DNA of 64,000 bases, from contig JAJZTQ010000008.1 in NCBI GenBank assembly GCA_021848825.1, positions 14,999 through 78,998 of the forward strand. The letters are read 5' to 3'. Of this stretch, positions 1 to 64,000 are shown piece by piece; within the stretch, counting starts at the first letter, position 1; the number at the start of each line of letters is the position of its first letter. The translations under genes and the position numbers were made by a program. The notes below the pieces were generated by a model that ran no database searches, had not been told where the DNA came from, and worked only from the letters and a program-made list of their open reading frames with translations. Origin of the DNA: Pseudomonadota bacterium (GTDB lineage Bacteria; Pseudomonadota; Gammaproteobacteria; Burkholderiales; JABEVD01).

Positions 1-1071
1 CGCACTTCGGATGGCGAATTCATCGTTGCCGACATGGACGGCTTCCTCAATCTCGACACCGACACGAACAGGATCGCCGTCACGGAGAAGATCGTCAACT
101 ATGGCGGCGTCAGCATGAAAACGACCGGGGATCTTCTCCTCGACGGGGAGCATTTCGAGGAGCATGGCGATATTCAGGAAAAAAGGGTGGTGGAAGGCAA
201 AAGCATCACCGTTTTCGGCGATGTCTTCGGCACAGTCGTCTCTTCAGGGGGCTTGATTCATTTCAAGAAAAACCTGGTGGGAGGCTCTGCCACGAACCAT
301 GACGGCGACATTGTCGTCGAAGGGCTAGCATCCAGCGCGATCATGCATGCAAGATACGGCGAAATCAGGCTCAAGACGGCGGAAAACTGCACCATTTCAG
401 GCAAGCATGTCGTCATCGAGCAGGCTGTCAACTGCACGGTTCTCGGTGAAACAGTGGAGATCGATCTCTGCGAAGGATCCGCCGTAGCAGGCAGGACGAT
501 AAGCATGAAGCTCGCAGGCCCCAGAAAGGAAAACCAGACGCTGGTTACGGTGCTTCTCCCGGACCTTTCCGGCATCAGAAAAAGGCTCGCCGAACTGGGC
601 GAACGCATGATAGCGATCGATGAGGAAATAGGGGAATTGAAGCAGAAAGGCGAACCGATCAGCTCCGGCAAGGAGGTCAGGAATTACCTCGCCATAGTCA
701 GCGGCGTGCAGAAAAAGGAGATCTCTCTCAGTGATGAACAGAAGGTCAATTTCCAGAAGCTCGGGATGAGGGTCGCGCCGGCCCTGAAAGCGCTCTCGGC
801 GATCAATTCGGATATCCAGGTGCTGCAGAAGGAAAAGGATGAATTGATCGAGGAGGGGCTGAAAATCGAGGACATGGAAAAGGAAGCGGTCAGGGGAATC
901 TCCTGCAACATCGAAAACATCTCCAGGGATACGCTGGTGACGAGAAGGAAGATCGAGATAGCGGAGCTCTCGCAACTGCACGCGAGGGAGTTGAGGGTCA
1001 GGCTGCTCGACCCGGGGACACCTGGAGGCCGCCTTCCCCATGACGAGAGCCTTTCCTGGACATACGCCTAG
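1..1071 (+). CDS. DUF342/FapA-like protein, C-terminal part (5' end outside window)
   Basis: Frame is open from base 1; the ORF track starts at an internal Met (34). A Gly/Val-rich repetitive beta-helix-like segment is followed by a Glu/Lys-rich coiled-coil segment, as in DUF342 proteins. Stop TAG at 1069-1071. Confidence 0.5.
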   Translation, partial: RTSDGEFIVADMDGFLNLDTDTNRIAVTEKIVNYGGVSMKTTGDLLLDGEHFEEHGDIQEKRVVEGKSITVFGDVFGTVVSSGGLIHFKKNLVGGSATNHDGDIVVEGLASSAIMHARYGEIRLKTAENCTISGKHVVIEQAVNCTVLGETVEIDLCEGSAVAGRTISMKLAGPRKENQTLVTVLLPDLSGIRKRLAELGERMIAIDEEIGELKQKGEPISSGKEVRNYLAIVSGVQKKEISLSDEQKVNFQKLGMRVAPALKALSAINSDIQVLQKEKDELIEEGLKIEDMEKEAVRGISCNIENISRDTLVTRRKIEIAELSQLHARELRVRLLDPGTPGGRLPHDESLSWTYA

Positions 1072-1127
1072 GGAACCACTGATTTATTCCCGCGCGGCCG
1101 CGTGGGAATAAATCAGTGGTTCCCTAG
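1068..1127. repeat. 60-bp near-perfect palindrome (24-bp perfect arms CTAGGGAACCACTGATTTATTCCC / GGGAATAAATCAGTGGTTCCCTAG), copy 1 of a repeated element; probable bidirectional terminator
   Basis: Arms read directly at 1068-1091 and 1104-1127. The 12-nt GC-rich spacer is itself nearly palindromic. The left arm recurs at 33417-33437. Confidence 0.9.
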
Positions 1128-2044
1128 CCCAGCATTTTTTCGTCTATCTTCTCGCGGTCGAGATGGGGCGCGAAGAAGGTGATGAAATCGTACATGTATC
1201 CCCTCAGGTAGCTGTTCTTCCTGATCGCAATCCTGGTCGTGGAGGGCTCGAAAAGATGGGAGGCATCGATTGATCTCAGCTTCCTGTCCCGCTCGGGGTC
1301 AAATGCCATTTTCGCAAGGATTCCGATGCCGAGCCCCATTTCCACATAAGTCTTGATGACGTCCGCATCTATCGCCGTCAGCACGACATTCGGCGAGAGA
1401 CCCTTCTCCTCGAAAGCCTTGTTGATTTTCGAGCGCCCCGTGAAAGCGAAATCGTAGGTGATGACGGGATATTCCGCGAGGTCCTCTATCCGCAGCCTGT
1501 TTTTCTTCAGGAGCGGATGTTTGGGCGGCGTCACGACGCATCTGTTCCACTCATAACAGGGCAGCATGACGAGATCCCCGAAAAGCTCGATCGCCTCCGT
1601 CGCAATGCCGATATCGACCTCACCCGATCTCACCATTTCCGCGATTTGCATCGGGCTTCCCTGGTGGAGATTCAGTGTGACGCCGGGATAGAGCGAGATG
1701 AATTTCCTGACAACAGCAGGCAGCACGTAGCGCGCCTGGGTATGGGTGGTTGCAATCCTGAGATTCCCGCCGGACTGGCTTCCGAATTCCTCCCCGACCC
1801 TTTTGAGGTTCTCCGAATCCTGGAGGATGCGGCTCGCGATCGAAACCACGGCCTTCCCAGGCTCGGTGACTGCGGCAAGGCGCTTGCCGTTTCGGACGAA
1901 GATATCGATGCCGAGTTCCTCTTCAAGCAGCCTGATCTGCTTGCTGATTCCCGGCTGGGAAGTATAGAGCGAATCGGCCGCGTCGGAAACGTTCAGCCCC
2001 CGCTTCACCACTTCGCAAAGAAAACGCAATTGCTGCAGCTTCAT
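1124..2044 (-). CDS. cysB: LysR-family transcriptional regulator, CysB-like
   Basis: N-terminal wHTH (MKLQQLRFLCEVV...SQPGISKQIRLLEEELG) and a length of 306 aa. Divergent from a sulfate-assimilation operon. Confidence 0.8.
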   Translation of the reverse strand: MKLQQLRFLCEVVKRGLNVSDAADSLYTSQPGISKQIRLLEEELGIDIFVRNGKRLAAVTEPGKAVVSIASRILQDSENLKRVGEEFGSQSGGNLRIATTHTQARYVLPAVVRKFISLYPGVTLNLHQGSPMQIAEMVRSGEVDIGIATEAIELFGDLVMLPCYEWNRCVVTPPKHPLLKKNRLRIEDLAEYPVITYDFAFTGRSKINKAFEEKGLSPNVVLTAIDADVIKTYVEMGLGIGILAKMAFDPERDRKLRSIDASHLFEPSTTRIAIRKNSYLRGYMYDFITFFAPHLDREKIDEKMLG

Positions 2045-2061
2045 TTTCTTAATTCCTTTCA

Positions 2062-2077
2062 GTTATAACAGTGTAAC
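2062..2077. promoter_or_regulatory. Candidate LysR-type (T-N11-A) dyad GTTATAACAGTGTAAC in the cysB/tauE divergent region
   Basis: Imperfect inverted repeat GTTATA-ACAG-TGTAAC, 18 bp upstream of the cysB start. Confidence 0.3.
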
Positions 2078-2145
2078 ACCAAATTCTTTATGAACATATA
2101 GGCTGATTGATATCATTTCTCCAGTTTCAGCGATACGGAGAAGAA

Positions 2146-2886
2146 ATGGATTACTGGTACGCATTTTCAGGCCTGGCGATCGGCGCCATCGTGGGCATGA
2201 CGGGGGTCGGGGGTGGGGCCCTGATGACCCCGCTTCTCGTGATCGCCTTCGGCATCCCGCCTGCCATCGCAGTCGGCACCGACCTGCTCTATGGCGCACT
2301 CACCAAGGCGGGGGGCGCCTGGATTCACAGGAATGCCGTCGACTGGAAAATAGTCGGATTGCTCGCTTCAGGCAGCATCCCTGCCGCGATATTCGGCATC
2401 CTGCTGCTCGAATCGCTTCCTTCAGGCGCAACGACCCCGGTCATTTCGACCGCCCTCGGCATTGCCCTCGTGCTCACCTCGGCCGCCCTCCTCTTCCGCG
2501 AGAGGATCATGCAATCGACCCCTTCTTCGGAAGCTCATGCTGCAGCGACAGTGATTTCGGGCGCAATCATCGGATTTTTCGTATCCGTCTCTTCCATCGG
2601 CGCAGGTGCGCTCGGCACGGTCGCGCTTTTCCATCTATACCCCCGCCTGTCCGCGATCAGGGTCGTGGCAACGGACATCGCCCATGCCGTGCCATTGACG
2701 GCGATCGCAGGAACAGCCCATGCGGCAATCGGCACGGTCGACTTCCATCTGCTGGAGATGCTGATCCTGGGCTCTCTTCCAGGAATCCATATCGGAAGCC
2801 TGCTCGCTTCGAAGATTCCGGAAAAAATGCTGAGAAGGATGCTTGCCGGCATGCTGATTCTGATCGGCGGGAAACTGATTTTTTGA
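2146..2886 (+). CDS. TSUP (TauE/SafE) family anion permease
   Basis: Polytopic Gly-rich membrane protein (GMTGVGGGALMTPLL; second half-repeat SSIGAGALG). ATG 2146 is preceded by GGAG; the track's 2107 start is a TTG. Confidence 0.8.
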   Translation: MDYWYAFSGLAIGAIVGMTGVGGGALMTPLLVIAFGIPPAIAVGTDLLYGALTKAGGAWIHRNAVDWKIVGLLASGSIPAAIFGILLLESLPSGATTPVISTALGIALVLTSAALLFRERIMQSTPSSEAHAAATVISGAIIGFFVSVSSIGAGALGTVALFHLYPRLSAIRVVATDIAHAVPLTAIAGTAHAAIGTVDFHLLEMLILGSLPGIHIGSLLASKIPEKMLRRMLAGMLILIGGKLIF

Positions 2887-2898
2887 GAGAGGAAAGAC

Positions 2899-4905
2899 AT
2901 GAAACTCACCGACTCGCGTGAAATAGACAGGTTCGAGGCAGCCCTGGAAGCCTATTTCAACCTCCAGATCGATCCGGAGCGCTTCACCTCGATCAGGCTG
3001 CAGCACGGCGTATACGGCCAGCGCCAGGAAGGGGTCAACATGCTGAGAGTGAAGATTCCCGGGGGTTCGATCAATCCCGAACAGCTCGACGCCATAGCGG
3101 AAGTACTGGACACTCATTCGCAAAGCGAAGCGGCCCATGTGACGACAAGACAGGACATCCAGATCCATTCCGTTCCGCTTGCCCGAACCCCTCAAGCCAT
3201 GCGCATCCTGGCAAGAGCCGGTCTCACGACAAGGGAAGCATGCGGCAATACCGTGAGGAACATCACCGCCTGCCCCATGGCCGGCGTATGCGACGCCGAG
3301 CATGTGGACGTCTCGACGCACCTCGAAGGCGCCGTGCTGCATTTCCTGAGGAATCCGCTTTCCCAGCAGATGCCGAGGAAATTCAAGATCAGCTTCTCCG
3401 GATGCGAAGCGGATTGCGCTCAGTCTATGATCCACGATCTCGGGGTCGTTGCGCTTCACGACGGGGAGCGCTCCGGATTCAGGATCACCGCAGGAGGGGG
3501 GCTCGGCCACAAGCCTCACGAAGCGATCGTCGTCGAGGAATTCGTCGAGGAAAAGGATCTCCTGATCGTGATGGAAGCCCTGGTTTCGCTTCACAACCGC
3601 TATTCCGACAGGACGAAGCGCGCGAAATCGAGGATCAAGTTCCTCGTCGACCGCTTCGGATCGGAAGGATTCATCGAGAAATACAGGGAGGAACTCGAGA
3701 TCACGAGAAGCGCGCTGGAGGGTCAGCCCTATCCTCGGGCCGAATGGAGAAAGGGCGGCAGGCAGGCCGGCATGCAGGGCGCGCCAAGAAGCATCACCGA
3801 ACAGAAGCAGAAAGGGTTTTTTGTCTTTCCAGTCGCGCTTGAAGTCGGCAGCCTCCGTTCGAATCAGCTTCGCGGCATTGCCGAAATTGCAAAAAGGCAC
3901 GGCCTTCACGACATCCGGACCACCCAGGATCAGAATCTGATCTTTCTCGACGTTCCGGAAAAGCTGATCGCCATCCTGGACAAGGCCCTTTCAGAAATCG
4001 GGCTGGGGGCGCCCAAGACCGGAGACGATGTCACCGCCTGCCCCGGAAACTCGACATGCCGACTCGGCATCACGTCCAGCATGTCCGTGGCCGGGAAAGT
4101 CGAAGGAGGAAGGCATGACCTCAGGATCAGGATATCCGGATGCCACAACGGATGCGCACAGCCGGAAACGGGAGACATCGGAATCTACGGGGAAGGACGG
4201 CGGATCCACGGAAAGCTTGTCCCCCACTACCAGCTCTATCTGGGCGGCAATGGAACGGGTGGCGGTTCGCTCGCGATCAAGGGGCCTTCGATTCCTTCTG
4301 CGAGGATAACCGAAGCCATAGAGAGGCTGAAAGAGGCGCACGAGAACCAGCAGGAATCCTTCTTCTCATGGGTCAGGAAAATGGGAAAAGGCTACTTCGA
4401 TGCGCTTCTCTCCGATCTCGTCGAGGTGAAGCCCGAGGCCCTGCTTTCGGTCCTGCAGGACCATGGAGAAGACCGTGAATTCAGGGTTCTCCAGCTGGGC
4501 GGCGGGGAATGCGCAGGTTCATCCCAATTGAAGATAGGCTCGACATTTTTCGAGGCGGCCCATGAACGCCGTTACCGCGACGCGCTTTTCATGCAGAGAA
4601 AATACGGGGAGGCTGCGAAATGCGCGGAATCCATCCTTTCCCTGATCGGCGGAGGGCTGGTCGCGCTCCACGGCGGGCAAAGCGGGAGCGAATTCGAATC
4701 CATTTCCGCGAACCTGAAGGCGCTGATACCAGGAGACCTTTCCAGCCTTTTCGAGGAAATCGTCCACCGCCTGAAGAACGTGGAGGCCGAGTCGCTTTCC
4801 AGCCTTTTCAGGTCTATCGATGCCTGGACCCAGGATGCGGCCGAGCACTGCCTGAGGGAGGACAGCCAGCTCGATATTCTTGACGCACTACCGAGGGCCG
4901 CATGA
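2899..4905 (+). CDS. cysI: Assimilatory sulfite reductase hemoprotein (NirA/SirA/CysI family) with ~190-aa C-terminal extension
   Basis: Two ferredoxin-like/NIR_SIR half-repeats. CX5C..CX3C motifs at C125/C131/C169/C173 and at C381/C387/C415/C419. The stop overlaps the cysH start (ATGA). Confidence 0.8.
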   Translation: MKLTDSREIDRFEAALEAYFNLQIDPERFTSIRLQHGVYGQRQEGVNMLRVKIPGGSINPEQLDAIAEVLDTHSQSEAAHVTTRQDIQIHSVPLARTPQAMRILARAGLTTREACGNTVRNITACPMAGVCDAEHVDVSTHLEGAVLHFLRNPLSQQMPRKFKISFSGCEADCAQSMIHDLGVVALHDGERSGFRITAGGGLGHKPHEAIVVEEFVEEKDLLIVMEALVSLHNRYSDRTKRAKSRIKFLVDRFGSEGFIEKYREELEITRSALEGQPYPRAEWRKGGRQAGMQGAPRSITEQKQKGFFVFPVALEVGSLRSNQLRGIAEIAKRHGLHDIRTTQDQNLIFLDVPEKLIAILDKALSEIGLGAPKTGDDVTACPGNSTCRLGITSSMSVAGKVEGGRHDLRIRISGCHNGCAQPETGDIGIYGEGRRIHGKLVPHYQLYLGGNGTGGGSLAIKGPSIPSARITEAIERLKEAHENQQESFFSWVRKMGKGYFDALLSDLVEVKPEALLSVLQDHGEDREFRVLQLGGGECAGSSQLKIGSTFFEAAHERRYRDALFMQRKYGEAAKCAESILSLIGGGLVALHGGQSGSEFESISANLKALIPGDLSSLFEEIVHRLKNVEAESLSSLFRSIDAWTQDAAEHCLREDSQLDILDALPRAA

Positions 4906-5573
4906 TGGAAAAGATCGAAAAGCTTCGCCAGACGCTCGAAGCCATCTCTTCCAGCCATGCCCCTGCATGCCTCGCATGCAGCTTCGGCGTCGAGGATATG
5001 GTGCTCATCGACATGATAGCGCGGCACAAGATCGACATTTCCGCCTTCACGCTCGATACGGGCCGCCTTCACGATGAAACGTACGAGCTGATGCAGCTTG
5101 CGAAGGCGCGATATGAACTCGAAATAGCCGTCTATTTCCCGAATTCGGACGATATCGAGCGCCTCTCGAGAAAAAGCGGGCCGAACGGATTCTACGATTC
5201 CGCCGAGATCAGGAAATCCTGCTGCCGCATCAGGAAGATCGAGCCTTTGAAGCGCGCGCTCTCAGGAAAGAATGCCTGGATCACCGGATTGAGGCGGCAG
5301 CAATCCACGACGAGGAGCGATCTCAGGGCGGCGGAATACGACGCTGAAAACGGGCTTTACAAGTACAACCCGCTCTTCGAATGGAGCGAAGAAGAAATCT
5401 GGAATTACATCAGAATGCATGGCGTTCCATACAACCGGCTGCACGACTCGGGATTCCCGAGCATAGGCTGTTCTCCCTGCACCAGGGCGATAGCAAAAGG
5501 GGAGGACATCCGCGCAGGGCGCTGGTGGTGGGAAGATGCCTCGAACAGGGAATGCGGAATTCACAGGAAATAA
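4902..5573 (+). CDS. cysH: Adenylyl-sulfate (APS) / PAPS reductase, thioredoxin-dependent, Fe-S type
   Basis: PAPS_reduct fold, C-terminal ECGIH motif, and the CC...CSPC cysteines characteristic of bacterial APS reductases. Confidence 0.9.
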   Translation: MMEKIEKLRQTLEAISSSHAPACLACSFGVEDMVLIDMIARHKIDISAFTLDTGRLHDETYELMQLAKARYELEIAVYFPNSDDIERLSRKSGPNGFYDSAEIRKSCCRIRKIEPLKRALSGKNAWITGLRRQQSTTRSDLRAAEYDAENGLYKYNPLFEWSEEEIWNYIRMHGVPYNRLHDSGFPSIGCSPCTRAIAKGEDIRAGRWWWEDASNRECGIHRK

Positions 5574-5574
5574 C

Positions 5575-6474
5575 ATGAAAAAACTAGATCATCTCGATAT
5601 TCTGGAAAGCGAATCGATCCATATCATGAGGGAAGTCGCGGCAGAATGCGCGAATCCCGCCCTGCTTTTTTCAGGCGGAAAGGATTCCATCGTGCTGCTG
5701 AGGCTGGCTGAGAAGGCTTTCAGACCCGCAAGATTCCCTTTCCCTCTATTGCACATCGACACCGGACACAATTTCCCGGAAGTGATCGATTTCAGGGACA
5801 GGCGCGCGAATGAGCTTGGAGAAAGGCTGATCGTCCGCTCCATGGAAGACTCTATAAAAAACAAGCGCGTCGTGCTGAAGCGCCATGACCAGAGCAGGAA
5901 CGCCTTCCAGTCAGTGACCCTGCTGGATGCCATCGCGGAATTCAATTTCGACGCCTGCCTGGGCGGGGCCCGGCGCGACGAGGAAAAGGCGAGGGCGAAG
6001 GAAAGGATATTCTCCTTCAGGGACGAATTCGGCCAATGGGATCCGAAAAACCAGAGGCCCGAATTGTGGGACATCTACAATACCCGCGTTCATCCTGGAG
6101 AAAACATCCGGGTTTTCCCCATCAGCAACTGGACTGAACTCGATATCTGGCAATACATCAGACGGGAGAAACTGGAAATCCCCGGCATCTATTTCGCGCA
6201 CAGCCGGGAAGTAATCAGGCGAGGAAACGGCCTGATGCCAGTCTCCCATCTCGTGAAGCCGCTCGAGGGGGAAAAAACGGAGAAGATTTCCGTCAGATTC
6301 AGGACGGTCGGCGACATGACCTGCACCTGCCCCGTCGAATCGATCGCATCGAACCTGGAAGAGATCATCATGGAAACGGCTGCGACCAGGATCACGGAAA
6401 GGGGGGCGACGAGGATGGACGACCAGACTTCCGACGCCTCCATGGAACTCAGAAAAAGGGAAGGATACTTCTGA
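5575..6474 (+). CDS. cysD: Sulfate adenylyltransferase subunit 2
   Basis: [21 protein letters not shown]... and [12 protein letters not shown]-loop. ATG 5575 follows the cysH stop by 1 nt. Confidence 0.95.
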
Positions 6475-7700
6475 TGAAAACAATGCTCAGGTTCATCACT
6501 GCAGGGAGCGTCGACGACGGCAAGAGCACCCTGATAGGGCGGCTGCTCCACGATTCGAAATCGATCTTCGAGGACCAGCTCTCGGCCATGGAGAAAACGA
6601 CGAAGAGAAGGGGATTGCAGGGGATCGATCTTTCTTTGCTTACCGATGGCCTCCAGGCCGAACGCGAGCAGGGGATCACGATCGACGTCGCTTACCGCTA
6701 TTTCTCGACGCCGAAAAGAAAATTCATCATCGCCGACACCCCCGGGCACGAGCAGTATACCCGCAACATGGTGACCGGCGCATCTACTGCGAATCTCGCG
6801 ATCATCCTGATAGATGCAAGGCGAGGCGTGCTCACTCAGACGAAGCGCCACGCCTATCTCGCGAGCCTGGTCGGCATTCCCCATCTCGTCGTGGCGGTCA
6901 ACAAGATGGATCTCGTCGGCTATTCGAAAGAGGCTTTCGAATCCATCGTGGCCGAATTTTCCGATTTTGCAGCCAGGCTAGACATCGAGGACATCGTTGC
7001 CATCCCGATGTCGGCGCTCGAAGGCGACAATGTCGTCGAAAAAACGGAAAACATGCCATGGTACGAAGGGGAGACGCTTCTTTCCGTTCTCGAGAACGTC
7101 GAAAGAGAACAGGATATCGGCGATTTCAGGTTCCCTGTTCAATGGGTATGCAGGCCCGGGCAGGGCTTCAGGGGATACATGGGCAGGATAGAATCGGGAA
7201 GCGTCGCTGTAGGCGACGAAATAGCCGTTCTTCCTTCCGGAAGAAATTCGAGGATCCGGGAAATCCATACCTTCGACGGCCCGCTTCTCGAAGCAGTCGC
7301 CCCGCAGTCCGTCACCCTGCTCCTCGAAGAAGAGCTCGACATATCGCGAGGCGACATGATCGTGAAACGGGACAACCAGCCGAAGCTATCCAGGACATTC
7401 GAGGCGATGCTCTGCTGGCTTTCCGAGGAGCCGCTCGATGCCAAAAGAAAATACCTGATCAAGCATGGGACCAGAACGTCGAAAATCGTCTTCGAGAAAA
7501 TAGATTACAGGGTGAATGTCAATTCTCTCGAGCAGGAATCGGGGATCGCCTCGCTTTCCATGAACGACATCGCAAGGGTCGGATTGAGGGCCCAGCATGC
7601 CCTCGCCGCGGACAGCTATGCGAAGAACCGCGCCACCGGAAGTTTCATCCTGATAGACGAATTCACCAACAATACGGTCGCGGCGGGCATGATGACCTGA
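6474..7700 (+). CDS. cysN: Sulfate adenylyltransferase subunit 1 (GTPase), no fused APS-kinase domain
   Basis: [14 protein letters not shown] and NKMD GTPase motifs. At 408 aa there is no CysC domain. The start overlaps the cysD stop. Confidence 0.95.
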
Positions 7701-7767
7701 TCCAGGGTTGGTATAATATCGGGAGAAAGGGAACTTTTCCCCTATGCCTTCGTACAGGAAACCCGAG

Positions 7768-8892
7768 ATGAAATTATTGCCCCTGGCCGCCCTCCTATTT
7801 CTGGGCAATGCCCTGGCAGATCCCCTGCCGATCCCCTCAGCACCGCAAGTCGATGCAAGGAATTATGCCCTTTTCGATCCCGCCTCGGGCCAGATCCTGG
7901 CCCAGAAGGACGCGGACAGCAGAGTTCCGCCTGCAAGCCTCACCAAGCTGATGACAGCCTACCTGACATTCCAGGCGCTCTCCTCCGGGCACCTCTCGCT
8001 GGGACAGAATATCCAGGTAAGTCGGGAGGCCTGGAAGGCCGGAGGATCGACGATGTTCCTCCAGCCTGATCTTCCGGCAAATGTGGAGCAGGCCATCCAG
8101 GGCATGGTCGTCGTTTCCGGGAACGATGCGGCAGTCGCCCTTGCCGAAGCGGTTGCAGGCAATACCCAGAGCTTCGTCCAGATGATGAATGCATCCGCCC
8201 AGAAGCTCGGCATGACCCAGACCCATTTCGTGGACGTCGACGGATTGCCCGATCCCACCCACCTCACCAGCGCAAGGGATATCGGCATCCTGACCGAAGC
8301 GATTATCCGCGAGTTTCCGCAGTACCTCCATTATTTCTCGGAAAAGACATTCACCTACAACCGCATCACCCAGAACAACTGGAACCCGCTCGTCTTCACC
8401 GACAGCACCGTGACTGGCATGAAAACAGGCCATACCGACGAAGCGGGCTACTGCCTCGACGCCACTGCGAGAAGGGGCGGAAGAACATTGATTGCCGTGG
8501 TGCTGGGCGCATCGACGAGGGGGGACAGCGCGAAATCCGCTGAAGCCCTGCTCGATTACGGATTCAGGTTCTTCGAGACGCACAGGGCTTATGCTGCCGG
8601 TCAGAATATCGAAACCATTTCCGACCCGGCCGCAGTCTCCGGGAAGATCCCATTGGGCCCCGACCATGACATCTGGGTAACGGTGGCGAGCGGCGCGTAT
8701 CCGACGATCAGGCCGAGGCTGGTTCTGCCGAAGGAAATCCCCCTTCCCCTGAAGAAGGGACAGGCGGTGGGCAAGCTCGTTCTGGAAAATGGAACGACTC
8801 AGGTCGCGGAATTTCCGCTGGTGGCATTGAAGCCGGTCGAGAAGGCGGGCTGGATGACCAGATTGTGGAACATGGCAAAGGCCAGGCTTTGA
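7768..8892 (+). CDS. Serine-type D-Ala-D-Ala carboxypeptidase (PBP5/6 family)
   Basis: Signal peptide, SLTKLMT (SxxK), SGND (SxN) and KTGHT (KTG) motifs. Confidence 0.85.
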   Translation: MKLLPLAALLFLGNALADPLPIPSAPQVDARNYALFDPASGQILAQKDADSRVPPASLTKLMTAYLTFQALSSGHLSLGQNIQVSREAWKAGGSTMFLQPDLPANVEQAIQGMVVVSGNDAAVALAEAVAGNTQSFVQMMNASAQKLGMTQTHFVDVDGLPDPTHLTSARDIGILTEAIIREFPQYLHYFSEKTFTYNRITQNNWNPLVFTDSTVTGMKTGHTDEAGYCLDATARRGGRTLIAVVLGASTRGDSAKSAEALLDYGFRFFETHRAYAAGQNIETISDPAAVSGKIPLGPDHDIWVTVASGAYPTIRPRLVLPKEIPLPLKKGQAVGKLVLENGTTQVAEFPLVALKPVEKAGWMTRLWNMAKARL

Positions 8893-8929
8893 AAATGAAG
8901 GATTAGGCAGTAGAATTGCCAATTTTGCC

Positions 8930-9856
8930 ATGCAGGTTTTCCGCGGGATTCCCGAAAAGGCCGAAAAGCCTGTCGCCCTCACGATAGGCAATTTCGACGG
9001 GGTGCATATCGGGCACCAGTCAGTTCTTGCCCGCCTCAAGGAGAAGGCTGAATCGCTTTCGATTCCTGCCTGCGTGATGACTTTCGAACCCCATCCCAGG
9101 GAATTCTTCGATCCGGAAAATGCCCCGGCGAGACTCACCGACATGCGGGAGAAGCTCTCCATTTTCGCCAAGCTCGGCATGGATCGGGTCCATGTATGCC
9201 GCTTCGACAGGGATTTTGCGAAGATGACTGCAGCCGACTTCGAGGCTGGCATCCATGCCGGGCTCGATGCGAAATGGGTCCTGATCGGCGACGATTTCAG
9301 GTACGGCGCGAGGCGCACAGGCGACTTCGAATCGATGACCAGGGCGGCCGAGAAATTCGGCTTCGAAGTGGAAGCCATGCACAGCGTGAAGCTCGACGGT
9401 CAAAGGATTTCCAGCACCCTGGTCAGGGAAGCTGTTTTTTCCGGAAAACTGGATTTCGCGAGAAGGCTGCTCGGCAGGAATTACAGCATCGTTGGGCGGG
9501 TCGTGCACGGCAACAAGCTCGGCAAGAAAATAGGCTTCCCGACGGCCAACATCAGGCTCAGGCACAACAGGCCTCCGCTCTCCGGCATCCATGTGGTGGA
9601 AGTCCACGGCATAGCGGAAAATGCCTTGAGGGGGGTGGCAAGCCTAGGCGTGAGGCCGACGGTGATGAATGGCGGCAAGCCGGTGCTCGAAGTGTATCTG
9701 TTCGATTTCGAAGAAAACATATACGGCGCTCGCCTGCGGGTCGATTTTCTGTTCAAATTGAGGGATGAGGCAAAATTTCCGGATCTCGATTCCCTGAAGG
9801 CGCAGATCGCTCTGGATGCCGAGAACGCCAGGCAATATTTCGAAAATAGATCATGA
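8930..9856 (+). CDS. ribF: Bifunctional riboflavin kinase / FAD synthetase
   Basis: [11 protein letters not shown] nucleotidyltransferase motif and a C-terminal riboflavin-kinase domain. ATGA overlap with ileS. Confidence 0.95.
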
Positions 9857-12603
9857 CAGATTACAAGAAAACACTGAACCTTCCGGACACGCTTTTCCCG
9901 ATGCGCGGCGATCTCGCCAAACGGGAACCCGCCATGCTCGAATCGTGGCAGGGAAGATATGGGAAAATAAGAGAAATCGCGTCGAACAGGCCGAAATTCA
10001 TCCTGCACGACGGTCCTCCCTATGCCAATGGCGACATCCATATCGGCCATGCCGTCAACAAGATACTGAAAGACATCATCGTCAAATCGAAAACCCTCTC
10101 AGGGTACGACGCGCCCTATGTTCCGGGATGGGACTGCCATGGCCTGCCCATAGAACTGATGGTCGAGAAGCAGCTCGGCAAAAAGGACACGGAACCTTCT
10201 GAATTCAGAAGGCTTTGCAGGGAATATGCACATGCCCAGGTGGAAAGCCAGAAGCGGGATTTCATCAGGCTCGGCGTGCTGGGCGACTGGGAAAACCCCT
10301 ATCTGACGATGAACCATGAAACAGAAGCGGACATCGTCAGGGCGCTCGGAAAGATAGTCGAAAACGGCCATGTCTACAGGGGGCAGAAACCCGTCAACTG
10401 GTGCATAGACTGCGGGTCGGCGCTCGCAGAAGCTGAAGTCGAATACGAGGAAAAGAATTCCCCTGCCATAGACGTCTCATTCGAAATCCTCGAAAGAAAG
10501 GCGCTGGAGCAGGCATTCGGCCTCTCCCTGCCTGATGAAAAAGCCTATGCAGTGATATGGACAACGACGCCCTGGACATTGCCTGCAAACGAAGCGGTCT
10601 GTCTGAATCCCGAATTCGATTACGTTCTGGCAAGAACGGAAAAGGGACTGCTTCTGCTTGCCGAAGGACTGAAGGATGGCTGCCTGGAAAGATACGGCAT
10701 CGAAGGCGAAGTCCTGGGAAGATGCAAGGGATCGAACCTGGAGAAGATCCAGCTCGCACACCCTTTCCTCGATAAGCGCGTGCCGATCATACTTGGCAGC
10801 CATGTCACCCTGGAAGGCGGAACAGGACTCGTCCATACGGCGCCGGCGCATGGCGTGGACGATTATCTCGTCGGACTGGCATATCGGTTGCCTGTCGACA
10901 ATCCTGTCGGATCCGACGGAAAGTTCTTCGACAATGTGCCCCATGTGGGCGGGCTTTCAGTCTGGAAGGCGAACGATGTCGTGATCGATCTCCTCGAAAA
11001 AAACGGTCATCTGCTGAAAGTGCAGAAAATCAGGCACAGCTATCCCCATTGCTGGCGTCACAAGACCCCCATCATATTCAGGGCGACATCCCAGTGGTTC
11101 ATCGGCATGGATCATGCGGAAGTGCCGCTGAGGGAAATCGCCTCGAAAGCGGTAGAAAATACGGCCTTCTATCCTTCGTGGGGAAAGGCGAGGCTGGAAG
11201 GGATGATAGAAAAGCGCCCTGACTGGTGCATCTCGCGCCAGAGAAACTGGGGCGTGCCCATTCCCTTCTTCGTCGACAAGGAAACGGGATCGCTCCACCC
11301 GGATACGATCGGTCTCCTCGAAAAGGTCGCCAAGAAAATCGAAAAGGACGGGATAGAAGCCTGGTTCTCGCTCGATCCTTCTGAACTCGGCATCGATTCG
11401 AGCTTTGAAAAGCTGAAAGATACGCTGGACGTCTGGTTCGACTCGGGCACGACGCATTATTCGGTGCTGAGGAAGCGGGAAGATCTCAAATGGCCTGCCG
11501 ACCTCTATCTGGAAGGATCCGACCAGCACAGGGGATGGTTCCAGTCGTCTCTTCTCTCCGGCTGCGCAATGGACGGACGCGCGCCTTACGATTCGCTCCT
11601 CACCCACGGCTTCGTGGTCGATGCGAACGGCCACAAGATGAGCAAATCGAAAGGCAATGTCGTGAGTCCGCAGAAGGTGATGGATTCCCTGGGCGCAGAC
11701 ATCCTCAGGCTGTGGGTCGCATCGACGGATTATTCGGGCGAACTCTCGATCTCGGACGAGATACTGAAGCGCGTAACCGAAAGCTATAGAAGGATCAGGA
11801 ACACCATCCGCTTCCTGCTCGCCAATCTCGCCGATTTCGACATCGAGCAAAACGGCATGCCTCTCGATGAATGGCTGGAAATAGACAGATACGCGCTCGC
11901 CCTCACCGCGCTCCTGCAGGAGGAATTGAAGGCAAGCTATGCGAAATACGAATTCCATGTCGTCGCGCAGCGGCTGCATCATTTCTGCTCCGAAGACCTG
12001 GGCGGATTCTATCTCGATATCCTGAAGGACAGGCTCTACACCTCGGGGGAAAATTCGGCCTCCCGCCGCTCGGCACAGAATGCGCTTTTCCATGTATTGA
12101 ACAGCCTCCTGAGGCTGCTTGCGCCGATCCTTTCCTTCACGTCCGAAGAAGCATGGGCGTTCTTCAGAAACGACGAAAAGGAAAGCCTTTTCTACCATGT
12201 CTGGCATGAATTCCCAAGCCTTAACGGAATGGAAGAGCTGGTTCGCAAATGGGAAAAGATCCGGGAATACCGCTCGGATGCGCAGAAGCAGCTCGAGGAA
12301 GCGAGACAGGCGGGACTCATCGGCTCTTCCCTTGCTGCGGAAGTCGAAATCCATGCGGGAGGCGAAAAATTCGAACTGCTCGCTTCCCTCGGAGACGACC
12401 TGAAATTCGTGCTGGTGACATCCGGAGCCAGACTCGTGAAGTCGGATCAGGAAAAGATCATCGTCGAGGCAAGCGAGAGCGAAAAATGCGAGCGCTGCTG
12501 GCATTACCGCGAAGAAGTGGGGAAAGACCCGGAACACCCCACGATCTGCGGGCGCTGCATATCGAATCTCCATGGGAAAGGCGAAGAGCGGCATCATGCT
12601 TGA
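9853..12603 (+). CDS. ileS: Isoleucine--tRNA ligase
   Basis: HIGH (HIGHAVNK) and KMSKS motifs and a C-terminal Zn-finger cysteine pair; 916 aa. Confidence 0.98.
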
Positions 12604-13063
12604 GTGGATGCGCTGGCTCCCCCTGAGCCTCCTTGTCGTCGTTCTCGACCAGGCTGCAAAATGGCAGATCGTCGAATTGATCTCGGCGAAGGGAGAAATC
12701 GAGATCGCATCCTTCTTCAATCTCGTCCTCCTCTACAACGAGGGCGCTGCATTCAGCTTCCTCAACGAGGCCGGAGGATGGCAGAAGCCTCTTTTCATTT
12801 TCATCGCAGTCGCAGCATCCATAGTGATCGTCCGTCTGCTGATGAAGCACAAAGGGGAATTGCTTTTCAGCGCAGCACTGTCCCTCGTCCTCGGGGGAGC
12901 GCTGGGCAACCTGATCGACAGGATCAGGATAGGCCATGTCGTCGATTTCCTGGATTTCCATCTCTCCTCCCACCATTTTCCCGCCTTCAATCTCGCCGAT
13001 TCGGCCATCACGCTGGGCGCGGCCCTGTTGATACTCGACAATCTCCGAAAGGGAAAATCATGA
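12596..13063 (+). CDS. lspA: Lipoprotein signal peptidase II
   Basis: Four-TM protein with NxGAAFS and FNLAD motifs; canonical position after ileS. The start is uncertain (12572 or 12596). Confidence 0.9.
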
Positions 13064-13995
13064 AGGTGGTGCTCGCCAATCCTCGCGGCTTCTGCGCTGG
13101 CGTCGACCGGGCTATTGAAATCGTCGAACGCGCGCTGGTCAGCTTCGGTGCGCCGATCTATGTCAGGCACGAGGTCGTACACAACAAGTTCGTGGTCGAC
13201 AACCTGAAGAAGAAGGGGGCGATATTCATAGAAGATCTCGCCCAGGTTCCGAAGGGCGCAACGCTGATATTCAGCGCCCACGGCGTTCCCCTTTCCGTCA
13301 GAAGGCAAGCGGAAGAAGCTGGATTCAGGCTTTTCGATGCGACCTGCCCGCTCGTCACGAAGGTTCACGTCGAAGTGGTCAGGATGCACGAACAGGGCAG
13401 GGAAATCGTCATGATAGGCCATGCCGGCCACCCGGAAGTGGAGGGCACCATGGGCCAGTGCCATGGCGGCATGTATCTCGTGGAGAAACCGGAAGACGTC
13501 GCAGCTCTCGAAGTCAGAAACCCGTCAAATCTCGCTTTCGTCACCCAGACCACGCTTTCTGTCGACGATGCATCGCGGATCATAGAAGCGCTGAAGGCAA
13601 GATTTCCGGAAATAGTCGGCCCCAAGAAGGACGACATCTGCTATGCCACGCAGAACCGCCAGGATGCGGTGAAATTGCTTTCCGATCAGTGCGATATCGT
13701 CATCGTCGTGGGTTCGCCGAACAGCTCGAATTCGAACAGGCTGAGGGAAGTGGCAAAGTCCCGCGGGGTCGAATCGTACATGATAGACAATGCGGAAGAG
13801 CTCGACGAAAAATGGCTACGCGGAAAAAAGACGATAGGTCTCACTGCCGGCGCCTCCGCTCCTGAAGAACTCGTCAGGGAAGTGATAGAAAGACTGAAGC
13901 GCCTCGGCGCCGAAGAAGTCTCGGAACTGCAAGGAACGCCCGAGAACGTTTCATTTCCCATCCCGAAACAACTGACTGGAAATGGCTCCCTTTAA
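13060..13995 (+). CDS. ispH: 4-hydroxy-3-methylbut-2-enyl diphosphate reductase
   Basis: [22 protein letters not shown] start. ATG 13060 overlaps the lspA stop. The 463-aa track ORF is an artefactual upstream extension. Confidence 0.95.
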
Positions 13996-14042
13996 TCCCT
14001 ATAATCGAATTGAAGGATTCTTTTCACAAAAAAGGATTTAAA

Positions 14043-14348
14043 ATGAACACGACAGAATCAAAAGAAAAGCTGATTGCCGATTTCAAGGTCGTCATTGCCG
14101 ATGCCGAGGAATTGCTGCAGGCGACGGCGAGTGAAGCGGGTGAAAAATTCTCCGCAACCAGGGTCAAGCTTGAAAAGAAGCTGGCCACGGCGAAAACGAA
14201 GCTCGTCGAAGCGGAAGGACTGCTCCTGGACAAGGGAAAGGAAGCCGCCAAGGCTGCAGACAGCTATGTGCAGGAAAACCCCTGGAAATCGGTGGGCGTC
14301 GCAGCAGGGATAGGCATCATCATCGGCATGCTGATCGGGCGACGCTGA
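14043..14348 (+). CDS. DUF883 (ElaB/YqjD) family membrane-anchored stress protein
   Basis: Coiled-coil N-terminus, NPWKSVGVAAGIGIIIGMLIGRR C-terminal anchor. Confidence 0.8.
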   Translation: MNTTESKEKLIADFKVVIADAEELLQATASEAGEKFSATRVKLEKKLATAKTKLVEAEGLLLDKGKEAAKAADSYVQENPWKSVGVAAGIGIIIGMLIGRR

Positions 14349-14352
14349 TTGC

Positions 14353-14724
14353 ATGGAAAATGAAGCGCCGGGACTCTTCTCTTCTCTGAAAAACCTTCTG
14401 GCGACCTTTCTGGCGATTGTACGAACGCGTGCAGAGCTGTTTTCTGTCGAATTCGAGGAAGAGCTGGAGCGCATTTGCAGGCTGGCCTTTCTCGCCGCGA
14501 TGTCGTTTTTTCTCCTCGGCATCGCCGTCATCCTCATCGTTGCCCTGATTGTCGTCGCATTCTGGGAAGAAAACAGGCTGCTGGCGCTCGGGCTTCTCGC
14601 GCTTTTCTTCCTCCTTGCCGGCACAGGCTCTTCCATCCTCTTCATGAACAGGGCGAAATCCAGGACGAGGCTGTTTTCACAGAGCCTGGATGAGTTCGCC
14701 AGGGACCTGAGCGAACTGGAATGA
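14353..14724 (+). CDS. YqjE-like (DUF1469 / phage-holin-family) membrane protein
   Basis: Two central TM helices and the usual position after the DUF883 gene. Confidence 0.65.
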   Translation: MENEAPGLFSSLKNLLATFLAIVRTRAELFSVEFEEELERICRLAFLAAMSFFLLGIAVILIVALIVVAFWEENRLLALGLLALFFLLAGTGSSILFMNRAKSRTRLFSQSLDEFARDLSELE

Positions 14725-15005
14725 ACAAGATGGAAATGCTTGCCCTGCGCAGAAAGGCGCTTTCCGCAAGGATAGCGAGGCAAAGACTGGATCTTTCGAT
14801 GGAAGCTGCAGCCTTGATGCCTGCATTCAAGGCAGCCGACAAGGGGATTTCATTCCTCCGTTTTCTCAAGGCGCATCCTGTCATTCCCGCTGCCGCAGCC
14901 GCAGCCTTCTTCATATTGAGGCCGCGCCGCGCATTCGGATTGGGCAAAAGGATGTGGTTCTTCTGGAGAATTTACAGGAATGCCCGAAACAGGCTCGCAG
15001 CGTGA
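14721..15005 (+). CDS. YqjK-like protein
   Basis: Arg-rich N-terminal helix (IARQRLDL). 4-nt overlap with the preceding gene. Confidence 0.5.
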   Translation: MNKMEMLALRRKALSARIARQRLDLSMEAAALMPAFKAADKGISFLRFLKAHPVIPAAAAAAFFILRPRRAFGLGKRMWFFWRIYRNARNRLAA

Positions 15006-15315
15006 TGCTGCAGAAACCATCACGCCGGCAGTCTACGCATTGCAGGCCGCTTCCTTCTTTTTCGGTATCACCTACCTGATCGCGGTCATCATCAATTACG
15101 CCAAGCTGCCGGACGTGAAAGGAACCTGGCTGGAATCCCATTTCAGGTGGCAGATCAGGACATTCTGGTACAGCCTGCTGTGGGGCGTGGTCGGTTCGCT
15201 CACCTATTTCCTGCTGATAGGCTGGATCATCCTCGGCATGGATGCAGTCTGGGTGATCTACCGGATAGCCAGGGGATGGCTTCGTTTCAGCGACAGAAAG
15301 CCGATGTATCTTTGA
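14980..15315 (+). CDS. Small integral membrane protein, unknown function
   Basis: Three predicted TM helices. 26-nt overlap with the preceding ORF. No family recognised with confidence. Confidence 0.45.
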   Translation: MPETGSQRDAAETITPAVYALQAASFFFGITYLIAVIINYAKLPDVKGTWLESHFRWQIRTFWYSLLWGVVGSLTYFLLIGWIILGMDAVWVIYRIARGWLRFSDRKPMYL

Positions 15316-15324
15316 GGAAAAAAA

Positions 15325-16791
15325 ATGAAATACAAGGATCTTAGGGATTTCATTTCCCAGCTCGAGAAAAGGGGTGAGCTGAAGCGGATAGCCCTGGAAA
15401 TCGATCCGATTCTGGAGATGACAGAAATCAGCGACAGGGTGCTGAAGGCTGGCGGACCTGCGCTTCTTTTCGAGCACCCGAAACATGCTTCCATCCCTGT
15501 GCTGGCCAACCTTTTCGGCACGCCCGAGCGGGTTGCCCTTGGCATGGGAGAAGAGAGCATCGAGGCATTGAGGGAAATCGGCAAGCTTCTCGCCTATCTC
15601 AAGGAGCCCGAGCCGCCAAGAGGGCTGAAGGACGCGTGGGAGAAATGGCCAGTCTTGAAACAGGTCCTCAACATGGCGCCGAAGATGGTCAGGAATGCGC
15701 CATGCCAGGAGATAATCTGGGAAGGAAATGATGTCGATCTGGAAAAGCTTCCCATACAGAAATGCTGGCCGGGGGACATCTCCCCGCTCATCACGTGGGG
15801 GCTTGTCGTCACCAGGGGGCCTTTCAAGGAAAGGCAGAATCTCGGCATATACCGCCAGCAGGTGATGGCAAGAAACAAGGTGATCATGAGATGGCTCGCC
15901 CACAGGGGAGGCGCGCTCGATTTCAGGGACCATTGCGCAGCTTACCCCGGCCAGCCCTTCCCTGTCGCAGTCGCGCTCGGCGCGGATCCGGCCACCCTGC
16001 TGGGCGCCGTGACCCCCGTCCCAGATTCCTTGAGCGAATACCAGTTCGCGGGATTGCTGAGGGGATCCAAGACGGAACTGGTGAAGTGCATTGGCGCCGC
16101 CAGGCTGGAAGTCCCTGCAAGCGCTGAGATCGTCCTGGAAGGCGTGATCCATCCCGAAGAGACGGCCACAGAAGGCCCTTTCGGCGATCATACCGGATAC
16201 TACAACGAGCAGGAGAAATTCCCCGTCTTCACCATAGAGCGCATCACCATGCGCGAAAATCCGATCTATCACAGCACCTATACCGGAAAGCCGCCTGACG
16301 AACCCGCCATACTCGGCGTCGCGCTCAACGAGGTTTTCGTGCCGCTCCTGCAGAAGCAGTTCCCTGAAATCGCTGATTTCTACCTTCCCCCGGAAGGATG
16401 CTCATACAGGCTCGCCGTCGTTTCCATGAAGAAGCAGTATCCCGGGCATGCGAAAAGGGTGATGTTCGGCATCTGGTCATACCTGAGGCAGTTCATGTAC
16501 ACGAAATTCATCATCGTTGTCGACGACGATATCGATATCAGGAACTGGAAGGAAGTGATCTGGGCGATCACGACGAGGATGGATCCGGCGCGCGACACGC
16601 TGCTTGTCGAAAACACCCCCATCGACTATCTCGATTTCGCGAGCCCGGTCTCGGGTCTCGGCAGCAAGATGGGCATGGACGCGACAAACAAGTGGCCCGG
16701 GGAAACAGCCAGGGAATGGGGAAGACCCATAGCAATGGATCCCGACGTGAAGCGAAAAGTCGATGCGATCTGGGGAGCGCTCGGGCTCTAG
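15325..16791 (+). CDS. ubiD: 4-hydroxy-3-polyprenylbenzoate decarboxylase
   Basis: [22 protein letters not shown] start; full-length 488-aa UbiD pattern. Confidence 0.95.
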
Positions 16792-16795
16792 CCTG

Positions 16796-18229
16796 CTAAT
16801 GCCGCTTCTTCTTGTGCTCCGTTCCCGCCGCCATTGCCTGCAATGCCTTGAGCCTCGCCTCCACCATGGAACGTGAATAGAAGTCGCCGTCGTCCGATTT
16901 TTCCGCGAGCTTCAACTGGTCTATCGCTGCAGGCAGGTTTCCGGCCAGGTAATAGGCTTCGGCCTGAGCCTGGTGCTGCAGAAGGTTCTTGCCCAATGCC
17001 GCATAGCTCCTCGCGCGAAGCTGGTAGAGATGATAATCCTTCGGATCGTCCTCGAGCGCGGACGAAACGATGGCGAGCGCTTTCTTCTGCTGCCCGTTGT
17101 CTATCAGCGCGCCGGCATAATCGTAGATCATCGCCTTGTAGCTCGGATAGGAGACGATCTCCTTTGCATAATAGGAAAGCGCGGTCTTGCTCTCTCCGAG
17201 AGCGAGATAGACTCTTCCCTGCATCGTGTCCACTATCGGGTTCTGTCCGTAAACCTTTTCCACCTTCTGAAGTTCCTTCTGGGCGCGCCCGTACTGCCCC
17301 ACCCTGTACAATGCCTCGGCGAGACCGAATCGTTCGGCCGTTTCGTTTTCGTATTTCTTTTCCTTCAATGCGGTTTCGAAATAGGAAAGCGCATCGTTGG
17401 GATTGCCCTGGTCGGCTAGCAGCCTTTCCTTGAGCAGCCAGAAATCGTGGCTGTCGACGACCTGCCTGTAGGGATAATTCTGCACCTTGTTCTCGATCTC
17501 GGATATCCGCTGGCTTGTCAGCGGGTGGTCCCTGAGGTAGACAGGCGCATTGTTCTCATAAAGCCGAGTCGATTTCTGCAGCCGCTCGAAGAAAGAAGCC
17601 ATGGCTCTGGGATCGAATCCCGATTTTTCGAGGACATCCAGCCCCACCCTGTCGGCTTCCTCTTCGTGCGCCCTCGTGACATCGAGCTGCGACTGGATGG
17701 CATTGGCCTGCGCTGAAGCGAGGGCGGCCGCGCTGACCTGGGAATTCGACCTCGCCGCGAGAATCGCCACGGCCAGCGCCGCAAGGGATTCCATCGTGCT
17801 TCCCTTCGTTTCTCCCGCCATCCGCGCATAATGCCTCTGGGTGACGTGGCCTATTTCGTGGGAAAGCACGCTTGCGAGCTCCGATTCGCTCTCTGCAGTC
17901 AGGATCAGGCCCGTGTTCACGCCTATGAATCCGCCTGGAAGGGCGAAGGCATTGACGGTATTGTCCTGGATCATGAAGAAATTCAGGGTCATGCCGGGCA
18001 TGCTGCTGTTGACGATCAGGCGCTGCCCAAGGCCGTCGAGATACTGCGTCAATTCCGGGTCGTCGAGATAGGACGGATCCGCCCTGATGTTGCGCATCAC
18101 CTCTTCACCAAGCTGTTTCTCCTGTTCCGGTGAGAGCGCAGCCTGGGAAGCATCAGCGATGTCCGGCAGTCCTTCGGCGAAGGCCGAAAGGGAAAAAACG
18201 AAAAGCAATACGCACAATACCCACTTCAT
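16796..18229 (-). CDS. Periplasmic M48 metalloprotease with TPR domain (BepA/YfgC-like)
   Basis: Signal peptide, HEIGH zinc motif and C-terminal TPR repeats. Confidence 0.85.
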   Translation of the reverse strand: MKWVLCVLLFVFSLSAFAEGLPDIADASQAALSPEQEKQLGEEVMRNIRADPSYLDDPELTQYLDGLGQRLIVNSSMPGMTLNFFMIQDNTVNAFALPGGFIGVNTGLILTAESESELASVLSHEIGHVTQRHYARMAGETKGSTMESLAALAVAILAARSNSQVSAAALASAQANAIQSQLDVTRAHEEEADRVGLDVLEKSGFDPRAMASFFERLQKSTRLYENNAPVYLRDHPLTSQRISEIENKVQNYPYRQVVDSHDFWLLKERLLADQGNPNDALSYFETALKEKKYENETAERFGLAEALYRVGQYGRAQKELQKVEKVYGQNPIVDTMQGRVYLALGESKTALSYYAKEIVSYPSYKAMIYDYAGALIDNGQQKKALAIVSSALEDDPKDYHLYQLRARSYAALGKNLLQHQAQAEAYYLAGNLPAAIDQLKLAEKSDDGDFYSRSMVEARLKALQAMAAGTEHKKKRH

Positions 18230-18371
18230 GCCCTCTATGATAAATCTTTTGCGATATAGTTCCTACAGCTCCTTGAAACCGGGACAACAGTCCCAATGTA
18301 AGGAACCGGAAGGCTTGCCATTAGGGCAAACCGTATTTAGGATATGAAAAACGAACCTTCAGGGCAGAGGA

Positions 18372-18692
18372 ATGAACTTCAACATTGTCGATTCAGCCGA
18401 ACTGGCAAGGCTGAGAAAATCCGGTGAAATCCGATTGATAGATGTCAGGACGGATGCCGAGGTGGCAAGGGGGGTCATTCCGGGCGCGATCCATATTCCG
18501 CTCCACCTGATCCCTTTCAGGATGGATGAAATAGACGGAAATGTCCCGACGATCATCTATTGCCAGTCGGGAGGACGCTCGGGACAGGCATGCGGCTTCC
18601 TCGCGGCAAAAGGATGGCAAAACCTCTCCAACCTCCAGGGAGGGATACTCGGCTGGGTCGCATCGGGAAACGCGCTGGCTCAACTTGGCTGA
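18372..18692 (+). CDS. Single-domain rhodanese sulfurtransferase
   Basis: Active-site loop CQSGGRS; 106 aa. Confidence 0.85.
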   Translation: MNFNIVDSAELARLRKSGEIRLIDVRTDAEVARGVIPGAIHIPLHLIPFRMDEIDGNVPTIIYCQSGGRSGQACGFLAAKGWQNLSNLQGGILGWVASGNALAQLG

Positions 18693-19128
18693 AGTCTTCA
18701 AACGCCCCTTTTCCGTGCTGGTCCTGGTGCATACCATCGATCTTGACGTGCTGCTTCTCGAGCGCGCCGATCACCCGGGCTACTGGCAATCCGTGACTGG
18801 CAGCCTCGAGGAAGAGGAAAGCCGCGAAGACGCTGCGAAACGCGAACTTCTCGAGGAAACCGGGCTCGAAAATGGCATCCTGGAAGACTGGGAAATCGAA
18901 ACGGAATACGAGATCTACCCGGAATGGCGTTACCGCTATGCGCCTGGCGTGAGCAAGAACGTCGAACATGTTTTCGGCTTCACCGTGGACAAGCGCTGCG
19001 AGGTCAGGCTTTCCGCCAGAGAACATCTGAATTTCATGTGGCTTCCTTATCAAGAAGCCGCAACAAGGGTTTTTTCACCGAGCAATGCATCAGCGATCCG
19101 GAAACTGCCGGAAATGATGAGGAAATGA
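18685..19128 (+). CDS. nudB: NUDIX hydrolase, dihydroneopterin-triphosphate pyrophosphatase-like
   Basis: FKRPFSVLVLV...WQSVTGSLEEEESREDAAKRELLEETG Nudix box. There is no in-frame ATG near the N-terminus, so I propose TTG 18685, which overlaps the rhodanese stop. Confidence 0.7.
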   Translation: MAEVFKRPFSVLVLVHTIDLDVLLLERADHPGYWQSVTGSLEEEESREDAAKRELLEETGLENGILEDWEIETEYEIYPEWRYRYAPGVSKNVEHVFGFTVDKRCEVRLSAREHLNFMWLPYQEAATRVFSPSNASAIRKLPEMMRK

Positions 19129-20228
19129 CAGGAGCAGACATGGCCATCGCATTCGAAACCTACAGGCAAGTCGACGAAGAGGCCTGCGAGGCGCGCATTC
19201 TGGAGGCGAAGGCAGCGCTCGGGCAAAAAGCCGTGATACTCGGCCATCATTACCAGCGGGAGGATGTCTACAGGCATGCTGACCTTTCCGGCGATTCGCT
19301 CAAGCTCTCCCGCCTTGCCGCGCAATCAGACGCCGAATACATCGTTTTCTGCGGCGTCCATTTCATGGCCGAAGTGGCGGACATCCTGACGAAGCCGGAG
19401 CAGATCTCCATTCTTCCCGATCTTTCTGCAGGCTGCTCCATGGCCGACATGGCCAACCTCTCGAAGGTCGAGCGCGCGTGGCGGGAGCTCTCATCCGTAC
19501 TCGATCCGGATGAAGCGATCACCCCAGTCACCTACATCAATTCGGCGGCGGATCTGAAGGCGTTCTGCGGAGAACACGGGGGCATCGTCTGCACCTCCTC
19601 CAATGCAGGAAAAATCCTGGAATGGTCTTTCTCGAAAAGGGAAAAGGTGCTTTTCTTCCCCGATCAGCATCTCGGCAGATGGTCGGGATACAGGATGGGG
19701 ATTGGTCTCGACGAGATGCTGGTATGGGATCACGACCTGCCCATGGGCGGACACAGCGTGGACGCCATCAGGCGGGCGAAGATGCTACTCTGGAAAGGGC
19801 ATTGCTCGGTCCACCAGATGTTCCAGGTCAGGCATATCGAGAGCTTCAGGCAGAAATACCCTGAAGGCAAGGTGATTTCTCACCCGGAATGCAATTTCGA
19901 CGTCTGCATGCATTCGGACGAAGTCGGCTCCACCGAGTACATCATCAAGACCATCGCAGCCTCTCCGGAGGGAACGAGATGGCTCGTCGGCACCGAGCTC
20001 AATCTGGTCGACAGGCTTGCCGGGCAATTCGCGCCGCAAGGCAAGACAGTCCAGTTCATGTCCCCGACATTCTGCATGTGCTCGACCATGGCGAGGATAG
20101 ATCCCCAGCATCTTGCCTGGACGCTTGAAAACCTGCTCGAAGGCCATGTCGTGAACAGGATAACCGTTCCCGAGAATGAGGCGAAGCTTGCAAGGCTCGC
20201 CCTTTCAAGAATGCTGGAAGTTTCCTGA
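19125..20228 (+). CDS. nadA: Quinolinate synthase
   Basis: VILGHHYQ, FCGVHFMAE and three conserved Cys regions. The start is 19125 or 19140. Confidence 0.9.
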   Translation: MTGADMAIAFETYRQVDEEACEARILEAKAALGQKAVILGHHYQREDVYRHADLSGDSLKLSRLAAQSDAEYIVFCGVHFMAEVADILTKPEQISILPDLSAGCSMADMANLSKVERAWRELSSVLDPDEAITPVTYINSAADLKAFCGEHGGIVCTSSNAGKILEWSFSKREKVLFFPDQHLGRWSGYRMGIGLDEMLVWDHDLPMGGHSVDAIRRAKMLLWKGHCSVHQMFQVRHIESFRQKYPEGKVISHPECNFDVCMHSDEVGSTEYIIKTIAASPEGTRWLVGTELNLVDRLAGQFAPQGKTVQFMSPTFCMCSTMARIDPQHLAWTLENLLEGHVVNRITVPENEAKLARLALSRMLEVS

Positions 20229-20229
20229 A

Positions 20230-20982
20230 ATGCCCAGAACCCTTCACGTCGCGACCTACAACATCCACAAGGGTTTTTCCCATTTCAACAGGCGCCTCAC
20301 CGTTCACGAACTCAGGGAGAACCTTCACTGCATGGGCGCGGACCTGATCTTTCTCCAGGAAGTCCAGGGTTCCCATGAAGGGCTCGCCGTCACGCAGGCA
20401 GGCTGGCCGCTCGCCCCCCAGTACGAATTTCTTGCAGGCCAGGTCTGGCCGGAATTTGCCTACGGCAAGAATGCGGTTTACGAGGAAGGCCATCACGGCA
20501 ATGCGATCCTGAGCCGTTTCCCCATCCTGAAATGGGAAAATTTCGACATCTCTGGGCACCGCTTCGAAAGCCGCGGATTGCTCCATTGCGAAATAGAGAT
20601 CCCGTCATGGGAGCGTCACCTTCACTGCATCTGCATCCATATGGGGCTCTCCTCGAAAGTGAGGAGAAAGCAGGTCGATGCGCTCGAGAAGAAGATAGAG
20701 GAAATCGTTCCTCCCGAATGCCCGCTGATCGTCGCAGGGGATTTCAACGACTGGTCGTGCCGCGCGCAAAGAATCCTGGTCAACGGCAAGCTCCTGAATG
20801 AAGTCTTCGAAACCACGCAGGGGCGCGTGGCGAAGAGCTTCCCTTCCGCACTGCCCCTTTTCAGGCTGGACAGGATCTATGTCAGGGGCTTCAATATCAG
20901 GGAAGCATCGGTCCATCATGGACGCCCCTGGTCCAGGATATCGGATCATGCGCCGCTTTCCACAACCATCGTCCTCAAATGA
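20230..20982 (+). CDS. Endonuclease/exonuclease/phosphatase (EEP) family protein (YbhP-like)
   Basis: TYNIHKG, LQEV and SDHAP motifs. 4-nt overlap with clsB. Confidence 0.8.
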   Translation: MPRTLHVATYNIHKGFSHFNRRLTVHELRENLHCMGADLIFLQEVQGSHEGLAVTQAGWPLAPQYEFLAGQVWPEFAYGKNAVYEEGHHGNAILSRFPILKWENFDISGHRFESRGLLHCEIEIPSWERHLHCICIHMGLSSKVRRKQVDALEKKIEEIVPPECPLIVAGDFNDWSCRAQRILVNGKLLNEVFETTQGRVAKSFPSALPLFRLDRIYVRGFNIREASVHHGRPWSRISDHAPLSTTIVLK

Positions 20983-22163
20983 CGGAACGCTTCGTTTCGG
21001 GAAATGCTGTCAGGCTTCTGAAGAACGGCGAGGAATACTTTCCCGCGCTGGAATCAGCGATAGACGAAGCGATGCACGAAATCTTTCTCGAAACCTATAT
21101 TTTCGAGCATGACAGGGCGGGCATCCGGATAGGAAAGGCCTTGTCGAATGCCGCGGCAAGAGGGGTTTCCGTTCAGCTCATGGTGGACGGATTCGGCTCG
21201 AGGACCCTTCCGGAAGCCTTCGTCGAGGAAATGGAAAATTCGGGGGTCAAGGTGCTTTTCTTCGGCCAGAGGACTTCCCCCTGGACGCTCAGGAGAAGCA
21301 GGCTGCGAAGACTGCACAGGAAGCTCGCCGTGATCGATGCCAGAACGGCCTTCGTCGGCGGAATAAACATCATCGACGACAGGAACATTCCGGGGGTTCC
21401 GATAAAGGGTGAAGACATTCCGCCGAGGTTCGATTACGCCATCCAGGTCGAGGGACCGCTTGTTTCGGAAATCCATCATTCCGTCAGGAGCCTCTGGATC
21501 CTCAGGGCATGGATGCATTTCCAGCGGCCATGGCAGGAAAGCTTCACGCCGAAAATGCAGGAAAGGCACGGCACCCAGCACGCCGCATTCCTGGTCAGGG
21601 ACAACCTGAGGCACAGGCGCAACATCGAACTCGCCTATCTGCATGCCATCGGCTCCGCGAAAAAGGAGATCATCATCGCCAATGCCTACTTCTTTCCCGG
21701 ATTGGGCTTCAGGCATGCGCTCGTCGACGCGGCTTCGCGCGGCGTGCGGGTGATCCTGCTTCTGCAGGGAAAGGTCGAATATCTTCTGCTTCATTACGCG
21801 ACGAGAGCGCTTTATGGCAATTTCCTGGATTCGGGAATAGAGATTTACGAATACCAGAGGAGCCTGATGCATGCCAAGGTCGCCGTCGTCGACAACCACT
21901 GGACCACTGTCGGCTCATCCAACATCGACCCGTTCAGCCTGCTTCTCGCCAGGGAAGCGAATGTCGTGATCAGGGACGATACCTTCGCATCGGAATTGAG
22001 AAAGAGCCTTCTCGAATCGATAGAAAAGGATTCGACAAGGCTTTATCCGGATTCATGGGAAAGGCAACCCCTCCCGAGAAGGGTCCTGATCTGGCTTTCA
22101 TACGGGCTGGTCCGGTTCCTGACAGGCATGGCGGGATACGGGAGGGACCATGAATTCAGGTGA
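20979..22163 (+). CDS. clsB: Cardiolipin synthase B-type phospholipase D family protein
   Basis: Two HKD motifs (LHRKLAVID, MHAKVAVVD) and no N-terminal TM helices. Confidence 0.85.
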   Translation: MTERFVSGNAVRLLKNGEEYFPALESAIDEAMHEIFLETYIFEHDRAGIRIGKALSNAAARGVSVQLMVDGFGSRTLPEAFVEEMENSGVKVLFFGQRTSPWTLRRSRLRRLHRKLAVIDARTAFVGGINIIDDRNIPGVPIKGEDIPPRFDYAIQVEGPLVSEIHHSVRSLWILRAWMHFQRPWQESFTPKMQERHGTQHAAFLVRDNLRHRRNIELAYLHAIGSAKKEIIIANAYFFPGLGFRHALVDAASRGVRVILLLQGKVEYLLLHYATRALYGNFLDSGIEIYEYQRSLMHAKVAVVDNHWTTVGSSNIDPFSLLLAREANVVIRDDTFASELRKSLLESIEKDSTRLYPDSWERQPLPRRVLIWLSYGLVRFLTGMAGYGRDHEFR

Positions 22164-23913
22164 CTGGAAAACGGTCAAAACCCTTTTCCCCTACCTCATG
22201 GAATTCAGGGGAAGAGTATCGGTCGCGGCGCTGTTCCTGATCCTCGCCAAGGCTGCAGGAGTCACTGTCCCCATCGTCTTCAAGCATGTGGTCGATTCGC
22301 TCGACGCGAAAAAAGGCGCGATCGTTCTTCCCATCGCCCTGCTCCTGCTCTACGGGCTCTTGAGGTTCTTCAATACCCTGTTCGGCGAACTCAGGGATGC
22401 CGTATTCGCAAAGGTGACGCAGCGCGCGATCCGGCGAGTGGCGCTCAAGGTCTTCCTCCATCTCCATACCCTCAGCCTCAGATTCCATCTGGAGCGGCAG
22501 ACCGGCGGCATGTCCCGGGACATCGAGCGGGGAACCAAGGGCATCAGCTTCCTGCTCAATTTCATGCTTTTCAACATCATTCCGACCATCGTCGAGATCG
22601 CCCTCGTCGCGGTCATTCTGCTTTCCAGATACGACGCCTGGTTCGCGATCATCATCTGCATCACGCTTGCGGTCTACATCGCCTTCACGCTCGCCATCAC
22701 GGAATGGCGGATGATATTCAGAAGGATGATGAACGAGATGGATTCGAAGGCCAACACCCGGGCCATAGACAGCCTACTGAATTACGAGACGGTGAAATAT
22801 TTCTCCAACGAGGACTACGAGGCGAAGCGCTACGATGCCAGCCTCGTGACCTGGGAAAATGCGGCGGTCAGGAACCAGACTTCCCTTGCCTGGCTCAATG
22901 CCGGGCAGAGCGCGATCATTGCAGTCGGCATCACGGTCCTGATGTGGCTCGCGTCGAAAGGCGTGGCCGAGAAGAAAATGACGATAGGCGACCTGGTACT
23001 GGTGAATGCCTACATGCTCCAGCTCTACATGCCGCTCAACTTTCTCGGCTTCGTCTACCGGGAAATCAAGCATTCCCTCGCCGACATGGAAAAAATGTTC
23101 GGCCTGCTGGAAAGATTTCCGGAAGTGAAGGATGAAAAGGAGGCAACGGAACTCGTCCCTGGAAACGCCGCTGTCAGGTTCGAGCATGTGGACTTCAGCT
23201 ACGAGCAGGACAGGCAGATCCTGTTTGATGTCGATTTCGAGATTCCGGCAGGAAAAACGGTGGCGGTGGTGGGCCACAGCGGCTCGGGGAAATCGACCCT
23301 TTCCAGACTGCTTTTCAGGTTCTACGAACCCGAAAGAGGAAGGGTGATGATAAACGGGCAGGATATTCGGCAAGTCACCCAGAAGAGCCTGAGACAGGCG
23401 ATAGGCATCGTTCCCCAGGACACTGTCCTGTTCAACGATACCATCTATTACAATATCGCCTACGGCAGGCTGGACGCCGCCCGAGAGGAAGTCATCGAGG
23501 CTGCGAAGATGGCGCATATCCACGATTTCGTCGAATCCCTTCCGCAAGCGTACGATACCCTCGTGGGCGAACGGGGATTGAAGCTCTCGGGCGGGGAAAA
23601 GCAGCGCGTCGCGATAGCGCGCGCGATACTCAAGAACCCTTCCGTGCTGATCTTCGACGAGGCCACTTCAGCGCTCGATTCGAAGTCGGAGAAGGCGATC
23701 CAGAACGAGCTCAAAAGGATAGCAAAGGACAGGACAACGCTCGTCATCGCCCACAGGCTTTCGACCATCGTCGATTCCGACAGGATACTCGTGATGGAAA
23801 ACGGCAGGATCATCGAGCAGGGAACGCACAGGATGCTGCTCGAACGCGGCGGGACCTATGCCCACATGTGGCGCCTGCAGCAGGAAGAGGAAAAGATCAC
23901 GGTATTGGAGTAG
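22150..23913 (+). CDS. ABC exporter, fused permease/ATPase, Atm1/AtmA-like
   Basis: Six-TM domain followed by Walker [10 protein letters not shown], signature LSGGEKQR and Walker B LIFDEATS. 14-nt overlap with clsB. Confidence 0.8.
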
Positions 23914-23917
23914 AATA

Positions 23918-24817
23918 ATGAATTTTTCGGATGCTCGTATGATAAAAGGCAGCCTTGTTGCGATAGTCACCCCGATGAAGAATGACGGGTCGCTCGATCT
24001 CGAAGGGCTGCGTTCGCTCGTCGATTTCCACGTCAAGGAAGGGACGGACGGCATCGTCATCGTCGGAACGACAGGGGAATCGCCCACCGTCGACTTCGAA
24101 GAGCACAGGGCGCTGATCTCGACCGCAGTCGAGCATGCTGCGGGAAGGATCCCGGTGATCGCCGGAACGGGCGCGAATTCGACGAAAGAGGCGATCCTGC
24201 TTTCGAGCTATGCGAAGGAAGCGGGGGCCGACGCCACGCTCTCGGTCGTTCCCTATTACAACAAGCCCACCCAGGAAGGGCTTTATCTGCATTTCAAATC
24301 GATCGCCGAAGCGGTCGATATCCCCATGATTCTGTACAATGTCCCGGGAAGGACTTCGGTCGACATGTCGAACGAAACCATCCTGAGGCTGGCGGAAATC
24401 CGCAACATCGCGGGCATCAAGGATGCGACAGGGAACATCGAGCGGGGTTCCGACCTGATAAGGCGGGCGCCGAGAGATTTTTCGGTCTACAGCGGAGACG
24501 ATGCGAGTTCCCTTGCGCTGATTCTGCTGGGCGGGATGGGAACCATTTCGGTCACTGCGAACGTCGCGCCGAGGCTGATGCACGCCCTGTGCGAAGCCGC
24601 CTTTTCCGGCGATATTGCAGCAGCGAGAGAGATCAACGACAAGCTCCTTCCTCTCCACAGGAACCTTTTCGTCGAAGCGAACCCGATTCCGGTAAAATGG
24701 GCCCTCTCGAAGATGAAATTGATCAATCCTGCATTGCGGCTGCCCATGACGCCGCTTCAGGATCAATATCACGAAATCGTTCTGAATGCGATGAGAAGCG
24801 CAGGGATCACACTATGA
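23918..24817 (+). CDS. dapA: 4-hydroxy-tetrahydrodipicolinate synthase
   Basis: [16 protein letters not shown] and the active-site Lys region (IAGIKDATG). Confidence 0.95.
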
Positions 24818-24831
24818 AAGAGAATGGAATC

Positions 24832-25446
24832 ATGAAAAACTTGCCCAGGACGGCCATCCTTGCCTTGCTGCTCTCAGGATGCAGCCTTCTTCCCTTCATG
24901 CACCACAAGACGGATTATGCGTCCGCGAAGCCAGGGGAAGAACTGATCGTCCCGCCCGATCTCACGAAACCTGCTCCGAACGACAGATTCAGCGTTCCCG
25001 CCGCGCCGAGCGGCCCTGCGCCGGCTCCGAAGTCCGCTCCCGAAGCGATGGCAAGCCAGGAAGCGGTGGAAGTGGACAATGCGCCCACCCATGCCAGGCT
25101 TTCCAACCAGGACAACGACATCACCCTCGACATTCCTGTCGATCGGGCATGGCGAAAGGTGGGACTGGCGCTGGAGAAAGTCGGCTTCACGGTGACTGAC
25201 CAGGACAGGGAAAAGGGTATCTATTTCGTCGACTATGCTCCTCCCGGGAAGCACGAGGAAAGCGGCATCCTGTCCAGCCTTGAATTCTGGAAAAACAAGG
25301 AAAAGCCGAAGACGCAGAAATTCAGGATCCAGGTCAGCGAAAGCGGCGCCGGCAGCGCAGTGACCCTGCTCGACAAGGACGGATTCACGGAACATACGGA
25401 AACTTCGGAAAAGATACTCAATCTGCTTTTCGAACAGCTCAAGTGA
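24832..25446 (+). CDS. bamC: Outer-membrane protein assembly lipoprotein BamC (NlpB)
   Basis: Lipobox LLLSGC and canonical position after dapA. An alternative start lies at 24814. Confidence 0.7.
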   Translation: MKNLPRTAILALLLSGCSLLPFMHHKTDYASAKPGEELIVPPDLTKPAPNDRFSVPAAPSGPAPAPKSAPEAMASQEAVEVDNAPTHARLSNQDNDITLDIPVDRAWRKVGLALEKVGFTVTDQDREKGIYFVDYAPPGKHEESGILSSLEFWKNKEKPKTQKFRIQVSESGAGSAVTLLDKDGFTEHTETSEKILNLLFEQLK

Positions 25447-25449
25447 TAG

Positions 25450-26217
25450 ATGCGCTTCGCCTCCCTCGCAAGCGGCAGCGAAGGCAATGCGCTCGTCGTC
25501 GAATCGGGTTCGACAAGGATCATGCTCGACTGCGGGCTGGGTCTGAAGGAAACCGTATCCAGGCTCAATCGCCTCTCCCTAGCCCCTGACGATCTCTCCG
25601 GCATACTCGTCACCCACGAACATGAGGACCATGCGAGCGGCGTGGTCCGCTTCGCCAAAAAATACGACATCCCGGTCTGGCTGACTTACGGCACATACAA
25701 GTCCGACGAGAAGGCCTATTCGACCCTTTCCAGGCTATCCGTCCTGGAAGGATATCGGCGCTTCGGCATAGGCGAAATCGAGATGGAGCCTTTCCCGGTC
25801 CCCCACGATGCAAGGGAACCCGTCCAGTTCGTCTTCGGTGACGGCGCGAAGAGGCTCGGCGTGATCACCGATCTCGGCAGTTCGACGCCGCATGTCGAAT
25901 CTCTGTTGAGCGGATGCGATGCGCTTGTAATCGAATGCAACCATGATTCCGGGATGCTGGCAAGAAGCGCCTATCCCCCCTCCCTGATCAGGAGAATTTC
26001 CGGGAGACTCGGGCATCTCGACAACGAAAGCGCGTCGAGGCTTCTGGAAAGACTGGATCAGAGCCGCCTCCAGCATGTCATCGCCGCTCATCTCAGCCAG
26101 AAGAACAATACGCCTGGTCTCGCGAAATCGGCGCTATGCAGAGCAATGGGGTGCGATGAGGAATGGATAGGTATAGCTTGCCAGCACCAGGGATTCGGCT
26201 GGCGACAGATTCTTTGA
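25450..26217 (+). CDS. MBL-fold metallo-hydrolase
   Basis: THEHEDH metal-binding motif; 255 aa. Confidence 0.8.
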   Translation: MRFASLASGSEGNALVVESGSTRIMLDCGLGLKETVSRLNRLSLAPDDLSGILVTHEHEDHASGVVRFAKKYDIPVWLTYGTYKSDEKAYSTLSRLSVLEGYRRFGIGEIEMEPFPVPHDAREPVQFVFGDGAKRLGVITDLGSSTPHVESLLSGCDALVIECNHDSGMLARSAYPPSLIRRISGRLGHLDNESASRLLERLDQSRLQHVIAAHLSQKNNTPGLAKSALCRAMGCDEEWIGIACQHQGFGWRQIL

Positions 26218-26221
26218 TGAA

Positions 26222-26242
26222 AGGCCGGATATTATCCGGCCT
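26222..26242. terminator. GC-rich hairpin AGGCCGG-ATATTAT-CCGGCCT between convergent genes
   Basis: Perfect 7-bp stem read directly. No clear U-tract on either strand. Confidence 0.4.
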
Positions 26243-26255
26243 AGGCCTGTGAGGC

Positions 26256-26468
26256 TTAGTTTGCTGCGGGAGCGCTGGCAGCAGGTGCAGCGTCGCTGGC
26301 AGCAGGTGCGGCAGGTGCAGCGTCGCTTGCAGCAGGAGCGGCGGGCGCAGCAGGAGCGGCAGGTGCTTCAGCGGGAGCAGGAGCGGATTCCGGAGCGGGA
26401 GCGGGCTTTTCGCCGCAGGCAGCAAGAGTAAGGCCAAACAAGGCAGCAAGAAGGAGCGAGCGATTCAT
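26256..26468 (-). CDS. Small Ala/Pro-rich repeat lipoprotein
   Basis: Signal peptide with lipobox LAAC; the mature part consists of PAAPAASDAA-type repeats encoded by tandem DNA repeats (~26274-26400). Confidence 0.6.
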   Translation of the reverse strand: MNRSLLLAALFGLTLAACGEKPAPAPESAPAPAEAPAAPAAPAAPAASDAAPAAPAASDAAPAASAPAAN

Positions 26469-26589
26469 TATATTATTCCCTAGTTAAAGTTGATTCGTAA
26501 CCTGTGCGGCCATCAAGAAACGGAGTTTCGGCCGACGATGGAATTTTAGCAGGTTTCTCGGATTTTTCTAGTGGTCCATCAGATTTTTC

Positions 26590-27066
26590 TCATAACCCCG
26601 TGATATTCGCGGAAACTGCCGAAACGGATGCCTTCCATATCTCTTCGAAGCGCTGCAGCAGCGCGCGCCCTTCGTGGGGATCTTCCAGCCCGAGCATTCC
26701 CCTGGGATCCTCGAAATGGAAGCGCCTGGCATAATGCATCCCGTCGGCCAGGCAGAACGGATCGCTCACGCCGACTTCGGGCAATGCCAGGTGGATTGCC
26801 ATGTTGTGGCTGAAGCGCCTCGCCAGCATGATCATGCGCGGGCAATATCCCTCGAGATAATCCACGCTCTTGAGGACGATGGAAATCCGGTTTTCCCTGT
26901 TCTGGAGAAGAAAATCCCTGAAGAGATCGTATCTCGACAGGCTGTTGAAGCCCAGGTTCTCCAGATCGTAATCGAACAGCATGAGATGGCGCCGGGCCAG
27001 CCTGATGATTTCCTCGGTCGCGGCGGCGTATTCCGAAAGCGTTTCCAGCCTCCGGTGTTCAGTCAT
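26590..27066 (-). CDS. Hypothetical protein (158 aa), coupled to the upstream cupin oxygenase gene
   Basis: The Met at 27066 gives an 8-nt overlap with the stop of the 27059-28171 gene. No family recognised. Confidence 0.5.
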   Translation of the reverse strand: MTEHRRLETLSEYAAATEEIIRLARRHLMLFDYDLENLGFNSLSRYDLFRDFLLQNRENRISIVLKSVDYLEGYCPRMIMLARRFSHNMAIHLALPEVGVSDPFCLADGMHYARRFHFEDPRGMLGLEDPHEGRALLQRFEEIWKASVSAVSANITGL

Positions 27067-28171
27067 GATTTCCCCCGATGCAGACATAGCCCTCAGAGTA
27101 CCATCGATAAAGCAGCGAAGACGTTTCTTCGTCGGTTTCCACGCTCTCGACAAAACGCCTGTCTGCAAGATCTTTCAGCAACGATCTGTCAAGATTGGAA
27201 AACGGAATCATTTCTCCGTTCACGTAGAGATGATCCATGGCGAACAGCAGCTGCGACCTCAAGTCCAGCCTTACCCCTTCCTTTTCGACTTCCTCGAGAA
27301 ACCGTTTCTTCGAGAGCGGGCGCCGCGGCGGATCGAAAAAGAGATGAGGCTTGGGCTCGGAGAGATAGATTCCCAGGAAATGCTCGATGTCCTCCTCTTT
27401 CCATGTTATGGCATCGATCGCCTTCTTCACCTTCCCTATCATCTTTTTGCCGATTTCCGCCGGATGATCCTGGATCTCCAGATCCGGATCCTGGTACATG
27501 CCGGGAATCTCCAGGTTGTCCTGAAGATGGATCAGGAACTGGGTTGCAAGCTCCTGATAGCTCGGCGCCCTGAAGCCTATCGAGTAGGTCATCGACTCCC
27601 CGACCGCGATGCCGTTATGCGCGTATTTCGGCGGAAGGTAGAGCATGTCTCCGGGTTCGAGCACCCATTCCGCTTCGGGCTCGAAATGCTTCAATATCCT
27701 GAGCGGCGCATCCGGGACAAGCGCCATTTCGCAATTCGAAGAAATCTGCCAGCGCCGACTGCCCAGCCCCTGCAGCAGGAAAACGTCGTACGAGTCGAAA
27801 TGGGGGCCGACCCCGCAGCCGTCCGGCGCATAGCTCACCATGAGGTCGTCTAGTCTGGCATGGGGAATGAAATCGAAATTCGAGAGAAGCTTCCCGCCGT
27901 CCTTGAGGAAATGATTGATTCCCTGAACAAGCAGCGTCCAACGCTCGGGAAGCTTTGCGAAATCCTTCTTCCTGAATGGGCCATCCCTGAGGGACCATTT
28001 TCCCTTTTCGAATGTCACGATTCGCGACTGGGCGCCATCGAGGCAGGAAAGCCCTATCAGTTCTTCCCTGTCAAGCAGCCCCTTGAAGCCGGGAAAGGCG
28101 CCTCTGATCAGGAGAGGCTTCTTCTGCCAGTATTCGCGCAGGAATTCGGATGGTGTGAGATCGCCGAGCAT
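27059..28171 (-). CDS. JmjC/cupin-4 ribosomal protein oxygenase (RoxA/YcfD-like)
   Basis: FLREYWQKKPLLIRGAF N-terminus, GVGPHFDSYDVFLLQ (HxD) iron site and a later His (YAHNG). Confidence 0.8.
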   Translation of the reverse strand: MLGDLTPSEFLREYWQKKPLLIRGAFPGFKGLLDREELIGLSCLDGAQSRIVTFEKGKWSLRDGPFRKKDFAKLPERWTLLVQGINHFLKDGGKLLSNFDFIPHARLDDLMVSYAPDGCGVGPHFDSYDVFLLQGLGSRRWQISSNCEMALVPDAPLRILKHFEPEAEWVLEPGDMLYLPPKYAHNGIAVGESMTYSIGFRAPSYQELATQFLIHLQDNLEIPGMYQDPDLEIQDHPAEIGKKMIGKVKKAIDAITWKEEDIEHFLGIYLSEPKPHLFFDPPRRPLSKKRFLEEVEKEGVRLDLRSQLLFAMDHLYVNGEMIPFSNLDRSLLKDLADRRFVESVETDEETSSLLYRWYSEGYVCIGGNHD

Positions 28172-28261
28172 TGCACCATTATAGATGCGGTCATAAAATT
28201 CTTCATCTCCGGACGAAATCGGTTAGAATCGTCCTGTCAATTACTCATGGATGACTTGTTA

Positions 28262-28738
28262 ATGCGCATCGAAAAAAACACCGTTGTTTCCCTCGATTTC
28301 GAGCTGACTGACGAATCGGGAAACCTTCTGGAAAAGACGGAAGCCCCGGTCAGCTACCTGCACGGCGGCTACGACGGGATCTTTCCCCAGGTCGAGGAAA
28401 CACTGCATGAAAAGGAAATCGGCTTCTCCTGCTCGGTGGACATGGAACCCGAAAACGCTTTCGGCGAAATCGACCCCAATCTGATCAGGGTGGAACCCAG
28501 GTCTCTCTTTCCGTCCGAAGTCGAAGTCGGCATGCGTTTCGAAGGCGGTGAAGAAGGGACTGAGGACATGCTGATCTACACGGTGACGGACGTGACCCCC
28601 GACAAGGTCGTCGTCGACGGGAATCACCCGCTTGCAGGCATGAAGCTCACCTTCAGCTGCACTGTAACGGGAATCCGTGCGGCGACAATGGAAGAAATCG
28701 AGCATGGCCATACCCACGAGGATGGCCATCACCACTAA
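28262..28738 (+). CDS. slyD: FKBP-type peptidyl-prolyl isomerase SlyD with His-rich tail
   Basis: MRIEKNTVVSLDFELTDESG start and C-terminal HGHTHEDGHHH. Confidence 0.9.
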   Translation: MRIEKNTVVSLDFELTDESGNLLEKTEAPVSYLHGGYDGIFPQVEETLHEKEIGFSCSVDMEPENAFGEIDPNLIRVEPRSLFPSEVEVGMRFEGGEEGTEDMLIYTVTDVTPDKVVVDGNHPLAGMKLTFSCTVTGIRAATMEEIEHGHTHEDGHHH

Positions 28739-28918
28739 GGCTGCTGCAAAACTATTGCGCTTGCCATGACGGCGTTGAAAAATGGCTAAAAATGCTCATT
28801 TACTATCCGTAAACTGCGCCTTTTGCGAGTTGGGCAAAAAAACGCCCATCCCTGCCAGACCCATTTCGCCATTTTTCGCCTGGCCCTGACTGCGCTCATC
28901 GCCTTTTTCAGCAGCCTG

Positions 28919-29299
28919 TCAGGCCGCCTGGAGCGGGATGCTGCTTCGCTGTCCGATGATCTTGTTCGAACCGTCGACATAGACGAGCCTGGGCTTGAAA
29001 AGCGATATCGCTCTCTCTTCCACATGGACATAGGAAGCGATGATCACGATGTCGCCGCAGGATGCCTTGTGCGCTGCAGCCCCGTTCACCGAAATGACGC
29101 CTGAACCCCGCTCCGCCCTGATCGCATAGGTCGTGAAGCGCTCGCCGTTGGTAACATTGTAGATATCGATCTGCTGGTATTCCCTGATGTCAGCAGCGTC
29201 GAGAAGATCCTCGTCGATCGCGCAGGATCCCTCGTAATGCAGCTCCGAATGGGTGACGGTCGCCCTGTGGAGCTTGGAATGCAACATGATTCTCTGCAT
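28919..29299 (-). CDS. panD: Aspartate 1-decarboxylase
   Basis: [16 protein letters not shown]...YEGSCAIDE self-processing site. Confidence 0.95.
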
Positions 29300-29328
29300 G
29301 GCCGCTTACCGAAAAAGCCGGGATTATA

Positions 29329-30150
29329 TCAAACTTCCAGGTTGTCTATGAGCCTTGTTTTCCCGAGCCTTGCCGCACCCAGCACGACCAGCCTTGCCGT
29401 CCGCTCCCCGACTCTTTTCAGGCTTTCTGCATCCCTGATCTCGAAGTAGTCGACCTTCCAGCCCCTTCCTTCCAGATCCTGCCTCGCTTTCAGCGCTATC
29501 GACGCCTGTTCCTTTCCCGCCAGCAGCGCCTCTCTCGCCTCTTTCAGGTTGAAATGAAGCCTCGGCGCCTCACGCCTTTCTTCTTCGGTCAGGTACCTGT
29601 TCCTCGAGCTCATCGCCAGCCCGTCATTTTCCCTGACTGTCTCCCCTGCCAGGATGGAGAGCGGGAGATTCAGCTGGGCAACCATCTTCGAGACGAGATG
29701 GAGCTGCTGGTAGTCCTTCTTGCCGAATACGGCGAAATCGGGCCTGACGATATTGAAGAGCTTCAGGACGATCGTCGCCATCCCCTCGAAATGCCCGGGG
29801 CGATGAGCGCCGCAGAGCTCGTTCGCGATTTCGGGGAGGGCTATCCTGACTTCCTGGGGAACAGGATAGAGTTCGGATTCCTGGGGAGCGAAAAGGATGT
29901 CCACCCCGTCCTTTTCGAGCTTCTCGCAATCCTCCTGAAATGTCCTGGGATAACGGTCGAAATCCTCCCCCGCGCCGAACTGCAGGCGATTGACGAATAT
30001 GCTCGAAACCACGCATTTCGCCTGTCGTCTGCCAATCCTGGTCAGCTCGAGATGACCTTCATGGAGATTGCCCATGGTCGGGACGAATGCGGTTTCGATC
30101 TCGCCCGAGAGCCTTTTCCTCAGGGAAGAAACGGATTCGAATATTTCCAT
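29329..30150 (-). CDS. panC: Pantoate--beta-alanine ligase
   Basis: VPTMGNLHEGHL motif. ATG at 30150 overlaps the panB stop (ATGA). The longer track ORF is an upstream extension. Confidence 0.95.
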   Translation of the reverse strand: MEIFESVSSLRKRLSGEIETAFVPTMGNLHEGHLELTRIGRRQAKCVVSSIFVNRLQFGAGEDFDRYPRTFQEDCEKLEKDGVDILFAPQESELYPVPQEVRIALPEIANELCGAHRPGHFEGMATIVLKLFNIVRPDFAVFGKKDYQQLHLVSKMVAQLNLPLSILAGETVRENDGLAMSSRNRYLTEEERREAPRLHFNLKEAREALLAGKEQASIALKARQDLEGRGWKVDYFEIRDAESLKRVGERTARLVVLGAARLGKTRLIDNLEV

Positions 30151-30935
30151 CAGAAAGTGTGCTGAGGTCCCGGGAAGACGCCTTTCCTGACTTCTTCCAC
30201 ATAGCGCGAAACCGCGTCCCTGATGCTCGACGCGCCTTCCATGTAGTTCTTGACGAATTTCGCCTGCTTTCCGGGATAGATCCCGAGCATGTCGTATAGC
30301 ACCAGAACCTGCCCGGAGCATGCGCTTCCCGCCCCTATCCCTATGGTCGGGATGGAAAGGCTCTCGGTGATCTCGGCAGCGAGTTCTCCCGGAATCGCCT
30401 CCATCAGGAGCATCGATGCGCCGGCCTGCTCGAGCGCCGTCGCCTCGCCCAGCAGGCGCCTTGCATCCTCTTCCGATTTCCCCTGGACCCGGTATCCGCC
30501 GAGACGGTGCACGGACTGGGGCGTGAGGCCGATGTGGGCGCAGACGGGAACCCCTCTTTTCGATGCGAATTCGACTGTTTCGTAGAGCGGCCCCTCCAGC
30601 TTCACCATGTGGGCGCCGGCAGAGAGCAGCCTTGCCGCATTGGCGAAGGCCTTCTCCGAATTTTCCTGGTAGCTTCCGAAAGGCATGTCCGCCATGATGA
30701 ATGCTCGTCCGGAAGACCGGGAAACGCATCTGGTGTGGTAGATCATGTCTTCCATCGAGACTGAAAGGGTGGTGTTCCTCCCCTGCATCACCATGCCAAG
30801 GGAATCCCCGACGAGCAGGATGTCGACTCCCGCTTCCTCGAGCAGCACCGCAAAACTCGAATCGTAGCAGGTCAGCGCCGCGATCGGGACGCCTTCCTTC
30901 CTCATGCCGTTGAGAGAATCGAGCGTCAGCATCAT
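30150..30935 (-). CDS. panB: 3-methyl-2-oxobutanoate hydroxymethyltransferase
   Basis: LTCYDSSFAVLLEEAGVDILLVGDSLGMV motif. ATGA overlap with the upstream kinase gene. Confidence 0.95.
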   Translation of the reverse strand: MMLTLDSLNGMRKEGVPIAALTCYDSSFAVLLEEAGVDILLVGDSLGMVMQGRNTTLSVSMEDMIYHTRCVSRSSGRAFIMADMPFGSYQENSEKAFANAARLLSAGAHMVKLEGPLYETVEFASKRGVPVCAHIGLTPQSVHRLGGYRVQGKSEEDARRLLGEATALEQAGASMLLMEAIPGELAAEITESLSIPTIGIGAGSACSGQVLVLYDMLGIYPGKQAKFVKNYMEGASSIRDAVSRYVEEVRKGVFPGPQHTF

Positions 30936-31579
30936 CCCCCCCTGTTGAAGAATTCTCGTCCGCCCCGCATCTGCTCGATGCGCTCTATGAGCAGATCGAA
31001 ATCGGCGCTTTCCTCGACGAAATTCAGGTTGTCGCTGTTGACCATGAAAACAGGCGCCGAATCGTAATGCAGGAAGAAACGGCTGTAGCTTTCGACAAGA
31101 CGGGAGAGATAATCCTCCGTGATGTTGCGCTCGTAGGCCGTTCCCCTTCTTCTCACGCGTTCGATCAGCTTGTCGGGAGAAGCCTGGAGATAGATCACGA
31201 GATCGGGAACCGGAACCTGGGGCTGGAGATGACTGTATATCTGCTGGTAGAGGAAGAATTCCTCGTCGTTCAGGTTGAGCCTCGCGAAAAGAGGATCCTT
31301 TTCTATCAGGAAATCGGTCACGGTGGCCCGGCTGAACATGTCGGGCTGGACGAGATCCTGGAGATCCTGGATTCTCTGGAAAAGAAAGAAAAGCTGGGTG
31401 GAAAGGGCGAATCGCTGCGGATCTTCGTAGAATCGCGCAAGAAAGGGATTCCGCTCGGGTTTTTCCAGAAGCAGCCTGCAATAATCCCCGAAATAGGCCG
31501 AAAGCCGCCTGGCAAGGCTGGTCTTGCCGACGCCTATCGGGCCCTCGACAACGATATAGCTGTATTTTTCGAATAGCAT
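30932..31579 (-). CDS. Deoxynucleoside kinase family protein
   Basis: P-loop VEGPIGVGKTS and lid RVRRRGTAYE; 215 aa. Confidence 0.8.
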   Translation of the reverse strand: MLFEKYSYIVVEGPIGVGKTSLARRLSAYFGDYCRLLLEKPERNPFLARFYEDPQRFALSTQLFFLFQRIQDLQDLVQPDMFSRATVTDFLIEKDPLFARLNLNDEEFFLYQQIYSHLQPQVPVPDLVIYLQASPDKLIERVRRRGTAYERNITEDYLSRLVESYSRFFLHYDSAPVFMVNSDNLNFVEESADFDLLIERIEQMRGGREFFNRGG

Positions 31580-31580
31580 G

Positions 31581-32063
31581 CTAGTCCGCCATTTTTTTCA
31601 GGATTTGACCTGAAAGGGCAGGCAGCAGATCCGCTGCCCTTCCGATTCCCGGAATCTCGCAATCGGGCGCAATATCGAGGAGCGGGCACAAAACGAACAG
31701 CCTTTCATGCATGCGTGGATGCGGTATGGTCAAACGCTCGTCGATCAGGACGAGGTCATTATACATCAGGATGTCGAGATCGAGCGTCCGCGGCGCATTC
31801 CTCGCTTCCCTCACCCTGCCGTGCGCCATTTCCAGCTCGAGCAGGCATTCGAGGAGCCCGAAGGGATCCAGTCCGGTTTCGATCTTCGCCACGGCATTGA
31901 CATAGTCCGGCTGGGGAATTTCGGAGACGGGCGCGCTGAGATAGAGTCCGGATTTCCCCGTCAGTCTCGTTTCAGGGAGAAGATCGAGCGCGGAAAAAGC
32001 GGAAGCGATCTGCGAGGCGGGGTCGGCGAGATTGCTCCCCAGGGCGATGAAGGCCAGATTCAT
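31581..32063 (-). CDS. folK: 2-amino-4-hydroxy-6-hydroxymethyldihydropteridine diphosphokinase
   Basis: AFIALGSNL..., RTLDLDIL and PHPRMHER motifs. Confidence 0.9.
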   Translation of the reverse strand: MNLAFIALGSNLADPASQIASAFSALDLLPETRLTGKSGLYLSAPVSEIPQPDYVNAVAKIETGLDPFGLLECLLELEMAHGRVREARNAPRTLDLDILMYNDLVLIDERLTIPHPRMHERLFVLCPLLDIAPDCEIPGIGRAADLLPALSGQILKKMAD

Positions 32064-33367
32064 CAGGCTGCCCTCGGGCGCCTGCGCCTTCTCCTGCGCT
32101 TCGGCGCTTCATCCTGCACGAGCATCGCTTCGCGCTCCTCACTCGACGCATTCTGGAAGATTTCCCACCATACCCCCGTCTCGGCTTCCACTTCGCCGCT
32201 CGCCACGCGAAGGATCAGGAAATCGTAGGCCGCCCTGAATCTGGGATGCTCCATGAGCTGGAAAGGCCTTCTCCCCGAGCGCTGCGCGAATCTCGGCTGC
32301 AGCCCCCATATTTCCTTCATCGTCGCGGTATATCTTCTCGGTATCGCGAGCTTTTCCTGCTGGATGTCGAGCACATGATCCATCGATTCATAAAGCGCGG
32401 GGATGGGTCTCTCGCCTTTTTCCTCCGCGGCTTTCCAGTATGTCAGCACTTCATGCCACAAAAGCGAAGCGAAAAGAAAGGCCGGCGAGACCGGTTTTTC
32501 CTCCGCTATACGCTCGTCCGTGTTCTTCAGCGCAGCCATGACGAAGCGCTCGCCCATCGGCTGCTCCAGGATGACATCGAGCATCGGAAGCAGGCCGTGA
32601 TGGAGCCCCGCCTTTCTCAGTTCCAGGATGCATTCGACGGAATGCCCGGACAGCAGGAGCTTCAGCATTTCCTCGAAAAGCCGCGCTGCAGGGACATGCT
32701 GCAGCAGATCCCCCATCGTTGCGATGGGTCGCTCGGTTTTCCGATCGAGCTTCATGCCGAGCTTGGCGGCGAAGCGCACCGCTCTGAGCATCCTGACCGG
32801 GTCTTCCCTGTACCTCGTCTCGGGATCCCCTATCATCCTGATGCGGGAAGCCTTCAGGTCCGAGAATCCGTCGTGGTAATCCCATATTTCCTCGGTGGAA
32901 GGATCGTAGAAAAGCGCATTGACCGTGAAGTCCCTCCTCTGCGCATCCTCTTCCTGATTGCCGAACACGTTGTCCGCCAGCACCCGCCCATGGACATCCG
33001 TTCTGCCTTCGGATTCCTCGTCCAAACCATGGCTGCGCCTGAATGTCGAGACCTCTATCACCTCCGCCCCGCACATCACGTGAACGAGCCTGAAGCGCCT
33101 TCCTATGATCCTCGATCTCTTGAATATCGCCCTGACTTCGTCGGGATCCGCATCGGTTGCCACATCGAAATCCTTGGGCTTCCTTCCCAGGACGAGATCC
33201 CTCACCGCCCCGCCGACGATGAATGCGGAAAAACCGGCTTCCTGAAGGGAAGAAGTCACCTTCCTCGCGCATGAGCTGACATCTTCCCTGTGGATGCCGT
33301 GCTTCTCCAGGGGAAGGATGGAAGGACCGTTTTTTTCGAAAATCCGTCGGATTATTTTCCGGATCAT
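32063..33367 (-). CDS. pcnB: Poly(A) polymerase I
   Basis: GGAVRD, RDFTVNAL and the canonical pcnB-folK order. Start taken at MIRKIIRRIF (33367); the track ORF is longer. Confidence 0.9.
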   Translation of the reverse strand: MIRKIIRRIFEKNGPSILPLEKHGIHREDVSSCARKVTSSLQEAGFSAFIVGGAVRDLVLGRKPKDFDVATDADPDEVRAIFKRSRIIGRRFRLVHVMCGAEVIEVSTFRRSHGLDEESEGRTDVHGRVLADNVFGNQEEDAQRRDFTVNALFYDPSTEEIWDYHDGFSDLKASRIRMIGDPETRYREDPVRMLRAVRFAAKLGMKLDRKTERPIATMGDLLQHVPAARLFEEMLKLLLSGHSVECILELRKAGLHHGLLPMLDVILEQPMGERFVMAALKNTDERIAEEKPVSPAFLFASLLWHEVLTYWKAAEEKGERPIPALYESMDHVLDIQQEKLAIPRRYTATMKEIWGLQPRFAQRSGRRPFQLMEHPRFRAAYDFLILRVASGEVEAETGVWWEIFQNASSEEREAMLVQDEAPKRRRRRRRPRAA

Positions 33368-33416
33368 TGAATTTGCATTGAAAATAGGCGCATGCGGAAT
33401 TATAACGGATATCCAA

Positions 33417-33468
33417 GGGAACCACTGATTTATTCCCGCACGGTCGCCGGGATAAGTCAGTGGTTCCG
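33417..33468. repeat. Copy 2 (degenerate) of the palindromic element seen at 1068-1127
   Basis: Left arm GGGAACCACTGATTTATTCCC is identical to copy 1. The right arm GGGATAAGTCAGTGGTTCC has one deletion and one substitution. Confidence 0.85.
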
Positions 33469-34119
33469 TAAACTGATGACTGGCCATCCCGATTTTTCTG
33501 CATGCGCTCTCAATGTATCGTCCGGATCGACCGCCACGGGATGGGTCACGGCGCAAAGAAGGGGAAGATCGTTGAGCGAATCGCTGTAGAACCAGCTCGA
33601 CTCGAAAGAGGCCAGGCTCTGCCCGCGCGAAGCAAGCCAGGAATTCAGGCGCTCAACCTTGCCTTCCCTGAAGGAGGGAGTGCCGTGAGGATTTCCCGTG
33701 AATTCCCCGTCGCTTATTTCCGCTTCGGTGGCGATCAGGTTCGAAATCCCGAATGCCTTGGCGATGGGGGCGGTGACGAAGCTGTTTGTCGCGGTGACGA
33801 TTGCGCAGAGGTCGTTTTCATGGCTTTTTATCAGCCTGAAAGCGGCATCCAGCATCATCGGCCTGACCTTGTTCTCCATGTATTCATGATGCCAGAGATC
33901 GAGCTGGGCTCTCGGATGCCTGGACAGCGGCTTCAGCTGGAATGCAAGGAATTCGCGGATGTCGAGCGTGCCGTTCTTGTAATCCTGGTAGAACTGCCGG
34001 TTCCTGGCTTCATAGACTTCGCGGTCCAGAACCCCTTTTTCGATGAGGAACTGCGCCCATTCGAAGTCGCTGTCTCCGGCAAGGAGGGTATTGTCGAGGT
34101 CGAACAGGGCAAGTCTCAT
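33457..34119 (-). CDS. HAD-IB family hydrolase
   Basis: LALFDLDNTLL motif I, VTATN motif II and a C-terminal DS..D motif. The last codons and the stop lie in the repeat arm. Confidence 0.8.
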   Translation of the reverse strand: MRLALFDLDNTLLAGDSDFEWAQFLIEKGVLDREVYEARNRQFYQDYKNGTLDIREFLAFQLKPLSRHPRAQLDLWHHEYMENKVRPMMLDAAFRLIKSHENDLCAIVTATNSFVTAPIAKAFGISNLIATEAEISDGEFTGNPHGTPSFREGKVERLNSWLASRGQSLASFESSWFYSDSLNDLPLLCAVTHPVAVDPDDTLRAHAEKSGWPVISLRNH

Positions 34120-34763
34120 TTCATGATTTCCTTGAGCAGCGGGATCGTCACGGGACGCTTCGATTCCCTTGAATATTCATCGAGCGCATCGATCATTTTC
34201 ACGAGCGTGGGCAGATCGCGCCTGACATGATGCATCATGTAGTCTTCCACGTCATGAGGCAGTTCGAAGCCGAGCATGCCTGCATGGCGCTCCAGCGCCT
34301 CCCGCTTTTCGGCGTCGTCGAGCACATGGAGCTGGTAGACGAGCCCCCAGGCAAGCCGCGTTGCAAGATCGGGACGGAGATCGAGTTGTGATGGCGGAAG
34401 ACTGCCGCTCGCAAGCAGCACCCCTCCCCTTTCCCTGATCCTGTTGCAGAAATGGAACAGGCTCACCTGGCCTTCAGCATCGAGATTCTCCACATCGTCC
34501 GCTGCGGCGAAATCGGCATCGAAATCGAACCTCGTATCCCTTACGCAGGCCACATATCTCGCATCGGGTCCGGCCTCGCGCGAGCAGGCCTGGAGGAGAT
34601 GAGTCCTGCCGCATCCTTCCTCCCCCCAAAGATAGACCATCCTCTCCTGAGATCTGCCGGATGCGAGGTCCTTCAAGGTCTGCAGCGCCTCCCCGTTCCT
34701 TCCCTCGACGAAATTCGAGAGGCTGGGCTTTGCAGGCGAGAGATCCAGAAGCAGCTGTTTCAT
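34116..34763 (-). CDS. hda: DnaA regulatory inactivator Hda
   Basis: AAA+-like YLWGEEGCGRTHLL and a clamp-binding-like N-terminus (QLLLDL); divergent from purM. Confidence 0.85.
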   Translation of the reverse strand: MKQLLLDLSPAKPSLSNFVEGRNGEALQTLKDLASGRSQERMVYLWGEEGCGRTHLLQACSREAGPDARYVACVRDTRFDFDADFAAADDVENLDAEGQVSLFHFCNRIRERGGVLLASGSLPPSQLDLRPDLATRLAWGLVYQLHVLDDAEKREALERHAGMLGFELPHDVEDYMMHHVRRDLPTLVKMIDALDEYSRESKRPVTIPLLKEIMK

Positions 34764-34822
34764 TCCGTAAAAGCGGTTTTGGCTGTAAAATCGAGGCATA
34801 TTCTACACTGAAGAGAACCTAA

Positions 34823-35860
34823 GTGACTCAAGATTCCCTTTCCTACAGAGATGCAGGCGTCGACATCGACGCGGGCGACAGACTGGTCGAAAACATCAAG
34901 CCTCATGCCAAAAGAACCATGAGGGAAGGGGTTCTCGGCGGAATAGGCGGCTTCGGCGCGCTTTTCGAAATCCCGAAAAAATACCGGGAGCCTGTCCTGG
35001 TATCCGGCACGGACGGCGTGGGAACGAAGCTCAAGCTCGCATTCATGCTCAGGAAGCACGACACGGTCGGGATAGATCTCGTCGCGATGAGCGTCAATGA
35101 CATCCTTGTCCAGGGGGCTGAACCGCTTTTTTTCCTGGACTATTTCGCCTGCGGAAAGCTCGATGTCGACTCCGCGACGGAAGTGATAAAGGGCATTGCG
35201 CAAGGATGCGAAATGGCGGGCTGCACCCTGATCGGAGGAGAAACGGCGGAAATGCCGGGAATGTACCCTGAAGGGGAATACGATCTCGCGGGCTTCGCAG
35301 TGGGTGCGGTGGAAAAGTCGAAAATCCTCGACGGCTCGACCATAAAAGCGGGAGACGTCGTCATCGGGCTCGCGTCCAGCGGCGCACATTCGAACGGCTA
35401 TTCGCTCGTCAGGAAAATAATCGAGCGGGACAAGACCGATCTTGCCATGATCCTGCCCGGGGAAACGAGATCGCTTTCGGATGTCATCATGGCGCCGACC
35501 CGGATCTACGTCAAATCCATGCTGAATCTTTTCGAAAAGCTTCCTCCCAAGGGACTCGCCCATATCACCGGAGGGGGGCTGCTCGAGAACATCCCGCGCA
35601 TTTTGCCAGAGAACCTGACTGCAGCGCTGAAAAAAACCTGGACCATGCCGCCGCTCTTCTCCTGGCTACAGGAAAAGGGAAATGTCGCCGAATCTGAAAT
35701 GTACAGGGTATTCAACTGCGGAATAGGCATGGTCGTCGTGACTTCCCCTGAAAATGCCGAGGAATCGATGAAGATGCTGGAAGAATCCGGCGAGAAAGCC
35801 TGGCATATCGGCGAGATCAGGGAAAGAAAAGCGGGGCAGGCGCAGACATTCGTAGAATGA
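34823..35860 (+). CDS. purM: Phosphoribosylformylglycinamidine cyclo-ligase
   Basis: [13 protein letters not shown]-terminus; GTG start at 34823. Confidence 0.95.
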
Positions 35861-36489
35861 AGCGCATCGTCATCCTGATCTCCGGGCGGGGAAGCAACAT
35901 GGCCGCCATCCTGGACGCCGGCATCCCGGCTTCAGCGGTGATCAGCAGCAGAAGCGATTCGGCAGGACTCGATATCGCGAGATCGAGGGGAATTCCCGCC
36001 ATTGGACTGGATCACCGCAATTACCAAAGCCGGGACGATTTCGACAGGGCTCTTGCCGAGAAAATCGAGTCATTCTCCCCCGATTTCGTGATTCTCGCAG
36101 GATTCATGCGCATCCTCGGCGACGAATTCGTGAAGCGTTATGCAGGTCGCCTGATCAACATCCATCCTTCCCTTCTCCCCTCCTTTCCCGGAACGAAAAC
36201 GCACAGCCGGGCGCTGGAAGAAGGGGTCAGGATACATGGCTGTACCGTTCATTTCGTCACCGAAAAGCTCGATCACGGCGCGATCATCATCCAGGCCGCC
36301 GTTCCGGTATTCGAGGATGACGACGAGGAAAGCCTGGGCAGGCGGGTACTTGAACAGGAACACAGAATCTATCCCCAGGCAGTAAAATGGCTGATCGAGG
36401 GAAGACTGAAAATCGACAAAGGGCGGGTGAGGCTGGATTCCCCCGCAAAAACAAAAGGGGAACTGATTTCGCCAGAAATCGAGTCATGA
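35857..36489 (+). CDS. purN: Phosphoribosylglycinamide formyltransferase
   Basis: ILISGRGSN and NIHPSLLP motifs. ATGA overlap with purM. Confidence 0.95.
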
Positions 36490-37472
36490 ATAGGACGGTC
36501 AAGACCCTGATCCTCGCCCTGCTTGTTTCGCTCTTTCTCCACCTGTTGCTGCTCGGCGCCCTGCCGAAAATGACATTCCCAGATTTCACCGGGAACACCG
36601 CATCGATCCAGGCCGAAATCGTCATCCCTAAGAAACCCGTGGCATTCAAGCCGCTGGTCCCGCCGAAGCCGAAAAGAAAAAGCGTTCCTGAGCCGGTCAT
36701 TCAGCCGGAGCCCGAAAAAAAGGCGATAGCCGCAAGCGAACCCCAAGCCGCAAGCGAACCCCAACCTGCAAGCGAGCCTGTAGTCGCTGCTGGCGAACCC
36801 GTTCCCTCGACAAGAAAGGGCACTGAAGTGCCATCCCATGCGAAGCTGACATTCAGGATTTTCAGGGGAAATGCCAATGTCGGCATGGGGACACAGACAT
36901 GGGACATCATGGACGACGGAAGATACGTGATCACGAGCAAGGTCGAGGCGATCGGCATCTTCTCGCTTTTCGTCAAGGGGTCGCTGACCCAGGTGAGCGA
37001 AGGGCATGTCACCGAAGAAGGACTGAGGCCGGACCTTTACACGATCACGAGAGGCAGCATGCAGAACCAGCAATCCGCCTATTTCGACTGGAAAAAGATG
37101 AAGCTGGACCTGGTATCGAACGGCGTCCTCACCAGGGAGGTGGATCTCTTTCCCATGACCCAGGACCAGCTCTCCTTCCTCTACCAGTTCGCCTATACGC
37201 CGCCGAAATCAGGCATTTTCAGCTTCCATGCGACAGACGGAAGGAAGCTCGACATCTACGACTACCAGATCATGGGCGAGGAAACGCTGACGACAGGCAT
37301 GAGGAAATACCGCACGCTCCACCTCGTGAAGCTTCACCAGGAGGGCGTGGAGGGGACGGAAATCTGGCTCGACATGGGCCATTACTACTGGCCCGTGCAG
37401 GTCGTGATCACCGACAAGAACGGCGATTCGGTGAAACAGATCATCACCAGCATCGAGGAGGATCAGGGATAA
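36486..37472 (+). CDS. DUF3108-like exported protein
   Basis: N-terminal TM/signal (LILALLVSLFLHLLLLGALP), a Pro/Glu-rich linker, then a beta-rich domain. Confidence 0.6.
   Translation: MNRTVKTLILALLVSLFLHLLLLGALPKMTFPDFTGNTASIQAEIVIPKKPVAFKPLVPPKPKRKSVPEPVIQPEPEKKAIAASEPQAASEPQPASEPVVAAGEPVPSTRKGTEVPSHAKLTFRIFRGNANVGMGTQTWDIMDDGRYVITSKVEAIGIFSLFVKGSLTQVSEGHVTEEGLRPDLYTITRGSMQNQQSAYFDWKKMKLDLVSNGVLTREVDLFPMTQDQLSFLYQFAYTPPKSGIFSFHATDGRKLDIYDYQIMGEETLTTGMRKYRTLHLVKLHQEGVEGTEIWLDMGHYYWPVQVVITDKNGDSVKQIITSIEEDQG
36729..36782 (+). repeat. Tandem 18-bp coding repeat (two identical units GCCGCAAGCGAACCCCAA plus one diverged unit)
   Basis: Read directly; encodes AASEPQ-AASEPQ-PASEPV in the linker of the DUF3108-like protein. 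Confidence 0.85.
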
Positions 37473-38209
37473 TCCTGCCTGGTCGGCCTCACCAGGATGT
37501 CGCTGACATGCACATGGGGCGGCCTCGTGACGATGTAGGCGATGGTTTCGGCAATATCTTCGCCGTAGAGAAGGGGGCCGAATTTTTCATCGAAATTCGC
37601 AACGAGCTCATCGGTATAGCCCGCCCCTTCCTGGAAACCGCTGACGACGACGCCCGGCTCCACGAGCGAAACCCTGATTCCCCTGGATCCCACTTCCCTT
37701 CTCAATCCTTCCGCGAGGGCGTGGACCGCGAACTTGGTCGAGCCGTAGACTGCGCTGAATGGCGAGACATGCCTTCCGACAACCGAACCGATGATGACGA
37801 TGTCCGCCGCCTTTTTCGGATAATCGATTCCTTCGAGCATTCTTTTCGACGCCTTCTGCAAAAGCGCGAGCGTTCCCGTCACGTTGAGCTTCAGGATCTC
37901 CTCGAATTTGGAAAGATCGGCATCCTTGACCGATCCGCCCAATCCTCTTCCCGCATTCGCCACGACGATATCCGCATTCCTGCCGAAGCGTTCCAGCGCC
38001 GCATCGAAAAACCTGTCGATCACGCTGTTCTCCGAAGCATTCCCCGGAACGGCGCAGAAAGCCTTCCCCAGCTCCTTTTCCAGCCTTTGCAGCTTCTCCG
38101 CATTCCTGGCATTTCCCACCACACCGAATCCTTCGGAGACGAATTTCCGCGCAGTCGCCTCCCCTATTCCGGAAGAGGCGCCCGTGATGATCGCGATGCG
38201 TTTTTCCAT
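37463..38209 (-). CDS. Short-chain dehydrogenase/reductase
   Basis: TGASSGIG cofactor motif and the YGSTK catalytic motif. Confidence 0.85.
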   Translation of the reverse strand: MEKRIAIITGASSGIGEATARKFVSEGFGVVGNARNAEKLQRLEKELGKAFCAVPGNASENSVIDRFFDAALERFGRNADIVVANAGRGLGGSVKDADLSKFEEILKLNVTGTLALLQKASKRMLEGIDYPKKAADIVIIGSVVGRHVSPFSAVYGSTKFAVHALAEGLRREVGSRGIRVSLVEPGVVVSGFQEGAGYTDELVANFDEKFGPLLYGEDIAETIAYIVTRPPHVHVSDILVRPTRQDYP

Positions 38210-38214
38210 TTCTT

Positions 38215-39501
38215 TCAGCTCTCGAAGGCGGCGAAAAGCGCCGCGATCATGAAGGCATGGTCGTGAGACCCCGCACTTTCCCTTGCGCTGTGCATCGCCC
38301 ACATCGGCGAGCCCACGTCCACGCTGGGAATCCCCAGCTGCGCGGCGACCATGGGGCCTATGGTGCTGCCGCAGCCGAGGTCGGAGCGGTGCGCATACTG
38401 CTGGACCGGAACCCCCGCCTTTTCGCAAAGCGAGATGAAACGGGCTGCGGTCTCCGCATTGGTGGTATATCTCTGGTTCACGTTGGTCTTGATCACCGGA
38501 CCGCCGTTCACCATCACCTTGTGCCCGGGCTCGTAGGCATTCGGGAAATTCGGATTGTAGGCATGGGCCATGTCGGCGCTGATGAAATAGCTTCCCGCCA
38601 TGGCGCGCCGCCTGTCCTCTTCGTCGAGTCTTGACCGGCATGCGATCCTTGAAATCACGTCCGACAGGAAGCTTCCCGCAGCGCCTGTTGCGCTCTGGCT
38701 CCCCACCTCCTCGTGGTCGAAGAAGGCGGCGATGGCGGTCGATTCGGGCTCACCGACGGAAATCAGCGCTGAAAGCGCTGCATGAGTCGATCCGAGATTG
38801 TCGAGCTGGCTGTCCGCGACGAATTCGCTGTTCCTGCCCCAAAGGCAGCCCTTCTGAACGTCGTATACCGCGAGCTCCCAGCTCATGATGTCTTGAGCCT
38901 CGCAATCCGCCTTGTCGGAAAGAAGCGTCCTCAGCGAATTTTCCGCATCCTCTTCCCCCAGCAGGCCTGCTATCAGCGGGAGCTCGGTCTGCTTGTTGAG
39001 CTTGAGCCCCTGCTCGTTGACATCGCGATTCATGTGGATCGCGAGATTGGGCAATCTCACCAGCGGTTCCTCGAAGCGGACGAGTCTCGTTCGCGGAATG
39101 CCTTCAGACCGCAATACCACTCGCCCTGCGAGGCTCAGATCGCGGTCGGTGAAAGTCGCGAGTATCGGTCCGCCGTAGACTTCGACGCCGAGACGAAGCA
39201 GGCCATCGCTCGAACTCGCCGCCCTGGGCTTCAGCCTCAAGCCTGGAGAATCGGTATGGGCCCCGACGATGCGGAATCCCTTTTCGGCAAGAGGACCGCT
39301 TCCCATCACGAAAGCGATCAATGAAGCCCCTCTCGCCGCATAATAGCGTCCGCCTTTTTCGAGCTTCCAGCGCTCCCCTTCCTCCATCCTGACGAATCCA
39401 GACGCCTGAAGGATCGCCTCGGCACTCGCCGCCGCATGCCAGGGGCTCGGGCTCGCATCGATGAATTCGATCAGTTCCTTTGCTTTTTCGATTTGTTGCA
39501 T
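38215..39501 (-). CDS. M18 family aminopeptidase
   Basis: SPSPWHA N-terminus, HTDSPGLRLKP, DHEEVGS; 428 aa. Confidence 0.85.
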   Translation of the reverse strand: MQQIEKAKELIEFIDASPSPWHAAASAEAILQASGFVRMEEGERWKLEKGGRYYAARGASLIAFVMGSGPLAEKGFRIVGAHTDSPGLRLKPRAASSSDGLLRLGVEVYGGPILATFTDRDLSLAGRVVLRSEGIPRTRLVRFEEPLVRLPNLAIHMNRDVNEQGLKLNKQTELPLIAGLLGEEDAENSLRTLLSDKADCEAQDIMSWELAVYDVQKGCLWGRNSEFVADSQLDNLGSTHAALSALISVGEPESTAIAAFFDHEEVGSQSATGAAGSFLSDVISRIACRSRLDEEDRRRAMAGSYFISADMAHAYNPNFPNAYEPGHKVMVNGGPVIKTNVNQRYTTNAETAARFISLCEKAGVPVQQYAHRSDLGCGSTIGPMVAAQLGIPSVDVGSPMWAMHSARESAGSHDHAFMIAALFAAFES

Positions 39502-39575
39502 GACTCAAAAGGTGAATTTCAATGGAGCAAGCATACAAGAACGCGCATCCGGCGTGAAGCCAAAGAGAACAAGGC

Positions 39576-39623
39576 CGCACTGATTGGGTGCTGCAAGTGA
39601 GCCGCCTACACCGATTTGGTGCA
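39576..39623. promoter_or_regulatory. Two candidate NtrC-type enhancer sites (CGCACTGATTGGGTGCT; TACACCGATTTGGTGCA)
   Basis: Compared by eye with the consensus TGCACC-N5-GGTGCA. Centres are 31 bp apart, and the sites lie 65-110 bp upstream of the sigma54-like element. Confidence 0.45.
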
Positions 39624-39686
39624 GACGATGCCGCCTGCAAGGCGAAGAACGCGCTCGAATCGGCCGGCTGCGCCGCCCTGCGTATT

Positions 39687-39702
39687 TGGCATGAACATTG
39701 CT
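39687..39702 (+). promoter_or_regulatory. Candidate sigma54 (-24/-12) promoter TGGCATGAACATTGCT upstream of nasT
   Basis: GG and GC are spaced as in TGGCAC-N5-TTGCW; 32 nt upstream of the nasT ATG. Confidence 0.55.
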
Positions 39703-39733
39703 CGACTTTCCGGGGGAAACTTCGAGGCGAGTC

Positions 39734-40309
39734 ATGTTGCGAGTAATGCTGATCGACGAGGACGAGGAAAGACGCGCCCTCCTGAACGGCGCGCTGCTCG
39801 AGAACGGCTATGAAATCGTGTCTGAAGATTCAGGCACGCAAAATCTTCACGACCTCGTGAAGAAAGCTTGTCCGGACGTGATCATCGTCGGAACGGACTC
39901 GCCCAGCCGGGACAGCCTGGAAGACATCTGCTTGCTGAGCCGCGATGCGCCTCGCCCCATCGTGATGTTCACGCATGACGGGGATCGGGAAAAGATCCGG
40001 GAAGCGATCAGGTCCGGCGTATCGGCCTATGTCGTCGACGGATTGAAAGGCGATCGCATCAGATCCCTTGTCGACGTGGCAATCGCCCGCTTCGAAGCGC
40101 ACCAGGCGCTGATGAACGAGCTCGATGCGATGCAGGGCAAGCTGGCTGACCGCAAGGTCGTCGAGCGCGCCAAGGGCATTCTGATGCAGAAGAAGAATTG
40201 CAGCGAGGAAGAGGCTTACCGGATCCTGCGCAAAGCGGCCATGGACAAGAACATGAAGCTTGTCGAAGTGGCGGCGCAATTGATCGACATGGCCAATCTT
40301 TTTACTTAG
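39734..40309 (+). CDS. nasT: ANTAR-domain response-regulator-like antiterminator NasT
   Basis: REC-like N-terminus (MLIDEDE...) and a C-terminal ANTAR domain (KVVERAKGILMQKKNCSEEEAYRILRKAAMDKNMKL). Confidence 0.85.
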   Translation: MLRVMLIDEDEERRALLNGALLENGYEIVSEDSGTQNLHDLVKKACPDVIIVGTDSPSRDSLEDICLLSRDAPRPIVMFTHDGDREKIREAIRSGVSAYVVDGLKGDRIRSLVDVAIARFEAHQALMNELDAMQGKLADRKVVERAKGILMQKKNCSEEEAYRILRKAAMDKNMKLVEVAAQLIDMANLFT

Positions 40310-40310
40310 G

Positions 40311-40368
40311 GCGATTCTCCAAAGGGGGGGAAACGCTCCGGGACCGAAGTCCCAACGGCAAAGGCGCC
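40311..40368 (+). promoter_or_regulatory. ANTAR-target-like leader 1: hexaloop hairpins GCGATTCTCC[AAAGGG]GGGGAAACGC and GGC[AAAGGC]GCC
   Basis: Both loops have A at position 1 and G at position 4. The second hairpin overlaps the terminator 5' arm. Confidence 0.6.
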
Positions 40369-40403
40369 ATCTGGATGATTTCATCCGGATGGCGCTTTTT
40401 TTT
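40364..40403 (+). terminator. Intrinsic terminator (14-bp stem with one G-U, then T8) between nasT and the porin gene
   Basis: GCGCCATCTGGATG/CATCCGGATGGCGC followed by TTTTTTTT. Confidence 0.8.
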
Positions 40404-40427
40404 GCAGTTCCTTCAGGAGAATCACAA

Positions 40428-41669
40428 ATGAAAAAAATTTGGCCAGGACTCTTTCTTCTCGCATCTTGCCAGGCGAGCGCCGATTCGCTGTCAGACATGA
40501 TAGCAGCCGGCAAGGCGGATCTGCAGCTTCGCCCTCGCTACGAATTCGTGCAGCAGGACGGCAAGCCGAACAATGCCAATGCCTATACCCTGCGCACGCT
40601 GCTGGGCTACAGCCTGAAACCTGAAGCGGGGTTCGGCGGAACGATCCAGTTCATCAACGTCAGCGCCCTGGGGGCCGAGCATTTCAACAGCACCCTGAAC
40701 GGCCACACTGCCTATCCTGTCGTGGCCGACCCTGGTGTGAGCGCCGTCAATCAGGCATTCCTGAGCTACGGGGGAATGCCCCGGACGAACCTGAAGCTCG
40801 GCAGGCAGATCATCATCCTCGACAATTCGAGATGGATAGGCAATGTCGATTTCCGCCAGAACATGCAGACGTTCGATGCCTTCAGTATCGAAAACAGCAG
40901 CCTGAAGAACACGAAGTTTTTCGTTTCGCGAATCGCCCGGGTCAAGGGAAGCTACGCCAATTTCCAGAGCCCCGTCGGATACAACCTGCAGCATGTGAAG
41001 GCAGACATCCTCCATGCGTCCTTTACGCCCTTCAAACAGACGACCTTGACGGCCTATGAATATTTCTACCAGGACGAAAGCTTCCCTCAGGGCTCGCCTT
41101 CGAATATTTCAAGCGCAACGCCCGGCCTGCGCGTCGATGGCTCGATAGGCGAGGGGCTCAGGATTCTCTATACCGCAGAATACGCGAAGCAGCGAGGCTA
41201 CGCAGGGGGCCACTCCGGGATGGATGCCAGATACGAGCTGATCGGGGGAGGGGCCGCCTATGGAAAACTCTACGCGCGTCTGGACTACGAAACGCTGGGT
41301 TCCAATTCGACCGGCACATACGGATTGCAGACCCCGCTCGCCACGAAGCATATCTTCAACGGCTGGGCGGACATGTTTCTCATGACGCCTGGAAAGGGCT
41401 TGAAGGACCTGTTCGCGACCCTGGGCGGAAAAGCGGGGCCATTGGACATGGTCGCCATGGTTCACGACTACAGGGCCGACTTCGATTCGACGCACTATGG
41501 ATCGGAATGGGATCTTTCGGCTTCCCATGCCTTCACCAGCCACCTTTCGGGAAGCCTCATCTATGCCGACTACAGGGCAAAGGACGGCGCGGGAGCCTTT
41601 TTTCCAGGCACCGCGGCGCCGAATGTGAACACCAAGAAAATGTGGCTTACCCTTTTGTACCGCTACTGA
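40428..41669 (+). CDS. Outer-membrane beta-barrel porin (alginate-export/AlgE-like family by eye)
   Basis: Signal peptide, alternating amphipathic beta pattern and C-terminal ...LLYRY. Confidence 0.65.
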   Translation: MKKIWPGLFLLASCQASADSLSDMIAAGKADLQLRPRYEFVQQDGKPNNANAYTLRTLLGYSLKPEAGFGGTIQFINVSALGAEHFNSTLNGHTAYPVVADPGVSAVNQAFLSYGGMPRTNLKLGRQIIILDNSRWIGNVDFRQNMQTFDAFSIENSSLKNTKFFVSRIARVKGSYANFQSPVGYNLQHVKADILHASFTPFKQTTLTAYEYFYQDESFPQGSPSNISSATPGLRVDGSIGEGLRILYTAEYAKQRGYAGGHSGMDARYELIGGGAAYGKLYARLDYETLGSNSTGTYGLQTPLATKHIFNGWADMFLMTPGKGLKDLFATLGGKAGPLDMVAMVHDYRADFDSTHYGSEWDLSASHAFTSHLSGSLIYADYRAKDGAGAFFPGTAAPNVNTKKMWLTLLYRY

Positions 41670-41715
41670 CGGGAACGATTATTGCTTCGGGCAGGGATGT
41701 CGATAAATTCAGGAG

Positions 41716-42975
41716 GTGGAGATGAGCGGAGAAGCCGATTCCGGGCGGCGTGATTTCTTCAGGCAGGGGGCAGCATTGCTTGGCGGGGCCGCGCTCTTTG
41801 GAATCATGCCCGCTGGAGCGCGCAGTTCAGCCTATGCTGCAGGTTCCGATGCGCCTGAAATGCAGGAAGTGAAAATAGGCTTCCTGCCTTTGACGGACTG
41901 CGCATCCGTGGTCATCGCCTCCGAAATGGGCTTCGACAGGAAATACGGCATCAGGATCATCCCGAAAAGGGAAGCTTCCTGGGCTACCGTGAGAGACAAA
42001 CTCGCAAGCGGCGAACTGCAGGCATCTCAAGCGCTTTACAGCATGGTTTACGGCATCCATCTCGGCGTGGGCGGGGAGAAGACGGACATGGCCGTGCTGA
42101 TGACCCTCAACAACAACGGCCAGGACATCGTGCTGTCAAGCAGGCTCAAGGAAAAAGGCGTGAGAAGCGGAGAAGCGCTCAAGCGCCTGGTGTCCATGGA
42201 GAAGCCCCATTCCGTCTTCGCCCAGACCTTCCCTACCGGAACGCATGCGATGTGGCTTTATTACTGGATGGCCGCGCATGGCATCGATCCGCTCAGGGAC
42301 GTCAACACCATCACCGTTCCCCCGCCCCTAATGGTTTCGGCCATGCAATCGGGAAACATGGACGGATTCTGCGCCGGCGAGCCATGGGGACCGATCGCCA
42401 TCCGGGAAGGGATCGGTTTCGCCGCCGCTTCTTCCCAGCAGATCTGGAAGGATCATCCGGAAAAGGTGCTGAGCGCGACACGGGATTTCGTGGACAGCCA
42501 CCCGAACACGGCCCGTGCGATGATCATGGCCATACTCGAGGCCTCCAGCTTCATCGATCACCCGGCAAACAGGCCGACGGTGGCCAATATCATCGCCGGA
42601 AAAAACTATGTCGACGCCCCGGTCGGGATCCTGGAAGGCCGCATGCAGGGCATCTACGATAACGGCCTGGGAAAGACATGGCAGGATCCGCATCACATGA
42701 AGTTTCACGGGGACGGGGAGGTCAATTTCCCTTACCTCTCCGACGGCATCTGGTTCATGACCCAGCTGCGGCGCTGGGGTCTCCTCAGGGAAGATCCGGA
42801 TTATGATGCAGTGGCCCGAACGATCAACAGGACTGAACTCTACACGGAAGCCGCGGCAGGGGCGAAGGTTTCCGTCCCCGCCGAACCCATGCGCTCCTCG
42901 ACGCTGATGGACGGCAGAACCTGGAACGGCAAGGACCCGAAAGCCTATGCCGACAGTTTCGAAATAAGGGCCTGA
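41716..42975 (+). CDS. NrtA/CmpA/NasS-family nitrate-binding protein with twin-arginine signal peptide
   Basis: AGGAGG SD. SGRRDFFRQGAALLGGAALFG Tat motif with an AYA cleavage site, then KIGFLPLTDCASVVIA, typical of the NrtA fold. Confidence 0.8.
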   Translation: MEMSGEADSGRRDFFRQGAALLGGAALFGIMPAGARSSAYAAGSDAPEMQEVKIGFLPLTDCASVVIASEMGFDRKYGIRIIPKREASWATVRDKLASGELQASQALYSMVYGIHLGVGGEKTDMAVLMTLNNNGQDIVLSSRLKEKGVRSGEALKRLVSMEKPHSVFAQTFPTGTHAMWLYYWMAAHGIDPLRDVNTITVPPPLMVSAMQSGNMDGFCAGEPWGPIAIREGIGFAAASSQQIWKDHPEKVLSATRDFVDSHPNTARAMIMAILEASSFIDHPANRPTVANIIAGKNYVDAPVGILEGRMQGIYDNGLGKTWQDPHHMKFHGDGEVNFPYLSDGIWFMTQLRRWGLLREDPDYDAVARTINRTELYTEAAAGAKVSVPAEPMRSSTLMDGRTWNGKDPKAYADSFEIRA

Positions 42976-42993
42976 CCCATTATCGTGCACGCC

Positions 42994-43010
42994 GGCACCG
43001 TCATGGTGCA
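42994..43010. promoter_or_regulatory. Candidate NtrC-type enhancer site GGCACCGTCATGGTGCA
   Basis: Near-perfect match by eye to TGCACC-N5-GGTGCA; ~60 bp upstream of a sigma54-like element. Confidence 0.5.
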
Positions 43011-43063
43011 CGGCAATTTCCTGGTCAAGACATGGCCTGATTATCATTCAAGAAGTTACAGTC

Positions 43064-43079
43064 AGGCACGGATGTTGCT
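43064..43079 (+). promoter_or_regulatory. Candidate sigma54 promoter AGGCACGGATGTTGCT upstream of the narK leader
   Basis: GGCAC-N6-TTGC with canonical GG/GC spacing. The predicted start is ~10 nt before leader hairpin 1. Confidence 0.6.
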
Positions 43080-43100
43080 TTTCCAGCATTGACAATTCAG

Positions 43101-43144
43101 GGTTTCCCAAAGGCGGGGAGCCGTTTCTCAGGACAAAGGCGTCC
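43101..43144 (+). promoter_or_regulatory. ANTAR-target-like leader 2: GGTTTCCC[AAAGGC]GGGGAGCC and GGAC[AAAGGC]GTCC
   Basis: Two hexaloops with A1/G4. Hairpin 2 shares 43138-43144 with the terminator stem. Confidence 0.7.
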
Positions 43145-43181
43145 ATGGCTGATATTTCAGCCATGGACGCCTTTTTGTTTT
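43138..43181 (+). terminator. Intrinsic terminator (15-bp perfect stem, 4-nt loop, TTTTTGTTTT) 16 nt upstream of narK
   Basis: GGCGTCCATGGCTGA-TATT-TCAGCCATGGACGCC read directly. Confidence 0.85.
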
Positions 43182-43196
43182 CGAAAGGAAAAGGAA

Positions 43197-44408
43197 ATGA
43201 AAACGAGCTTCTGGAAGGCCGGGCATGCGCCCACGCTGTTTGCTGCGTTTCTCTATTTCGACGTCAGCTTCATGGTCTGGGTGATACTGGGTCCGCTCGG
43301 CGTCCAGATCGCTTCGTCATTGGGACTGAATGCGGCCCAGAAAGGCATGATGGTCGCCACCCCCGTCCTCGCCGGCGCGCTTCTCAGGATCGTGATGGGC
43401 ATGCTGGTCGACCATCTGAAGCCGAAGCTGGCCGGCATCGTCGGCCAGCTTGCCGTGATGCTTGCACTCGTCCTGGCCTGGCTCTTCGGCATCCATGATT
43501 ACAGCCAGGTGCTGATACTGGGCGCGTTCCTCGGCTTTGCCGGCGCCTCCTTCGCAGTGGCATTGCCGCTCGCTTCCCGCTGGTATCCTCCCGAGCACCA
43601 GGGCACTGCGCTGGGCATTGCCGGGGCGGGCAATTCGGGAACCGTTCTGGCTGCCCTTTTCGCACCCACCCTTGCGCTCTGGTATGGCTGGAACAACGTC
43701 CTGGGATTCGCCCTGATTCCGCTTTTCATCGCCTTCATGGTCTATGTTTTCGTGGCGAAGGACAGCCCTGAATGCCCTCCCCCCAAGACGCTTGTCGAAT
43801 ATGCCCGGGTATTGAAGGACAGGGATGCATGGTGGTTCATGTTCTTCTACAGCGTGACTTTCGGCGGCTTCGTCGGACTCGCCTCTTCACTCTCGATCTA
43901 TTTTCATGACCAGTACGGGCTTTCCGCAGTCAAGGCGGGCTTCTACACGGCCGCCTGCGTATTTGCAGGGTCTCTCGTCCGTCCCATGGGCGGCGCGCTG
44001 GCGGACAGGATAGGGGGCGTGCGCACCCTTTCCTTCATGTACGTGATTGCCTCGATCAGCCTCTTCGTCATGAGCTCCGGTCTTTCCGATGTCAACGCCA
44101 CGCTGGCCGTGTGCGTCTTGGCCATGCTTTCTCTGGGCATGGGCAACGGCGCGATTTTCCAGCTCGTTCCCCAGCGCTTCAGGAAGGAAATCGGGGTGAT
44201 GACGGGGCTCGTCGGCATGGCGGGCGGAATCGGCGGATTCTATCTCGCATCGAGCCTCGGCTACTTCAAGGCGCATACGGGCGACTACAAAATCGGCCTG
44301 ATGATCTTCGCCGGCATGGCCGTCCTGGCGCTGACCGGATTGAGCAGCGTGAAGAAGAGATGGAGAACCACATGGGGCGCACTGAATCTCAGCGCGGCGA
44401 AGATCTGA
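43197..44408 (+). CDS. narK: MFS nitrate/nitrite transporter (NarK/NasA type)
   Basis: 12-TM MFS with nitrate-signature-like Gly-rich motifs (GFAGASFAV, GIAGAGNSG, GMAGGIGG). ATG 43197 follows GGAAAAGGAA. Confidence 0.9.
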   Translation: MKTSFWKAGHAPTLFAAFLYFDVSFMVWVILGPLGVQIASSLGLNAAQKGMMVATPVLAGALLRIVMGMLVDHLKPKLAGIVGQLAVMLALVLAWLFGIHDYSQVLILGAFLGFAGASFAVALPLASRWYPPEHQGTALGIAGAGNSGTVLAALFAPTLALWYGWNNVLGFALIPLFIAFMVYVFVAKDSPECPPPKTLVEYARVLKDRDAWWFMFFYSVTFGGFVGLASSLSIYFHDQYGLSAVKAGFYTAACVFAGSLVRPMGGALADRIGGVRTLSFMYVIASISLFVMSSGLSDVNATLAVCVLAMLSLGMGNGAIFQLVPQRFRKEIGVMTGLVGMAGGIGGFYLASSLGYFKAHTGDYKIGLMIFAGMAVLALTGLSSVKKRWRTTWGALNLSAAKI

Positions 44409-46075
44409 TGGATTTCCTGAGCATCTCGCACGGCGCTTCAAGCGACAGGGGTCGGCGCGACCGCAACGAAGACTTCTTCGGCGCGGTGACCCCCGAAGAC
44501 CGCCTGCTCGACACCCGCGGCATCCTGGTGGCCATCGCTGACGGCGTGAGCGGCAATACGGGCGGGAGGGAAGCAGCTGAATACACGGTGAGAAGCGTGC
44601 TGAGCGACTATTATGCGACGCCCGAGACATGGGGAATCCCGAATTCCCTGGACAAGCTTCTCTCGGCCGCCAATCGCTGGCTGCTCGCCCAGAAGGGGAG
44701 TCTCACCGGCATGGCGAGCACGGTGAGCCTGCTCGTCCTGAAAGGGGATCGCTATACCATCGCCCATGTCGGGGATACCCGGATCTACCTCAGGCGCGGC
44801 GAAAGCCTGACACTCCTCACCACGGACCATGTCTGGGAAGGCCCGGAACTGCGCCATGTGTTGAAAAGAGCCGTGGGCCTGGATCAGCACCTGACGGTCG
44901 ATTACAGCGAAGGGCAATTGAGGGAAAAGGATGTCTTCCTGCTCGTCACGGACGGCGTGTGGGAGCGTCTCGGACAGAAGAGGATGCACGAGATCCTCAA
45001 CCTTCACGAAAATCCCGAAAGAAGCGCAAAAGTGCTCGTCGAACAGGCCCTGGCTTCGGGCGGACAGGACAACGCGACCGCCCAGGTGGTGAAGATAGAA
45101 AGCCTGGGACGGGGCATGCTTCTCGAAGGCCGGGATCTCCCGCTTCCGCCCAGGTTGAAAGTCGGGCAGAAACTGGACGGATACGAGATCCTGGAAATCA
45201 TGCACGATTCCCGGGAAACGATCCTCTACAAGGTCAGGGAAGAATCGAGCCGCAAGCATTTCGTGCTGAAAACGCTGCAGCCATCGATGCAGCAGGACGA
45301 GAAGGCCTGCAGCAGCCTGCTCACGGAGGAATGGCTGGGCAAGCGCATCCAGTCCCATTATTTCCCGCAAGTCGTCCCAGCCTCTTCCGGAAAACGCACT
45401 GCGCTCTATTACGTGATGACCTGGCATGACGGCGCGACGCTTGCCGCACATATCGAAAGCGGAAGGCATTTCCCCGTCGTCGAGGCCAGACAGATCGGCA
45501 TCAGGCTGGCCAAGGGACTGGCCGCCCTGCACCGGCTCAACATCATCCATCGCGACATCAAGCCCGACAATATCCTGCTCGGAGAAGACGGAAAACTGCG
45601 CATCCTCGATCTGGGCGTGGCCCTGAATCCCGCCCTGAACGCCGAAGAAAACGATGCCAATCCGGGGACGCCGAGCTACATGGCGCCGGAGCGCATCAAG
45701 GGGGAAGAGGCGACCTTCGGCAGCGATCTCTACAGTGTCGGCGTCACGCTCTATCATCTGCTGACAAGGAAATATCCGTACGGCGAAATCGAGCCTTTCC
45801 AGCATCCCAGATTCCCGGATCCTGTTCCGCCCACGCGCTATCGCCCGGACATCCCGGGATGGTTCGAAGCCATCATCCTCAAGGCTGTGCAGAGAAACCC
45901 GTCGCATCGGTACGAATTTCCGGAAGCGCTTCTTCTCGATCTCGAACTTGGCGAGCAGCCTGCATTCCAGAGCCCGTCAAGCCCGAAAAGAAGCCGGCCT
46001 TCCGTCTGGCAGATTGCTGCCGTCCTGTCCGTCCTTTTGAACCTTTTCCTGCTCTACCTGGCTGGAATCGGCTGA
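44408..46075 (+). CDS. Fused PP2C-type Ser/Thr phosphatase / Hanks-type Ser/Thr kinase with C-terminal membrane anchor
   Basis: PP2C motifs RDRNEDFF, ADGVSG, TDGVWE, GGQDNAT. Kinase motifs VLKTL, HRDIKPDNILL, DLG, SYMAPE. C-terminal hydrophobic helix. The ATG overlaps the narK stop. Confidence 0.85.
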   Translation: MDFLSISHGASSDRGRRDRNEDFFGAVTPEDRLLDTRGILVAIADGVSGNTGGREAAEYTVRSVLSDYYATPETWGIPNSLDKLLSAANRWLLAQKGSLTGMASTVSLLVLKGDRYTIAHVGDTRIYLRRGESLTLLTTDHVWEGPELRHVLKRAVGLDQHLTVDYSEGQLREKDVFLLVTDGVWERLGQKRMHEILNLHENPERSAKVLVEQALASGGQDNATAQVVKIESLGRGMLLEGRDLPLPPRLKVGQKLDGYEILEIMHDSRETILYKVREESSRKHFVLKTLQPSMQQDEKACSSLLTEEWLGKRIQSHYFPQVVPASSGKRTALYYVMTWHDGATLAAHIESGRHFPVVEARQIGIRLAKGLAALHRLNIIHRDIKPDNILLGEDGKLRILDLGVALNPALNAEENDANPGTPSYMAPERIKGEEATFGSDLYSVGVTLYHLLTRKYPYGEIEPFQHPRFPDPVPPTRYRPDIPGWFEAIILKAVQRNPSHRYEFPEALLLDLELGEQPAFQSPSSPKRSRPSVWQIAAVLSVLLNLFLLYLAGIG

Positions 46076-46103
46076 ATTATCGAAACTTGTGAAGGAGATT
46101 GAA

Positions 46104-48536
46104 ATGCAGAAACTGAAGCTTGTGGTAGTGGGAAACGGCATGGCCGGCATGAAGGTCGTGGAAGAATTGTTGAAAATAGGGCCCGATCTCTACGAAATCA
46201 CGGTATTCGGCGCAGAGCCCTATCCCAATTACAACCGCATCATGCTCTCCCCGGTTCTCGCCGGGGAACAGAAATTCGAAGACATCATTCTCAACAGCCT
46301 GGGCTGGTACGAAGAAAACGGCATCAGGCTGCATCTGGGCAAGAAAGTCCTCAGAATAGACAGGCAAAGGCGGATTGTCGAAGCCGAAGAAGGCATGGAG
46401 GTGGAATACGACAGACTGCTGCTCGCCACCGGATCGAGCCCTTTCATCCTGCCGGTGCCGGGACGGGATCTCGATGGGGTGATCGCGTACCGCGACATCC
46501 AGGATACCGAAAAGATGATCGAGACGGCAGAGAAGCACCGGCATGCCGTGGTCATCGGCGGCGGACTGCTGGGGCTGGAAGCGGCGAACGGCCTCAGGCT
46601 CCGCGGCATGGACGTGACCGTGGTTCATCTCGCGTCATGGCTGATGGAGCGCCAGCTCGACAGGCATGCCGGCAAGATGCTTCAATGCGAACTCGAGAAG
46701 CGGGGATTGAAATTTCTGCTCGAGAAGAAAACCGAAGCGCTGCTCGGGAATGAAGGCCGGGTATGCGGGGTGCGCTTCTCCGACGGCGGGGAAATCCCGG
46801 CGGACCTGGTGGTGATGGCAGTCGGGATCAAGCCCAACACGCAGCTTGCGGAATCGGCAGGAATACATTGCAACAGGGGAATCGTGGTCGACGACACGAT
46901 GCAGACATTCGATCCGAAAATCTACGCAGTCGGGGAATGCGTCTCCCACAGAGGAACGAGCTATGGTCTGGTCGCGCCGCTCTTCGACATGGCAAAAGTC
47001 TGCGCGAACCATCTGGCGATGATGGGAATAGGAAGATATGCCGGATCGTTCACCGCGACGAAGCTCAAGGTGACGGGAATCGATCTCTTTTCTGCCGGAA
47101 AGTTCGAAGGCGACGAGCATTCCGAGGAGATCGTGCTGAACGACGTGGCGGGCGGGGTCTACAAGAAGATCACGATCCGCGACGGCAAGATCGTCGGCAC
47201 GGTGCTTTATGGCGATACCGTCGACGGACAATGGTATTTCAGGATGCTGAAGGAAGGGCAGGACATCGGCGAAATCAGGGGCAACCTGATGTTCGGCCAG
47301 AGTCATCTCGGCAACGCGGGACACGAGGGTCGCGTGCAGGCGTCCAGCATGACGGACGACATGGAAGTGTGCGGATGCAACGGCGTGTGCAAGGGCACGA
47401 TCACGAAAGCGATCAAGGAAAAGGGGCTTTTCACGCTCGAAGAGGTGAGAAAGCATACCAAGGCATCGAGCTCCTGCGGATCCTGCACCGGACTCGTCGA
47501 ACAGATTCTCGCATCCGAACTGGGAGGCGGCTATTCGCCGAAAACCAGCGCCGAAAAGCCGCTCTGTGCGTGCACCGAGCATACCCATGCCGACCTGCGC
47601 AAGGCCATCAGGGAAGAGAAGCTGCTCTCGATTCCGGAAGTGATGGCCTTCATGAACTGGAAGACGCAGAACGGCTGCTCGACCTGCCGTCCCGCGCTCA
47701 ATTATTATCTCATCTCGACCTGGCCTCACGAGGCGATGGACGACCCCCAGTCGCGCTTCGTCAACGAAAGGGTTCATGCCAACATCCAGAAGGACGGGAC
47801 TTTTTCGGTTGTGCCGAGGATGTACGGCGGGATCACCAATCCCGAACAGCTGCGCAGGATCGCGGATGTCGCCGACAAATACCGGGTGCCGATGGTCAAG
47901 GTGACGGGCGGGCAGCGAATCGACCTGCTCGGCGTCAGGCGGGAGGATCTGCCTGCAATATGGTCGGATCTCGACATGCCGTCGGGCTATGCCTACGGCA
48001 AGTCGATACGCACCGTGAAGACCTGCGTCGGCACCGAATTCTGCCGCTTCGGCACGCAGGATTCGACAGGCCTCGGCATCATGCTCGAGCAGGCATTCGA
48101 CAGGATGTGGGCGCCGCACAAGGTGAAGATGGCCGTATCGGGATGTCCGAGGAACTGCGCCGAATCCACCATCAAGGATGTCGGCATCATCGGGGTCGAA
48201 TCGGGCTGGGAAATCTATGTCGCGGGCAACGGCGGCATCAAGGCGGAGGTTTCGCAATTTCTCGCGAAGGTGAAGACGAAGGAGGAAGCCATGGAATATT
48301 CGGGCGCCTTCCTCCAGCTCTACCGGGAGGAAGCCTATTATCTGGAAAGGACAGTCCACTGGATCGGGCGGGTCGGACTCGACTACGCGAGATCGAGGGT
48401 GGCTGAAGATGAGGAAAACCGGCGCGCATTGTACCAGCGCCTGCTCTATGCGCTCTCCGGCGAGCGCGATCCCTGGAAGTCCGTTGTCGAAAGGGAAAGA
48501 AAGCCTCTTTTCGAATCGCTCATGGTGGAGGCATGA
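46104..48536 (+). CDS. nirB: Assimilatory nitrite reductase [NAD(P)H] large subunit
   Basis: VVVGNGMAG FAD motif, BFD-like CGCNGVC...CGSC, and the siroheme/[4Fe-4S] cysteines (CVGTEFC...SGCPRNC). AAGGAG SD before ATG 46104. Confidence 0.95.
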   Translation: MQKLKLVVVGNGMAGMKVVEELLKIGPDLYEITVFGAEPYPNYNRIMLSPVLAGEQKFEDIILNSLGWYEENGIRLHLGKKVLRIDRQRRIVEAEEGMEVEYDRLLLATGSSPFILPVPGRDLDGVIAYRDIQDTEKMIETAEKHRHAVVIGGGLLGLEAANGLRLRGMDVTVVHLASWLMERQLDRHAGKMLQCELEKRGLKFLLEKKTEALLGNEGRVCGVRFSDGGEIPADLVVMAVGIKPNTQLAESAGIHCNRGIVVDDTMQTFDPKIYAVGECVSHRGTSYGLVAPLFDMAKVCANHLAMMGIGRYAGSFTATKLKVTGIDLFSAGKFEGDEHSEEIVLNDVAGGVYKKITIRDGKIVGTVLYGDTVDGQWYFRMLKEGQDIGEIRGNLMFGQSHLGNAGHEGRVQASSMTDDMEVCGCNGVCKGTITKAIKEKGLFTLEEVRKHTKASSSCGSCTGLVEQILASELGGGYSPKTSAEKPLCACTEHTHADLRKAIREEKLLSIPEVMAFMNWKTQNGCSTCRPALNYYLISTWPHEAMDDPQSRFVNERVHANIQKDGTFSVVPRMYGGITNPEQLRRIADVADKYRVPMVKVTGGQRIDLLGVRREDLPAIWSDLDMPSGYAYGKSIRTVKTCVGTEFCRFGTQDSTGLGIMLEQAFDRMWAPHKVKMAVSGCPRNCAESTIKDVGIIGVESGWEIYVAGNGGIKAEVSQFLAKVKTKEEAMEYSGAFLQLYREEAYYLERTVHWIGRVGLDYARSRVAEDEENRRALYQRLLYALSGERDPWKSVVERERKPLFESLMVEA

Positions 48537-48841
48537 TGGAAAACTGGATCAAGGTATGCGAACTGGAAGACATCCCTCAGCTAGGCGCCAGGGTGGTCAA
48601 GGGAAAGTCGTGCGAAATCGCGCTCTTCAGGGAGGGCGACAGGATCTATGCGCTGCACGACAAGTGCCCTCACAAGGGCGGCCCGCTCTCGCAGGGAATC
48701 GTCAGCAAGGGTCGGGTCACCTGCCCCCTTCACGGCATGAACATCGGCCTGGAAGACGGACGGGCGATTTCTCCTGACGAAGGCTGCACCGAGACTTTTT
48801 CAGTCAGGATCGAAGAGGGCGCAGTCTATATTTCACTCTGA
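48533..48841 (+). CDS. nirD: Nitrite reductase small subunit (Rieske-like fold)
   Basis: 102 aa with CPHKGGPLSQG...CPLHG. ATGA overlap with nirB. Confidence 0.9.
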   Translation: MMENWIKVCELEDIPQLGARVVKGKSCEIALFREGDRIYALHDKCPHKGGPLSQGIVSKGRVTCPLHGMNIGLEDGRAISPDEGCTETFSVRIEEGAVYISL

Positions 48842-48851
48842 TCGGGAAGAA

Positions 48852-51515
48852 ATGGGAACAAGGACAGTTCGCTCGACCTGCTGCTATTGCGGCGTCGGCT
48901 GCGGCGTGATCATAGGCGCGCGGGAAGGCGTCATCGAATCGGTCAGGGGCGACCCCGACCATCCCGCCAATCACGGCAAGCTTTGCACCAAGGGCGCCAC
49001 GCTCCATCTGACCGCAGGCGGCCATGGCCGCCTGCTTCACCCTTCCCTTTCAGGGAAGAGAATCGGATGGAACGAAGCGCTCGACCATGCCGCAAGGCGC
49101 TTCGCCGAAACAATCGTGAAGCACGGGCCGGAAAGCGTGGCATTCTACATTTCCGGCCAGCTCCTCACCGAGGATTATTACGTCTTCAACAAGCTGGTCA
49201 AGGGCCTGATCGGCACCAACAACATCGACACCAATTCGAGGCTCTGCATGTCGTCAAGCGTGGCGGGGTACAAGGCGACCCTCGGCGCGGATGCGCCGCC
49301 AGCCTGTTACGAGGACATCGATCAGGCGCAATGCATCCTGATCGCCGGATCCAACACCGCGCTCGCCCACCCCGTTCTTTTCAGGCGCATCGAGGCAGCG
49401 AGGGAGAGAAACCCCGATCTGAAGGTCATCGTCATCGACCCCAGGAAAACCGACACCGCAAGAGCGGCAGACCTTCATCTGCCCATCCTTCCGGGGACGG
49501 ACGTCGCCCTCTTCAACGGCATGCTGCATGTGCTGCTCTGGGAAAACCTCATAGACAGGGATTACATCGATGCCCATACGGAAAATTTCGATCGCCTCAA
49601 ATCGATCGTGCACGAATATACGCCGCGTCATGTCGCCCGCCTTTGCGGCATCACTGAAGAAGATCTCGTCAGGGCATCGCTCTGGTTCGGCAATTCGCCA
49701 TCATCCCTCTCCCTCTATTGCCAGGGTCTCAACCAGTCCGTCCATGGCACGGACAAGAACGGCGCGCTGATCAATCTCCATCTCGCAACCGGAAAGATGG
49801 GAAAGCCTGGATCGGGACCCTTTTCCCTGACAGGTCAGCCCAATGCCATGGGCGGCAGGGAAGTGGGCGGGATGGCGAATCTCCTTTCGGGTCACAGGGA
49901 TCTCTCGGACCCTAAGCACAGGCAGGAGGTGGCCGATCTATGGGGAATCGATTCCGTTCCTGAAAAACCGGGAAAGACCGCAGTGGAGATGTTCGAAGCG
50001 CTGCAGGCAGGGGAAATCAGGGCGATCTGGATCGCCTGCACCAATCCCGCCCAGTCCATGCCCGATCTGGCGAAGATCCATGATGCGCTGGAAAAGGCGG
50101 ATTTCGTCGTCGTCCAGGATGCATTTCGCGACACCGAGACGGCGCGCCATGCCGATCTCCTTCTTCCCGCCTCGACCTGGGCCGAAAAGGAAGGCACCGT
50201 GACCAATTCGGAAAGAAGGATCACGCGGGTGAGGGCTGCGGTCCGTCCCCCTGGCGAGGCAAGGGCGGATTGGGAAATCGCGGCCGATTTTGCATTGAGG
50301 CTGGGGAAGCTGCTGGGGAAAAATGCCGGTCGCCTTTTCCCGTACAGGCATCCCGAGGAGATATTTCTCGAGCACAGGGAATCGACAAGGGGAAGGGATC
50401 TCGACATCACCGGGCTCGGTTACGCCATGCTCGAAGAGCAGGGTCCCCAGCAATGGCCTTGTCCGGAAGGCATGAAATCCGGGAAAAAGCGCCTTTACGA
50501 CGAAGGCATATTCCCGACTGCGACAGGACGGGCGAGATTCCACGCGGCCGAATACCAGGGTACCTCGGAAGAAACGGATGCCCGCTATCCTTTCCATCTC
50601 ACCACGGGCAGGCTGCGCGACCAGTGGCACGGCATGACGAGGACGGGCAGGACGGGGCGCCTCTTCAGCCACGATCCGGAAGCCAGTCTTTCCATGAATC
50701 CCGAAGACATGAAATCGAGACAGCTGATTTCGGGCGACATCGTCAGGGTGAAAAGCAGAAGGGGCGAGATGATCGTCTCTCTCAGGCCTGACCCCGACAT
50801 CAGGCAGGGGCAGGTCTATCTGCCGATGCACTGGGGCGGCCGTTATACAGGCGGATTCGGGGTGAACGGGCTCACCGTCGGGGATTTCGATCCCGTTTCC
50901 AAGCAGCCTGAACTCAAGCATGCAGCCGTGATGGTGGAGAAGGTCGAACTCGCCTGGACAGTCTCGGTGCTGAGAAGCGGCGACGCCCTGGAATTCATGG
51001 AAAGGGCTCAGCCCATTCTGAAGCATTTCGATTACGCGAGCGCCACGCTTTTCGGCAGGGAAGAGACGATATTCTCCTTGAAGGCCGGCTGCCTTGCCGC
51101 GCCGGATGCCGATCTCGTTCGCGAGATCGACCGGGTCTTCGATCTGGATGCGGAAGACTGCATGGTTTACCGCGACATCGGATCAGGGATCGACAAGCTG
51201 GTGAAGATCGAAGGGGGGCTCGCGGCAGGGGTCCGCTTCGTCGGCGAATCCGCGGCGCGTCAATGGCTGATGGAAGCGATGGCATCGCGTGCGGATGTTT
51301 CTCTCGTCCGCAGATGGCTGCTTGCGCCGATGTCCGCTCCTCCCACAGTCGAGATGCGGGGCAGGATCGTCTGCAACTGCCTGGACGTCTCAGAGAGCGA
51401 GATAGTCGGATCAGGCCTCGATCTCGCCGGGCTTCAGGCAAAATACAAATGCGGCACCCAATGCGGATCCTGCCTGCCCGAGATCAGGAAACTCCTGGAA
51501 TTGAACGGGCATTGA
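48852..51515 (+). CDS. nasC: Assimilatory nitrate reductase catalytic subunit (molybdopterin) with C-terminal BFD-like [2Fe-2S] domain
   Basis: N-terminal CCYCGVGC...C [4Fe-4S] motif, MopB domains and C-terminal CNC...CGTQCGSC. Confidence 0.9.
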   Translation: MGTRTVRSTCCYCGVGCGVIIGAREGVIESVRGDPDHPANHGKLCTKGATLHLTAGGHGRLLHPSLSGKRIGWNEALDHAARRFAETIVKHGPESVAFYISGQLLTEDYYVFNKLVKGLIGTNNIDTNSRLCMSSSVAGYKATLGADAPPACYEDIDQAQCILIAGSNTALAHPVLFRRIEAARERNPDLKVIVIDPRKTDTARAADLHLPILPGTDVALFNGMLHVLLWENLIDRDYIDAHTENFDRLKSIVHEYTPRHVARLCGITEEDLVRASLWFGNSPSSLSLYCQGLNQSVHGTDKNGALINLHLATGKMGKPGSGPFSLTGQPNAMGGREVGGMANLLSGHRDLSDPKHRQEVADLWGIDSVPEKPGKTAVEMFEALQAGEIRAIWIACTNPAQSMPDLAKIHDALEKADFVVVQDAFRDTETARHADLLLPASTWAEKEGTVTNSERRITRVRAAVRPPGEARADWEIAADFALRLGKLLGKNAGRLFPYRHPEEIFLEHRESTRGRDLDITGLGYAMLEEQGPQQWPCPEGMKSGKKRLYDEGIFPTATGRARFHAAEYQGTSEETDARYPFHLTTGRLRDQWHGMTRTGRTGRLFSHDPEASLSMNPEDMKSRQLISGDIVRVKSRRGEMIVSLRPDPDIRQGQVYLPMHWGGRYTGGFGVNGLTVGDFDPVSKQPELKHAAVMVEKVELAWTVSVLRSGDALEFMERAQPILKHFDYASATLFGREETIFSLKAGCLAAPDADLVREIDRVFDLDAEDCMVYRDIGSGIDKLVKIEGGLAAGVRFVGESAARQWLMEAMASRADVSLVRRWLLAPMSAPPTVEMRGRIVCNCLDVSESEIVGSGLDLAGLQAKYKCGTQCGSCLPEIRKLLELNGH

Positions 51516-51537
51516 TGCCTTTCGCAGGGGCGGATGG

Positions 51538-52638
51538 CTACCTGTGCTGGATGGTTGGAATCTTCTCTTCGCGAGGATCGAGCGCATTCCCGTTCCCGTC
51601 CATCATCGCGCCTGCGCCCCACAGCAGCATCGTTACCAGCAAAACGCTCAGCAATTTGTCCGTCAGGCTCATGTCCTGCTGGTACCAGGCCAGGATGAGC
51701 ATGGCGACCCCGGCAAGAATGAAGAAAACGACAGCGGAAAAACGGCGCCCCCGTGTAGCGGGCGGATCATGTTTTTCCTGACTTGTCCGAGAAGGCATTC
51801 CGGGTTCGGGCCAGTCAGCCGGCCTCCAGCCTGGCGGCTTGTAGAGGAATTGGAGCTTGTCCCCCCATGATTTCGCGCGAAGCATGTTTTGGATCATTTC
51901 CACAAAAACGGCGCTCAATGCCTTGACCGGATTCAGGCTTTCGAGCGGCGTCAGCGTGCCATAGATGCAGGGCTCGTCTTCAGGCTCGAATGTCCCGAAC
52001 ATGCGATCCCAGATGATGAACACGGCCGCATAATTCTTGTTGATGTATTGCCTGTTTATCGCATGATGAACACGATGGTGAGAGGGCGAGTTGAACAGGT
52101 AATCGAACCATCCGAGCTTGCCGATATGTTCGGTATGGACCCATACCTGGTAAACGAGAACGACAAAGGCGGCAGTCCCGTACACTTCCGGAGGCATGCC
52201 GATCAATGCCAGGGGAAGGAAAAACACGCTGTCTATGACCGGAGACGCGCTTTCGTGGCGAAGCGCGGTCGAAAGATTGAAATGCCGGCTTTGATGGTGA
52301 ACGACATGGGATGCCCAGTAGAAATTGCATTCGTGATCCACCCTGTGCAGCCAGTAATTGCAGAGGTCGTAAAGCACGATCGCCAGGGCAACGCCATACC
52401 ACGTTGTCCAGAAATCCCTGTTTCCCCAGTTTGGCGCGTGCTCGTAAAGAAGGGTGTATATGCCGATTTCGAAAAAAGTGGTGCATACCGCAACGGCCTG
52501 GCTGAGTACGCCCTGGCTCAGGCTGCCTATCGTATCGTCTAGACGATAGTTGTTGTTCCGGCTCAACAGGCCATAAAGGAATTCGACGGCCATGAGCAAA
52601 ACAAAAATGGGTATGGCAAGAAGAATGGGTTGAGACAT
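51538..52638 (-). CDS. Fatty-acid hydroxylase / sterol desaturase family membrane protein with extra C-terminal TM region
   Basis: His boxes HRVDHE, HVVHH and HHRVHH; ~110-aa C-terminal extension with TM helices. Confidence 0.8.
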   Translation of the reverse strand: MSQPILLAIPIFVLLMAVEFLYGLLSRNNNYRLDDTIGSLSQGVLSQAVAVCTTFFEIGIYTLLYEHAPNWGNRDFWTTWYGVALAIVLYDLCNYWLHRVDHECNFYWASHVVHHQSRHFNLSTALRHESASPVIDSVFFLPLALIGMPPEVYGTAAFVVLVYQVWVHTEHIGKLGWFDYLFNSPSHHRVHHAINRQYINKNYAAVFIIWDRMFGTFEPEDEPCIYGTLTPLESLNPVKALSAVFVEMIQNMLRAKSWGDKLQFLYKPPGWRPADWPEPGMPSRTSQEKHDPPATRGRRFSAVVFFILAGVAMLILAWYQQDMSLTDKLLSVLLVTMLLWGAGAMMDGNGNALDPREEKIPTIQHR

Positions 52639-52923
52639 TTCCCGATCCGCAAATTCTGATGTTGCAGGAAATCAGCACCGGCGCCGAGATCACAACTCAA
52701 CTATAGTCCCGCGACATTTCAATTTAAAGCGACATCTGCGGGCCCGAAAATCGAATTCCCGCTCCAGTCGTTTCCAATTTGAGCTCAAGCGTCTGCAACA
52801 GGTTCAATTCATGACGCCTGCGTTCCATTCAGCGTTTGCTTGCCGGGCGCTCGATCCATAACTGAGCATGGTATCGCCCGGATTCGGCATCGCTGGCAAA
52901 TATATCCAGCATTTCAACAAGAA

Positions 52924-52942
52924 GGCAATCATCACGATTGCC
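52924..52942. promoter_or_regulatory. Perfect inverted repeat GGCAATC-ATCAC-GATTGCC ~50 bp upstream of the ZIP gene (candidate operator)
   Basis: Read directly. Does not match a Zur/Fur consensus I can recall. Confidence 0.25.
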
Positions 52943-52992
52943 GGTCAGTATCCTATACATAAGATTGGATGGTCTGACGGGAAATCTTCGGA

Positions 52993-53736
52993 ATGAATCT
53001 GCTGGCGTGGATCCTTGTTTTCGCCTTGCTGGGAAGCATAGGCGCTGTCTCGGGTGCGTCCTTGTTCCTGCTTTTCCCGGAACACATGCGCAAGGGGCTT
53101 GTTCCTGCACTGGTCAGCTATGCGACGGGGACGCTGCTCGGCGCAGCCTTCCTGGGCATGCTTCCTGGCGCACTGAATCTCGCTCCCGCCAGGGAAATCA
53201 TGGAAACGGTGCTTTGCGGAATGGTGGGATTCTTCATCCTCGAAAAATTGGTGATCTGGCGCCATTGCCACGAGGAAAGCTGCGAAGCCCATGATCAGGC
53301 CGGGATTCTGATCCTGATCGGAGACGCCTTCCACAATTTCGTTGACGGGGTGGTGATCGCGGCTGCATTCCTGGCTTCTCTCGAGCTTGGCATTGCCGCT
53401 TCACTTGCAGTCATTGCGCATGAAGTTCCCCAGGAAGTGGGCGATTTCGCAATTTTGCTCGACAGCGGTTACGGCCGCGTAAAGGCTTTCATTCTGAACG
53501 GTCTTTCCTCTCTGGCCACGCTGCTTGGCGCTTTGCCTGCCTATTTCTGGCTGGGCGAGACGCGTGCGGCATTGCCCTACATCCTCGCCATCTCGGCATC
53601 GAGCTTCATCTACATTGCAGCTGCGGATCTCATTCCGGGACTGCACAGGCAAACCAGCAGAACCGCTTCACTGAGGCAACTCCTGCTGCTCCTTGCCGGA
53701 ATCGGCACGATATCTTACTTGCGCCTGGGAGACTGA
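52993..53736 (+). CDS. ZIP family divalent-metal transporter (ZupT-like)
   Basis: Eight-TM pattern with HNFVDG and HEVPQEVGDF motifs. Confidence 0.85.
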   Translation: MNLLAWILVFALLGSIGAVSGASLFLLFPEHMRKGLVPALVSYATGTLLGAAFLGMLPGALNLAPAREIMETVLCGMVGFFILEKLVIWRHCHEESCEAHDQAGILILIGDAFHNFVDGVVIAAAFLASLELGIAASLAVIAHEVPQEVGDFAILLDSGYGRVKAFILNGLSSLATLLGALPAYFWLGETRAALPYILAISASSFIYIAAADLIPGLHRQTSRTASLRQLLLLLAGIGTISYLRLGD

Positions 53737-53737
53737 A

Positions 53738-54757
53738 ATGAGCATAACCGCAGAAAAGGGAGGGGGCAGCTTTCAGGGGATCAAGCTGCTTCTTTGCGAA
53801 AATCCCCTTCCGCCGCTGGACGAAGCCATCGCCGCAGCTTGCGCAGAGGCTGCTCACGGCAATTATTACACCGAACCTTATTCTGAACCATTGCGCAAGC
53901 TGATCGCTGCGATGCTCGGCGTCCCGGAAAACCTGATCCACATCAATTCGGGCTCCGAGCTCATCCTTCGCCAATTATTCGACCGATTCGGCAAACAAGT
54001 TCATTTGCTCACGCCCACCTATGCGCTTTTTCCGGAAATCGCCCGACGCTATACCGAGACCAGGCTTTTGCCTGAAAACGATTTCGCCTTTGATCTTCGC
54101 CGCCTGGCGATTCCCCAGGGCACTACGCTCGTCGTCATCGTGAATCCGAACAATCCCAATGGCAGCACATTCGACATGACGTCTTTGCCCGATCTTCTGA
54201 ATCGCCATCCCGGCATCCTGTTTCTCGTCGATGAGGCATTCATCGGGCTTGCCGGGATGTCCGTTGCGCATCTCGTTCCGCATCACGAAAATTTGCTCGT
54301 CACCAGGACCCTCTCCAAGGCTCACAGTCTGGCCGGCTTTCGGGTCGGCTATGCGATCCTGCCCAAGGCCATCGCCGACGACATGAACCGTTGCAACGAC
54401 GCCTATCCACTCGCCCGTCCCAGTCAGGCGGCAGCCATCGCTACGCTGTCGAACGAGGACAGGATCCGCGAGCGCAGCAGGATTCTGCGCGCCTGGACCG
54501 AACAACTGGCCATGCAATTGGGTGAAATGGGCGTGACAATCTACCCGAGCGAAACGTATTTTTTCCTTGCCGATTTCTCGCCTTTCGATGCCGGGATTCT
54601 GGCAAGTGCGCTGAAGGATCAGAACATTCTCGTGAAACCCATGAACGACCCCAACCTGGGGAAAGGATTCATGCGAATCACGACCGCTCTTCCACAGGAC
54701 AATGCGCGTTTCCTCCATGCACTGCGCGGCATTCTCGATCGATTCTCGAAACCATGA
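53738..54757 (+). CDS. Class I/II PLP-dependent aminotransferase (histidinol-phosphate aminotransferase / CobD-like)
   Basis: NPNNPNG, DEAF and TLSKAHSLAGFRVGY (PLP lysine). Starts 1 nt after the ZIP stop. Confidence 0.8.
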   Translation: MSITAEKGGGSFQGIKLLLCENPLPPLDEAIAAACAEAAHGNYYTEPYSEPLRKLIAAMLGVPENLIHINSGSELILRQLFDRFGKQVHLLTPTYALFPEIARRYTETRLLPENDFAFDLRRLAIPQGTTLVVIVNPNNPNGSTFDMTSLPDLLNRHPGILFLVDEAFIGLAGMSVAHLVPHHENLLVTRTLSKAHSLAGFRVGYAILPKAIADDMNRCNDAYPLARPSQAAAIATLSNEDRIRERSRILRAWTEQLAMQLGEMGVTIYPSETYFFLADFSPFDAGILASALKDQNILVKPMNDPNLGKGFMRITTALPQDNARFLHALRGILDRFSKP

Positions 54758-55037
54758 ATCAAGATATCCTGAAGGGCATGTCCTGCAGGAAGGGAATAAC
54801 TCTTTTGCCGGATTTCAGGGAACTGGAATGATTGACATGGGCCATGCACATCTGCCGAGCGCCGACGAGAAAGCGGCCATTGGGGTCAAGAAGCATTTCT
54901 GCCCGGCCAGAACTGCTCACGCATTTCGAAAATGCCTTTCCCTGCCGCTCTGACGGACGATTCCGATCGGTTGCACTGGATCAGGGGAAATGACATCCGG
55001 CTGATCTATATTGGTATTGTCCACAGGAGGAATTTCC

Positions 55038-55157
55038 ATGAAGCGCATCTTCCTTTCCCCGCTCGCCAATCTTGCCATGTGCAGGAATGCTTCGCTCGTT
55101 GCCGCCTCGACAGTTCCCCCCGAAAGCATGACCGAGGAAGAGATCGATGCCGCATGA
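55038..55157 (+). CDS. Candidate 39-aa small protein MKRIFLSPLANLAMCRNASLVAASTVPPESMTEEEIDAA
   Basis: AGGAGG lies 7 nt upstream of the ATG, and the stop overlaps the next gene's ATG (ATGA). Below the ORF-track size cutoff; no homology recognised. Confidence 0.3.
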   Translation: MKRIFLSPLANLAMCRNASLVAASTVPPESMTEEEIDAA

Positions 55158-56296
55158 ATACTGCTCTTTTGAAATGCCTGATGATTTTTCTGGCGATGGT
55201 GGTCTGTGCCCGGCAGATCCAGGCTGCGGAATCCGCGAAGACTGTCGACGTGTATTTCTTCTGGATGCAAGGATGCCCTCACTGCGAAAGGGAAATGAAA
55301 GTCCTGCAGAAAGTCGAGAAGGAGCTGCCGCAGGCGAAGGTGAAATACCTGGAAATCACCGGGAACAGGAGAAACAACGCGCTTTTCTCCGAAATGTCGA
55401 GCAGGCTCGGCATCCGGGAACCGGCTGTGCCTTTGACGGTCGTTGGACGCCGGTACTGGATAGGCTATTCACCTGAGGACGGCAAGGCGATCAGGGAAAG
55501 CATAGAAGCATGCTCGGCTGGAAAATGCGAAGGGGGCATCGAAACCGCGCGCAGCATCGAGGTTCCCCTTCTCGGAGAAATCGAGCCGGCCAGCTATTCC
55601 CTCCCCGTTCTGACGGTCATTCTCGGCGCAGCCGACGGATTCAATCCCTGTGCGATGTGGGCGCTCATCTTTCTGATCGGACTCTTGCTGGGCATGAAGG
55701 ACAGCTTCAGGATGTGGGTGCTTGGAAGCGCCTTCATCGCCGGATCGGCGGCGGTCTATTTCCTGTTCATGTCGGCCTGGCTCAGCCTGTTCCTTTTCAT
55801 CGGCAGGATCGAAGCAGTCAGGATAGCGATCGCCTTCGTTGCCCTGGCGGGAGGCATCCATTATCTGCGGGAATACCGCATGAACAGAGAGGCATCCTGC
55901 GCCGTGATTGCACCCGAGAGGCGGCAGAAGGTGTTTTCAAGAATGAAAGCGCTGGCTCTGGATCGCAATTTCCTTGTCGCCCTGTTCGGCATCCTGCTCC
56001 TGGCATTCCTGGTCAACTTGATCGAGCTCATGTGTTCGGCTGGAATCCCGGCTGTCTATGCCCAGGTGCTTGCCATGCACAGGCTTCAGGCATGGCAGCA
56101 TTACGTCTACATGGGGCTCTACATCCTGGTTTTCATGGCCGACGATCTGGCTGTTTTCGTGGCCGCCATGCTGACGCTGCGCGTGAGCGGGATGACGGGG
56201 AAATACGCTCGATTTTCGCATCTTCTCGGCGCAGCGGTGTTGCTGATCATCGCCGTCCTGATGCTGTTTCGTCCGCAATGGCTGATGCTGGGGTGA
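55154..56296 (+). CDS. Fusion of periplasmic thioredoxin/DsbA-like domain (CPHC) with CcdA/DsbD-like membrane domain
   Basis: Signal peptide, WMQGCPHCE, a second pair CSAGKC, then TM helices with DGFNPCAMW and ELMCSAGIP. Confidence 0.75.
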   Translation: MNTALLKCLMIFLAMVVCARQIQAAESAKTVDVYFFWMQGCPHCEREMKVLQKVEKELPQAKVKYLEITGNRRNNALFSEMSSRLGIREPAVPLTVVGRRYWIGYSPEDGKAIRESIEACSAGKCEGGIETARSIEVPLLGEIEPASYSLPVLTVILGAADGFNPCAMWALIFLIGLLLGMKDSFRMWVLGSAFIAGSAAVYFLFMSAWLSLFLFIGRIEAVRIAIAFVALAGGIHYLREYRMNREASCAVIAPERRQKVFSRMKALALDRNFLVALFGILLLAFLVNLIELMCSAGIPAVYAQVLAMHRLQAWQHYVYMGLYILVFMADDLAVFVAAMLTLRVSGMTGKYARFSHLLGAAVLLIIAVLMLFRPQWLMLG

Positions 56297-56570
56297 AGCT
56301 CAGCCCTTCAGAGAGGCAAGACTTCGCCTGGCCCTCCGCGCTTTCCGGTTTGGCGAGTGCTCGCGCCCAGCCCCTTGCAACAAGGCCGAAACCCGCTCGT
56401 ATACCGCCTTCCGGGGACCCGGCGCTTCCTTCACCACCTTCATGATTTTCCGAAACCACTCCGGATTTCTATCGTCTATTATCTTCGTCACAGTGATTGC
56501 TTTCCATTCGATTCTTCGTGATAGACATGACCTTTCAAACAACAGCGATATCTTTTCATAAAACTATTAA

Positions 56571-58844
<2,274 letters not shown>

Positions 58845-61535
58845 CTATGTCCCGCCCGCCCCGAAGCGGCGGAGGATTGCCTTTTCGGCTTCGACTGCCA
58901 GAAATACCCCCAGCGCCAGAGCGAAAATGACGAGCCAGGAATGCAGGTCCAGCGCCCTGGTATGGAAGAGTTCCTGCATGGGACGATAATAGGTGAACAG
59001 AAGCTGCAGGCCGATCAGGATTGCGCTCATCCAGCAGGCCATCGGGTTGCCGGCAAAGGCGTCAAGGGTGAAGGCAGTGTCGGTGAAGTAGCGCGTATTG
59101 AAAAGGTAGGCGAGCTCCCCTGCGACCAGCACGTTGACCGATGCGGTGCGCGCGGTCTCGATGTCGCTGGCGCGCATGAGCTCCCATTCGAACGCCGCGA
59201 AGGTCACCCCTATCATCAGCAGGATCACGTAAAGGATGCGGAAAGCCATCCTGCCGGTGAGCAGCGCCTGCGATGGCGGCGAGGGCGGGCGAAGCATGAC
59301 ACCCTCCTCGGCTGGCTCGAAAGCCAGCACCAGGGAGAGGGTCACTGCCGTGACCGTATTCACCCAAAGGATCTGGCCTGCCGTGACGGGCAGGGAAAGT
59401 CCGGCGAAAACGGCCACCATGATGACGCCCGCTTCACCGCCGTTCGTGGGCAGCATGAAAAGCAGCGATTTCCTGATGTTGTCGAAAACGACACACCCCT
59501 CCCTCACCGCCCTCGCAATCGTGGCGAAATTGTCGTCGGTCAGCACGAGATCCGCCGCTTCCCGGGCGGCATCCGTTCCCCTGTTTCCCATGGCCACGCC
59601 GATGTCGGCGGCCTTGAGCGCAGGCGCATCGTTCACGCCGTCCCCGGTCATGGCGACCAGTTCTCCCCTGGCCTGCATGGCGGTCACGAGACGAAGCTTG
59701 TGCTCCGGACTCGCTCTGGCGAACACGTCCGCTTCCATGCTGGCATGCGCGAGCGATGCGTCGTCCATGATCTGGATTTCCCTGCCCGTCACCACGCGAC
59801 CCGATCCGAGTCCGAGCTTTCGCGCGATGGCCACTGCCGTTGAAGCATGGTCTCCGGTGATCATCTTGACATGGATGCCTGCCCGGCGGCAGTCCGACAC
59901 TGCGGCAATCGCTTCCTCGCGGGGAGGATCGATCAGACCGACCATGCCGAGCAGGGAAAAGCGCCTTGAAATGTCTTCCATGGAGAGCGCAGTGGCGCCG
60001 ATGGGCATTTCGCAACGCGCCAGCGCCAGGATGCGCAGCCCGTTTCCAGCCGCGTCCTCCATCCTGGCTTCCCATGCAGCACGATCGATCGTGCCGCCAT
60101 CCGCGTCCTGAGCGCACAGTTCGAGAATGCGTTCGGATGCCCCCTTCAGCATGACGAAAGCATGGCCTTCATGGTCGTGATGCAAGGTCGCCATGAAGCG
60201 ATATTCGGAATCGAAAGGGATTTCGTCGATCCGCGGCATTTCCGCCGAAACAGTCGAGGGATCCAGTCCGGCCTTGTGCGCGAGCGTTAGAAGCGCGCCT
60301 TCGGTTGGGTCTCCCACGAGCTGCCATTCCGCGCCTTCCCTGAGGTGGGCGTCGTTGCAGAGCAGTGCACAGCGCGACAGCGCCTGCAATCCCTGATCCA
60401 GCGCGGGTTCGATCATCCCTTCCTTCGAATGAAAGCCGCCGTCAGGCGCATAGCCGACGCCGCTCACTTCCAGCGTGCGGGCGGGCAACATGACGCTCAC
60501 TGCGGTCATCTCGTTTCTGGTGAGGGTTCCCGTCTTGTCCGTGCAGATCACCGTCACGGAACCCAGGGTTTCCACGGCAGGCAGCCGCCGGATGATGGCC
60601 CTGTTTCTCGCCATGATGCGGGTCCCGATGGCAAGGACGATGGTGACGACGGCAGGGAGCCCTTCCGGAATGGCAGCCACCGCCAGCCCTACGACAGCCA
60701 GAAATGTGTCGAACATCGACATGCCGCGAATCAGGTAGCCGTAAATGAATGTGGCAAGCCCTGCCAACAGTATGAACAGGGTGATCTGCCGGGAGAACCG
60801 ATCGAGGCGGCGGGTGAGCGGCGTCTCCACCGTCCCGACTTCGCCGACGAGCATCCCGATTCGTCCGATTTCCGTCGCTGTGCCGGTTGCGACGACGAGC
60901 CCGTGCGCCTGCCCGGAACCGACCACGGTCCCTGAATAGGCCATGCAGGTGCGATCGGGTGTTGGTGTATTCGCCTCCACCGCTTCCGTTCCCTTTTGCG
61001 CCGCTTCCGATTCGCCGGTAATCGCCGCCTCGGAGACGCGCAGGTTTTTTGCGTTGAGCAGGCGCAAATCTGCCGGAACGCGCATGCCCGACTCCAGCAG
61101 CACGATATCCCCCGGCACCAGGAGCTGGGCGTCGATTTCGTGGCGCTCGCCTTCGCGAAGCACGGTTGCTCGGTTTGCCAGCATGGCCCTGACGCCTTCC
61201 AGCGCTTCCTCGGCGCGGCCCTCCTGCACGAAACCGATGATGGCATTGACGAGCACCACGGCGGCAATCACGGCGGCATCCGTGTAGTCCTTGAGCCAGA
61301 ATGTCATGATTCCGGCAGCGATCAGAACATAGATCAGGGGATTGTGGAATTGCAGGGCGAATCGAAGCATGGCGCTTCGCCTTCCCTGCACAGGCAGGCC
61401 GTTTTTTCCGTATTCGGCGAGCCTGCGCTCTGCTTCCTCGTGGCTCAGACCGGCGGCGCCTGACGCGGAAAGGATGCGCAGGGCCTCGTCGGGAGACAGT
61501 GCATGCCAGTTCGATGTGAATTCGTTTCGCGCCAT
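58845..61535 (-). CDS. P-type cation-transporting ATPase (type II, Ca2+/Mg2+-like)
   Basis: DKTGTLT, TGES, MITGDH, TGDGVNDAPAL and ten TM helices. The stop codon directly abuts the katG stop. Confidence 0.9.
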   Translation of the reverse strand: MARNEFTSNWHALSPDEALRILSASGAAGLSHEEAERRLAEYGKNGLPVQGRRSAMLRFALQFHNPLIYVLIAAGIMTFWLKDYTDAAVIAAVVLVNAIIGFVQEGRAEEALEGVRAMLANRATVLREGERHEIDAQLLVPGDIVLLESGMRVPADLRLLNAKNLRVSEAAITGESEAAQKGTEAVEANTPTPDRTCMAYSGTVVGSGQAHGLVVATGTATEIGRIGMLVGEVGTVETPLTRRLDRFSRQITLFILLAGLATFIYGYLIRGMSMFDTFLAVVGLAVAAIPEGLPAVVTIVLAIGTRIMARNRAIIRRLPAVETLGSVTVICTDKTGTLTRNEMTAVSVMLPARTLEVSGVGYAPDGGFHSKEGMIEPALDQGLQALSRCALLCNDAHLREGAEWQLVGDPTEGALLTLAHKAGLDPSTVSAEMPRIDEIPFDSEYRFMATLHHDHEGHAFVMLKGASERILELCAQDADGGTIDRAAWEARMEDAAGNGLRILALARCEMPIGATALSMEDISRRFSLLGMVGLIDPPREEAIAAVSDCRRAGIHVKMITGDHASTAVAIARKLGLGSGRVVTGREIQIMDDASLAHASMEADVFARASPEHKLRLVTAMQARGELVAMTGDGVNDAPALKAADIGVAMGNRGTDAAREAADLVLTDDNFATIARAVREGCVVFDNIRKSLLFMLPTNGGEAGVIMVAVFAGLSLPVTAGQILWVNTVTAVTLSLVLAFEPAEEGVMLRPPSPPSQALLTGRMAFRILYVILLMIGVTFAAFEWELMRASDIETARTASVNVLVAGELAYLFNTRYFTDTAFTLDAFAGNPMACWMSAILIGLQLLFTYYRPMQELFHTRALDLHSWLVIFALALGVFLAVEAEKAILRRFGAGGT

Positions 61536-61682
61536 CTGTTCCCTATCCTGCCGATGGTGTTTCCGGACGGCTTGGTCGCTACGCCCGCGCCCTCTGAATC
61601 TTTTCGCCGAAGACCATGAACGTCACGTTTTCATCTTAGAACAGAATCATCGCAGCAGCGTCCGAGCAGGCCAGGCTGGCCT

Positions 61683-62060
61683 TTGCCGGCGGGAAATCAG
61701 GGTTTCAAGGGAATGAATCACGGCGTCCGGCGCAGGCGGCCGAAAGACCCGGTCGTGATTCACTCGGATCAGGGAGTGCAGTATGGCAGCGACGACTGGC
61801 AGCGCTTTTGCACAGCTCACGGACTGGAAGTCAGCATGAGCCGCAGAGGCAACTGCTGGGACAATTCGGTTGCAGAATCCTTCTTCAGCAACTTGAAGAA
61901 AGAACGCATCCGAGGAAAAACCTACATCTCTAGGAAGGAAGCCAGGCAGGATGTGTTCGATTACATTGAGGTTTTCTACGACCGGAAACGACGCCACACT
62001 TTCCCTGGTGGCGTCAGTCCGGTAGAGTTTGAAGCGGCTGCCTCAAACCGGCAGCGATAA
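61683..62060 (+). pseudogene. IS3-family transposase (OrfB) C-terminal remnant
   Basis: IHSDQGVQY...SMSRRGNCWDNSVAESFFSNLKKERI...VFDYIEVFYDRKRRH is the end of a DDE/rve domain. About 170 N-terminal residues and orfA are missing, and there is no ATG start. Confidence 0.8.
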
Positions 62061-62096
62061 CCGTCTACAAAACTTGGGACGTACCAGGAGAGTGAA

Positions 62097-62888
62097 ATGT
62101 GCCAGTTGCTCGGAATGAACTGCAACGCTCCCACCGATATCTGTTTTTCCTTCACGGGATTCCGGAAGCGGGGGGGAGGAACCGATATACACAGCGACGG
62201 GTGGGGTATCGCCTTTTTCGAAGGCAAGGGCGTCCGGCTTTTCGTCGATCCGCAGCCGTCCGCACGATCCCCCTTCGCTGAATTTGTCCGCCATTACCCC
62301 ATTCGATCACTCAGCGTCATCGCGCATATCAGGAAGGCGACCCAGGGCAGGGTGGCCCTCGAGAACACGCACCCGTTCATCCGCGAACTTTGGGGAAGAT
62401 ACTGGATCTTCGCACACAACGGCAACCTCCCCCATTTTCATCCTTTGATCAACGGCGCTTTTAAGCCCGTTGGCGAAACGGACAGTGAGCGCCTGTTCTG
62501 CTGGATGCTGCAACGCCTGGCAGCGCGTTTCGGCGATGCGATGCCAGAACGCGCGCAGCTCTTTTCTGCATTGAGCGACGTCGTTTCCGAATTGGAAGGG
62601 TTGGGAACGTTCAATTTTCTCCTATCCAACGGGACCTGCCTCGTTGCACACTGCTCGACCAATCTCGCCTACATTGTGCGGCAGGCCCCTTTCGCAGTGG
62701 CCCATCTGAAGGACGAGGACGTTACAGTCGATTTCAACGAACTGGCCGCCAGCCGCGACCGAGTCGCGGTGATCGCCACCGCACCGCTTACTGACAACGA
62801 AACCTGGACGATCATGGAGCCGGGTACGTTGTGGATGTTCCACGAAGGCCAGGTGGAGTGCGTATCTGGCGGTCATCAAACGAAGTGA
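62097..62888 (+). CDS. Class II glutamine amidotransferase (YafJ-like)
   Basis: MCQLLGMN N-terminal nucleophile Cys2; 263 aa. Confidence 0.8.
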   Translation: MCQLLGMNCNAPTDICFSFTGFRKRGGGTDIHSDGWGIAFFEGKGVRLFVDPQPSARSPFAEFVRHYPIRSLSVIAHIRKATQGRVALENTHPFIRELWGRYWIFAHNGNLPHFHPLINGAFKPVGETDSERLFCWMLQRLAARFGDAMPERAQLFSALSDVVSELEGLGTFNFLLSNGTCLVAHCSTNLAYIVRQAPFAVAHLKDEDVTVDFNELAASRDRVAVIATAPLTDNETWTIMEPGTLWMFHEGQVECVSGGHQTK

Positions 62889-63096
62889 CCATGCCGGAAG
62901 AGACGCTCGCCGGGCCGATTGACCTGGCCGATTCGGCTGCATATTGATCTTGATTCGTTCTAATGGCAACAGAATACGGACCTAGGTGAGTTCAAGGACA
63001 GGCTCCGTACTCCAACTTCAACAGGTTGCTATGACAGCGCAGGGCACGGAGTACGTATTCGACCGGATGGTTCGAAGCAGCCAATCCCGCAACCCC

Positions 63097-63552
63097 TCAA
63101 TGCCCATTCAGGATATATATGCCCAGATTCAGTGTGCTGGCATAGGCAACCCAGGCGAGATAGGGAACCAGCAGCCATGCAGCGACCAGATTGCGCGAGA
63201 ATGCAAGCACCGCAAGCCACGCAATCGTGACAAGCAGCAGAACCATGTCCAGCATGCCGAGCAACACCCAATGCTGGCCGAAAAACAGCCAGGACCAAAA
63301 GCCATTCAATGCCAACTGCAGAACCCAGAGCTGCTTCAGTATCCTGACGGAACCTTCGAACAGCAAGACGCCTGCGACTGCGATCATCAAATACAGGACG
63401 GTCCAGGCTATTGGAAAAACCAGGTTTGGGGGAGTCCAGAAGGGTTTGACGAGGCTCGCGTACCAGGCGCCCGGCTTGAACAATGCCCCCGACAAGGCGG
63501 TCACGCCTACGGCCAGGAAACAGAACACCCTGATGGAAAACTTAGTCTGCAT
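63097..63552 (-). CDS. tspO: TspO/MBR tryptophan-rich sensory protein
   Basis: Five-TM, Trp-rich (WYASLVKPFWTPPNLVFPIAWTVLY). Confidence 0.85.
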   Translation of the reverse strand: MQTKFSIRVFCFLAVGVTALSGALFKPGAWYASLVKPFWTPPNLVFPIAWTVLYLMIAVAGVLLFEGSVRILKQLWVLQLALNGFWSWLFFGQHWVLLGMLDMVLLLVTIAWLAVLAFSRNLVAAWLLVPYLAWVAYASTLNLGIYILNGH

Positions 63553-63573
63553 GCCAAAACATCCGAGGGGGCT

Positions 63574-64000
63574 TCATGATTCGGGGGGCTGCGCCTTTCT
63601 CCACACGGAAGGCGGGACGCCCACCATGCGCCTGAATGCCCTGGAAAACGTCGCCTCCGACTCGTATCCGGCTTCGATTGCAATCGCCGCGACTTTTTGA
63701 TTGGTCTCCCGCAAGAGCCTGGACGCAAGCTGGATGCGCCAGTTCGCAAGATACTGCATGGGGGGAAGCCCGAGATATCTGACGAACCGATCGAAGAACG
63801 CGGAGCGCGACATTCCGACTTCATGGGCCAGCGAGTCGATGCTCCAGGTTTTGTCCGGCCTTTCATGGATGAGAGCAAGAGCCTGACCGACGTATCTGTC
63901 GCGCAACCCCGCCAGCCAGCCCGTGGCATCTTCCGGAAGATCCTCAAGATAGCGCCTGGCTGCATCGACGAACATCATCTCCGAAAGCCTTTCCAGAACG
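63574..64000 (-). CDS. AraC-family transcriptional regulator, C-terminal part (5' end outside window)
   Basis: C-terminal HTH_18 (VGMSRSAFFDRF...GYESEATFSRAFRR). The frame stays open to base 64000. Confidence 0.8.
   Translation of the reverse strand, partial: VLERLSEMMFVDAARRYLEDLPEDATGWLAGLRDRYVGQALALIHERPDKTWSIDSLAHEVGMSRSAFFDRFVRYLGLPPMQYLANWRIQLASRLLRETNQKVAAIAIEAGYESEATFSRAFRRMVGVPPSVWRKAQPPES

What the first reader, a model, noticed from the sequence alone, without database searches (positions are those of the whole stretch)
2899..4905. Sulfite reductase with two complete siroheme/[4Fe-4S] cysteine motifs and a ~190-aa helical C-terminal extension
The protein has the usual two NIR/SIR half-repeats, but both carry a full CX5C-Xn-CX3C set. 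The N-terminal half has C125-X5-C131...C169-X3-C173 (ITACPMAGVC...FSGCEADC). The C-terminal half has C381-X5-C387...C415-X3-C419 (TACPGNSTC...SGCHNGC). In the characterised assimilatory enzymes I recall (E. coli CysI, M. tuberculosis SirA, plant NiR/SiR), only the C-terminal repeat keeps these ligands. Here the N-terminal set has the more canonical ~38-residue spacing. Residues ~475-668 form an extra, apparently helical region that I cannot assign, and it does not look like DUF934. No cysJ-like flavoprotein or DUF934 gene is present in the operon. The protein could therefore be a two-centre or permuted-active-site sulfite reductase with a built-in docking domain for its electron donor.
Basis: partly seen in the sequence, partly recalled or inferred. 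Interest (0 to 1): 0.55.

Follow-up and report, generated by a model that had tools for sequence, protein, structure and literature searches.

The report
Sulfite reductase with extra cysteine sites
This is the ordinary-looking sulfite reductase of a sulfate-assimilation operon, but it belongs to a large unstudied branch that keeps a second iron-sulfur-type cysteine motif that textbooks say such enzymes lost, and it carries an invariant cysteine on a C-terminal loop, so it may work differently from the E. coli and plant models.

Summary
ORF 2899-4905 encodes a 668-aa two-repeat siroheme sulfite/nitrite-reductase-type protein. It has CX5C...CX3C in both halves, in register with each other, and about 165 extra C-terminal residues (not about 190).

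- The canonical site is intact: C381/C387/C415/C419 plus the substrate-binding R84/R120/K161/K163. The active site is therefore not permuted.
- The mirror positions that would have to bind a second substrate and siroheme are D/D/D/R and are not conserved. A second catalytic centre is unlikely.
- The N-half cysteines are invariant in 129 of 129 full-length relatives, down to 35% identity. I think they most likely hold a second, non-catalytic [4Fe-4S] cluster, like the "structural" site of DsrA.

The extension has two parts. The first is an invariant Gly-rich Glu-Cys loop (GGGECAG). It defines a wider clade that includes Thermus, Bacteroidota and others. All 117 short-form members end exactly two residues after that cysteine. 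The second part is a lineage-restricted helical bundle with no significant fold or family match. Nothing identifies it as a donor-docking domain.

The cysB-tauE-SiR-cysH-cysD-cysN order is conserved in 80 genomes. I found no solved structure, curated family or paper for this clade. I call it a new variant of a known kind.

The parts
2899..4905 (+). Sulfite reductase gene, 668 aa: a two-repeat siroheme SiR/NiR-type hemoprotein with a C-terminal extension
   Evidence: The AF2 model has pLDDT 82.8. The best fold matches are 1zj8, plant NiR/SiR and E. coli SiRHP.
3013..3699 (+). N-terminal half-repeat: NIR_SIR_ferr at residues 39-106 and NIR_SIR at residues 115-267
   Evidence: Pfam best stretches. 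The same region also matches the cofactor-bearing domain of Fsr.
3148..3387 (+). Canonical substrate/siroheme-binding residues R84 (3148-3150), R120 (3256-3258), K161 (3379-3381) and K163 (3385-3387)
   Evidence: These columns hold R/R/K/K in every SiR/NiR aligned, including Salmonella CysI and Nostoc Sir. Equating them with E. coli R83/R153/K215/K217 rests on my own knowledge.
3271..3417 (+). N-half cysteine set C125, C131, C169, C173 (C115 lies at 3241-3243). Proposed second, non-catalytic [4Fe-4S] site.
   Evidence: Invariant in 120/120 close and 9/9 distant full-length relatives.
3787..4410 (+). C-terminal half-repeat, residues about 297-504
   Evidence: Alignment to NiR and NirA structures and to NCBIfam models; AF2 secondary structure.
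4039..4155 (+). Canonical siroheme-coupled [4Fe-4S] ligands C381, C387, C415 and C419
   Evidence: They align to the cluster cysteines of tobacco NiR and are invariant in all sequences compared.
4411..4527 (+). Linker plus the Gly-rich Glu-Cys loop. GGGECAG is residues 534-540 (4498-4518); C538 is at 4510-4512.
   Evidence: G534, G536, E537, C538 and A539 are invariant from the window through P0145 and P0167 to Thermus and Aureibacter. E-C is present in 120+9+117 sequences. All 117 short forms end 2 residues after the Cys. pLDDT is below 50 at residues 525-543.
4528..4902 (+). C-terminal helical bundle (helices 544-565, 569-590, 599-609, 613-626, 630-654)
   Evidence: AF2 models. No Pfam hit. 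Only 51 cluster representatives among 1.84 billion match the C-terminal query (residues 499-668), and the full-length matches are SiR-type proteins. There is no significant PDB fold match; the weak matches include HEPN and nucleotidyltransferase C-terminal domains.
1124..2044 (-). cysB-family LysR regulator, transcribed divergently
   Evidence: NF009327, 508.8 bits against a cut-off of 402. Found in 76 of the 80 related loci.
2107..2886 (+). TauE/SafE (TSUP) family membrane protein immediately upstream of the SiR gene
   Evidence: PF01925, E = 2.3e-45. Present in the Gallionella-type and nearest loci, absent from Nitrosospira and Nitrosomonas loci. Also present in the Thermus operon.
4902..5573 (+). 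cysH, APS-reductase type. Its C-terminus carries RECGIH.
   Evidence: TIGR02055, 264.9 bits against a cut-off of 235.3; sequence.
5536..6474 (+). cysD
   Evidence: NF009214, 470.6 bits against a cut-off of 413.
6474..7700 (+). cysN, 408 aa. Its alignment to the bifunctional CysN/CysC model stops at profile position 430 of 632, so it appears to lack an APS-kinase domain.
   Evidence: NF003478, 633 bits against a cut-off of 590. The NF004035 hit stops at 430/632.

Best explanation
This is the assimilatory sulfite reductase of a CysB-controlled APS-pathway operon (tauE-SiR-cysH-cysD-cysN).

Catalysis takes place at the canonical site. A siroheme is coupled to a [4Fe-4S] cluster held by C381, C387, C415 and C419, and sulfite is bound by R84, R120, K161 and K163. 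This much is shown by alignment.

The N-terminal half has kept the ancestral CX5C...CX3C motif. I infer that it holds a second, non-catalytic [4Fe-4S] cluster at the pseudo-symmetric position, comparable to the 'structural' centre of DsrA. A second siroheme is doubtful, because the basic residues that should anchor it are replaced by Asp and are not conserved.

The C-terminal extension has two parts. The first is an invariant Gly-rich Glu-Cys loop that defines a wider clade of sulfite reductases; short forms of that clade end two residues after the cysteine. The second is a lineage-restricted helical bundle. I infer, with low confidence, that C538 is a functional thiol on a flexible arm that reaches the active-site funnel. 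It could act as a sulfur acceptor or redox partner, in the way of the DsrC C-terminal arm or the ECGLH tail of CysH. It could instead act as a removable cap on the siroheme. The helical bundle would then be an accessory module that positions or shields the arm.

The electron donor is probably a ferredoxin encoded elsewhere in the genome (inferred).
For: Identity and role:
- Pfam and NCBIfam hits; best sequence and fold matches are Fd-dependent NirA/SirA, NiR and SiR.
- The cysB | (tauE) | SiR | cysH | cysD | cysN order is conserved in 80 species genomes.
- The same window carries separate NarK, NirB and NasA-like genes, so nitrite assimilation is covered elsewhere.

Canonical site: R84/R120/K161/K163 and the C-half cysteines are conserved in all SiR/NiR compared.

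Second cluster:
- The N-half set is in register with the C-half set (E = 3e-9).
- It is invariant in 120/120 close and 9/9 distant full-length relatives down to 35% identity, whereas only about 12% of columns are invariant in the distant-member alignment A3.
- The 'CAQ....D(L/I)G' context after CX3C is shared by both halves.
- The cofactor loops of both halves have similarly low pLDDT.
- Two other lineages keep four candidate N-half ligands. Haloarchaeal NiR has C115/C125/C169/C173 in 120/120 sequences. The Thermus-type short form has C115 in 114, C125 in 117, C169 in 116 and H173 in 117 of 117 sequences.

No second catalytic site: positions 344/376/407/409 are D/D/D/R and vary among distant members. 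In Fsr/DsrAB the siroheme is anchored by basic residues of the partner half.

Glu-Cys loop:
- Invariant across the proteobacterial, Bacteroidota and Thermus-type sequences compared.
- All 117 short forms end exactly 2 residues after the Cys.
- The E-C-bearing sequences form one clade in a rough NJ tree.
- One distant member carries a further TusA domain, 30.9 bits against a cut-off of 28.6.
Against: - No cofactor content can be read from sequence. The N-half cysteines could bind zinc, form disulfides or simply stabilise the fold.
- By analogy with Fsr/DsrAB (sirohemes 9.4 A apart), a cluster at the second site without a second siroheme may lie too far from the active siroheme to relay electrons. 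That would leave it only a structural role.
- AF2 gives pLDDT below 50 for residues 525-543, and I had no coordinates, so the position of C538 relative to the active site is unknown.
- Three of the four TusA-like fusions lack the TusA active-site cysteine. This weakens the sulfur-relay reading.
- Aureibacter's helical domain shows no detectable similarity to this one, so the two helical domains may not be homologous.
- The conserved N-half pattern differs between lineages (CCCC, C-S-C-H, C115-based). That could mean different or no metal sites.
Confidence: 0.55

Rival explanations
1. Two-centre enzyme: both halves bind siroheme-[4Fe-4S], and both reduce sulfite.
For: Both halves carry a full CX5C...CX3C, including the cysteine that would bridge to siroheme (C173 aligns with C419). 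Fsr dimers have two active centres built from identical halves.
Against: The residues that would bind the second substrate and siroheme are the C-half equivalents of R84/R120/K161/K163. In the window they are D344/D376/D407/R409, and they are not conserved in distant members that keep all four N-half cysteines. The Thermus-type relatives have His and Ser/Ala at two ligand positions.
Confidence: 0.07
2. Permuted active site: the N-half set is the working centre and the C-half set is vestigial.
For: The N-half spacing (38 residues from C131 to C169) is closer to the E. coli spacing than the C-half spacing of 28. The E. coli figure is from my own knowledge.
Against: The C-half cysteines are invariant in every SiR, NiR and CobG sequence compared. 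The substrate-binding R/R/K/K residues sit in the N-half, as required for a C-half-bound cluster. Relatives in the same clade lack the N-half set yet sit in sulfate-assimilation or siroheme operons.
Confidence: 0.03
3. The N-half cysteines bind no Fe-S cluster. They are a conserved structural feature (a zinc site, disulfides or packing) left over from the duplication.
For: Ligand identity differs between lineages: CCCC, C-S/A-C-H, and C115/C125/C169/C173. Bacteroidota members of the same clade do without these cysteines.
Against: Four cysteines in the exact register of a known [4Fe-4S] motif, invariant down to 35% identity in a cytoplasmic protein, are most simply read as a cluster site. Disulfides are unlikely in a reducing cytoplasm next to a low-potential redox centre (inference).
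Confidence: 0.25
4. The C-terminal extension is a docking or adaptor domain for the electron donor (ferredoxin, flavodoxin or a reductase). It would replace CysJ or DUF934 partners.
For: No donor gene lies in the operon or in 80 syntenic loci. Relatives that lack the extension are followed by a DUF934 gene.
Against: Short-form clade members have no helical domain and no DUF934 neighbour. The invariant element is a Glu-Cys loop rather than a surface patch. There is no fold match to any known docking module.
Confidence: 0.2
5. The enzyme is physiologically a nitrite reductase rather than a sulfite reductase.
For: The best NCBIfam and PDB scores are to NirA and ferredoxin-nitrite reductase models. 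Some database records call homologues nitrite reductase.
Against: All those scores fall far below the family cut-offs. The gene sits between tauE and cysH-cysD-cysN under cysB in 80 genomes. The window has its own NarK, NirB and nitrate reductase genes. M. tuberculosis 'NirA', the best fold match, is titled a sulfite reductase in a reference listed in PMC8092218.
Confidence: 0.05

Closest known systems
Ferredoxin-dependent monomeric sulfite/nitrite reductases (M. tuberculosis NirA/SirA 1zj8; plant NiR 3b0h/2akj; maize SiR 5h8v)
   Same: The two-repeat fold matches (Foldseek E = 6e-28, TM 0.74 to 1zj8). The C-half CX5C...CX3C and the R/R/K/K substrate residues match. The gene lies in an assimilatory operon.
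   Different: Identity is only 23-25%. Scores fall below every curated family cut-off. The N-half keeps a full cysteine motif that these enzymes lack. There is an added C-terminal Glu-Cys loop and helical bundle.
E. coli / Salmonella CysI (SiRHP) with CysJ
   Same: Same superfamily and the same active-site columns. Both are cys-regulon members under CysB.
   Different: There is no cysJ. The match to the CysI models starts only at residue about 156. The N-half of CysI has N/L/P/D where this protein has the four cysteines.
Dissimilatory sulfite reductase DsrAB with DsrC
   Same: As a concept, both pseudo-symmetric halves keep a cluster motif, with one catalytic and one 'structural' centre. A flexible arm carrying a cysteine near a C-terminus may approach the siroheme.
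   Different: This is a single fused polypeptide with no inserted ferredoxin domains. It has CX5C rather than the DsrB CXnCCX3C motif. It has no sequence or fold similarity to DsrC, and fold similarity to DsrA/B is only weak. The context is assimilatory.
F420-dependent sulfite reductase Fsr (7np8/7npa)
   Same: The N-half resembles the single cofactor-bearing SiR domain of Fsr, including its cysteines (E = 4.6e-14). Fsr shows what a symmetric two-centre arrangement looks like.
   Different: Fsr is a homo-oligomer of one-repeat domains fused to an F420H2 oxidase and ferredoxin domains. Both of its centres are catalytic.
Short-form 'GECA-tail' sulfite reductases (Thermus, Marinithermus, Acidobacteria, Chlamydiae, Omnitrophica; 572-653 aa)
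   Same: They fall in the same clade in a rough NJ tree and are about 40% identical. They have the same invariant G-x-G-E-C-A motif and sit in sulfate-assimilation/siroheme operons with TauE.
   Different: They end two residues after the cysteine, with no helical bundle. Their N-half pattern is C-S/A-C-H rather than C-C-C-C. They are also uncharacterised.
Haloarchaeal ferredoxin-nitrite reductase
   Same: It also keeps four invariant N-half cysteines (C115/C125/C169/C173 equivalents in 120/120 sequences).
   Different: It lies on a different branch, has no Glu-Cys loop and no extension, and position 131 is D/T/S.

Membership tests
Siroheme sulfite/nitrite reductase superfamily (Pfam NIR_SIR + NIR_SIR_ferr, two repeats) | Two NIR_SIR_ferr and two NIR_SIR domains above the Pfam gathering scores | tested here: met
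   PF01077 scores 152.5 bits against a cut-off of 27. PF03460 scores 111.6 bits against a cut-off of 24. Each has two stretches.
Siroheme sulfite/nitrite reductase superfamily | C-half CX5C...CX3C ligands plus the four basic substrate-binding residues | tested here: met
   C381/C387/C415/C419 align to the NiR ligands. R84/R120/K161/K163 are in the conserved columns.
Siroheme sulfite/nitrite reductase superfamily | Bound siroheme and [4Fe-4S]; six-electron reduction of sulfite | not testable with these tools
   This needs purified protein.
CysI, NADPH-SiR hemoprotein (TIGR02041 / NF010029) | Score above the curated equivalog cut-off; cysJ partner present | tested here: not met
   117.3 bits against 756.55, and 165.5 bits against 457. 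No cysJ in the operon or in 80 related loci.
Ferredoxin-dependent sulfite reductase 'sir' (TIGR02042) | Score above the curated cut-off | tested here: not met
   108.8 bits against 731.5.
NirA family / ferredoxin-nitrite reductase (NF007126, NF007125) | Score above the curated cut-off | tested here: not met
   215.4 bits against 523, and 203.3 bits against 594. These are the best-scoring models but fall far below threshold.
DsrAB-type dissimilatory sulfite reductase | Separate A and B subunits with inserted ferredoxin domains; DsrB CXnCCX3C motif; dsrC and dsrMK context | tested here: not met
   The dsrA and dsrB models score 30-38 bits against cut-offs of 341-393. The protein is a single polypeptide with CX5C motifs, in a cys-operon context.
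DsrC/TusE sulfur carrier | DsrC fold with a conserved C-terminal arm cysteine | tested here: not met
   No Pfam hit for residues 499-668 even at E <= 10. No DsrC among the fold matches. Only a functional analogy is proposed.
HEPN-like helical bundle | Match to the HEPN profile or fold | tested here: inconclusive
   No Pfam hit for the window domain. Foldseek gives E > 0.4, with HEPN 2q00 at probability 0.85 and TM 0.58 among other generic bundles. The Aureibacter relative has a sub-threshold HEPN hit, 17.8 bits against 22.
DUF934-partnered NirA-like sulfite reductases (Burkholderia, Ralstonia) | Adjacent DUF934 gene; same branch | tested here: not met
   No DUF934 gene in the window operon or related loci. 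The DUF934-linked enzymes form a separate branch and lack both the N-half cysteines and the E-C loop.
'GECA' clade proposed here (no curated model) | Invariant G-x-G-E-C-A motif about 35 residues after the SiR core; monophyly | tested here: met
   The motif is present in the window and in 120+9+117 relatives. These form a single clade in an NJ tree of the core. The tree is a rough method without support values.

The most novel reading that the evidence does not exclude
This clade could be an evolutionary and mechanistic intermediate between dissimilatory and assimilatory sulfite reductases. It would be a fused enzyme that still carries the second (DsrA-like) metallocentre. Its own C-terminal Glu-Cys arm would play the part of DsrC. 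C538 would enter the siroheme funnel and take the partly reduced sulfur as a protein persulfide. That sulfur would be handed on to cysteine synthesis, through the fused TusA domain in some members, instead of being released as free sulfide. Alternatively, C538 would resolve the CysH thiosulfonate and so channel sulfite directly into the reductase.
Probability: 0.12. Interest if true: 0.85.

Novelty: new variant of a known kind. Interest (0 to 1): 0.6.

Why it matters
[quoted passage not shown] In this work the proteobacterial lineage keeps a complete N-half cluster-type motif under strong purifying selection. The Thermus-type short forms and the haloarchaeal nitrite reductases keep variant four-ligand sets. 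The loss was therefore neither universal nor a single event, and living enzymes may preserve the intermediate state.

The invariant Glu-Cys arm defines a large clade with no structure, no curated family and no biochemistry that I could find. The clade includes ammonia oxidisers, iron oxidisers, Thermus and Bacteroidota. If that thiol takes part in catalysis or sulfur hand-off, it would bear directly on a recent claim that assimilatory reductases release sulfane sulfur rather than sulfide (PMC13188885). All of this can be tested with one recombinant protein and a handful of point mutants.

Tried and rejected
- Pfam on residues 499-668 at E <= 10 returned nothing, so there is no DUF934, DsrC, TusA or HEPN hit.
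- Foldseek of the C-terminal model against the PDB gave no match below E = 0.4.
- An hhalign comparison of the window's C-terminal alignment with the Aureibacter C-terminal domain found no similarity.
- A search for a conserved donor gene in 80 syntenic loci found only shadow ORFs beyond cysB, tauE, SiR, cysH, cysD and cysN. A motif scan of the whole window for ferredoxin-type ORFs found none.
- Seven literature searches found no paper on this clade, on a second cluster in assimilatory enzymes, or on the Glu-Cys tail. The library lacks most subscription journals, so this is not proof of absence.
- I considered that P0005 (1002 aa) was a new fusion. I rejected this because its insert is a repeat of its own residues, which looks like an assembly or gene-call artefact.
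- I considered using the TusA fusion as strong support for a sulfur relay and downgraded it. Only P0145 passes the Pfam cut-off and keeps the cysteine.
- I could not measure Cys-Cys or Cys538-to-siroheme-pocket distances, because model coordinates are not exposed.
Full report
**1. The observation**

The ORF at 2899-4905 (+) encodes 668 aa. It starts at an ATG preceded by AGGAAAGAC. Its cysteines lie at 115, 125, 131, 169, 173, 381, 387, 415, 419, 538, 575 and 651.

Pfam finds two NIR_SIR_ferr and two NIR_SIR stretches. A BLASTP of residues 31-285 against 286-505 (E = 3e-9) aligns C125 with C381, C131 with C387, C169 with C415 and C173 with C419. Against tobacco nitrite reductase (3b0h, E = 3e-40), the C-half set falls on the known cluster/siroheme ligands. 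The N-half set falls on 'vrnpvgnplagi' and 'vcvigshdly', where the plant enzyme has no cysteine.

Homology to NirA/NiR models and structures ends at about residue 494-504. The true extension is therefore about 165 residues.

**2. What the gene is**

The neighbourhood runs as follows:
- a divergent cysB-family regulator (1124-2044, minus strand);
- a TauE/SafE-family membrane protein (2107-2886);
- the reductase;
- an APS-reductase-type cysH (4902-5573);
- cysD (5536-6474);
- cysN, which appears to lack a kinase domain (6474-7700).

A scan of one genome per species found 522 loci encoding relatives. The best 80 are all full length. I compared their ORFs with the window's proteins. cysB, SiR and cysH-cysD-cysN were present in the same order wherever the contig extended far enough. 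tauE was present in the Gallionella-type and nearest MAG loci, and absent from Nitrosospira and Nitrosomonas loci. No other real gene is conserved there.

The hosts include cultured Nitrosomonas, Nitrosospira and Nitrosovibrio species and Sideroxyarcus emersonii, together with Gallionella, Sideroxydans and other MAGs. The window also carries NarK, NirB (947 bits) and an assimilatory nitrate-reductase-like gene at 43-51.5 kb, so nitrite assimilation has its own enzyme. The protein is therefore the assimilatory sulfite reductase of these bacteria.

It reaches no curated NCBIfam cut-off. The best score is NirA family at 215 bits against 523; CysI scores 117 against 757; sir scores 109 against 732. 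No solved structure is closer than about 23-25% identity.

**3. The canonical site is intact; a second catalytic site is unlikely**

I aligned 25 diverse sequences. They comprised the window and close and distant relatives, the Thermus-type forms, Aureibacter, Deinococcus, Acinetobacter, two DUF934-linked enzymes, Clostridium, a haloarchaeal NiR, Salmonella CysI, Nostoc Sir and CobG.

In the 24 SiR/NiR sequences, R84, R120, K161 and K163 and the four C-half cysteines are invariant; CobG differs only at position 163. From my own knowledge, these are the columns of E. coli R83, R153, K215 and K217.

The Fsr structure paper states that each siroheme is anchored by basic residues of one half, while the other half binds the coupled cluster. 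It also states that the two sirohemes of Fsr/DsrAB lie 9.4 A apart. A second working centre here would therefore need basic residues at the C-half equivalents. Those positions are D344, D376, D407 and R409 in the window. They vary (N/R/A/Q, P/Q, G/L/T, Q/N) among distant members that still keep all four N-half cysteines.

So a permuted active site is not supported, and a second catalytic centre is unlikely. A second siroheme is doubtful on electrostatic grounds. That last point is inference.

**4. The N-half motif is under selection**

All of C125, C131, C169 and C173 are present in 120/120 close homologues (58-100% identity). They are also present in 9/9 full-length distant representatives (35-49% identity). 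Only about one column in eight is invariant in the distant-member alignment. The sequence after CX3C is also similar in the two halves (CAQSMIHDLGV against CAQPETGDIGI).

Within the same clade the pattern changes:
- 117 short-form enzymes (Thermus, Marinithermus, Acidobacteria, Chlamydiae, Omnitrophica) have C125, S/A131, C169 and H173, plus C115 in 114 of 117.
- The Bacteroidota member examined has none of the four.

On another branch, 120 haloarchaeal ferredoxin-nitrite reductases keep C115, C125, C169 and C173. Those sequences are at least 76% identical to one another, so their conservation is less informative.

CysI, cyanobacterial Sir, Deinococcus, Clostridium, the DUF934-linked enzymes and CobG have lost the set. 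The simplest reading is that the motif is ancestral, was lost several times, and is retained for a function in this lineage. The most likely function is binding a [4Fe-4S] cluster.

This conflicts with the general statement that assimilatory enzymes lost one site and that the N-half is only structural (PMC10229431). Cofactor content cannot be settled from sequence.

**5. The extension**

The full-length AF2 model (pLDDT 82.8, pTM 0.74) shows the SiR fold. After it come short helices, a low-confidence loop at 525-543, and five confident helices at 544-654. A separate model of residues 484-668 agrees.

*The helical bundle.* Residues 499-668 have no Pfam match. In a HMMER scan of 1.84 billion cluster representatives, this query found only 51 matches. 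All are fragments or 676-777-aa proteins with the match at about 505-680, and the nine full-length ones I aligned are SiR-type. Foldseek against the PDB gives nothing below E = 0.4. The weak matches are generic bundles, including a HEPN protein and nucleotidyltransferase C-terminal domains.

*The loop.* The informative element is G534, G536, E537, C538 and A539. These are invariant from the window through two distant relatives (P0145, P0167) to Thermus oshimai (40% identity) and Aureibacter tunicatorum (31%). The Thermus enzyme lies in a sulfate-assimilation/siroheme operon that also has a TauE gene. It stops at '...GRGECAV'. All 117 short forms stop exactly two residues after the cysteine.

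The sequences that carry Glu-Cys form one clade in a neighbour-joining tree of the core region. This is a rough method without support values.

Aureibacter has its own helical domain after the loop. It gives a sub-threshold HEPN hit and shows no detectable similarity to the window's domain.

Four distant proteobacterial members add a further TusA-like domain of about 80 aa. Only one of them passes the Pfam cut-off and keeps the TusA cysteine.

**6. Mechanism**

Shown by alignment: the canonical catalytic site, the operon role, and the conservation patterns.

Inferred with moderate confidence: a second, non-catalytic Fe-S cluster in the N-half, analogous to the DsrA structural centre.

Inferred with low confidence: C538 is a functional thiol on a flexible arm. 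Two precedents, both from established knowledge, make this reasonable:
- The C-terminal arm of DsrC carries a cysteine that enters DsrAB and takes the sulfur intermediate (summarised).
- The flexible C-terminal ECGLH tail of APS/PAPS reductases carries the catalytic cysteine. The window's own CysH ends '...NRECGIHRK'.

A removable distal cap on the siroheme is an alternative role for C538.

The donor is probably a ferredoxin encoded elsewhere, because the nearest characterised relatives are ferredoxin-dependent. This is inference. No candidate is encoded in the operon, and a cysteine-motif scan found no ferredoxin-type ORF anywhere in the window.

**7. Comparison and novelty**

The protein works like a monomeric NirA/SirA-type sulfite reductase. 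It is a member of the superfamily, but of no curated family. It differs in three ways: the retained N-half motif, the Glu-Cys loop and the helical bundle.

The sequences are abundant in databases under the generic name 'nitrite/sulfite reductase'. I found no paper, structure or family model that addresses them.

I classify it as a new variant of a known kind, with interest 0.6. The surprise is real, but it rests on sequence inference. Part of it, N-half cysteines in other lineages, shows that the feature is broader than this family rather than unique to it.

Noticed in passing
L081:5977-7698 (Thermus oshimai plasmid pTHEOS01) and proteins P0172-P0291: A widespread short form of the same clade (572-653 aa; Thermus, Marinithermus, Acidobacteria, Chlamydiae, Omnitrophica). 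All 117 sequences end exactly two residues after the invariant Cys (..GxGEC-A-V/G/S/A). They keep C115, C125, C169 and H173 in the N-half, which could be a 3Cys+1His site.
   Followed up: partly
L089:857-2560 (Haladaptatus plasmid) and proteins P0292-P0411: Haloarchaeal ferredoxin-nitrite reductases keep four invariant N-half cysteines (equivalents of C115, C125, C169 and C173; CX9C...CX3C) in 120/120 sequences. In L089 the next gene encodes an F420 hydrogenase/dehydrogenase beta-subunit-like protein.
   Followed up: partly
proteins P0145, P0154, P0156, P0160 (distant 755-777-aa relatives): These carry a further C-terminal TusA-like domain of about 80 aa after the helical bundle. Only P0145 passes the Pfam TusA cut-off and keeps the CP-motif cysteine. 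The other three have G, P or S at that position.
   Followed up: partly
L082:5959-8112 (Aureibacter tunicatorum plasmid pAT3): A Bacteroidota clade member of 718 aa, followed by cobA and a sirohydrochlorin ferrochelatase gene. It has the GVGECAG loop and a helical C-terminal domain with a sub-threshold HEPN hit. It has none of the four N-half cysteines.
   Followed up: partly
window 2107-2886: A TauE/SafE (TSUP) family membrane protein gene sits 12 bases upstream of the reductase. It recurs in the Gallionella-type loci and in the Thermus sulfate-assimilation operon, but not in Nitrosospira or Nitrosomonas loci. It may be the sulfate or sulfite transporter of the operon.
   Followed up: partly
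window 4902-7700: cysH is of the APS-reductase type (CC...CxxC cysteines, C-terminal RECGIH). cysN (408 aa) appears to lack an APS-kinase domain, so the pathway probably runs through APS rather than PAPS. The cysH start overlaps the SiR stop (ATGA at 4902-4905).
   Followed up: partly
window 43089-51515: A nitrate-assimilation cluster: a NarK-type transporter (43089-44408), a Ser/Thr kinase/phosphatase-like ORF (44111-46075), NirB (46089-48536) and a NasA/NasC-like nitrate reductase (48852-51515).
   Followed up: partly
protein P0005 (1002 aa, a MAG 'Gammaproteobacteria bacterium'): This apparent long homologue contains an internal repeat of its own residues of about 300 aa, and a low-complexity tail. 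It is probably an assembly or gene-calling artefact and not a new architecture.
   Followed up: no
window 34-1071: A FapA-family ORF (flagellar assembly protein A, beta-solenoid) lies upstream of cysB. It appears truncated relative to the homologues of about 640 aa in the nearest MAG loci, probably because the window begins inside the gene.
   Followed up: no

Follow-up and report, generated by a model that had tools for sequence, protein, structure and literature searches.

The window, a 64 kb stretch of DNA, contains a nitrate assimilation locus in which a putatively exported, NrtA-type nitrate-binding protein is encoded next to an outer-membrane channel, with no nrtB, nrtC or nrtD gene in the locus or elsewhere in the window. 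Comparison with ABC-linked orthologues indicates that this binding protein has escaped the constraint typical of an ABC subunit, although its gene has remained under purifying selection. As the best explanation of the locus as a whole, we tentatively favour a periplasmic nitrate-capture module that is no longer dependent on an ABC transporter.

Gene content of the nas locus

Between 39.7 and 51.5 kb, the genes follow in the order nasT, 18-strand porin, Tat-signal NrtA-type binding protein, narK, PP2C/kinase fusion, nirBD and nasA (Table 1). A preliminary description of this DNA had placed the porin and binding-protein pair at the correct positions, but the porin gene comes first. Its observation that no nrtB/C/D-type genes occur in the locus was extended to the full 64 kb by a survey of ABC ATPases and by tblastn searches; with NrtB, NrtD, NasS and NasF as queries, these searches yielded no second NrtA/NasS-family gene in the window. 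The 64 kb encode a single ABC ATPase, a fused protein of the exporter type (22150–23913). NarK, an MFS protein, was the only inner-membrane nitrate carrier that we found in the locus, in agreement with the earlier view that it is the only inner-membrane transporter there. The narK product scored 298 bits against the TIGR00886 NarK family, slightly below the cut-off of 311.7, and the narK-kinase pair was found again in many related loci.

Table 1 Features of the nas locus, in window coordinates
Feature	Position	Strand	Basis or remark
Sigma-54 promoter-like site GGCAT-N5-TTGCT	39688..39702	+	5' of nasT; motif match
nasT, ANTAR antiterminator with pseudo-receiver domain	39734..40309	+	Pfam
Leader 1, two hairpins and terminator	40309..40403	+	Fold, conservation
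Predicted outer-membrane channel, 18-strand, Alginate_exp/Occ-like, Sec signal MKKIWPGLFLLASCQASA/D	40428..41669	+	Pfam, model
Tat-type signal peptide of binding protein, residues 1–39, RRDFFR ... AYA/AG	41722..41838	+	Sequence
Orphan NrtA-type, predicted nitrate/nitrite-binding protein, 417 aa	41722..42975	+	Pfam, 2g29 match, ligands, tree
Palindrome GCACC-N5-GGTGC	42995..43009	+	About 55 bp 5' of second sigma-54 site
Sigma-54 promoter-like site GGCAC-N5-TTGCT, narK operon	43065..43079	+	Motif match
Leader 2, two hairpins and terminator	43101..43184	+	Fold
narK, MFS nitrate/nitrite transporter	43194..44408	+	MFS_1 2.3e-41
PP2C phosphatase-Ser/Thr kinase fusion, C-terminal hydrophobic tail	44372..46075	+	Overlaps narK end
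nirB, nirD, nasA, assimilatory nitrite and nitrate reductases	46104..51515	+	Profile matches

Binding protein and porin

The binding protein matched the Pfam family NMT1_2 (E = 1.6e-94) over profile positions 1–252 of 252, and its best solved relative was Synechocystis NrtA (2g29; E = 3.8e-80, residues 37–416). The NH2-terminus reads MSGEADSGRRDFFRQGAALLGGAALFGIMPAGARSSAYA/AG and combines a twin-arginine motif with an h-region rich in Gly and Ala, a c-region containing a basic residue, and an AxA site; a strong Shine-Dalgarno sequence precedes the gene. The preliminary description of an NrtA-like substrate-binding protein (SBP) with these two features was thus borne out by NMT1_2, 2g29 and the predicted signal. 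Five nitrate ligands of NrtA are named in PMC13204499, namely W102, Q155, H196, G240 and K269 in Synechocystis numbering; five of five are kept in the binding protein as W87, Q134, H175, G219 and K248, and these are also present in the related loci L010 and L012. We infer that the protein is an exported NrtA-type nitrate binder, both export and nitrate binding being predictions. An internal start giving rise to a cytoplasmic isoform was rejected: L012 (PELKEVKIG) lacks the Met that lies immediately ahead of the mature domain in the window protein (PEMQEVKIG), and no Shine-Dalgarno-like sequence was seen 5' of this Met. Literature searches for a Tat-dependent NasF, an orphan NrtA or a nitrate porin returned nothing relevant.

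The porin scored 34.4 bits against Pfam Alginate_exp (cut-off, 25.2), and its structure model is an 18-strand barrel (pLDDT of 88.6), so that the earlier designation as AlgE-like holds. Foldseek matches were OccK/OccD channels, MOMP and AlgE, and the predicted barrel resembles those of OccK1, OccD3, MOMP and AlgE with TM scores of 0.6–0.7 (approximately 0.6–0.65 for AlgE). Unlike OprD/Occ channels and AlgE, to which it is merely 10–15% identical, the porin belongs to a family located in nitrate, cyanate and nar clusters. Its relatives adjoin NrtA/CynA transporters, narK or narGHJI, in clusters for uptake or reduction of nitrate, nitrite and cyanate, and no alginate genes lie near the porin gene, its context being nitrate assimilation. 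The family is associated with nitrate, nitrite and cyanate uptake, and our literature searches found no characterised member. For the dedicated anion channel envisaged in the preliminary description, the family context is supportive and selectivity is a prediction from sequence; co-transcription with the binding-protein gene, also claimed there, is plausible, given that the 52-nt gap between the two genes has no terminator-like fold (z = −0.89). We discarded the possibility that LLASC in the porin signal marks a lipoprotein, since the Cys is not conserved in the family consensus.

NasT-type leaders and promoters

NasT matched Pfam ANTAR (3.9e-23) and, weakly, Response_reg. Its pseudo-receiver lacks the conserved Lys, and the acceptor Asp is not maintained among NasT homologues; NasT proteins partnered by NasS are alike in this respect. 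Both leaders have the NasT/ANTAR-type architecture of two hexaloop hairpins, the second of which competes with a terminator. Leader 1 contains hairpins P1 (40309–40338, hexaloop AAAGGG) and P2 (40357–40368, AAAGGC), with P2 overlapping an intrinsic terminator (40363–40395) that is followed by U8; its fold has a free energy of −57.4 kcal/mol (z = −6.7), and its structure is retained in L010, L012 and L092, which show compensatory changes. The hairpins of leader 2, P1 (43101–43122) and P2 (43131–43144), both carry the hexaloop AAAGGC, and P2 overlaps a terminator (43135–43174) followed by a T-run. Matches to the Rfam narK RNA (RF03032; 32.2 bits versus a gathering score of 43.2) and to P11 (RF00625; 30 versus 70 bits) were sub-threshold; the second sigma-54 site forms the 5' end of the former and is also spanned by the latter. 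The motif GGCAY-N5-TTGCW has two matches only in the 64 kb, one before nasT and one before narK. The palindrome upstream of the narK site is conserved in L010 and L012 and is a candidate NtrC enhancer site, which it resembles.

The binding-protein gene lies on the nasT strand, one gene (the porin gene) away from nasT, and would be reached from nasT through leader 1. These elements predict a single porin-binding protein unit preceded by a NasT-type antiterminator; for narK they predict a separate sigma-54 promoter together with another antiterminator.

Ancestry and related loci

A layout of nrtA-nrtB-nrtD, with or without nasT in front, was found in approximately 70 of 80 genome loci and in 60 of the 64 metagenome loci that could be assessed, and every genome-locus homologue with a readable NH2-terminus carried a Tat-type [RK]R ... 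AxA signal. A neighbor-joining tree grouped the window clade with ABC-linked NrtA, and 195 of 200 bootstraps kept signal-less proteins out of this group. The tree thus places the descent of the binding protein in the betaproteobacterial transport NrtA clade, not in the NasS clade. The earlier remark that nasT stands alone while the only NrtA-like protein seems to be exported is true here, but this is the usual betaproteobacterial state in the related loci and no peculiarity. The rare trait of the locus is the missing nrtBD, rather than a nasT without NasS.

The orphan layout was also present in two further species, with binding proteins 85% (GCA_021811205.1) and 73% (SKS4.bin81, contig JAJZVB010000007.1) identical and with different flanks; the orphan state is stable across the three species. 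The close relatives L092 and L179 (NirB, 87%) have a complete nrtABD after nasT-porin. These loci, the closest porin-bearing relatives, were rejected as a direct ABC-linked ancestor, their NrtA being only 39% identical and from another subfamily, and for this reason the immediate precursor of the orphan was not found. L016, from the Methylophilaceae, is an independent orphan with the layout nasT-SBP-porin-nirB, and in each of the two independent orphan lineages the porin and binding-protein genes are neighbours. In two other orphan cases, L063 and L077, the NrtA-like gene is located at the end of the cluster, and no narK was seen in L063.

Selection on the binding protein

For the binding-protein gene of the orphan species, dN/dS was 0.17–0.20 at a dS of 0.5–0.9, and neither stops nor frameshifts occurred in the three species. 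Codon changes in the Tat core among these species comprised 3–8 synonymous versus 0–1 non-synonymous. These values indicate that the gene is under purifying selection and not decaying, and the codon changes indicate clear purifying selection on the Tat signal in the three species. The gene might alternatively be a relic of the lost ABC system that no longer functions and simply persists in the operon; in line with this, it is the fastest-evolving gene in the cluster, and the signal peptide has been lost in a sister species. Such a relic is nevertheless very improbable in view of the low dN/dS, the intact reading frames, the conservation of the five ligands and of the Tat core, and the strong Shine-Dalgarno sequence.

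Constraint from an ABC transporter was assessed at 189 columns that are near-invariant in 77 ABC-linked orthologues. Binding proteins of the orphan clade deviate at 23–30 of the 189 columns; for ABC-linked orthologues the median is 1 column, and none deviates at more than 6. The proportion of deviating columns was 16% for the binding protein versus 4–6% for control genes, a three- to four-fold gene-specific excess of changes at invariant positions. The dN of the binding protein is approximately three times that of NasT here, whereas in ABC-linked pairs it is equal to or lower than that of NasT. The independent orphan L016 showed 16 deviations, 8 of them in columns shared with the window clade versus 2 expected (p = 1.4e-4). 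The orphans L063 and L077 are just 3–6 columns off the ABC-linked consensus.

The binding protein might instead be an ordinary ABC subunit that still delivers nitrate to NrtB and NrtD, or to a cyanate/bicarbonate-type paralogue, encoded at an unlinked position. Use of other ABC machinery has been proposed for orphan binding-protein genes (PMC8786288), L092 and L179 hold a full nrtABD of a different subfamily after nasT-porin, and L063 and L077, which deviate little, may be of this kind. We nonetheless consider this explanation unlikely for the window protein: both the excess at positions invariant in the 77 orthologues and the raised dN/dS are unexpected for a subunit that docks to NrtB, the orphan layout is stable in three species, and the signal has been deleted in a fourth. 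If nrtBD do sit elsewhere in the genome, the finding reduces to a rearranged operon.

Possible functions of the orphan binding protein

In the capture module that we tentatively favour, the ancestor would be the NrtA subunit of a betaproteobacterial nasT-nrtABD system whose permease and ATPase genes were lost from the nas locus; the binding protein would have been kept, and MFS NarK, with its PP2C/kinase partner, would carry nitrate over the inner membrane. Once NasT overrides leader-terminator 1, read-through from nasT would express the two-gene porin-binding protein unit, and narK-nirBD-nasA would form a second, sigma-54-driven unit that is also gated by NasT. Nitrate would enter via an anion-type channel and be held by the binding protein in the periplasm at sub-micromolar affinity, and such capture and retention in the envelope could increase the amount available to NarK with no need for an ABC permease as docking partner. 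Against this reading, steady-state flux cannot be raised by a binding protein alone if it does not dock to a transporter, so any benefit of capture would have to lie in retention or buffering. No binding protein is known to serve an MFS carrier, which also counts against the capture reading; the locus invites the question of whether secondary carriers can profit from a binding protein.

Also weighing against capture are signal-less forms. In the fourth, sister species (L178), a clean in-frame deletion spans exactly the signal peptide; 45 codons are present on the contig, which ends inside the gene, and a search with these 45 residues did not recover the full-length gene. The nasT-adjacent NrtA-like copy of L180 retains a mere vestige of a signal. 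The L178 deletion and the signal-less copies beside nasT in other narK-type loci point to cytoplasmic regulatory use of this protein family after ABC loss. Given that a sister species deleted the signal peptide, the lineage is evolutionarily labile, and a drift towards a cytoplasmic NasS form is the best reading of its direction.

The binding protein could accordingly be a NasS-like regulator, that is, the nitrate sensor of NasT. Tat substrates fold in the cytoplasm and are then exported; a folded precursor or retained fraction could sequester NasT as long as nitrate is absent and release it on nitrate binding, and export may remove the sensor. NasS of Paracoccus denitrificans is cytoplasmic, has no signal peptide and is the cognate sensor of NasT (PMC3795266), and the NasT of the window has the same type of pseudo-receiver. 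The binding-protein gene is the sole NrtA/NasS-family gene in the 64 kb and lies within the predicted nasT transcription unit. Each narK-type locus recovered has one NrtA-like gene at or near nasT (at the cluster end in L077), which is signal-less in L180, L097 and L178. A non-transport role also predicts both retention after loss of nrtBD and escape from ABC-type constraint. On the other hand, a protein acting in the cytoplasm alone would not be expected to keep a Tat signal under selection in three species, the binding protein falls outside the signal-less group in the tree, and the L178 gene is seen as 45 codons only. The ABC-type loci L033 and L037 contain a separate signal-less copy in addition to Tat-NrtA; transport and sensor roles can therefore sit in two proteins. 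Nor did orphan-clade proteins converge on the residues of signal-less relatives, Burkholderia NasS being equally far (0.42–0.46) from orphan and ABC-linked proteins. Overall, we regard a NasS-like regulator as somewhat unlikely. The more specific proposal that a Tat-signal NrtA senses nitrate for NasT as a pre-export folded precursor or retained fraction, with the locus an intermediate towards NasS, is in our view quite unlikely; if true, the same may apply to more than 100 betaproteobacterial nasT-nrtA loci with no nasS in the 7–10 kb flanks examined.

A QMVAN helix was not usable as a marker of convergence: the window protein, L010 and two NasS proteins have lost it, but L016, the signal-less L180 and, for the N only, L012 retain it.

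Comparison with known systems

Similar to NrtA of NrtABCD/NasFED-type importers (2g29; NasF, Rhodobacter plasmid locus L096), the binding protein is an NMT1_2 member of SBP cluster F-I with five nitrate ligands and an export signal, set among nitrate assimilation genes. The locus differs from such systems in having no nrtB/C/D in 64 kb, and the window-clade protein differs from ABC-linked orthologues in its 23–30 changes at their invariant positions. Whereas cyanobacterial NrtA is described as lipid-anchored (PMC10945777; PMC3795266), the window protein is predicted to be soluble and Tat-exported.

As in the NasS-NasT system of P. denitrificans (PMC3795266), genes for an NrtA-like binder and for NasT share a nas cluster, NarK is present instead of an ABC importer, and NasT is an ANTAR protein with the same kind of pseudo-receiver. 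Unlike NasS, the window protein has a conserved Tat signal, occupies a separate branch and is encoded beyond an intervening porin gene; signal-less NasS-type copies were found in Burkholderia arboris L097, Rhodobacter L096 and L180. AmiC-AmiR of Pseudomonas aeruginosa, the mechanistic model used for NasS-NasT by the authors of PMC3795266, is comparable as another case of an ANTAR antiterminator sequestered by a sensor that resembles a binding protein, but it is cytoplasmic and involves another binding-protein class and another ligand.

The clade displays together ABC-linked Tat-NrtA, orphan Tat-NrtA (three species), the signal-deleted L178 and the vestige-signal L180, and bears on NasT control in the many betaproteobacteria that have only an exported NrtA-like protein. 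NasS-NasT is the standard model of nitrate sensing in heterotrophic bacteria, and to our knowledge the origin of NasS from NrtA has not yet been traced. A binding-protein gene with no adjacent ABC subunits also occurs as the orphan urtA of marine Synechococcus (PMC8786288); unlike in that case, the operon of origin, the loss of the partner genes, the mode of selection and a sister form without the signal are all traceable here.

Gene content of the locus

From 39.7 to 51.5 kb, the + strand carries all the nas genes of the window; the remainder consists of ordinary chromosomal genes (sulfate assimilation, ileS, ispH, ubiD, nadA, dapA, panC, pcnB, purMN, katG, and a P-type ATPase). With NrtB, NrtD, two NasS proteins, one NasF, and an NrtA of the second subfamily as tblastn queries, no further relative was detected in the 64 kb, and the sole ABC ATPase of the window is a fused exporter (22150-23913). 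The orphan status of the binding protein claimed in the preliminary description was thus upheld, with a correction of the gene order: the porin gene precedes that for the binding protein.

Features of the nas locus (window coordinates)
Gene	Position	Strand	Assignment
nasT	39734-40309	+	REC + ANTAR
porin	40428-41669	+	Pfam Alginate_exp (34.4 bits, cut-off 25.2)
binding protein	41722-42975	+	NMT1_2 (1.6e-94)
narK	43194-44408	+	MFS
PP2C-Ser/Thr kinase fusion	44372-46075	+	C-terminal hydrophobic tail
nirB, nirD, nasA	46104-51515	+	Assimilatory reductases

The last 37 nt of narK are shared with the kinase ORF. Many related loci keep narK and the kinase together, and one of them (L077) carries a second kinase copy downstream of a nirC-type channel; no described function was found for the fusion. 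The sulfate-assimilation cluster (1124-7700) contains genes for a LysR regulator, a TauE-type exporter, a sulfite reductase haemoprotein, and PAPS reductase as well as CysD- and CysN-like genes. Two long ORFs, at 7837-9378 (- strand, 513 aa) and 54932-56296 (+ strand, 454 aa), gave no Pfam match at E 1e-6.

The binding protein retains nitrate ligands and a Tat signal

Among solved structures, Synechocystis NrtA (2g29) matched the binding protein best (E 3.8e-80), with CmpA and the regulatory domains of NrtC/CmpC next. The nitrate ligands of NrtA are W102, Q155, H196, G240, and K269 (PMC13204499). Transferred through the 2g29 alignment (chain-to-residue offset of +29), they correspond to W87, Q134, H175, G219, and K248, and all five are retained in the window protein and in two sister species. 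The NH2-terminus, MSGEADSGRRDFFRQGAALLGGAALFGIMPAGARSSAYA followed by AG, contains a twin-arginine motif, a weakly hydrophobic h-region, a basic c-region residue, and an AxA site, in agreement with the canonical signal described previously. Comparison of the 17-codon signal core GRRDFFRQGAALLGGAA among three species revealed 3-8 synonymous and 0-1 non-synonymous codon differences, indicating that the signal is under selective maintenance. On these sequence features, assignment of the protein as a predicted exported nitrate/nitrite binder is firmly supported. Many homologues in Hydrogenophilales and Thiobacillus-type loci (L017-L061) have KR in place of RR (xKRDF[LM]KK), conserved over dozens of species.

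Descent from transport NrtA and recurrence of the orphan state

A genome scan in which each species was represented by a single genome gave 80 loci, in approximately 70 of which nrtB-nrtD lies immediately downstream of the binding-protein gene, with nasT upstream in most; in a metagenome scan, nrtB was downstream in 60 of 64 assessable loci. All genome-locus homologues with a readable NH2-terminus carry a signal of the [RK]RDF ... AWA|AGSDAPEK type. An exported NrtA next to a lone nasT is therefore the normal betaproteobacterial state, and the rarity in the window is the missing nrtBD. In a neighbor-joining tree (379 columns, 200 bootstraps), the window clade was monophyletic in 200/200 replicates and grouped with ABC-linked proteins, to the exclusion of all signal-less relatives, in 195/200. 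Derivation of the binding protein from a transport NrtA is thus firmly supported.

The layout nasT-porin-SBP-narK-kinase-nirB is also present in L009-L011, with an 85% identical protein and different upstream flanks, and in L012 (SKS4.bin81), with a 73% identical protein. A Methylophilaceae locus, L016, likewise has no nrtBD downstream (nasT-SBP-porin-nirB), whereas its nearest relative, L003, has the order nasT-SBP-nrtB-nrtD-porin. In L077 and L063, the binding-protein gene is followed not by nrtBD but by converging coaBC, and in L077 it is the last gene of a narK-kinase-nirC-kinase-SBP cluster. That the protein is orphaned at the window locus is firmly supported. The large protein search missed the L012 protein (L012:10001-11254) even though the porin of the same contig was in the collection, so that absence from this search is not evidence of absence.

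In L092 (NirB 87% identical to that of the window), an NrtA of the other subfamily (L092:9415-10905) has a mature part only 39% identical to that of the window protein, yet its signal peptide is approximately 70% identical to the one encoded at 41722-41838. Two explanations are suggested by this mismatch: the gene may have recombined where signal and mature part meet, or the signal may have co-evolved with the Tat machinery in a lineage-specific manner.

Selection on the orphan protein

The dN/dS of the binding protein in the orphan clade was 0.17-0.20, clearly purifying yet the highest of the cluster (0.07-0.12 for NasT, NarK, and NirB), and its dN was approximately threefold that of NasT. 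Four ABC-linked pairs of similar divergence, with a dN/dS of 0.015-0.125, showed a binding-protein dN no higher than NasT dN. Such purifying selection, together with intact ORFs and conserved ligands, makes it very improbable that the protein is a decaying relic.

We then considered 189 alignment columns conserved in at least 95% of 77 ABC-linked orthologues. ABC-linked proteins deviated at a median of one column (maximum, six), compared with 30 for the window, 24 for L010, 23 for L012, 16 for L016, 6 for L063, and 3 for L077. The excess is specific to the binding-protein gene, given that 4-6% of columns deviated for NirB, NarK, and the kinase of the window, versus 16% for the binding protein. 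Such gene-specific acceleration speaks against the unlikely alternative that nrtBD are simply unlinked and encoded elsewhere in the genome. Eight deviating columns were common to the window clade and L016, an independent orphan, versus two expected (p 1.4e-4), although part of this overlap reflects softer columns, given that ABC-linked outliers also overlap slightly; the replacement residue was the same in five of the eight. None of the five ligand positions was among the deviating columns. We read the deviations as release from a constraint present only with an ABC partner, the whole protein still being under selection; that it is kept by selection yet free of ABC-type constraint is firmly supported.

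Signal-less relatives and possible function

In a fourth species of the clade (L178; porin 78% identical; order nasT-porin-SBP), the binding-protein gene (L178:6356-6490, ENA ERZ27237461 k141_146000, compared with window 41722-41960) has lost 111 nt in frame, and with them exactly the RR motif, h-region, and AxA site. The Shine-Dalgarno sequence and ATG are retained along with the first four codons; the protein starts MSEGTDAPELKEAKIGFMPLTDCAS, and the contig stops after 45 codons. Short C(C/G)GAT repeats mark the junction, in keeping with a deletion by slippage. In L180 (L180:142-1984, Logan SRR28285709_21978; porin 64%), nasT and a following 406-aa NrtA-like gene are divergent from porin-narK-kinase-nirBD-nasA; the protein shares 53% identity with that of the window and retains the ligands, with only a c-region vestige of the signal (...VPTDIRTIAWAGGSDAPEK) and neither RR motif nor hydrophobic core. 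It has the appearance of a NasS that arose recently from an exported NrtA.

In Burkholderia arboris (L097), narK-nirB is divergent from a nasT that is accompanied by a signal-less copy (42% identity). In some nasT-nrtA-nrtB-nrtD loci, an extra signal-less copy resembling Burkholderia NasS directly follows nrtD, besides the Tat-NrtA (L033:8324-9610, L037:13091-14269); in L091 (12969-14209), this copy is split by a frameshift. A Rhodobacter plasmid (L096) shows the classical order nasT-nasS-nasF-ntrB-ATPase. The signal has therefore been lost several times. Every recovered narK-type locus has one NrtA-like gene adjoining or near nasT; in L077 and L063 (no narK seen in the latter), it stands at the cluster end. 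NasT across these loci is the same pseudo-receiver, with D, N, or E at the acceptor position and the conserved Lys missing, and the pseudo-receiver NasT of the characterised system requires NasS (PMC3795266). L178, L180, and this form of NasT raise the prospects of a NasS-like regulatory role for the window protein, which we nevertheless consider somewhat unlikely. Given the selection acting on the Tat signal and the retention of the protein beside the porin in two independent orphan lineages, we rank first, albeit tentatively, periplasmic capture or retention of nitrate that would feed NarK.

The components are all of known kinds. What is new is their combination, namely a narK-type NasT regulon with both a porin and an orphan Tat-NrtA, within a clade one member of which has a signal-deleted form. 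No description of this combination was found in the searchable literature.

Predicted regulation

The motif GGCAY-N5-TTGCW has only two matches in the window, upstream of nasT (39688) and narK (43065). The leader between nasT and the porin gene forms a hairpin with the hexaloop AAAGGG and a second hairpin (GGC-AAAGGC-GCC) overlapped by a strong terminator followed by U8 (-57.4 kcal/mol, z -6.7). Ahead of narK, the leader contains a pair of hairpins with AAAGGC hexaloops, of which the second overlaps a terminator at 43135-43174; its Rfam scores were below threshold (narK RNA, 32.2 versus 43.2 bits; Pseudomonas P11, 30 versus 70 bits). In the sister species, both leaders are preserved through compensatory changes. 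These species also share a perfect palindrome, GCACC-N5-GGTGC (42995-43009), which precedes the sigma-54 site of narK by approximately 55 bp and is presumably an NtrC-type enhancer site. No terminator was found between the porin and binding-protein genes, so that their co-transcription, as first proposed, is plausible. The leaders, the sigma-54 sites, and this uninterrupted interval thus predict two NasT-gated units: nasT-leader-porin-SBP and sigma54-leader-narK-kinase-nirBD-nasA. Co-expression of the binding protein with a cluster-specific porin under NasT control is accordingly a plausible prediction.

The associated porin

An AlphaFold model of the porin (51 homologues; pLDDT 88.6) has 18 strands, and Foldseek matched it to OccK/OccD channels, Campylobacter MOMP, and AlgE (TM 0.6-0.7, 10-15% identity). 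Relatives occur in nasT-porin-nrtABD-nirBD (L092, L179), after nrtD in Gallionella and Methylophilaceae, ahead of narK (L180), between narK-narK-narG and nnrS-narGHJI in Thermithiobacillus tepidarius (L095), at the end of an SBP-permease-ATPase-porin cluster (L181), and as the closing gene of the cyanase operon in Sulfuriferula (cynABD-like-cynS-porin; L093, L094). With relatives in such nitrate, cyanate, and nar contexts, a role as alginate exporter was rejected. The contexts support a predicted channel for small nitrogen oxyanions and cyanate, and suggest that the porin represents an uncharacterised family whose substrates would be nitrate, nitrite, and cyanate.

Follow-up and report, generated by a model that had tools for sequence, protein, structure and literature searches.

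Does the short piece of DNA that precedes narK in the nitrate-assimilation locus of an uncultured betaproteobacterium carry a nitrate-responsive switch, and of which kind? The first-pass annotation of the 64,000-nucleotide stretch analysed here (the window) had read positions 43101–43181 as an ANTAR-type RNA, that is, as a candidate target of the NasT protein encoded upstream. RNAs recognised by ANTAR domains obey a simple rule: two short hairpins are joined by a short linker, their hexaloops have A at position 1 and G at position 4 (A1/G4), and the second hairpin overlaps an intrinsic terminator (PMC3369931). An ANTAR dimer recognises the two A1/G4 hexaloops and stabilises the second hairpin, P2, against the terminator (PMC3369931, PMC8934654). 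We conclude that the element upstream of narK is very probably such a NasT/ANTAR attenuator, acting in cis, in which initiation by NtrC and sigma-54 would be combined with nitrate-dependent antitermination by NasT. As such, it is a new case of an established nitrate switch and not a new mechanism.

The anatomy of the leader was read directly from the sequence; the genes, promoters and RNA elements of the locus described below all lie on the + strand. Hairpin 1 (P1, 43101–43122) reads GGTTTCCC[AAAGGC]GGGGAGCC and has a stem of 8 bp including two G-U pairs, while hairpin 2 (P2, 43131–43144), GGAC[AAAGGC]GTCC, has a stem of 4 bp and represents a weak antiterminator element. The coordinates originally given for both hairpins are exact to the base; the linker between them measures 8 nt, and AAAGGC in each loop bears out the A1/G4 signature. 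Also present is the perfect 15-bp stem that had been described as overlapping P2 (43138–43152 pairing with 43157–43171), and AAA/UUU pairs lengthen it to 18 bp. The complete intrinsic terminator (43135–43174) contains 10 G-C pairs and a 4-nt loop, UAUU, and its G+C-rich stem is directly followed by the U-run of an intrinsic terminator, encoded by the tail TTTTTGTTTT (43172–43181, read directly). Its 5' arm, 43135–43152, takes in loop 2 and the 3' arm of P2.

The energies computed for the single elements are −13.5 kcal/mol for P1, −5.5 kcal/mol for P2 and −35.2 kcal/mol for the terminator. For a transcript prefix ending at 43146, the minimum-energy fold is exactly P1 plus P2, whereas for the full leader it is P1 plus terminator; P2 and the terminator are therefore mutually exclusive, as had been proposed. 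RNAfold assigns the region 43095–43185 a minimum free energy of −51.8 kcal/mol with z = −8.1 (200 shuffles). P2 is unable to compete with the terminator unless it is held by something, which is the ANTAR arrangement. Thus, tandem short hairpins, a short linker, A1/G4 hexaloops and a P2 overlapping the terminator are all found in the sequence.

Such an arrangement is rare by chance. A strict scan returned 2 sites in the window compared with 0.025 per window in dinucleotide shuffles; it called for two A..G.. hexaloop hairpins, the first with 6 bp or more, together with a T-run and an overlapping terminator at least as stable as −25 kcal/mol. With loose criteria, the figures were 2 and 0.54. Both sites are intergenic, belong to the nas cluster and lie on the coding strand. 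The narK ATG is found where the first-pass annotation had placed it, at 43197–43199 and 16 nt past the last T. With a gap of just 15 nt between T-run and ATG, there is no room for a promoter and all narK transcripts have to cross the terminator; its role is thus that of an attenuator and goes beyond ending an upstream unit.

The promoter from which these transcripts would start is recognisable as a sigma-54 (−24/−12) sequence, GGCACGGATGTTGCT, at 43065–43079, 22 nt upstream of P1, and we infer a transcription start near 43090. About 70 nt upstream of this promoter lies the palindrome GCACC-N5-GGTGC (GCACCGTCATGGTGC, 42995–43009), the sole perfect match in the window, which by its consensus is a putative NtrC-type enhancer. 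The pattern GGCAY-N5-TTGCW occurs only twice in the 64 kb, ahead of the narK leader (43065) and ahead of nasT (39688), where the sigma-54-type promoter GGCATGAACATTGCT (39688–39702) is preceded by NtrC-like half-matches (near-matches) at 39577 and 39608. Hence, NtrC-like palindromes stand 70–110 nt upstream of each of the two sigma-54-type promoters (39577–39622; 42995–43009), and the combination of TGGCAC-N5-TTGCW with an upstream palindrome is what a predicted sigma-54/NtrC-dependent promoter consists of.

Gene identities were obtained from Pfam and NCBIfam searches, and gene starts were corrected by reading the sequence. The narK gene (43197–44408; TIGR00886, 298 bits), encoding an NNP-family MFS nitrate/nitrite transporter, is the first gene of the operon, and 80 of 80 homologs align with it from residue 1 or 2 at this ATG. 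It is followed by a gene for a PP2C phosphatase/Ser-Thr kinase fusion (44372–46075; Pfam PP2C_2 and Pkinase; called as a gene in the identical contig L087), by nirB (46089–48536; TIGR02374, 947 bits), by nirD (48533–48841; TIGR02378, 94 bits) and by the gene of the assimilatory nitrate reductase, nasC/nasA (48852–51515; NasC/NasA models, ~515 bits). The genes of the narK-nirBD-nasC operon suggested at the outset are hence confirmed by profile matches, but their immediate succession is not, since the PP2C/kinase gene stands between narK and nirB. The nas gene order of Pseudomonas likewise has a kinase gene between the transporter gene and nirB. In nearly all of 80 related loci the PP2C/Ser-Thr-kinase gene lies directly 3' of narK, often overlapping its 3' end. 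Upstream of the leader, nasT (39734–40309; PF03861, 82.5 bits with a cut-off of 27.3; PF00072, 34 bits) encodes a REC plus ANTAR protein; the distance of 2.8 kb agrees with the approximately 3 kb of the first-pass annotation. Between nasT and the leader lie a gene for a porin-like outer-membrane protein of the Alginate_exp family with a Sec signal peptide (40428–41669) and a gene for a nitrate-binding protein of the NrtA/NasS family (41722–42975; PF13379 (NMT1_2), 317 bits; NrtA 2g29, E = 4e-80). A megablast search of the locus against a plasmid collection gave no match.

Mechanically assigned open reading frames start at a TTG at 43089 and at an ATG at 40389 and thereby pass through leaders and terminators, the real starts being 43197 for narK and 40428 for the porin gene. 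Automatic annotation could thus bury both leaders of this locus in over-extended genes, as happened with a 420-residue NarK call in the related locus L083.

The 80 species-representative genomes in which a NarK homolog was found are without exception betaproteobacterial, and none of these homologs exceeds 77% identity. The window itself stems from a metagenome contig (L087), and closer relatives are known only as metagenomic contigs, with NarK identities of 94% and 89% and an NrtA identity of 85%. These contigs keep the NtrC site, the promoter, P1, P2, the terminator and the ribosome-binding site, while the intergenic DNA between them diverges; the promoter is conserved in L081–L083, and the NtrC palindrome is likewise kept in the orthologous leaders. 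Substitutions in P1 preserve pairing (G-U to G-C, U-G to U-A), and P2 is invariant. In the terminator of L082 a U-A pair has become G-C, the single true compensatory pair among the orthologs, and L081 shows one mismatch. The orthologous leaders, whose alignment the first-pass annotation had proposed as a test for compensatory changes, thus keep the structure and supply one such pair.

Leaders of the same design also occur in more distant relatives, upstream of nirB (L039, L067, L076, L069, L065, L050, L059, L026), upstream of narK (L041, L069, L065) and upstream of Tat-nrtA or porin genes (L032, L089, L091, L016). Linkage between nasT and leaders of this kind is seen not only in the window but also in L018, L020, L032, L041, L069, L089 and L091. 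In a set of 16 related leaders, pairing holds in 97% of cells for P1 and in 97.5% for P2, compared with 42–62% for P1 and at most 58% for P2 in slid-register controls; double changes are seen in five of six P1 pairs and three of four P2 pairs, and A1 and G4 are invariant. The pair counts stem from fixed-length hairpin alignments and register-checked seeds; whole-leader MAFFT alignments were not used for them, as these place P1 out of register. Since the 16 leaders were gathered by a scan that itself required hairpins, these covariation counts are partly circular. Free of this circularity are the orthologs, a leave-window-out covariance model (see below) and a promoter-anchored test, in which promoters were chosen by sequence alone and an A..G.. 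hexaloop hairpin of at least 4 bp was sought within 70 nt: such a hairpin follows 26 of 87 sigma-54-type promoters in nas loci, compared with 6.5 ± 2.3 in shuffles.

Variants of the design were observed as well. Four Methylobacillus leaders ahead of a nirB-like gene (L007 7337–7377, L016 7231–7272, L029 7238–7276 and L036 7136–7177) have a canonical P2, GGAC[AACGGC]GTCC, and a long terminator, and their first-hairpin loops of 5–8 nt lack the A1/G4 pattern. Upstream of Tat-nrtA in L018 (4723–4790) and L020 (7667–7735), a sigma-54 promoter is followed by a P1-type hairpin only, CTGTCC[AAYGGC]GGGCGG, with no recognisable P2 or terminator in either stretch; the protein-binding hairpin may serve here in another way that does not involve termination.

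A covariance-model search had been named by the first-pass annotation as a check. The model R2, built from eight distant leaders without any window sequence and searched with filters off, places its top match in the window at 43103–43146 (33.4 bits, E ~1e-6). It was built because the matches of a preceding model, R1, are true by construction in the window, both window leaders being among its seeds, and R1 was set aside. The second-best match of R2 (37375–37427, 18.9 bits) falls within a DUF3108 coding sequence, at its 3' end, has neither hexaloops nor a terminator and was judged a false positive, as was an R1 match within nirB (L034 663–711). In a permissive Rfam scan of the window, the two published families stayed below their gathering thresholds: RF03032 (narK RNA) matches 43065–43145 over the full length of the model (1–72) with 32.2 bits (gathering score 43.2; E = 0.007), and RF00625 (Pseudomonas sRNA P11) matches 43052–43171 with 30.1 bits (gathering score 70; E = 0.0025). 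A related leader upstream of nirB in L039 reaches 44.2 bits, above the RF03032 gathering score, and the window leader appears best called a diverged relative of the RF03032 narK RNA.

The alignments give this Rfam motif a mechanistic reading. In the models of both families, the conserved 5' block is the sigma-54 promoter and the 3' block is the P2/terminator core GGACAAAGGCGUCC. For RF03032, GGCAC...UUGCU is the sigma-54 promoter, and the match also spans a hairpin with the loop CCAAxGGCGG and the downstream ACGACAAAGNCGUC. Read together with the terminator that follows it, the RF03032 motif is a sigma-54 promoter with the first part of a NasT/ANTAR attenuator behind it, or two-thirds of the whole attenuator counted from the 5' end, whereas the Rfam model annotates a single hairpin as cis-regulatory with no mechanism, unlike the two hairpins and the terminator seen here. 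RF03032 is a comparative-genomics motif attributed to Weinberg et al. 2017; the main text of that paper does not mention narK.

Together, all sequence-level features of an ANTAR substrate, the proximity of nasT and the leave-window-out model support the reading of the leader as an ANTAR-type target, and the features suggest control at two layers. Under nitrogen limitation, NtrC bound at 42995–43009 would activate the sigma-54 promoter at 43065–43079, as judged from the consensus sites. The first ~55 nt of the transcript would then fold into P1 and the weak P2, each with its AAAGGC loop closed by a C-G pair. Were active NasT to clamp both loops, presumably in the form of an ANTAR dimer, P2 would be held and the terminator 5' arm (43135–43152) would become unavailable, so that RNA polymerase would read into narK, the PP2C/kinase gene, nirBD and nasC. 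When NasT is not bound, the 18-bp terminator, ~30 kcal/mol more stable than P2, would displace the latter, and transcription would end in the T-run, which lies 16 nt ahead of the narK ATG. NasT binding, antitermination and nitrate dependence are here transferred by analogy from NasR/nasF, NasT/NalA and EutV/eut.

Among the closest known systems is the Pseudomonas NalA/nirBD leader, with which the present leader shares the sigma-54/NtrC promoter, the two A1/G4 hexaloop hairpins, the overlapping Rho-independent terminator and a REC plus ANTAR NasT encoded nearby (PMC10783516). Pseudomonas nalA is transcribed from an NtrC/sigma-54 promoter (PMC12830290, PMC4253122). In P. putida, NasT-dependent read-through drops when A1 and G4 are mutated in one NalA loop, whichever of the two it is, and is lost when both loops are mutated (PMC10783516); because the experiments proposed by the first-pass annotation, loop mutants among them, have thus already been done on a homologous leader, the leader described here is not a new kind of target. 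The gene set is also that of the Pseudomonas nirBD system, and the P2/terminator core aligns with the P11 model. The present leader differs from that of Pseudomonas in that it precedes narK and heads one narK-kinase-nirBD-nasC operon. Its host is an uncultured betaproteobacterium, and no signal-less NasS adjoins nasT. With Klebsiella oxytoca NasR/nasF and Enterococcus faecalis EutV/eut the system has the RNA rule and the logic of P2 versus terminator in common (PMC3369931, PMC7496416, PMC8934654), yet it differs in the input domain, NasR having a NIT domain joined to ANTAR and EutV a receiver that is phosphorylated, as well as in regulons and leader sequences. For the nitrate-assimilation locus studied here, the analysis yields a confident regulatory annotation that names the promoter, the leader, the terminator, the regulator and the extent of the operon.

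Could the same sequence be explained otherwise? The stem-loop and T-run might be the constitutive terminator of the nasT-porin-nrtA unit, with the two small hairpins being incidental. The position 160 nt past the nrtA stop codon and the great strength (−35 kcal/mol) would suit this, and the second leader of the locus (see below) similarly comes right after the nasT stop. However, nrtA is separated from the terminator by a conserved sigma-54 promoter, narK would be left without another promoter given the 15 nt between T-run and ATG, and the A..G.. hairpins are not only conserved but found again in many relatives, equally far from a sigma-54 promoter, so that we hold this explanation to be highly improbable. 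We give just as little credence to the proposal that the terminated leader is mainly a stable trans-acting small RNA, the form in which P11 was first catalogued in Pseudomonas, and not a cis switch. The RF00625 match and the expected stability of a ~90-nt terminated product with a strong 3' hairpin speak in its favor; conservation, however, coincides precisely with the promoter, both protein-binding hairpins and the terminator, with no further conserved single-stranded seed, and P11 is the NalA leader of P. aeruginosa. The Pseudomonas NalA leader, in turn, acts in cis by antitermination (PMC10783516).

Somewhat less remote, though still improbable, is that the leader senses nitrate, nitrite or another metabolite independently of any protein, as a riboswitch or attenuator, or that it responds to an ANTAR protein other than NasT, such as a NasR-type NIT-ANTAR protein encoded elsewhere. 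Rfam describes the narK RNA as cis-regulatory only and assigns neither ligand nor protein, and the window shows no NasS that could partner NasT. Against a riboswitch stand the two hairpins of 4–8 bp, which offer no obvious ligand pocket, and loops that fit the ANTAR rule exactly (PMC3369931); against another ANTAR protein stands the linkage of nasT to such leaders in the window and in the seven related loci named above, and in the window nasT is the only ANTAR gene. The NasT/ANTAR attenuator hence accounts best for the narK leader.

A second leader of this type, overlooked in the first-pass annotation, is found in the locus itself, directly after the nasT stop codon and ahead of the porin/nrtA pair. 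It comprises a P1 (40309–40338, core TTCTCC[AAAGGG]GGGGAA), an extra hairpin between P1 and P2 (40340–40353), a P2 (40357–40368, GGC[AAAGGC]GCC), an 18-bp terminator overlapping P2 (40360–40399) and a T-run of T8 (40396–40403). It is conserved in L083–L085, where changes preserve the structure: an A/A mismatch in P1 is replaced by C-G and a U-G pair in the terminator by A-U. The low score of 14.2 bits that R2 gives it is probably due to its long structured linker. This leader is not preceded by any match to GGCAY-N5-TTGCW and therefore belongs to the nasT transcript, so that here, too, it would depend on NasT whether transcription continues from nasT into the genes for the porin and NrtA. Leaders in L089 and L091 contain a comparable inserted hairpin, and the one in L091 (7890–7910, CAGCC[AAAGAC]GGCTG) also carries an A..G.. 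hexaloop, giving three candidate ANTAR loops in that leader.

How nitrate would reach NasT is a separate matter. In canonical NasS-NasT systems, nitrate or nitrite releases NasT from NasS, a cytoplasmic protein that has no signal peptide, and NasT then binds the leader (PMC3795266). The NasT of the window fits the architecture of these systems, with an N-terminal receiver-like and a C-terminal ANTAR domain. Its best solved relatives, Rv1626 and EutV, align with it from end to end, and its ANTAR domain aligns with those of EutV (6wsh, E = 8e-22) and NasR (4akk, E = 2e-10). In the alignment to Rv1626 a Gly occupies the canonical phospho-Asp position, which suggests that NasT has a pseudo-receiver controlled by protein contact. 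Like Paracoccus denitrificans and Azotobacter vinelandii, the locus combines a REC plus ANTAR NasT with an NrtA-family gene beside nasT (PMC3795266). Unlike the NasS of these organisms, the NrtA-family protein carries a conserved twin-arginine (Tat) signal, SGRRDFFRQG...AYA/AG, and its gene heads an nrtABC operon in relatives: homologs at 63–65% identity have the same signal and are followed by the ABC-transporter genes nrtB and nrtC (L089, L091). Because of this conserved signal and these neighbors, the NMT1_2 protein at 41722–42975 is unlikely to be a cytoplasmic NasS and is probably a periplasmic NrtA, a feature likewise overlooked in the first-pass annotation. No nrtBC genes lie beside it here. 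The window contains no signal-less NasS, the Tat protein being its sole NMT1_2 member, and no ANTAR gene besides nasT; a literature search for a NasS with a Tat signal returned nothing relevant. A further contig, P0003, has the order nasT-nasS-narK without a porin gene.

Two putative NasT targets in one locus, with no cytoplasmic NasS in the window, are possibly an interesting loose end. One could speculate that NasT in this betaproteobacterial lineage works without a canonical cytoplasmic NasS and governs, in addition to narK-nirBD-nasC, an envelope module for nitrate capture, with nitrate input arriving by another route, a reading that we consider unlikely. It would involve an orphan, Tat-exported NrtA that has lost nrtBC and is co-transcribed with the porin gene behind a second NasT-dependent attenuator; porin and orphan periplasmic binding protein would possibly feed NarK, and the nitrate input would come, for example, through the conserved NarK-linked PP2C/Ser-Thr kinase.

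The porin deserves a final remark. An Alginate_exp-family porin recurs in betaproteobacterial nas clusters (L004, L007, L016, L029, L036, L091), and this nas-cluster porin may be a nitrate/nitrite-specific porin under NasT control. In Methylobacillus flagellatus (L016, 1441–1640) the porin gene has a sigma-54 promoter of its own, followed by a hexaloop P1, a linker of ~60 nt and GGAC[AAAGGC]GTCC overlapping a terminator.

What the first reader, a model, noticed from the sequence alone, without database searches (positions are those of the whole stretch)
44408..46075. Tail-anchored PP2C phosphatase / Ser-Thr kinase fusion translationally coupled to the nitrate transporter
The 555-codon ORF begins at an ATG that overlaps the narK stop (TGATG). 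It lies between the transporter and nirBD-nasC, behind the same sigma54/ANTAR leader. Seen directly: PP2C motifs (RDRNEDFF, IADGVSG, VTDGVWE, GGQDNAT) and Hanks kinase motifs (FVLKTL, HRDIKPDNILL, DLG instead of DFG, GTPSYMAPE). The glycine-rich ATP loop is missing (LEIMHDSRETILYKV). There is a single C-terminal hydrophobic helix (VWQIAAVLSVLLNLFLLYLAGIG), so both catalytic domains should be cytoplasmic and membrane-tethered. A kinase and its opposing phosphatase in one polypeptide, next to a transporter, suggests a self-resetting phospho-switch. It could act on NarK, on the reductases, or on NasT, whose usual partner NasS is not adjacent. From memory, a Ser/Thr kinase gene occupies the equivalent slot in the Pseudomonas aeruginosa nas cluster, and I know of no assigned function for it. 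I regard this as the best candidate here for an uncharacterised regulatory module.
Basis: partly seen in the sequence, partly recalled or inferred. Interest (0 to 1): 0.7.

Follow-up and report, generated by a model that had tools for sequence, protein, structure and literature searches.

The report
Membrane-anchored kinase-phosphatase paired with nitrate transporter
This gene encodes a protein kinase fused to its opposing phosphatase and anchored to the membrane by its tail; relatives of the gene almost always sit beside a transporter gene for a nitrogen compound, so it probably switches nitrate uptake on and off by phosphorylating the transporter, though nobody has tested this.

Summary
ORF 44408-46075 encodes 555 aa: a PP2C phosphatase, a Hanks-type Ser/Thr kinase and one C-terminal hydrophobic helix. 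Its ATG overlaps the narK stop (TGATG). It lies in a sigma54/ANTAR-controlled narK-fusion-nirB-nirD-nasA operon.

All catalytic residues of both domains are conserved in the family. The glycine-rich loop is replaced family-wide by L-H-x-S-x-R-S.

The gene is an ordinary member of a large family that NCBI names 'bifunctional protein-serine/threonine kinase/phosphatase'. I found no experimental work on it.

New here:
- In 48 of 48 related metagenomic loci that could be judged, narK lies directly upstream of the fusion, while nirB, nirD, nasA and nasT change position.
- More distant branches sit beside other transporters: NrtP-like MFS, FNT nitrite channels, an APC permease, Amt. Fusion clades follow the partner type.
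- Fusion-linked NarKs carry a near-invariant cytoplasmic tail, RWRTTWG, conserved at the protein level. Nine close NarKs without the fusion nearby lack the Thr-Thr pair.

Best reading (about 0.5): a dedicated, membrane-tethered kinase/phosphatase that gates NarK by reversible tail phosphorylation. This would parallel plant NRT2.1 Ser501 and the PP2C CEPH. The mechanism is inferred, not shown.

The parts
43065..43079 (+). sigma54-type -24/-12 promoter (GGCACGGATGTTGCT) ahead of narK
   Evidence: One of only two matches to GGCAYG-N4-TTGCW in the 64 kb window; 0.21 expected by chance. The other match is at 39688-39702, ahead of nasT.
43101..43174 (+). ANTAR-type leader. Hairpin 1 (43101-43122) has loop AAAGGC. 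A possible hairpin 2, GGAC-AAAGGC-GUCC (43131-43144), overlaps the 5' arm of an 18-bp intrinsic terminator (43135-43174, followed by a T run).
   Evidence: RNA fold -54.3 kcal/mol, z = -6.7. Terminator scan. Sequence read. That NasT binds here is inferred from the hexaloop pattern known for ANTAR targets.
43197..44408 (+). narK, NNP-family MFS nitrate/nitrite transporter, 403 aa
   Evidence: Pfam MFS_1 and TIGR00886 NarK family at 297.7 bits. The start agrees with public gene calls.
44358..44378 (+). Codons for the NarK C-terminal cytoplasmic tail motif R388-W-R-T391-T392-W-G394, the proposed phospho-acceptor
   Evidence: Present in 52 of 53 complete fusion-linked NarKs and found in 65 loci with freely varying synonymous codons. 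TT is absent from 9 of 9 close NarKs without the fusion nearby and from E. coli NarK. Its role as a phosphosite is inferred.
44408..46075 (+). PP2C phosphatase / Hanks-type kinase fusion, 555 aa. An alternative in-frame start at 44372 gives 567 aa.
   Evidence: AlphaFold2 model: mean pLDDT 94.5, pTM 0.88.
44408..45103 (+). PP2C (PPM) phosphatase domain, residues 1-232. Metal-binding Asp residues: D22, D45, D123, D182, D221.
   Evidence: Pfam PP2C_2/PP2C. The Asp residues are invariant or at least 90% conserved in 76 diverse members. They align to the ADG, GD, DG and DN motifs of tPphA, 2J82. Fold matches to tPphA, PstP and PppA have TM 0.8-0.86.
45173..45952 (+). Protein kinase domain, about residues 256-515. 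Catalytic residues: K288, E307, H381-R-D383, N388, D401-L-G403, P427-E428. The Gly-rich loop is replaced by M-H-D-S-R-E-T (265-271).
   Evidence: Pfam Pkinase 122 bits. Catalytic residues at least 90% conserved. Loop consensus L-H-x-S-x-R-S. Fold match to PknB with TM 0.88.
45998..46072 (+). C-terminal hydrophobic helix (residues 531-555) acting as a tail anchor. It is preceded by conserved W534 and no residue follows it.
   Evidence: Kyte-Doolittle 2.43. Helix 531-554 in the model. 75 of 76 family members have such a C-terminal segment, with a median of 2 residues after it.
46104..48536 (+). nirB, nitrite reductase large subunit. It starts 28 nt after the fusion stop, with no terminator between.
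   Evidence: TIGR02374 947 bits. Terminator scan.
48533..48841 (+). nirD, nitrite reductase small subunit
   Evidence: TIGR02378 94 bits.
48852..51515 (+). Assimilatory nitrate reductase (nasA/nasC type)
   Evidence: Pfam Molybdopterin, Molydop_binding, Fe4S4 and BFD domains. NasC/NasA NCBIfam hits are below cut-off.
39734..40309 (+). nasT (receiver + ANTAR antiterminator). It lies behind the sigma54 promoter at 39688 and is followed by a second hexaloop leader and terminator (40310-40399).
   Evidence: Pfam ANTAR and Response_reg. Fold. Promoter match.

Best explanation
The gene encodes a catalytically competent two-in-one enzyme: a PP2C phosphatase and a Ser/Thr kinase on one chain. A C-terminal tail anchor holds it at the cytoplasmic face of the inner membrane.

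It is made from the same nitrate- and nitrogen-limitation-induced mRNA as NarK, and its start overlaps the narK stop. It therefore appears together with the transporter.

Its most likely job is to control the neighbouring transporter directly. The kinase would phosphorylate, and the phosphatase dephosphorylate, the short cytoplasmic C-terminal tail of NarK (the Thr-Thr pair in RWRTTWG). Nitrate uptake could then be switched within seconds, for instance when ammonium appears or nitrite builds up, without waiting for transcriptional control.

The protein has no sensor domain. The balance of the two activities is therefore presumably set by the transporter's conformation or by a cytoplasmic metabolite or protein.

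Shown: the architecture, the conserved catalytic residues, the tail anchor, operon membership, invariant pairing with transporters, and co-occurrence of the TT tail with the fusion.

Inferred: that NarK is the substrate, that the TT pair is the site, the direction of the effect, and the signal.
For: 1. Both active sites are conserved in 76 members down to about 30% identity: D22, D45, D123, D182, D221; K288, E307, HRD, N388, D401, APE.
2. The AlphaFold2 model is very confident (pLDDT 94.5), and pTM 0.88 indicates a fixed two-domain arrangement. The domains match PknB and tPphA/PstP folds.
3. A tail anchor is present in 75 of 76 members.
4. The gene shares an operon with narK, with no terminator between them.
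5. In 48 of 48 metagenomic loci with enough upstream DNA, narK lies directly upstream on the same strand. The gene downstream varies: nirD, nasA, nirB, nasT or others.
6. In Pseudomonas the pair stays with narK while nirB, nirD and nasA are absent from the 10 kb on either side.
7. Of 12 full-length proteobacterial loci from genomes, 11 have a nitrogen-compound transporter gene adjacent: NarK 4, NrtP-like MFS 4, FNT 1, Amt 1, and one more NarK arranged divergently.
8. Plasmid-borne members sit directly after FNT channels (6), NarK (3) or an APC permease (1).
9. Fusion clades follow partner type in a neighbour-joining tree.
10. RWRTTWG is present in 52 of 53 complete fusion-linked NarKs from Alpha-, Beta- and Gammaproteobacteria. 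Synonymous codons vary freely.
11. Nine NarKs of the same subfamily (51-65% identical) with no fusion within 6-8 kb lack the TT pair.
12. FNT partners also end in a conserved basic Thr motif, TH(V/Y/I)(R/K)T.
13. Precedent: plant NRT2.1, of the same NNP family, is inactivated by phosphorylation of C-terminal Ser501 and reactivated by the PP2C CEPH (PMC10944928).
Against: - There is no biochemical or genetic evidence for any member. The library searches found only a listing of PA1782 as a predicted kinase and a remark on synteny.
- A P. putida transposon fitness study reports phenotypes on nitrate for the transporter, nasT and nasS, and its text never contains the word 'kinase'. Loss of the fusion may therefore have little effect on steady-state growth.
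- The Gly-rich ATP loop is absent, so ATP handling may be atypical.
- The TT/fusion correlation is not phylogenetically corrected. The 9 negative cases come from only three clades.
- 'No fusion within 6-8 kb or on the plasmid' does not prove that the genome lacks one.
- One fusion-linked NarK (L006) has RWTRTW instead of the motif.
- NrtP-like and FNT partners have different tails, so there is no single shared motif.
- Gene adjacency cannot tell 'acts on the transporter' from 'is informed by the transporter'.
Confidence: 0.5

Rival explanations
1. The transporter is the sensor and not the target. The fusion sits next to NarK (or FNT, or the others) to read its transport state, as with a transceptor. 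It then phosphorylates soluble targets such as NasT, PII/GlnK, NirBD or the nitrate reductase, so that downstream assimilation or gene expression matches flux.
For: - The fusion has no sensor domain of its own.
- It is always beside a transporter.
- This window has NasT but no cytoplasmic NasS in the cluster; the NasS-like protein has a Tat signal.
- The PP2C domain's best sequence match among solved structures is tPphA, the cyanobacterial PP2C. That it dephosphorylates PII-P is from my own knowledge.
Against: - The fusion occurs both with and without NasS, NasT and nirBD in the neighbourhood, so no soluble partner is conserved.
- The similarity to tPphA is generic for bacterial PP2Cs.
- This reading does not explain why the Thr-Thr tail of NarK tracks the fusion.
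Confidence: 0.2
2. Only one of the two domains is catalytic. The kinase-like domain, which lacks a Gly-rich loop, would be a pseudokinase that serves as a docking or regulatory module for the phosphatase, or the reverse. The protein would then oppose an unlinked enzyme and would not form a closed cycle.
For: - The GxGxxG loop is replaced family-wide by L-H-x-S-x-R-S.
- The Pkinase HMM match begins at model position 16.
- In many Pseudomonas members the precomputed Pfam annotation lists no PP2C hit, which shows that the phosphatase domain there is divergent.
Against: The beta3 Lys, alphaC Glu, HRD Asp, Asn, DxG Asp and APE residues are at least 90% conserved. So are all PP2C metal-binding Asp residues. 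Such conservation is not expected in a pseudoenzyme.
Confidence: 0.12
3. A self-resetting timer. The kinase autophosphorylates, the fused phosphatase removes the phosphate in cis, and the phosphorylation state of the fusion itself controls binding to and blocking of the transporter.
For: - Both activities lie on one chain in a fixed relative orientation (pTM 0.88).
- From my own knowledge, Hanks kinases commonly autophosphorylate.
Against: - The activation loop has no conserved Ser/Thr other than the canonical GT, and it carries a conserved acidic residue (E/D in 49 of 76 at position 412) that could stand in for a phosphate.
- No conserved Ser/Thr-rich juxtamembrane segment was seen.
Confidence: 0.1

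Closest known systems
PA1782 of Pseudomonas aeruginosa and its P. putida-group homologues (NCBI name 'bifunctional protein-serine/threonine kinase/phosphatase')
   Same: Same family and same genomic slot. Pseudomonas loci L005 and L016 read nasS-nasT-narK-fusion, with 41-44% identity over the full length and the same C-terminal anchor.
   Different: In the P. putida-group loci, nirBD and nasA are not within 10 kb. Nothing is known experimentally: PA1782 is listed only as a predicted kinase (PMC11197903).
Cognate Hanks kinase / PP2C phosphatase pairs of Gram-positive bacteria (PknB-PstP, Stk1-Stp1, PrkC-PrpC)
   Same: A Hanks-type kinase and a PPM phosphatase are encoded together and act on the same substrates. 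The closest solved folds are PknB (TM 0.88) and PstP, Stp1 and tPphA (TM 0.8-0.86).
   Different: Those pairs are two separate proteins. The kinase spans the membrane once in mid-chain and carries extracellular PASTA sensor domains. Here both activities are fused, there is no sensor domain, the anchor is at the extreme C-terminus, the Gly-rich loop is missing, and the gene is tied to a transporter. Scores are far below the NCBIfam cut-offs: 146 against 450 for PknB_PASTA_kin, and 127 against 230 for Stp1.
Plant NRT2.1 control by C-terminal Ser501 phosphorylation and the PP2C CEPH
   Same: The transporter family is the same (NNP, as NarK; family assignment from my own knowledge). A C-terminal cytoplasmic phosphosite inactivates uptake when ammonium/nitrate supply is high, and a PP2C reactivates it (PMC10944928). 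This is the closest functional analogue to what is proposed here.
   Different: It is eukaryotic and the kinase and phosphatase are separate soluble proteins. There is no sequence relation between the tails. For the bacterial system the phosphosite is only predicted.
Cyanobacterial PII-P phosphatase PphA/tPphA
   Same: It is the best sequence match among solved structures for the PP2C domain (E 1e-17). From my own knowledge, it is a PP2C that affects nitrate uptake through the phosphorylation state of a regulator.
   Different: tPphA is a stand-alone soluble enzyme that acts on PII. It has no kinase domain, no membrane anchor and no linkage to narK.
AceK and HprK/P (single-protein kinase/phosphatases)
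   Same: One polypeptide both adds and removes a phosphate on a dedicated substrate (from my own knowledge).
   Different: The folds are unrelated, one shared active site performs both reactions, and the proteins are soluble. Here two separate canonical domains do the two reactions.

Membership tests
PPM/PP2C protein phosphatases | Sequence match to the PP2C profile above the curated threshold | tested here: met
   PF13672 PP2C_2 48.7 bits (cut-off 24) and PF00481 30.0 bits (cut-off 20.3).
PPM/PP2C protein phosphatases | Conserved metal-coordinating Asp residues (ED, DG, GD, DG and DN motifs) | tested here: met
   D22, D45-G46, D123, D182-G183 and D221-N222 are invariant or at least 90% conserved in 76 members. 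They align to the same motifs of tPphA.
PPM/PP2C protein phosphatases | Mn2+/Mg2+-dependent phosphoserine/threonine phosphatase activity | not testable with these tools
   Needs an enzyme assay.
Hanks-type (eukaryote-like) Ser/Thr protein kinases | Match to the Pkinase profile above threshold, and a kinase fold | tested here: met
   PF00069 122.3 bits (cut-off 31.7). Foldseek to PknB: E 5e-18, TM 0.88.
Hanks-type (eukaryote-like) Ser/Thr protein kinases | Catalytic residues: beta3 Lys, alphaC Glu, HRD Asp, catalytic-loop Asn, DFG Asp, APE | tested here: met
   K288, E307, H381-R-D383, N388, D401-x-G403 and P427-E428 are at least 90% conserved.
Hanks-type (eukaryote-like) Ser/Thr protein kinases | Glycine-rich ATP-binding loop GxGxxG (subdomain I) | tested here: not met
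   The window has M-H-D-S-R-E-T. The family consensus is L-H-x-S-x-R-S, with Gly at the middle position in only 16 of 76. It is an atypical member of the superfamily.
Hanks-type (eukaryote-like) Ser/Thr protein kinases | ATP-dependent phosphotransfer to Ser/Thr | not testable with these tools
   Needs an enzyme assay.
'Bifunctional protein-serine/threonine kinase/phosphatase' family (database-named, uncharacterised) | Full-length architecture: N-terminal PP2C, then kinase, then a C-terminal hydrophobic tail, about 550-590 aa | tested here: met
   Single full-length alignments to representatives down to about 30% identity. 75 of 76 have the C-terminal hydrophobic segment. Plasmid homologues carry that product name.
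'Bifunctional protein-serine/threonine kinase/phosphatase' family (database-named, uncharacterised) | Gene adjacent to a transporter gene for a nitrogen compound | tested here: met
   In the window narK is directly upstream. The same holds in 48 of 48 metagenomic loci that could be judged, in 11 of 12 genome loci and in 11 of 13 plasmid loci inspected.
Tail-anchored inner-membrane proteins | A single transmembrane helix at the extreme C-terminus, with no N-terminal signal or other membrane segment | tested here: met
   Residues 531-555 score KD 2.43 and the next best segment 1.1. Model helix 531-554.
Tail-anchored inner-membrane proteins | Membrane insertion with the catalytic domains facing the cytoplasm | not testable with these tools
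   Inferred from the need for ATP and the absence of an export signal. Needs fractionation or reporter fusions.
PknB/Stk1 PASTA kinases | NCBIfam equivalog score and extracellular PASTA repeats | tested here: not met
   NF033483 146.6 bits against a cut-off of 450. Nothing follows the membrane helix.
Stp1/IreP PP2C phosphatases | NCBIfam equivalog score | tested here: not met
   NF033484 127.2 bits against a cut-off of 230.

The most novel reading that the evidence does not exclude
Bacteria may have a general, so far undescribed way to control uptake of nitrogen sources after translation. Dedicated tail-anchored kinase/phosphatase enzymes would have diversified together with their partner transporters (NarK, NrtP-like MFS, FNT nitrite channels, APC permeases, possibly Amt). 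They would gate these transporters by reversibly phosphorylating short basic Thr-containing C-terminal tails: RWRTTWG in NarK and TH-x-(R/K)-T in FNT. This would be the bacterial counterpart of plant NRT2.1 Ser501 control. It could also be the missing mechanism behind the rapid ammonium inhibition of nitrate uptake in heterotrophic bacteria.
Probability: 0.35. Interest if true: 0.8.

Novelty: new variant of a known kind. Interest (0 to 1): 0.6.

Why it matters
Transcriptional control of bacterial nitrate assimilation is well mapped (NtrBC/sigma54, NasS-NasT or NasR antitermination). How heterotrophic bacteria shut nitrate uptake quickly when a better nitrogen source appears is not. From my own knowledge, no bacterial nitrate or nitrite transporter is known to be regulated by Ser/Thr phosphorylation.

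This family is very common: thousands of sequences across Alpha-, Beta- and Gammaproteobacteria, Pseudomonas among them, and it also occurs on plasmids. It is always placed beside a transporter.

The analysis gives a concrete experiment in genetically tractable Pseudomonas: a named enzyme, a named substrate and a seven-residue candidate site. If the hypothesis holds, it would add a new regulatory layer to the bacterial nitrogen cycle and reveal a parallel with plant NRT2.1 regulation. It would also assign a function to a large family of 'predicted kinases'.

If the hypothesis fails, the gene remains an ordinary member of an annotated family of unknown function.

Tried and rejected
- The genome-contig scan with the 21-sequence alignment was swamped by the generic kinase motif HRDxKPxN. 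Only about 16 of its 80 loci were full-length relatives. I therefore ran the metagenome scan with a family-specific C-terminal signature, PYGE(I/V)EPF. That scan samples mainly the clade 48-61% identical to the window.
- Rfam found no known RNA family anywhere in the window.
- The AlphaFold-database fold library was not available. No solved structure covers both domains (TM normalised to the query at most 0.43).
- Ten literature searches (PA1782, PA1783/PA1781, PP_2091/2092, nitrate assimilation with kinase, Hanks/PP2C with nitrate transporter) found no functional study.
- I considered whether the invariance of RWRTTWG reflects nucleotide-level constraint from the fusion's ribosome-binding site or start codon, since GGAG and an ATG lie inside those codons in the window. 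I rejected this: synonymous codons vary freely, only 5-8 of 65 loci have those signals, and the motif persists where the fusion is divergent or 2 kb away.
- I considered whether the fusion replaces the missing cytoplasmic NasS. I rejected this because it also occurs in clusters with a Tat-less NasS next to nasT.
- A defence-system reading (NCBIfam MADS6, BREX PglW and lanthionine synthetase hits) is rejected. All these hits are far below cut-off and arise from the kinase domain only.

Full report
**1. The observation**

The ORF at 44408-46075 on the + strand is open for 555 codons. Its ATG shares one base with the narK stop (TGATG).

Pfam places a PP2C phosphatase domain at residues 14-222 and a protein kinase domain at 274-505, both above the curated thresholds. 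The best NCBIfam matches are PknB-type kinases and Stp1-type phosphatases, but all are far below the equivalog cut-offs.

The only hydrophobic segment is the last 25 residues (Kyte-Doolittle 2.43).

The Pkinase match starts at model position 16, and the GxGxxG loop is replaced by MHDSRET.

One detail differs. Public gene calls use an in-frame ATG at 44372, with GGAG six bases upstream, which gives 567 aa. More distant homologues start at the position equivalent to 44408. The upstream ATG exists in only 5 of 65 related loci. Either start overlaps narK.

The window is identical over this cluster to a contig of the metagenome-assembled genome GCA_027331305.1.

**2. Context in the window**

The gene order on the + strand is as follows.

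| Element | Coordinates | Evidence |
|---|---|---|
| sigma54-type promoter | 39688 | |
| nasT | 39734-40309 | |
| Leader with hexaloop hairpins and terminator | 40310-40399 | |
| Porin | 40428-41669 | |
| NrtA/NasS-family binding protein | 41722-42975 | |
| Second sigma54-type promoter | 43065 | |
| Leader | 43101-43174 | |
| narK | 43197-44408 | |
| The fusion | 44408-46075 | |
| nirB, nirD, assimilatory nitrate reductase | to 51515 | |

The two promoter matches are the only ones in the 64 kb window; 0.21 are expected by chance.

The narK leader has a first hairpin with loop AAAGGC. A second possible hairpin, GGAC-AAAGGC-GUCC, overlaps the 5' arm of an 18-bp terminator. This is the layout expected for ANTAR antitermination.

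No terminator lies between narK, the fusion and nirB.

The NasS-like protein carries a twin-arginine signal (RRDFF...AYA). It is probably periplasmic, so it is unlikely to be the cytoplasmic partner of NasT.

**3. What the protein is**

A word-indexed search found at least 7479 proteins at E <= 1e-20. Where a source names them, NCBI calls them 'bifunctional protein-serine/threonine kinase/phosphatase'.

An exhaustive search of 50%-identity representatives found 2196 clusters at E <= 1e-30. Single full-length alignments hold down to about 30% identity.

In an alignment of 76 diverse members, these residues are invariant or at least 90% conserved:
- the PP2C metal-binding aspartates D22, D45, D123, D182 and D221;
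- the kinase residues K288, E307, H381/D383, N388, D401/G403 and P427/E428.

The aspartates align with the ADG, GD, DG and DN motifs of tPphA, the best sequence match among solved structures.

The Gly-rich loop is replaced family-wide by L-H-x-S-x-R-S. The residue after the DFG aspartate is Leu or Phe about equally often, so DLG is not unusual here. The activation loop has no conserved Ser/Thr except the canonical GT, and it has a conserved acidic residue.

Of the 76 members, 75 end in a hydrophobic helix, with a median of two residues after it.

AlphaFold2 with this alignment gives mean pLDDT 94.5 and pTM 0.88, which means a confidently fixed two-domain arrangement plus a terminal helix at 531-554.

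Foldseek matches PknB for the kinase (TM 0.88) and tPphA, PstP, PppA and Stp1 for the phosphatase. No solved structure spans both domains.

**4. Neighbourhood census**

*Metagenomic loci.* I scanned metagenome contigs with a family-specific signature and obtained 80 loci, 48-61% identical to the window. Using the window's own proteins as tblastn probes, all 48 loci with enough upstream DNA have narK directly upstream on the same strand. The rest of the cluster is rearranged freely. Examples:
- nirB-narK-fusion-nirD-nasA
- nirB-nirD-narK-fusion
- narK-fusion-nasA-nirB-nirD
- narK-fusion-nasT

*Genome loci.* Among species-representative genomes:
- Pseudomonas vlassakiae and P. japonica have nasS-nasT-narK-fusion, with no nirBD or nasA within 10 kb.
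- Methylomonas and a Comamonadaceae genome have narK arranged divergently.
- Marinobacterium (two genomes), Porticoccus and Colwellia have a roughly 500-aa NrtP-like MFS transporter directly upstream.
- A Hyphomicrobiales contig has nirB-nirD-FNT-fusion.
- One alphaproteobacterium has an ammonium transporter arranged divergently.
- One locus has no transporter.

*Plasmids.* Thirty-seven records carry a member.
- Azospirillum, Skermanella and Methylocystis members lie next to narK.
- Acinetobacter, Psychrobacter, Cupriavidus, Ideonella, Pseudoalteromonas and Methylobacterium members lie directly after a formate/nitrite-transporter-family gene. Cyanase, nirBD or nitrate-sensing regulators are often nearby.
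- A Burkholderia member follows an APC permease.
- A Shewanella member faces an MFS gene.
- An Acidithiobacillus copy is flanked by insertion sequences.

In a neighbour-joining tree the fusion proteins group by partner type.

The conserved partner is thus the transporter. It is not the reductases and not NasT.

**5. A candidate target site**

Fifty NarK proteins from fusion-containing loci were aligned. Their last cytoplasmic segment, directly after the final membrane helix, reads V-K-x-R-W-R-T-T-W-G almost without exception. This includes Pseudomonas (65% identical overall) and Methylomonas (48%).

Azospirillum, Methylocystis and Skermanella NarKs, also fusion-linked, have the same motif. In total 52 of 53 carry it; L006 has RWTRTW.

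Nine NarKs of the same subfamily (51-65% identical to the window's) have no fusion within 6-8 kb, and none of their plasmids appears in the fusion hit list. All nine lack the Thr-Thr pair.

| Organism | Tail |
|---|---|
| Acetobacter | RRRWMAKS |
| Komagataeibacter | RRRWAAER |
| Acidiphilium | RRRWRADF |
| Sphingomonas NIC1 | RGWRSRWG |
| S. parapaucimobilis | TRWRRSWG |
| Blastomonas | TRWRATWS |
| Novosphingobium | GRWRATWK |
| Paenibacillus (1) | QWKKTWF |
| Paenibacillus (2) | SWKRTWI |

E. coli NarK has no such tail.

In the window these codons also contain the GGAG and the alternative ATG, so I checked whether the conservation could be at the nucleotide level. Across 65 occurrences the Arg, Thr and Gly codons vary freely, and only 5-8 have those signals. 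The constraint is therefore on the protein.

The FNT partners, 66-83% identical across three proteobacterial classes, also end in a conserved basic Thr motif, L-Y-(T/S/F)-T-H-(V/Y/I)-(R/K)-T. The NrtP-like partners end in a different conserved tail, LPDGTVQLI(D/E)V.

The correlation is suggestive, but it is not corrected for phylogeny. The negative cases come from three clades.

**6. Most likely mechanism**

I commit to the following, with confidence of about 0.5.

The protein is an active kinase plus an active phosphatase. It is tethered to the cytoplasmic face of the inner membrane and made in step with NarK. It sets the phosphorylation state of NarK's C-terminal Thr-Thr pair and so gates nitrate uptake faster than transcription can.

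The lack of any sensor domain suggests that the signal reaches the enzyme through the transporter's conformation or through a cytoplasmic metabolite or protein.

The lack of a conserved activation-loop phosphosite argues against the phosphatase acting mainly on the kinase itself.

Shown:
- the architecture and residue conservation;
- the tail anchor;
- operon membership;
- transporter pairing and co-diversification;
- the tail-motif association.

Inferred:
- the substrate and the site;
- the sign of the effect;
- the signal.

The rivals are a transceptor-type relay to soluble targets (0.2), one domain being non-catalytic (0.12), and an autophosphorylation timer (0.1).

**7. Comparison with what is known**

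The domains are ordinary PPM and Hanks-type folds. The protein fails one classic kinase hallmark, the Gly-rich loop. It also fails the equivalog thresholds for PknB/Stk1 and Stp1, so it should not be filed under those.

It is a regular member of the database-named bifunctional kinase/phosphatase family, which includes the Pseudomonas nas-cluster kinase.

In the searchable literature I found only two mentions:
- PA1782 is listed among predicted, unconfirmed kinases (PMC11197903).
- A 2026 preprint notes that nirB is syntenic with nasA, nrtP/narK and a 'pknD' kinase and guesses at a regulatory role (10.64898/2026.09.23.753953).

A P. putida fitness study of nitrogen sources reports the transporter, nasT and nasS, and its text never contains the word 'kinase'.

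The nearest functional analogue is plant NRT2.1, which I know to be of the same transporter family. Phosphorylation of its C-terminal Ser501 shuts uptake, and the PP2C CEPH reopens it (PMC10944928).

**8. Verdict**

The gene itself is not new; it is an ordinary member of an annotated, widespread but uncharacterised family. What is worth pursuing is the family-level pattern found here:
- the pairing with transporters, invariant with narK among close relatives and frequent in the distant branches sampled;
- co-diversification with partner type;
- a near-invariant Thr-Thr tail that tracks the enzyme.

Together these turn a vague 'predicted kinase' into a directly testable hypothesis for post-translational control of bacterial nitrate uptake.

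Interest is 0.6. Novelty: a new variant of a known kind, namely a fused, sensor-less, tail-anchored, transporter-dedicated form of the Hanks kinase/PP2C module.

Noticed in passing
window 40428-42975: A porin gene (Alginate_exp family, 40428-41669) lies between nasT and narK. It is followed by an NrtA/NasS-family binding-protein gene (41722-42975) that carries a twin-arginine export signal (SGRRDFFRQGAALLGGAALFGIMPAGARSSAYA). The cluster has no ABC permease or ATPase genes. The result is a periplasmic nitrate-binding protein with only an MFS transporter nearby, and a NasT with no cytoplasmic NasS in the cluster. The same Tat-type N-terminus occurs in L160, L149, L133, L150, L099 and L161. Tat-less versions sit next to nasT in L005, L016, L110, L122 and L130.
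   Followed up: partly
window 39688-39702 and 40310-40399: A second sigma54-type promoter precedes nasT. A second ANTAR-style leader (hairpin loop AAAGGG, then GGC-AAAGGC-GCC overlapping a strong terminator) lies immediately after nasT and ahead of the porin gene. NasT may therefore control read-through out of its own gene.
   Followed up: partly
window 44362-44374: GGAG and an in-frame ATG (44372) lie inside the narK codons for W-R-T-T-W. Gene callers use this ATG as the fusion start (567 aa). Only 5 of 65 related loci have the ATG and 8 of 65 the GGAG, so the signals are lineage-specific. The real start in this organism is undecided.
   Followed up: yes
L175, L176, L178, L179, L181, L182, L012 (FNT genes directly upstream of the fusion): A distinct subfamily of formate/nitrite transporters begins MAYLAPxEFxxKMVDAGESK and ends LY(T/S/F)TH(V/Y/I)(R/K)T. 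It is 66-83% identical across Alpha-, Beta- and Gammaproteobacteria and is always followed by a fusion gene. Cyanase (cynS) lies next to it in Acinetobacter and Psychrobacter plasmids, so the substrate may be nitrite or cyanate.
   Followed up: partly
L183 (Burkholderia sp. PAMC 26561 plasmid) and L177 (Acidithiobacillus caldus megaplasmid): A deep branch of the fusion family lies beside an APC-family permease and 'FMN-binding glutamate synthase family'/glxC genes, not beside nitrate genes. This hints that the family also serves transporters of organic nitrogen compounds. The A. caldus copy is flanked by ISL3 elements.
   Followed up: no
L007, L010, L013, L014 (about 8300-9950): Marine Gammaproteobacteria pair the fusion with a roughly 500-aa NrtP-like MFS transporter. 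It is about 30% identical to the window's NarK, has a long central insert, and ends in the conserved tail LPDGTVQLI(D/E)V, which differs from RWRTTWG.
   Followed up: partly
window 44438-45907 (- strand): A 489-codon open frame runs antisense inside the fusion gene. It looks like a shadow ORF of G+C-rich coding sequence. I did not examine it further.
   Followed up: no
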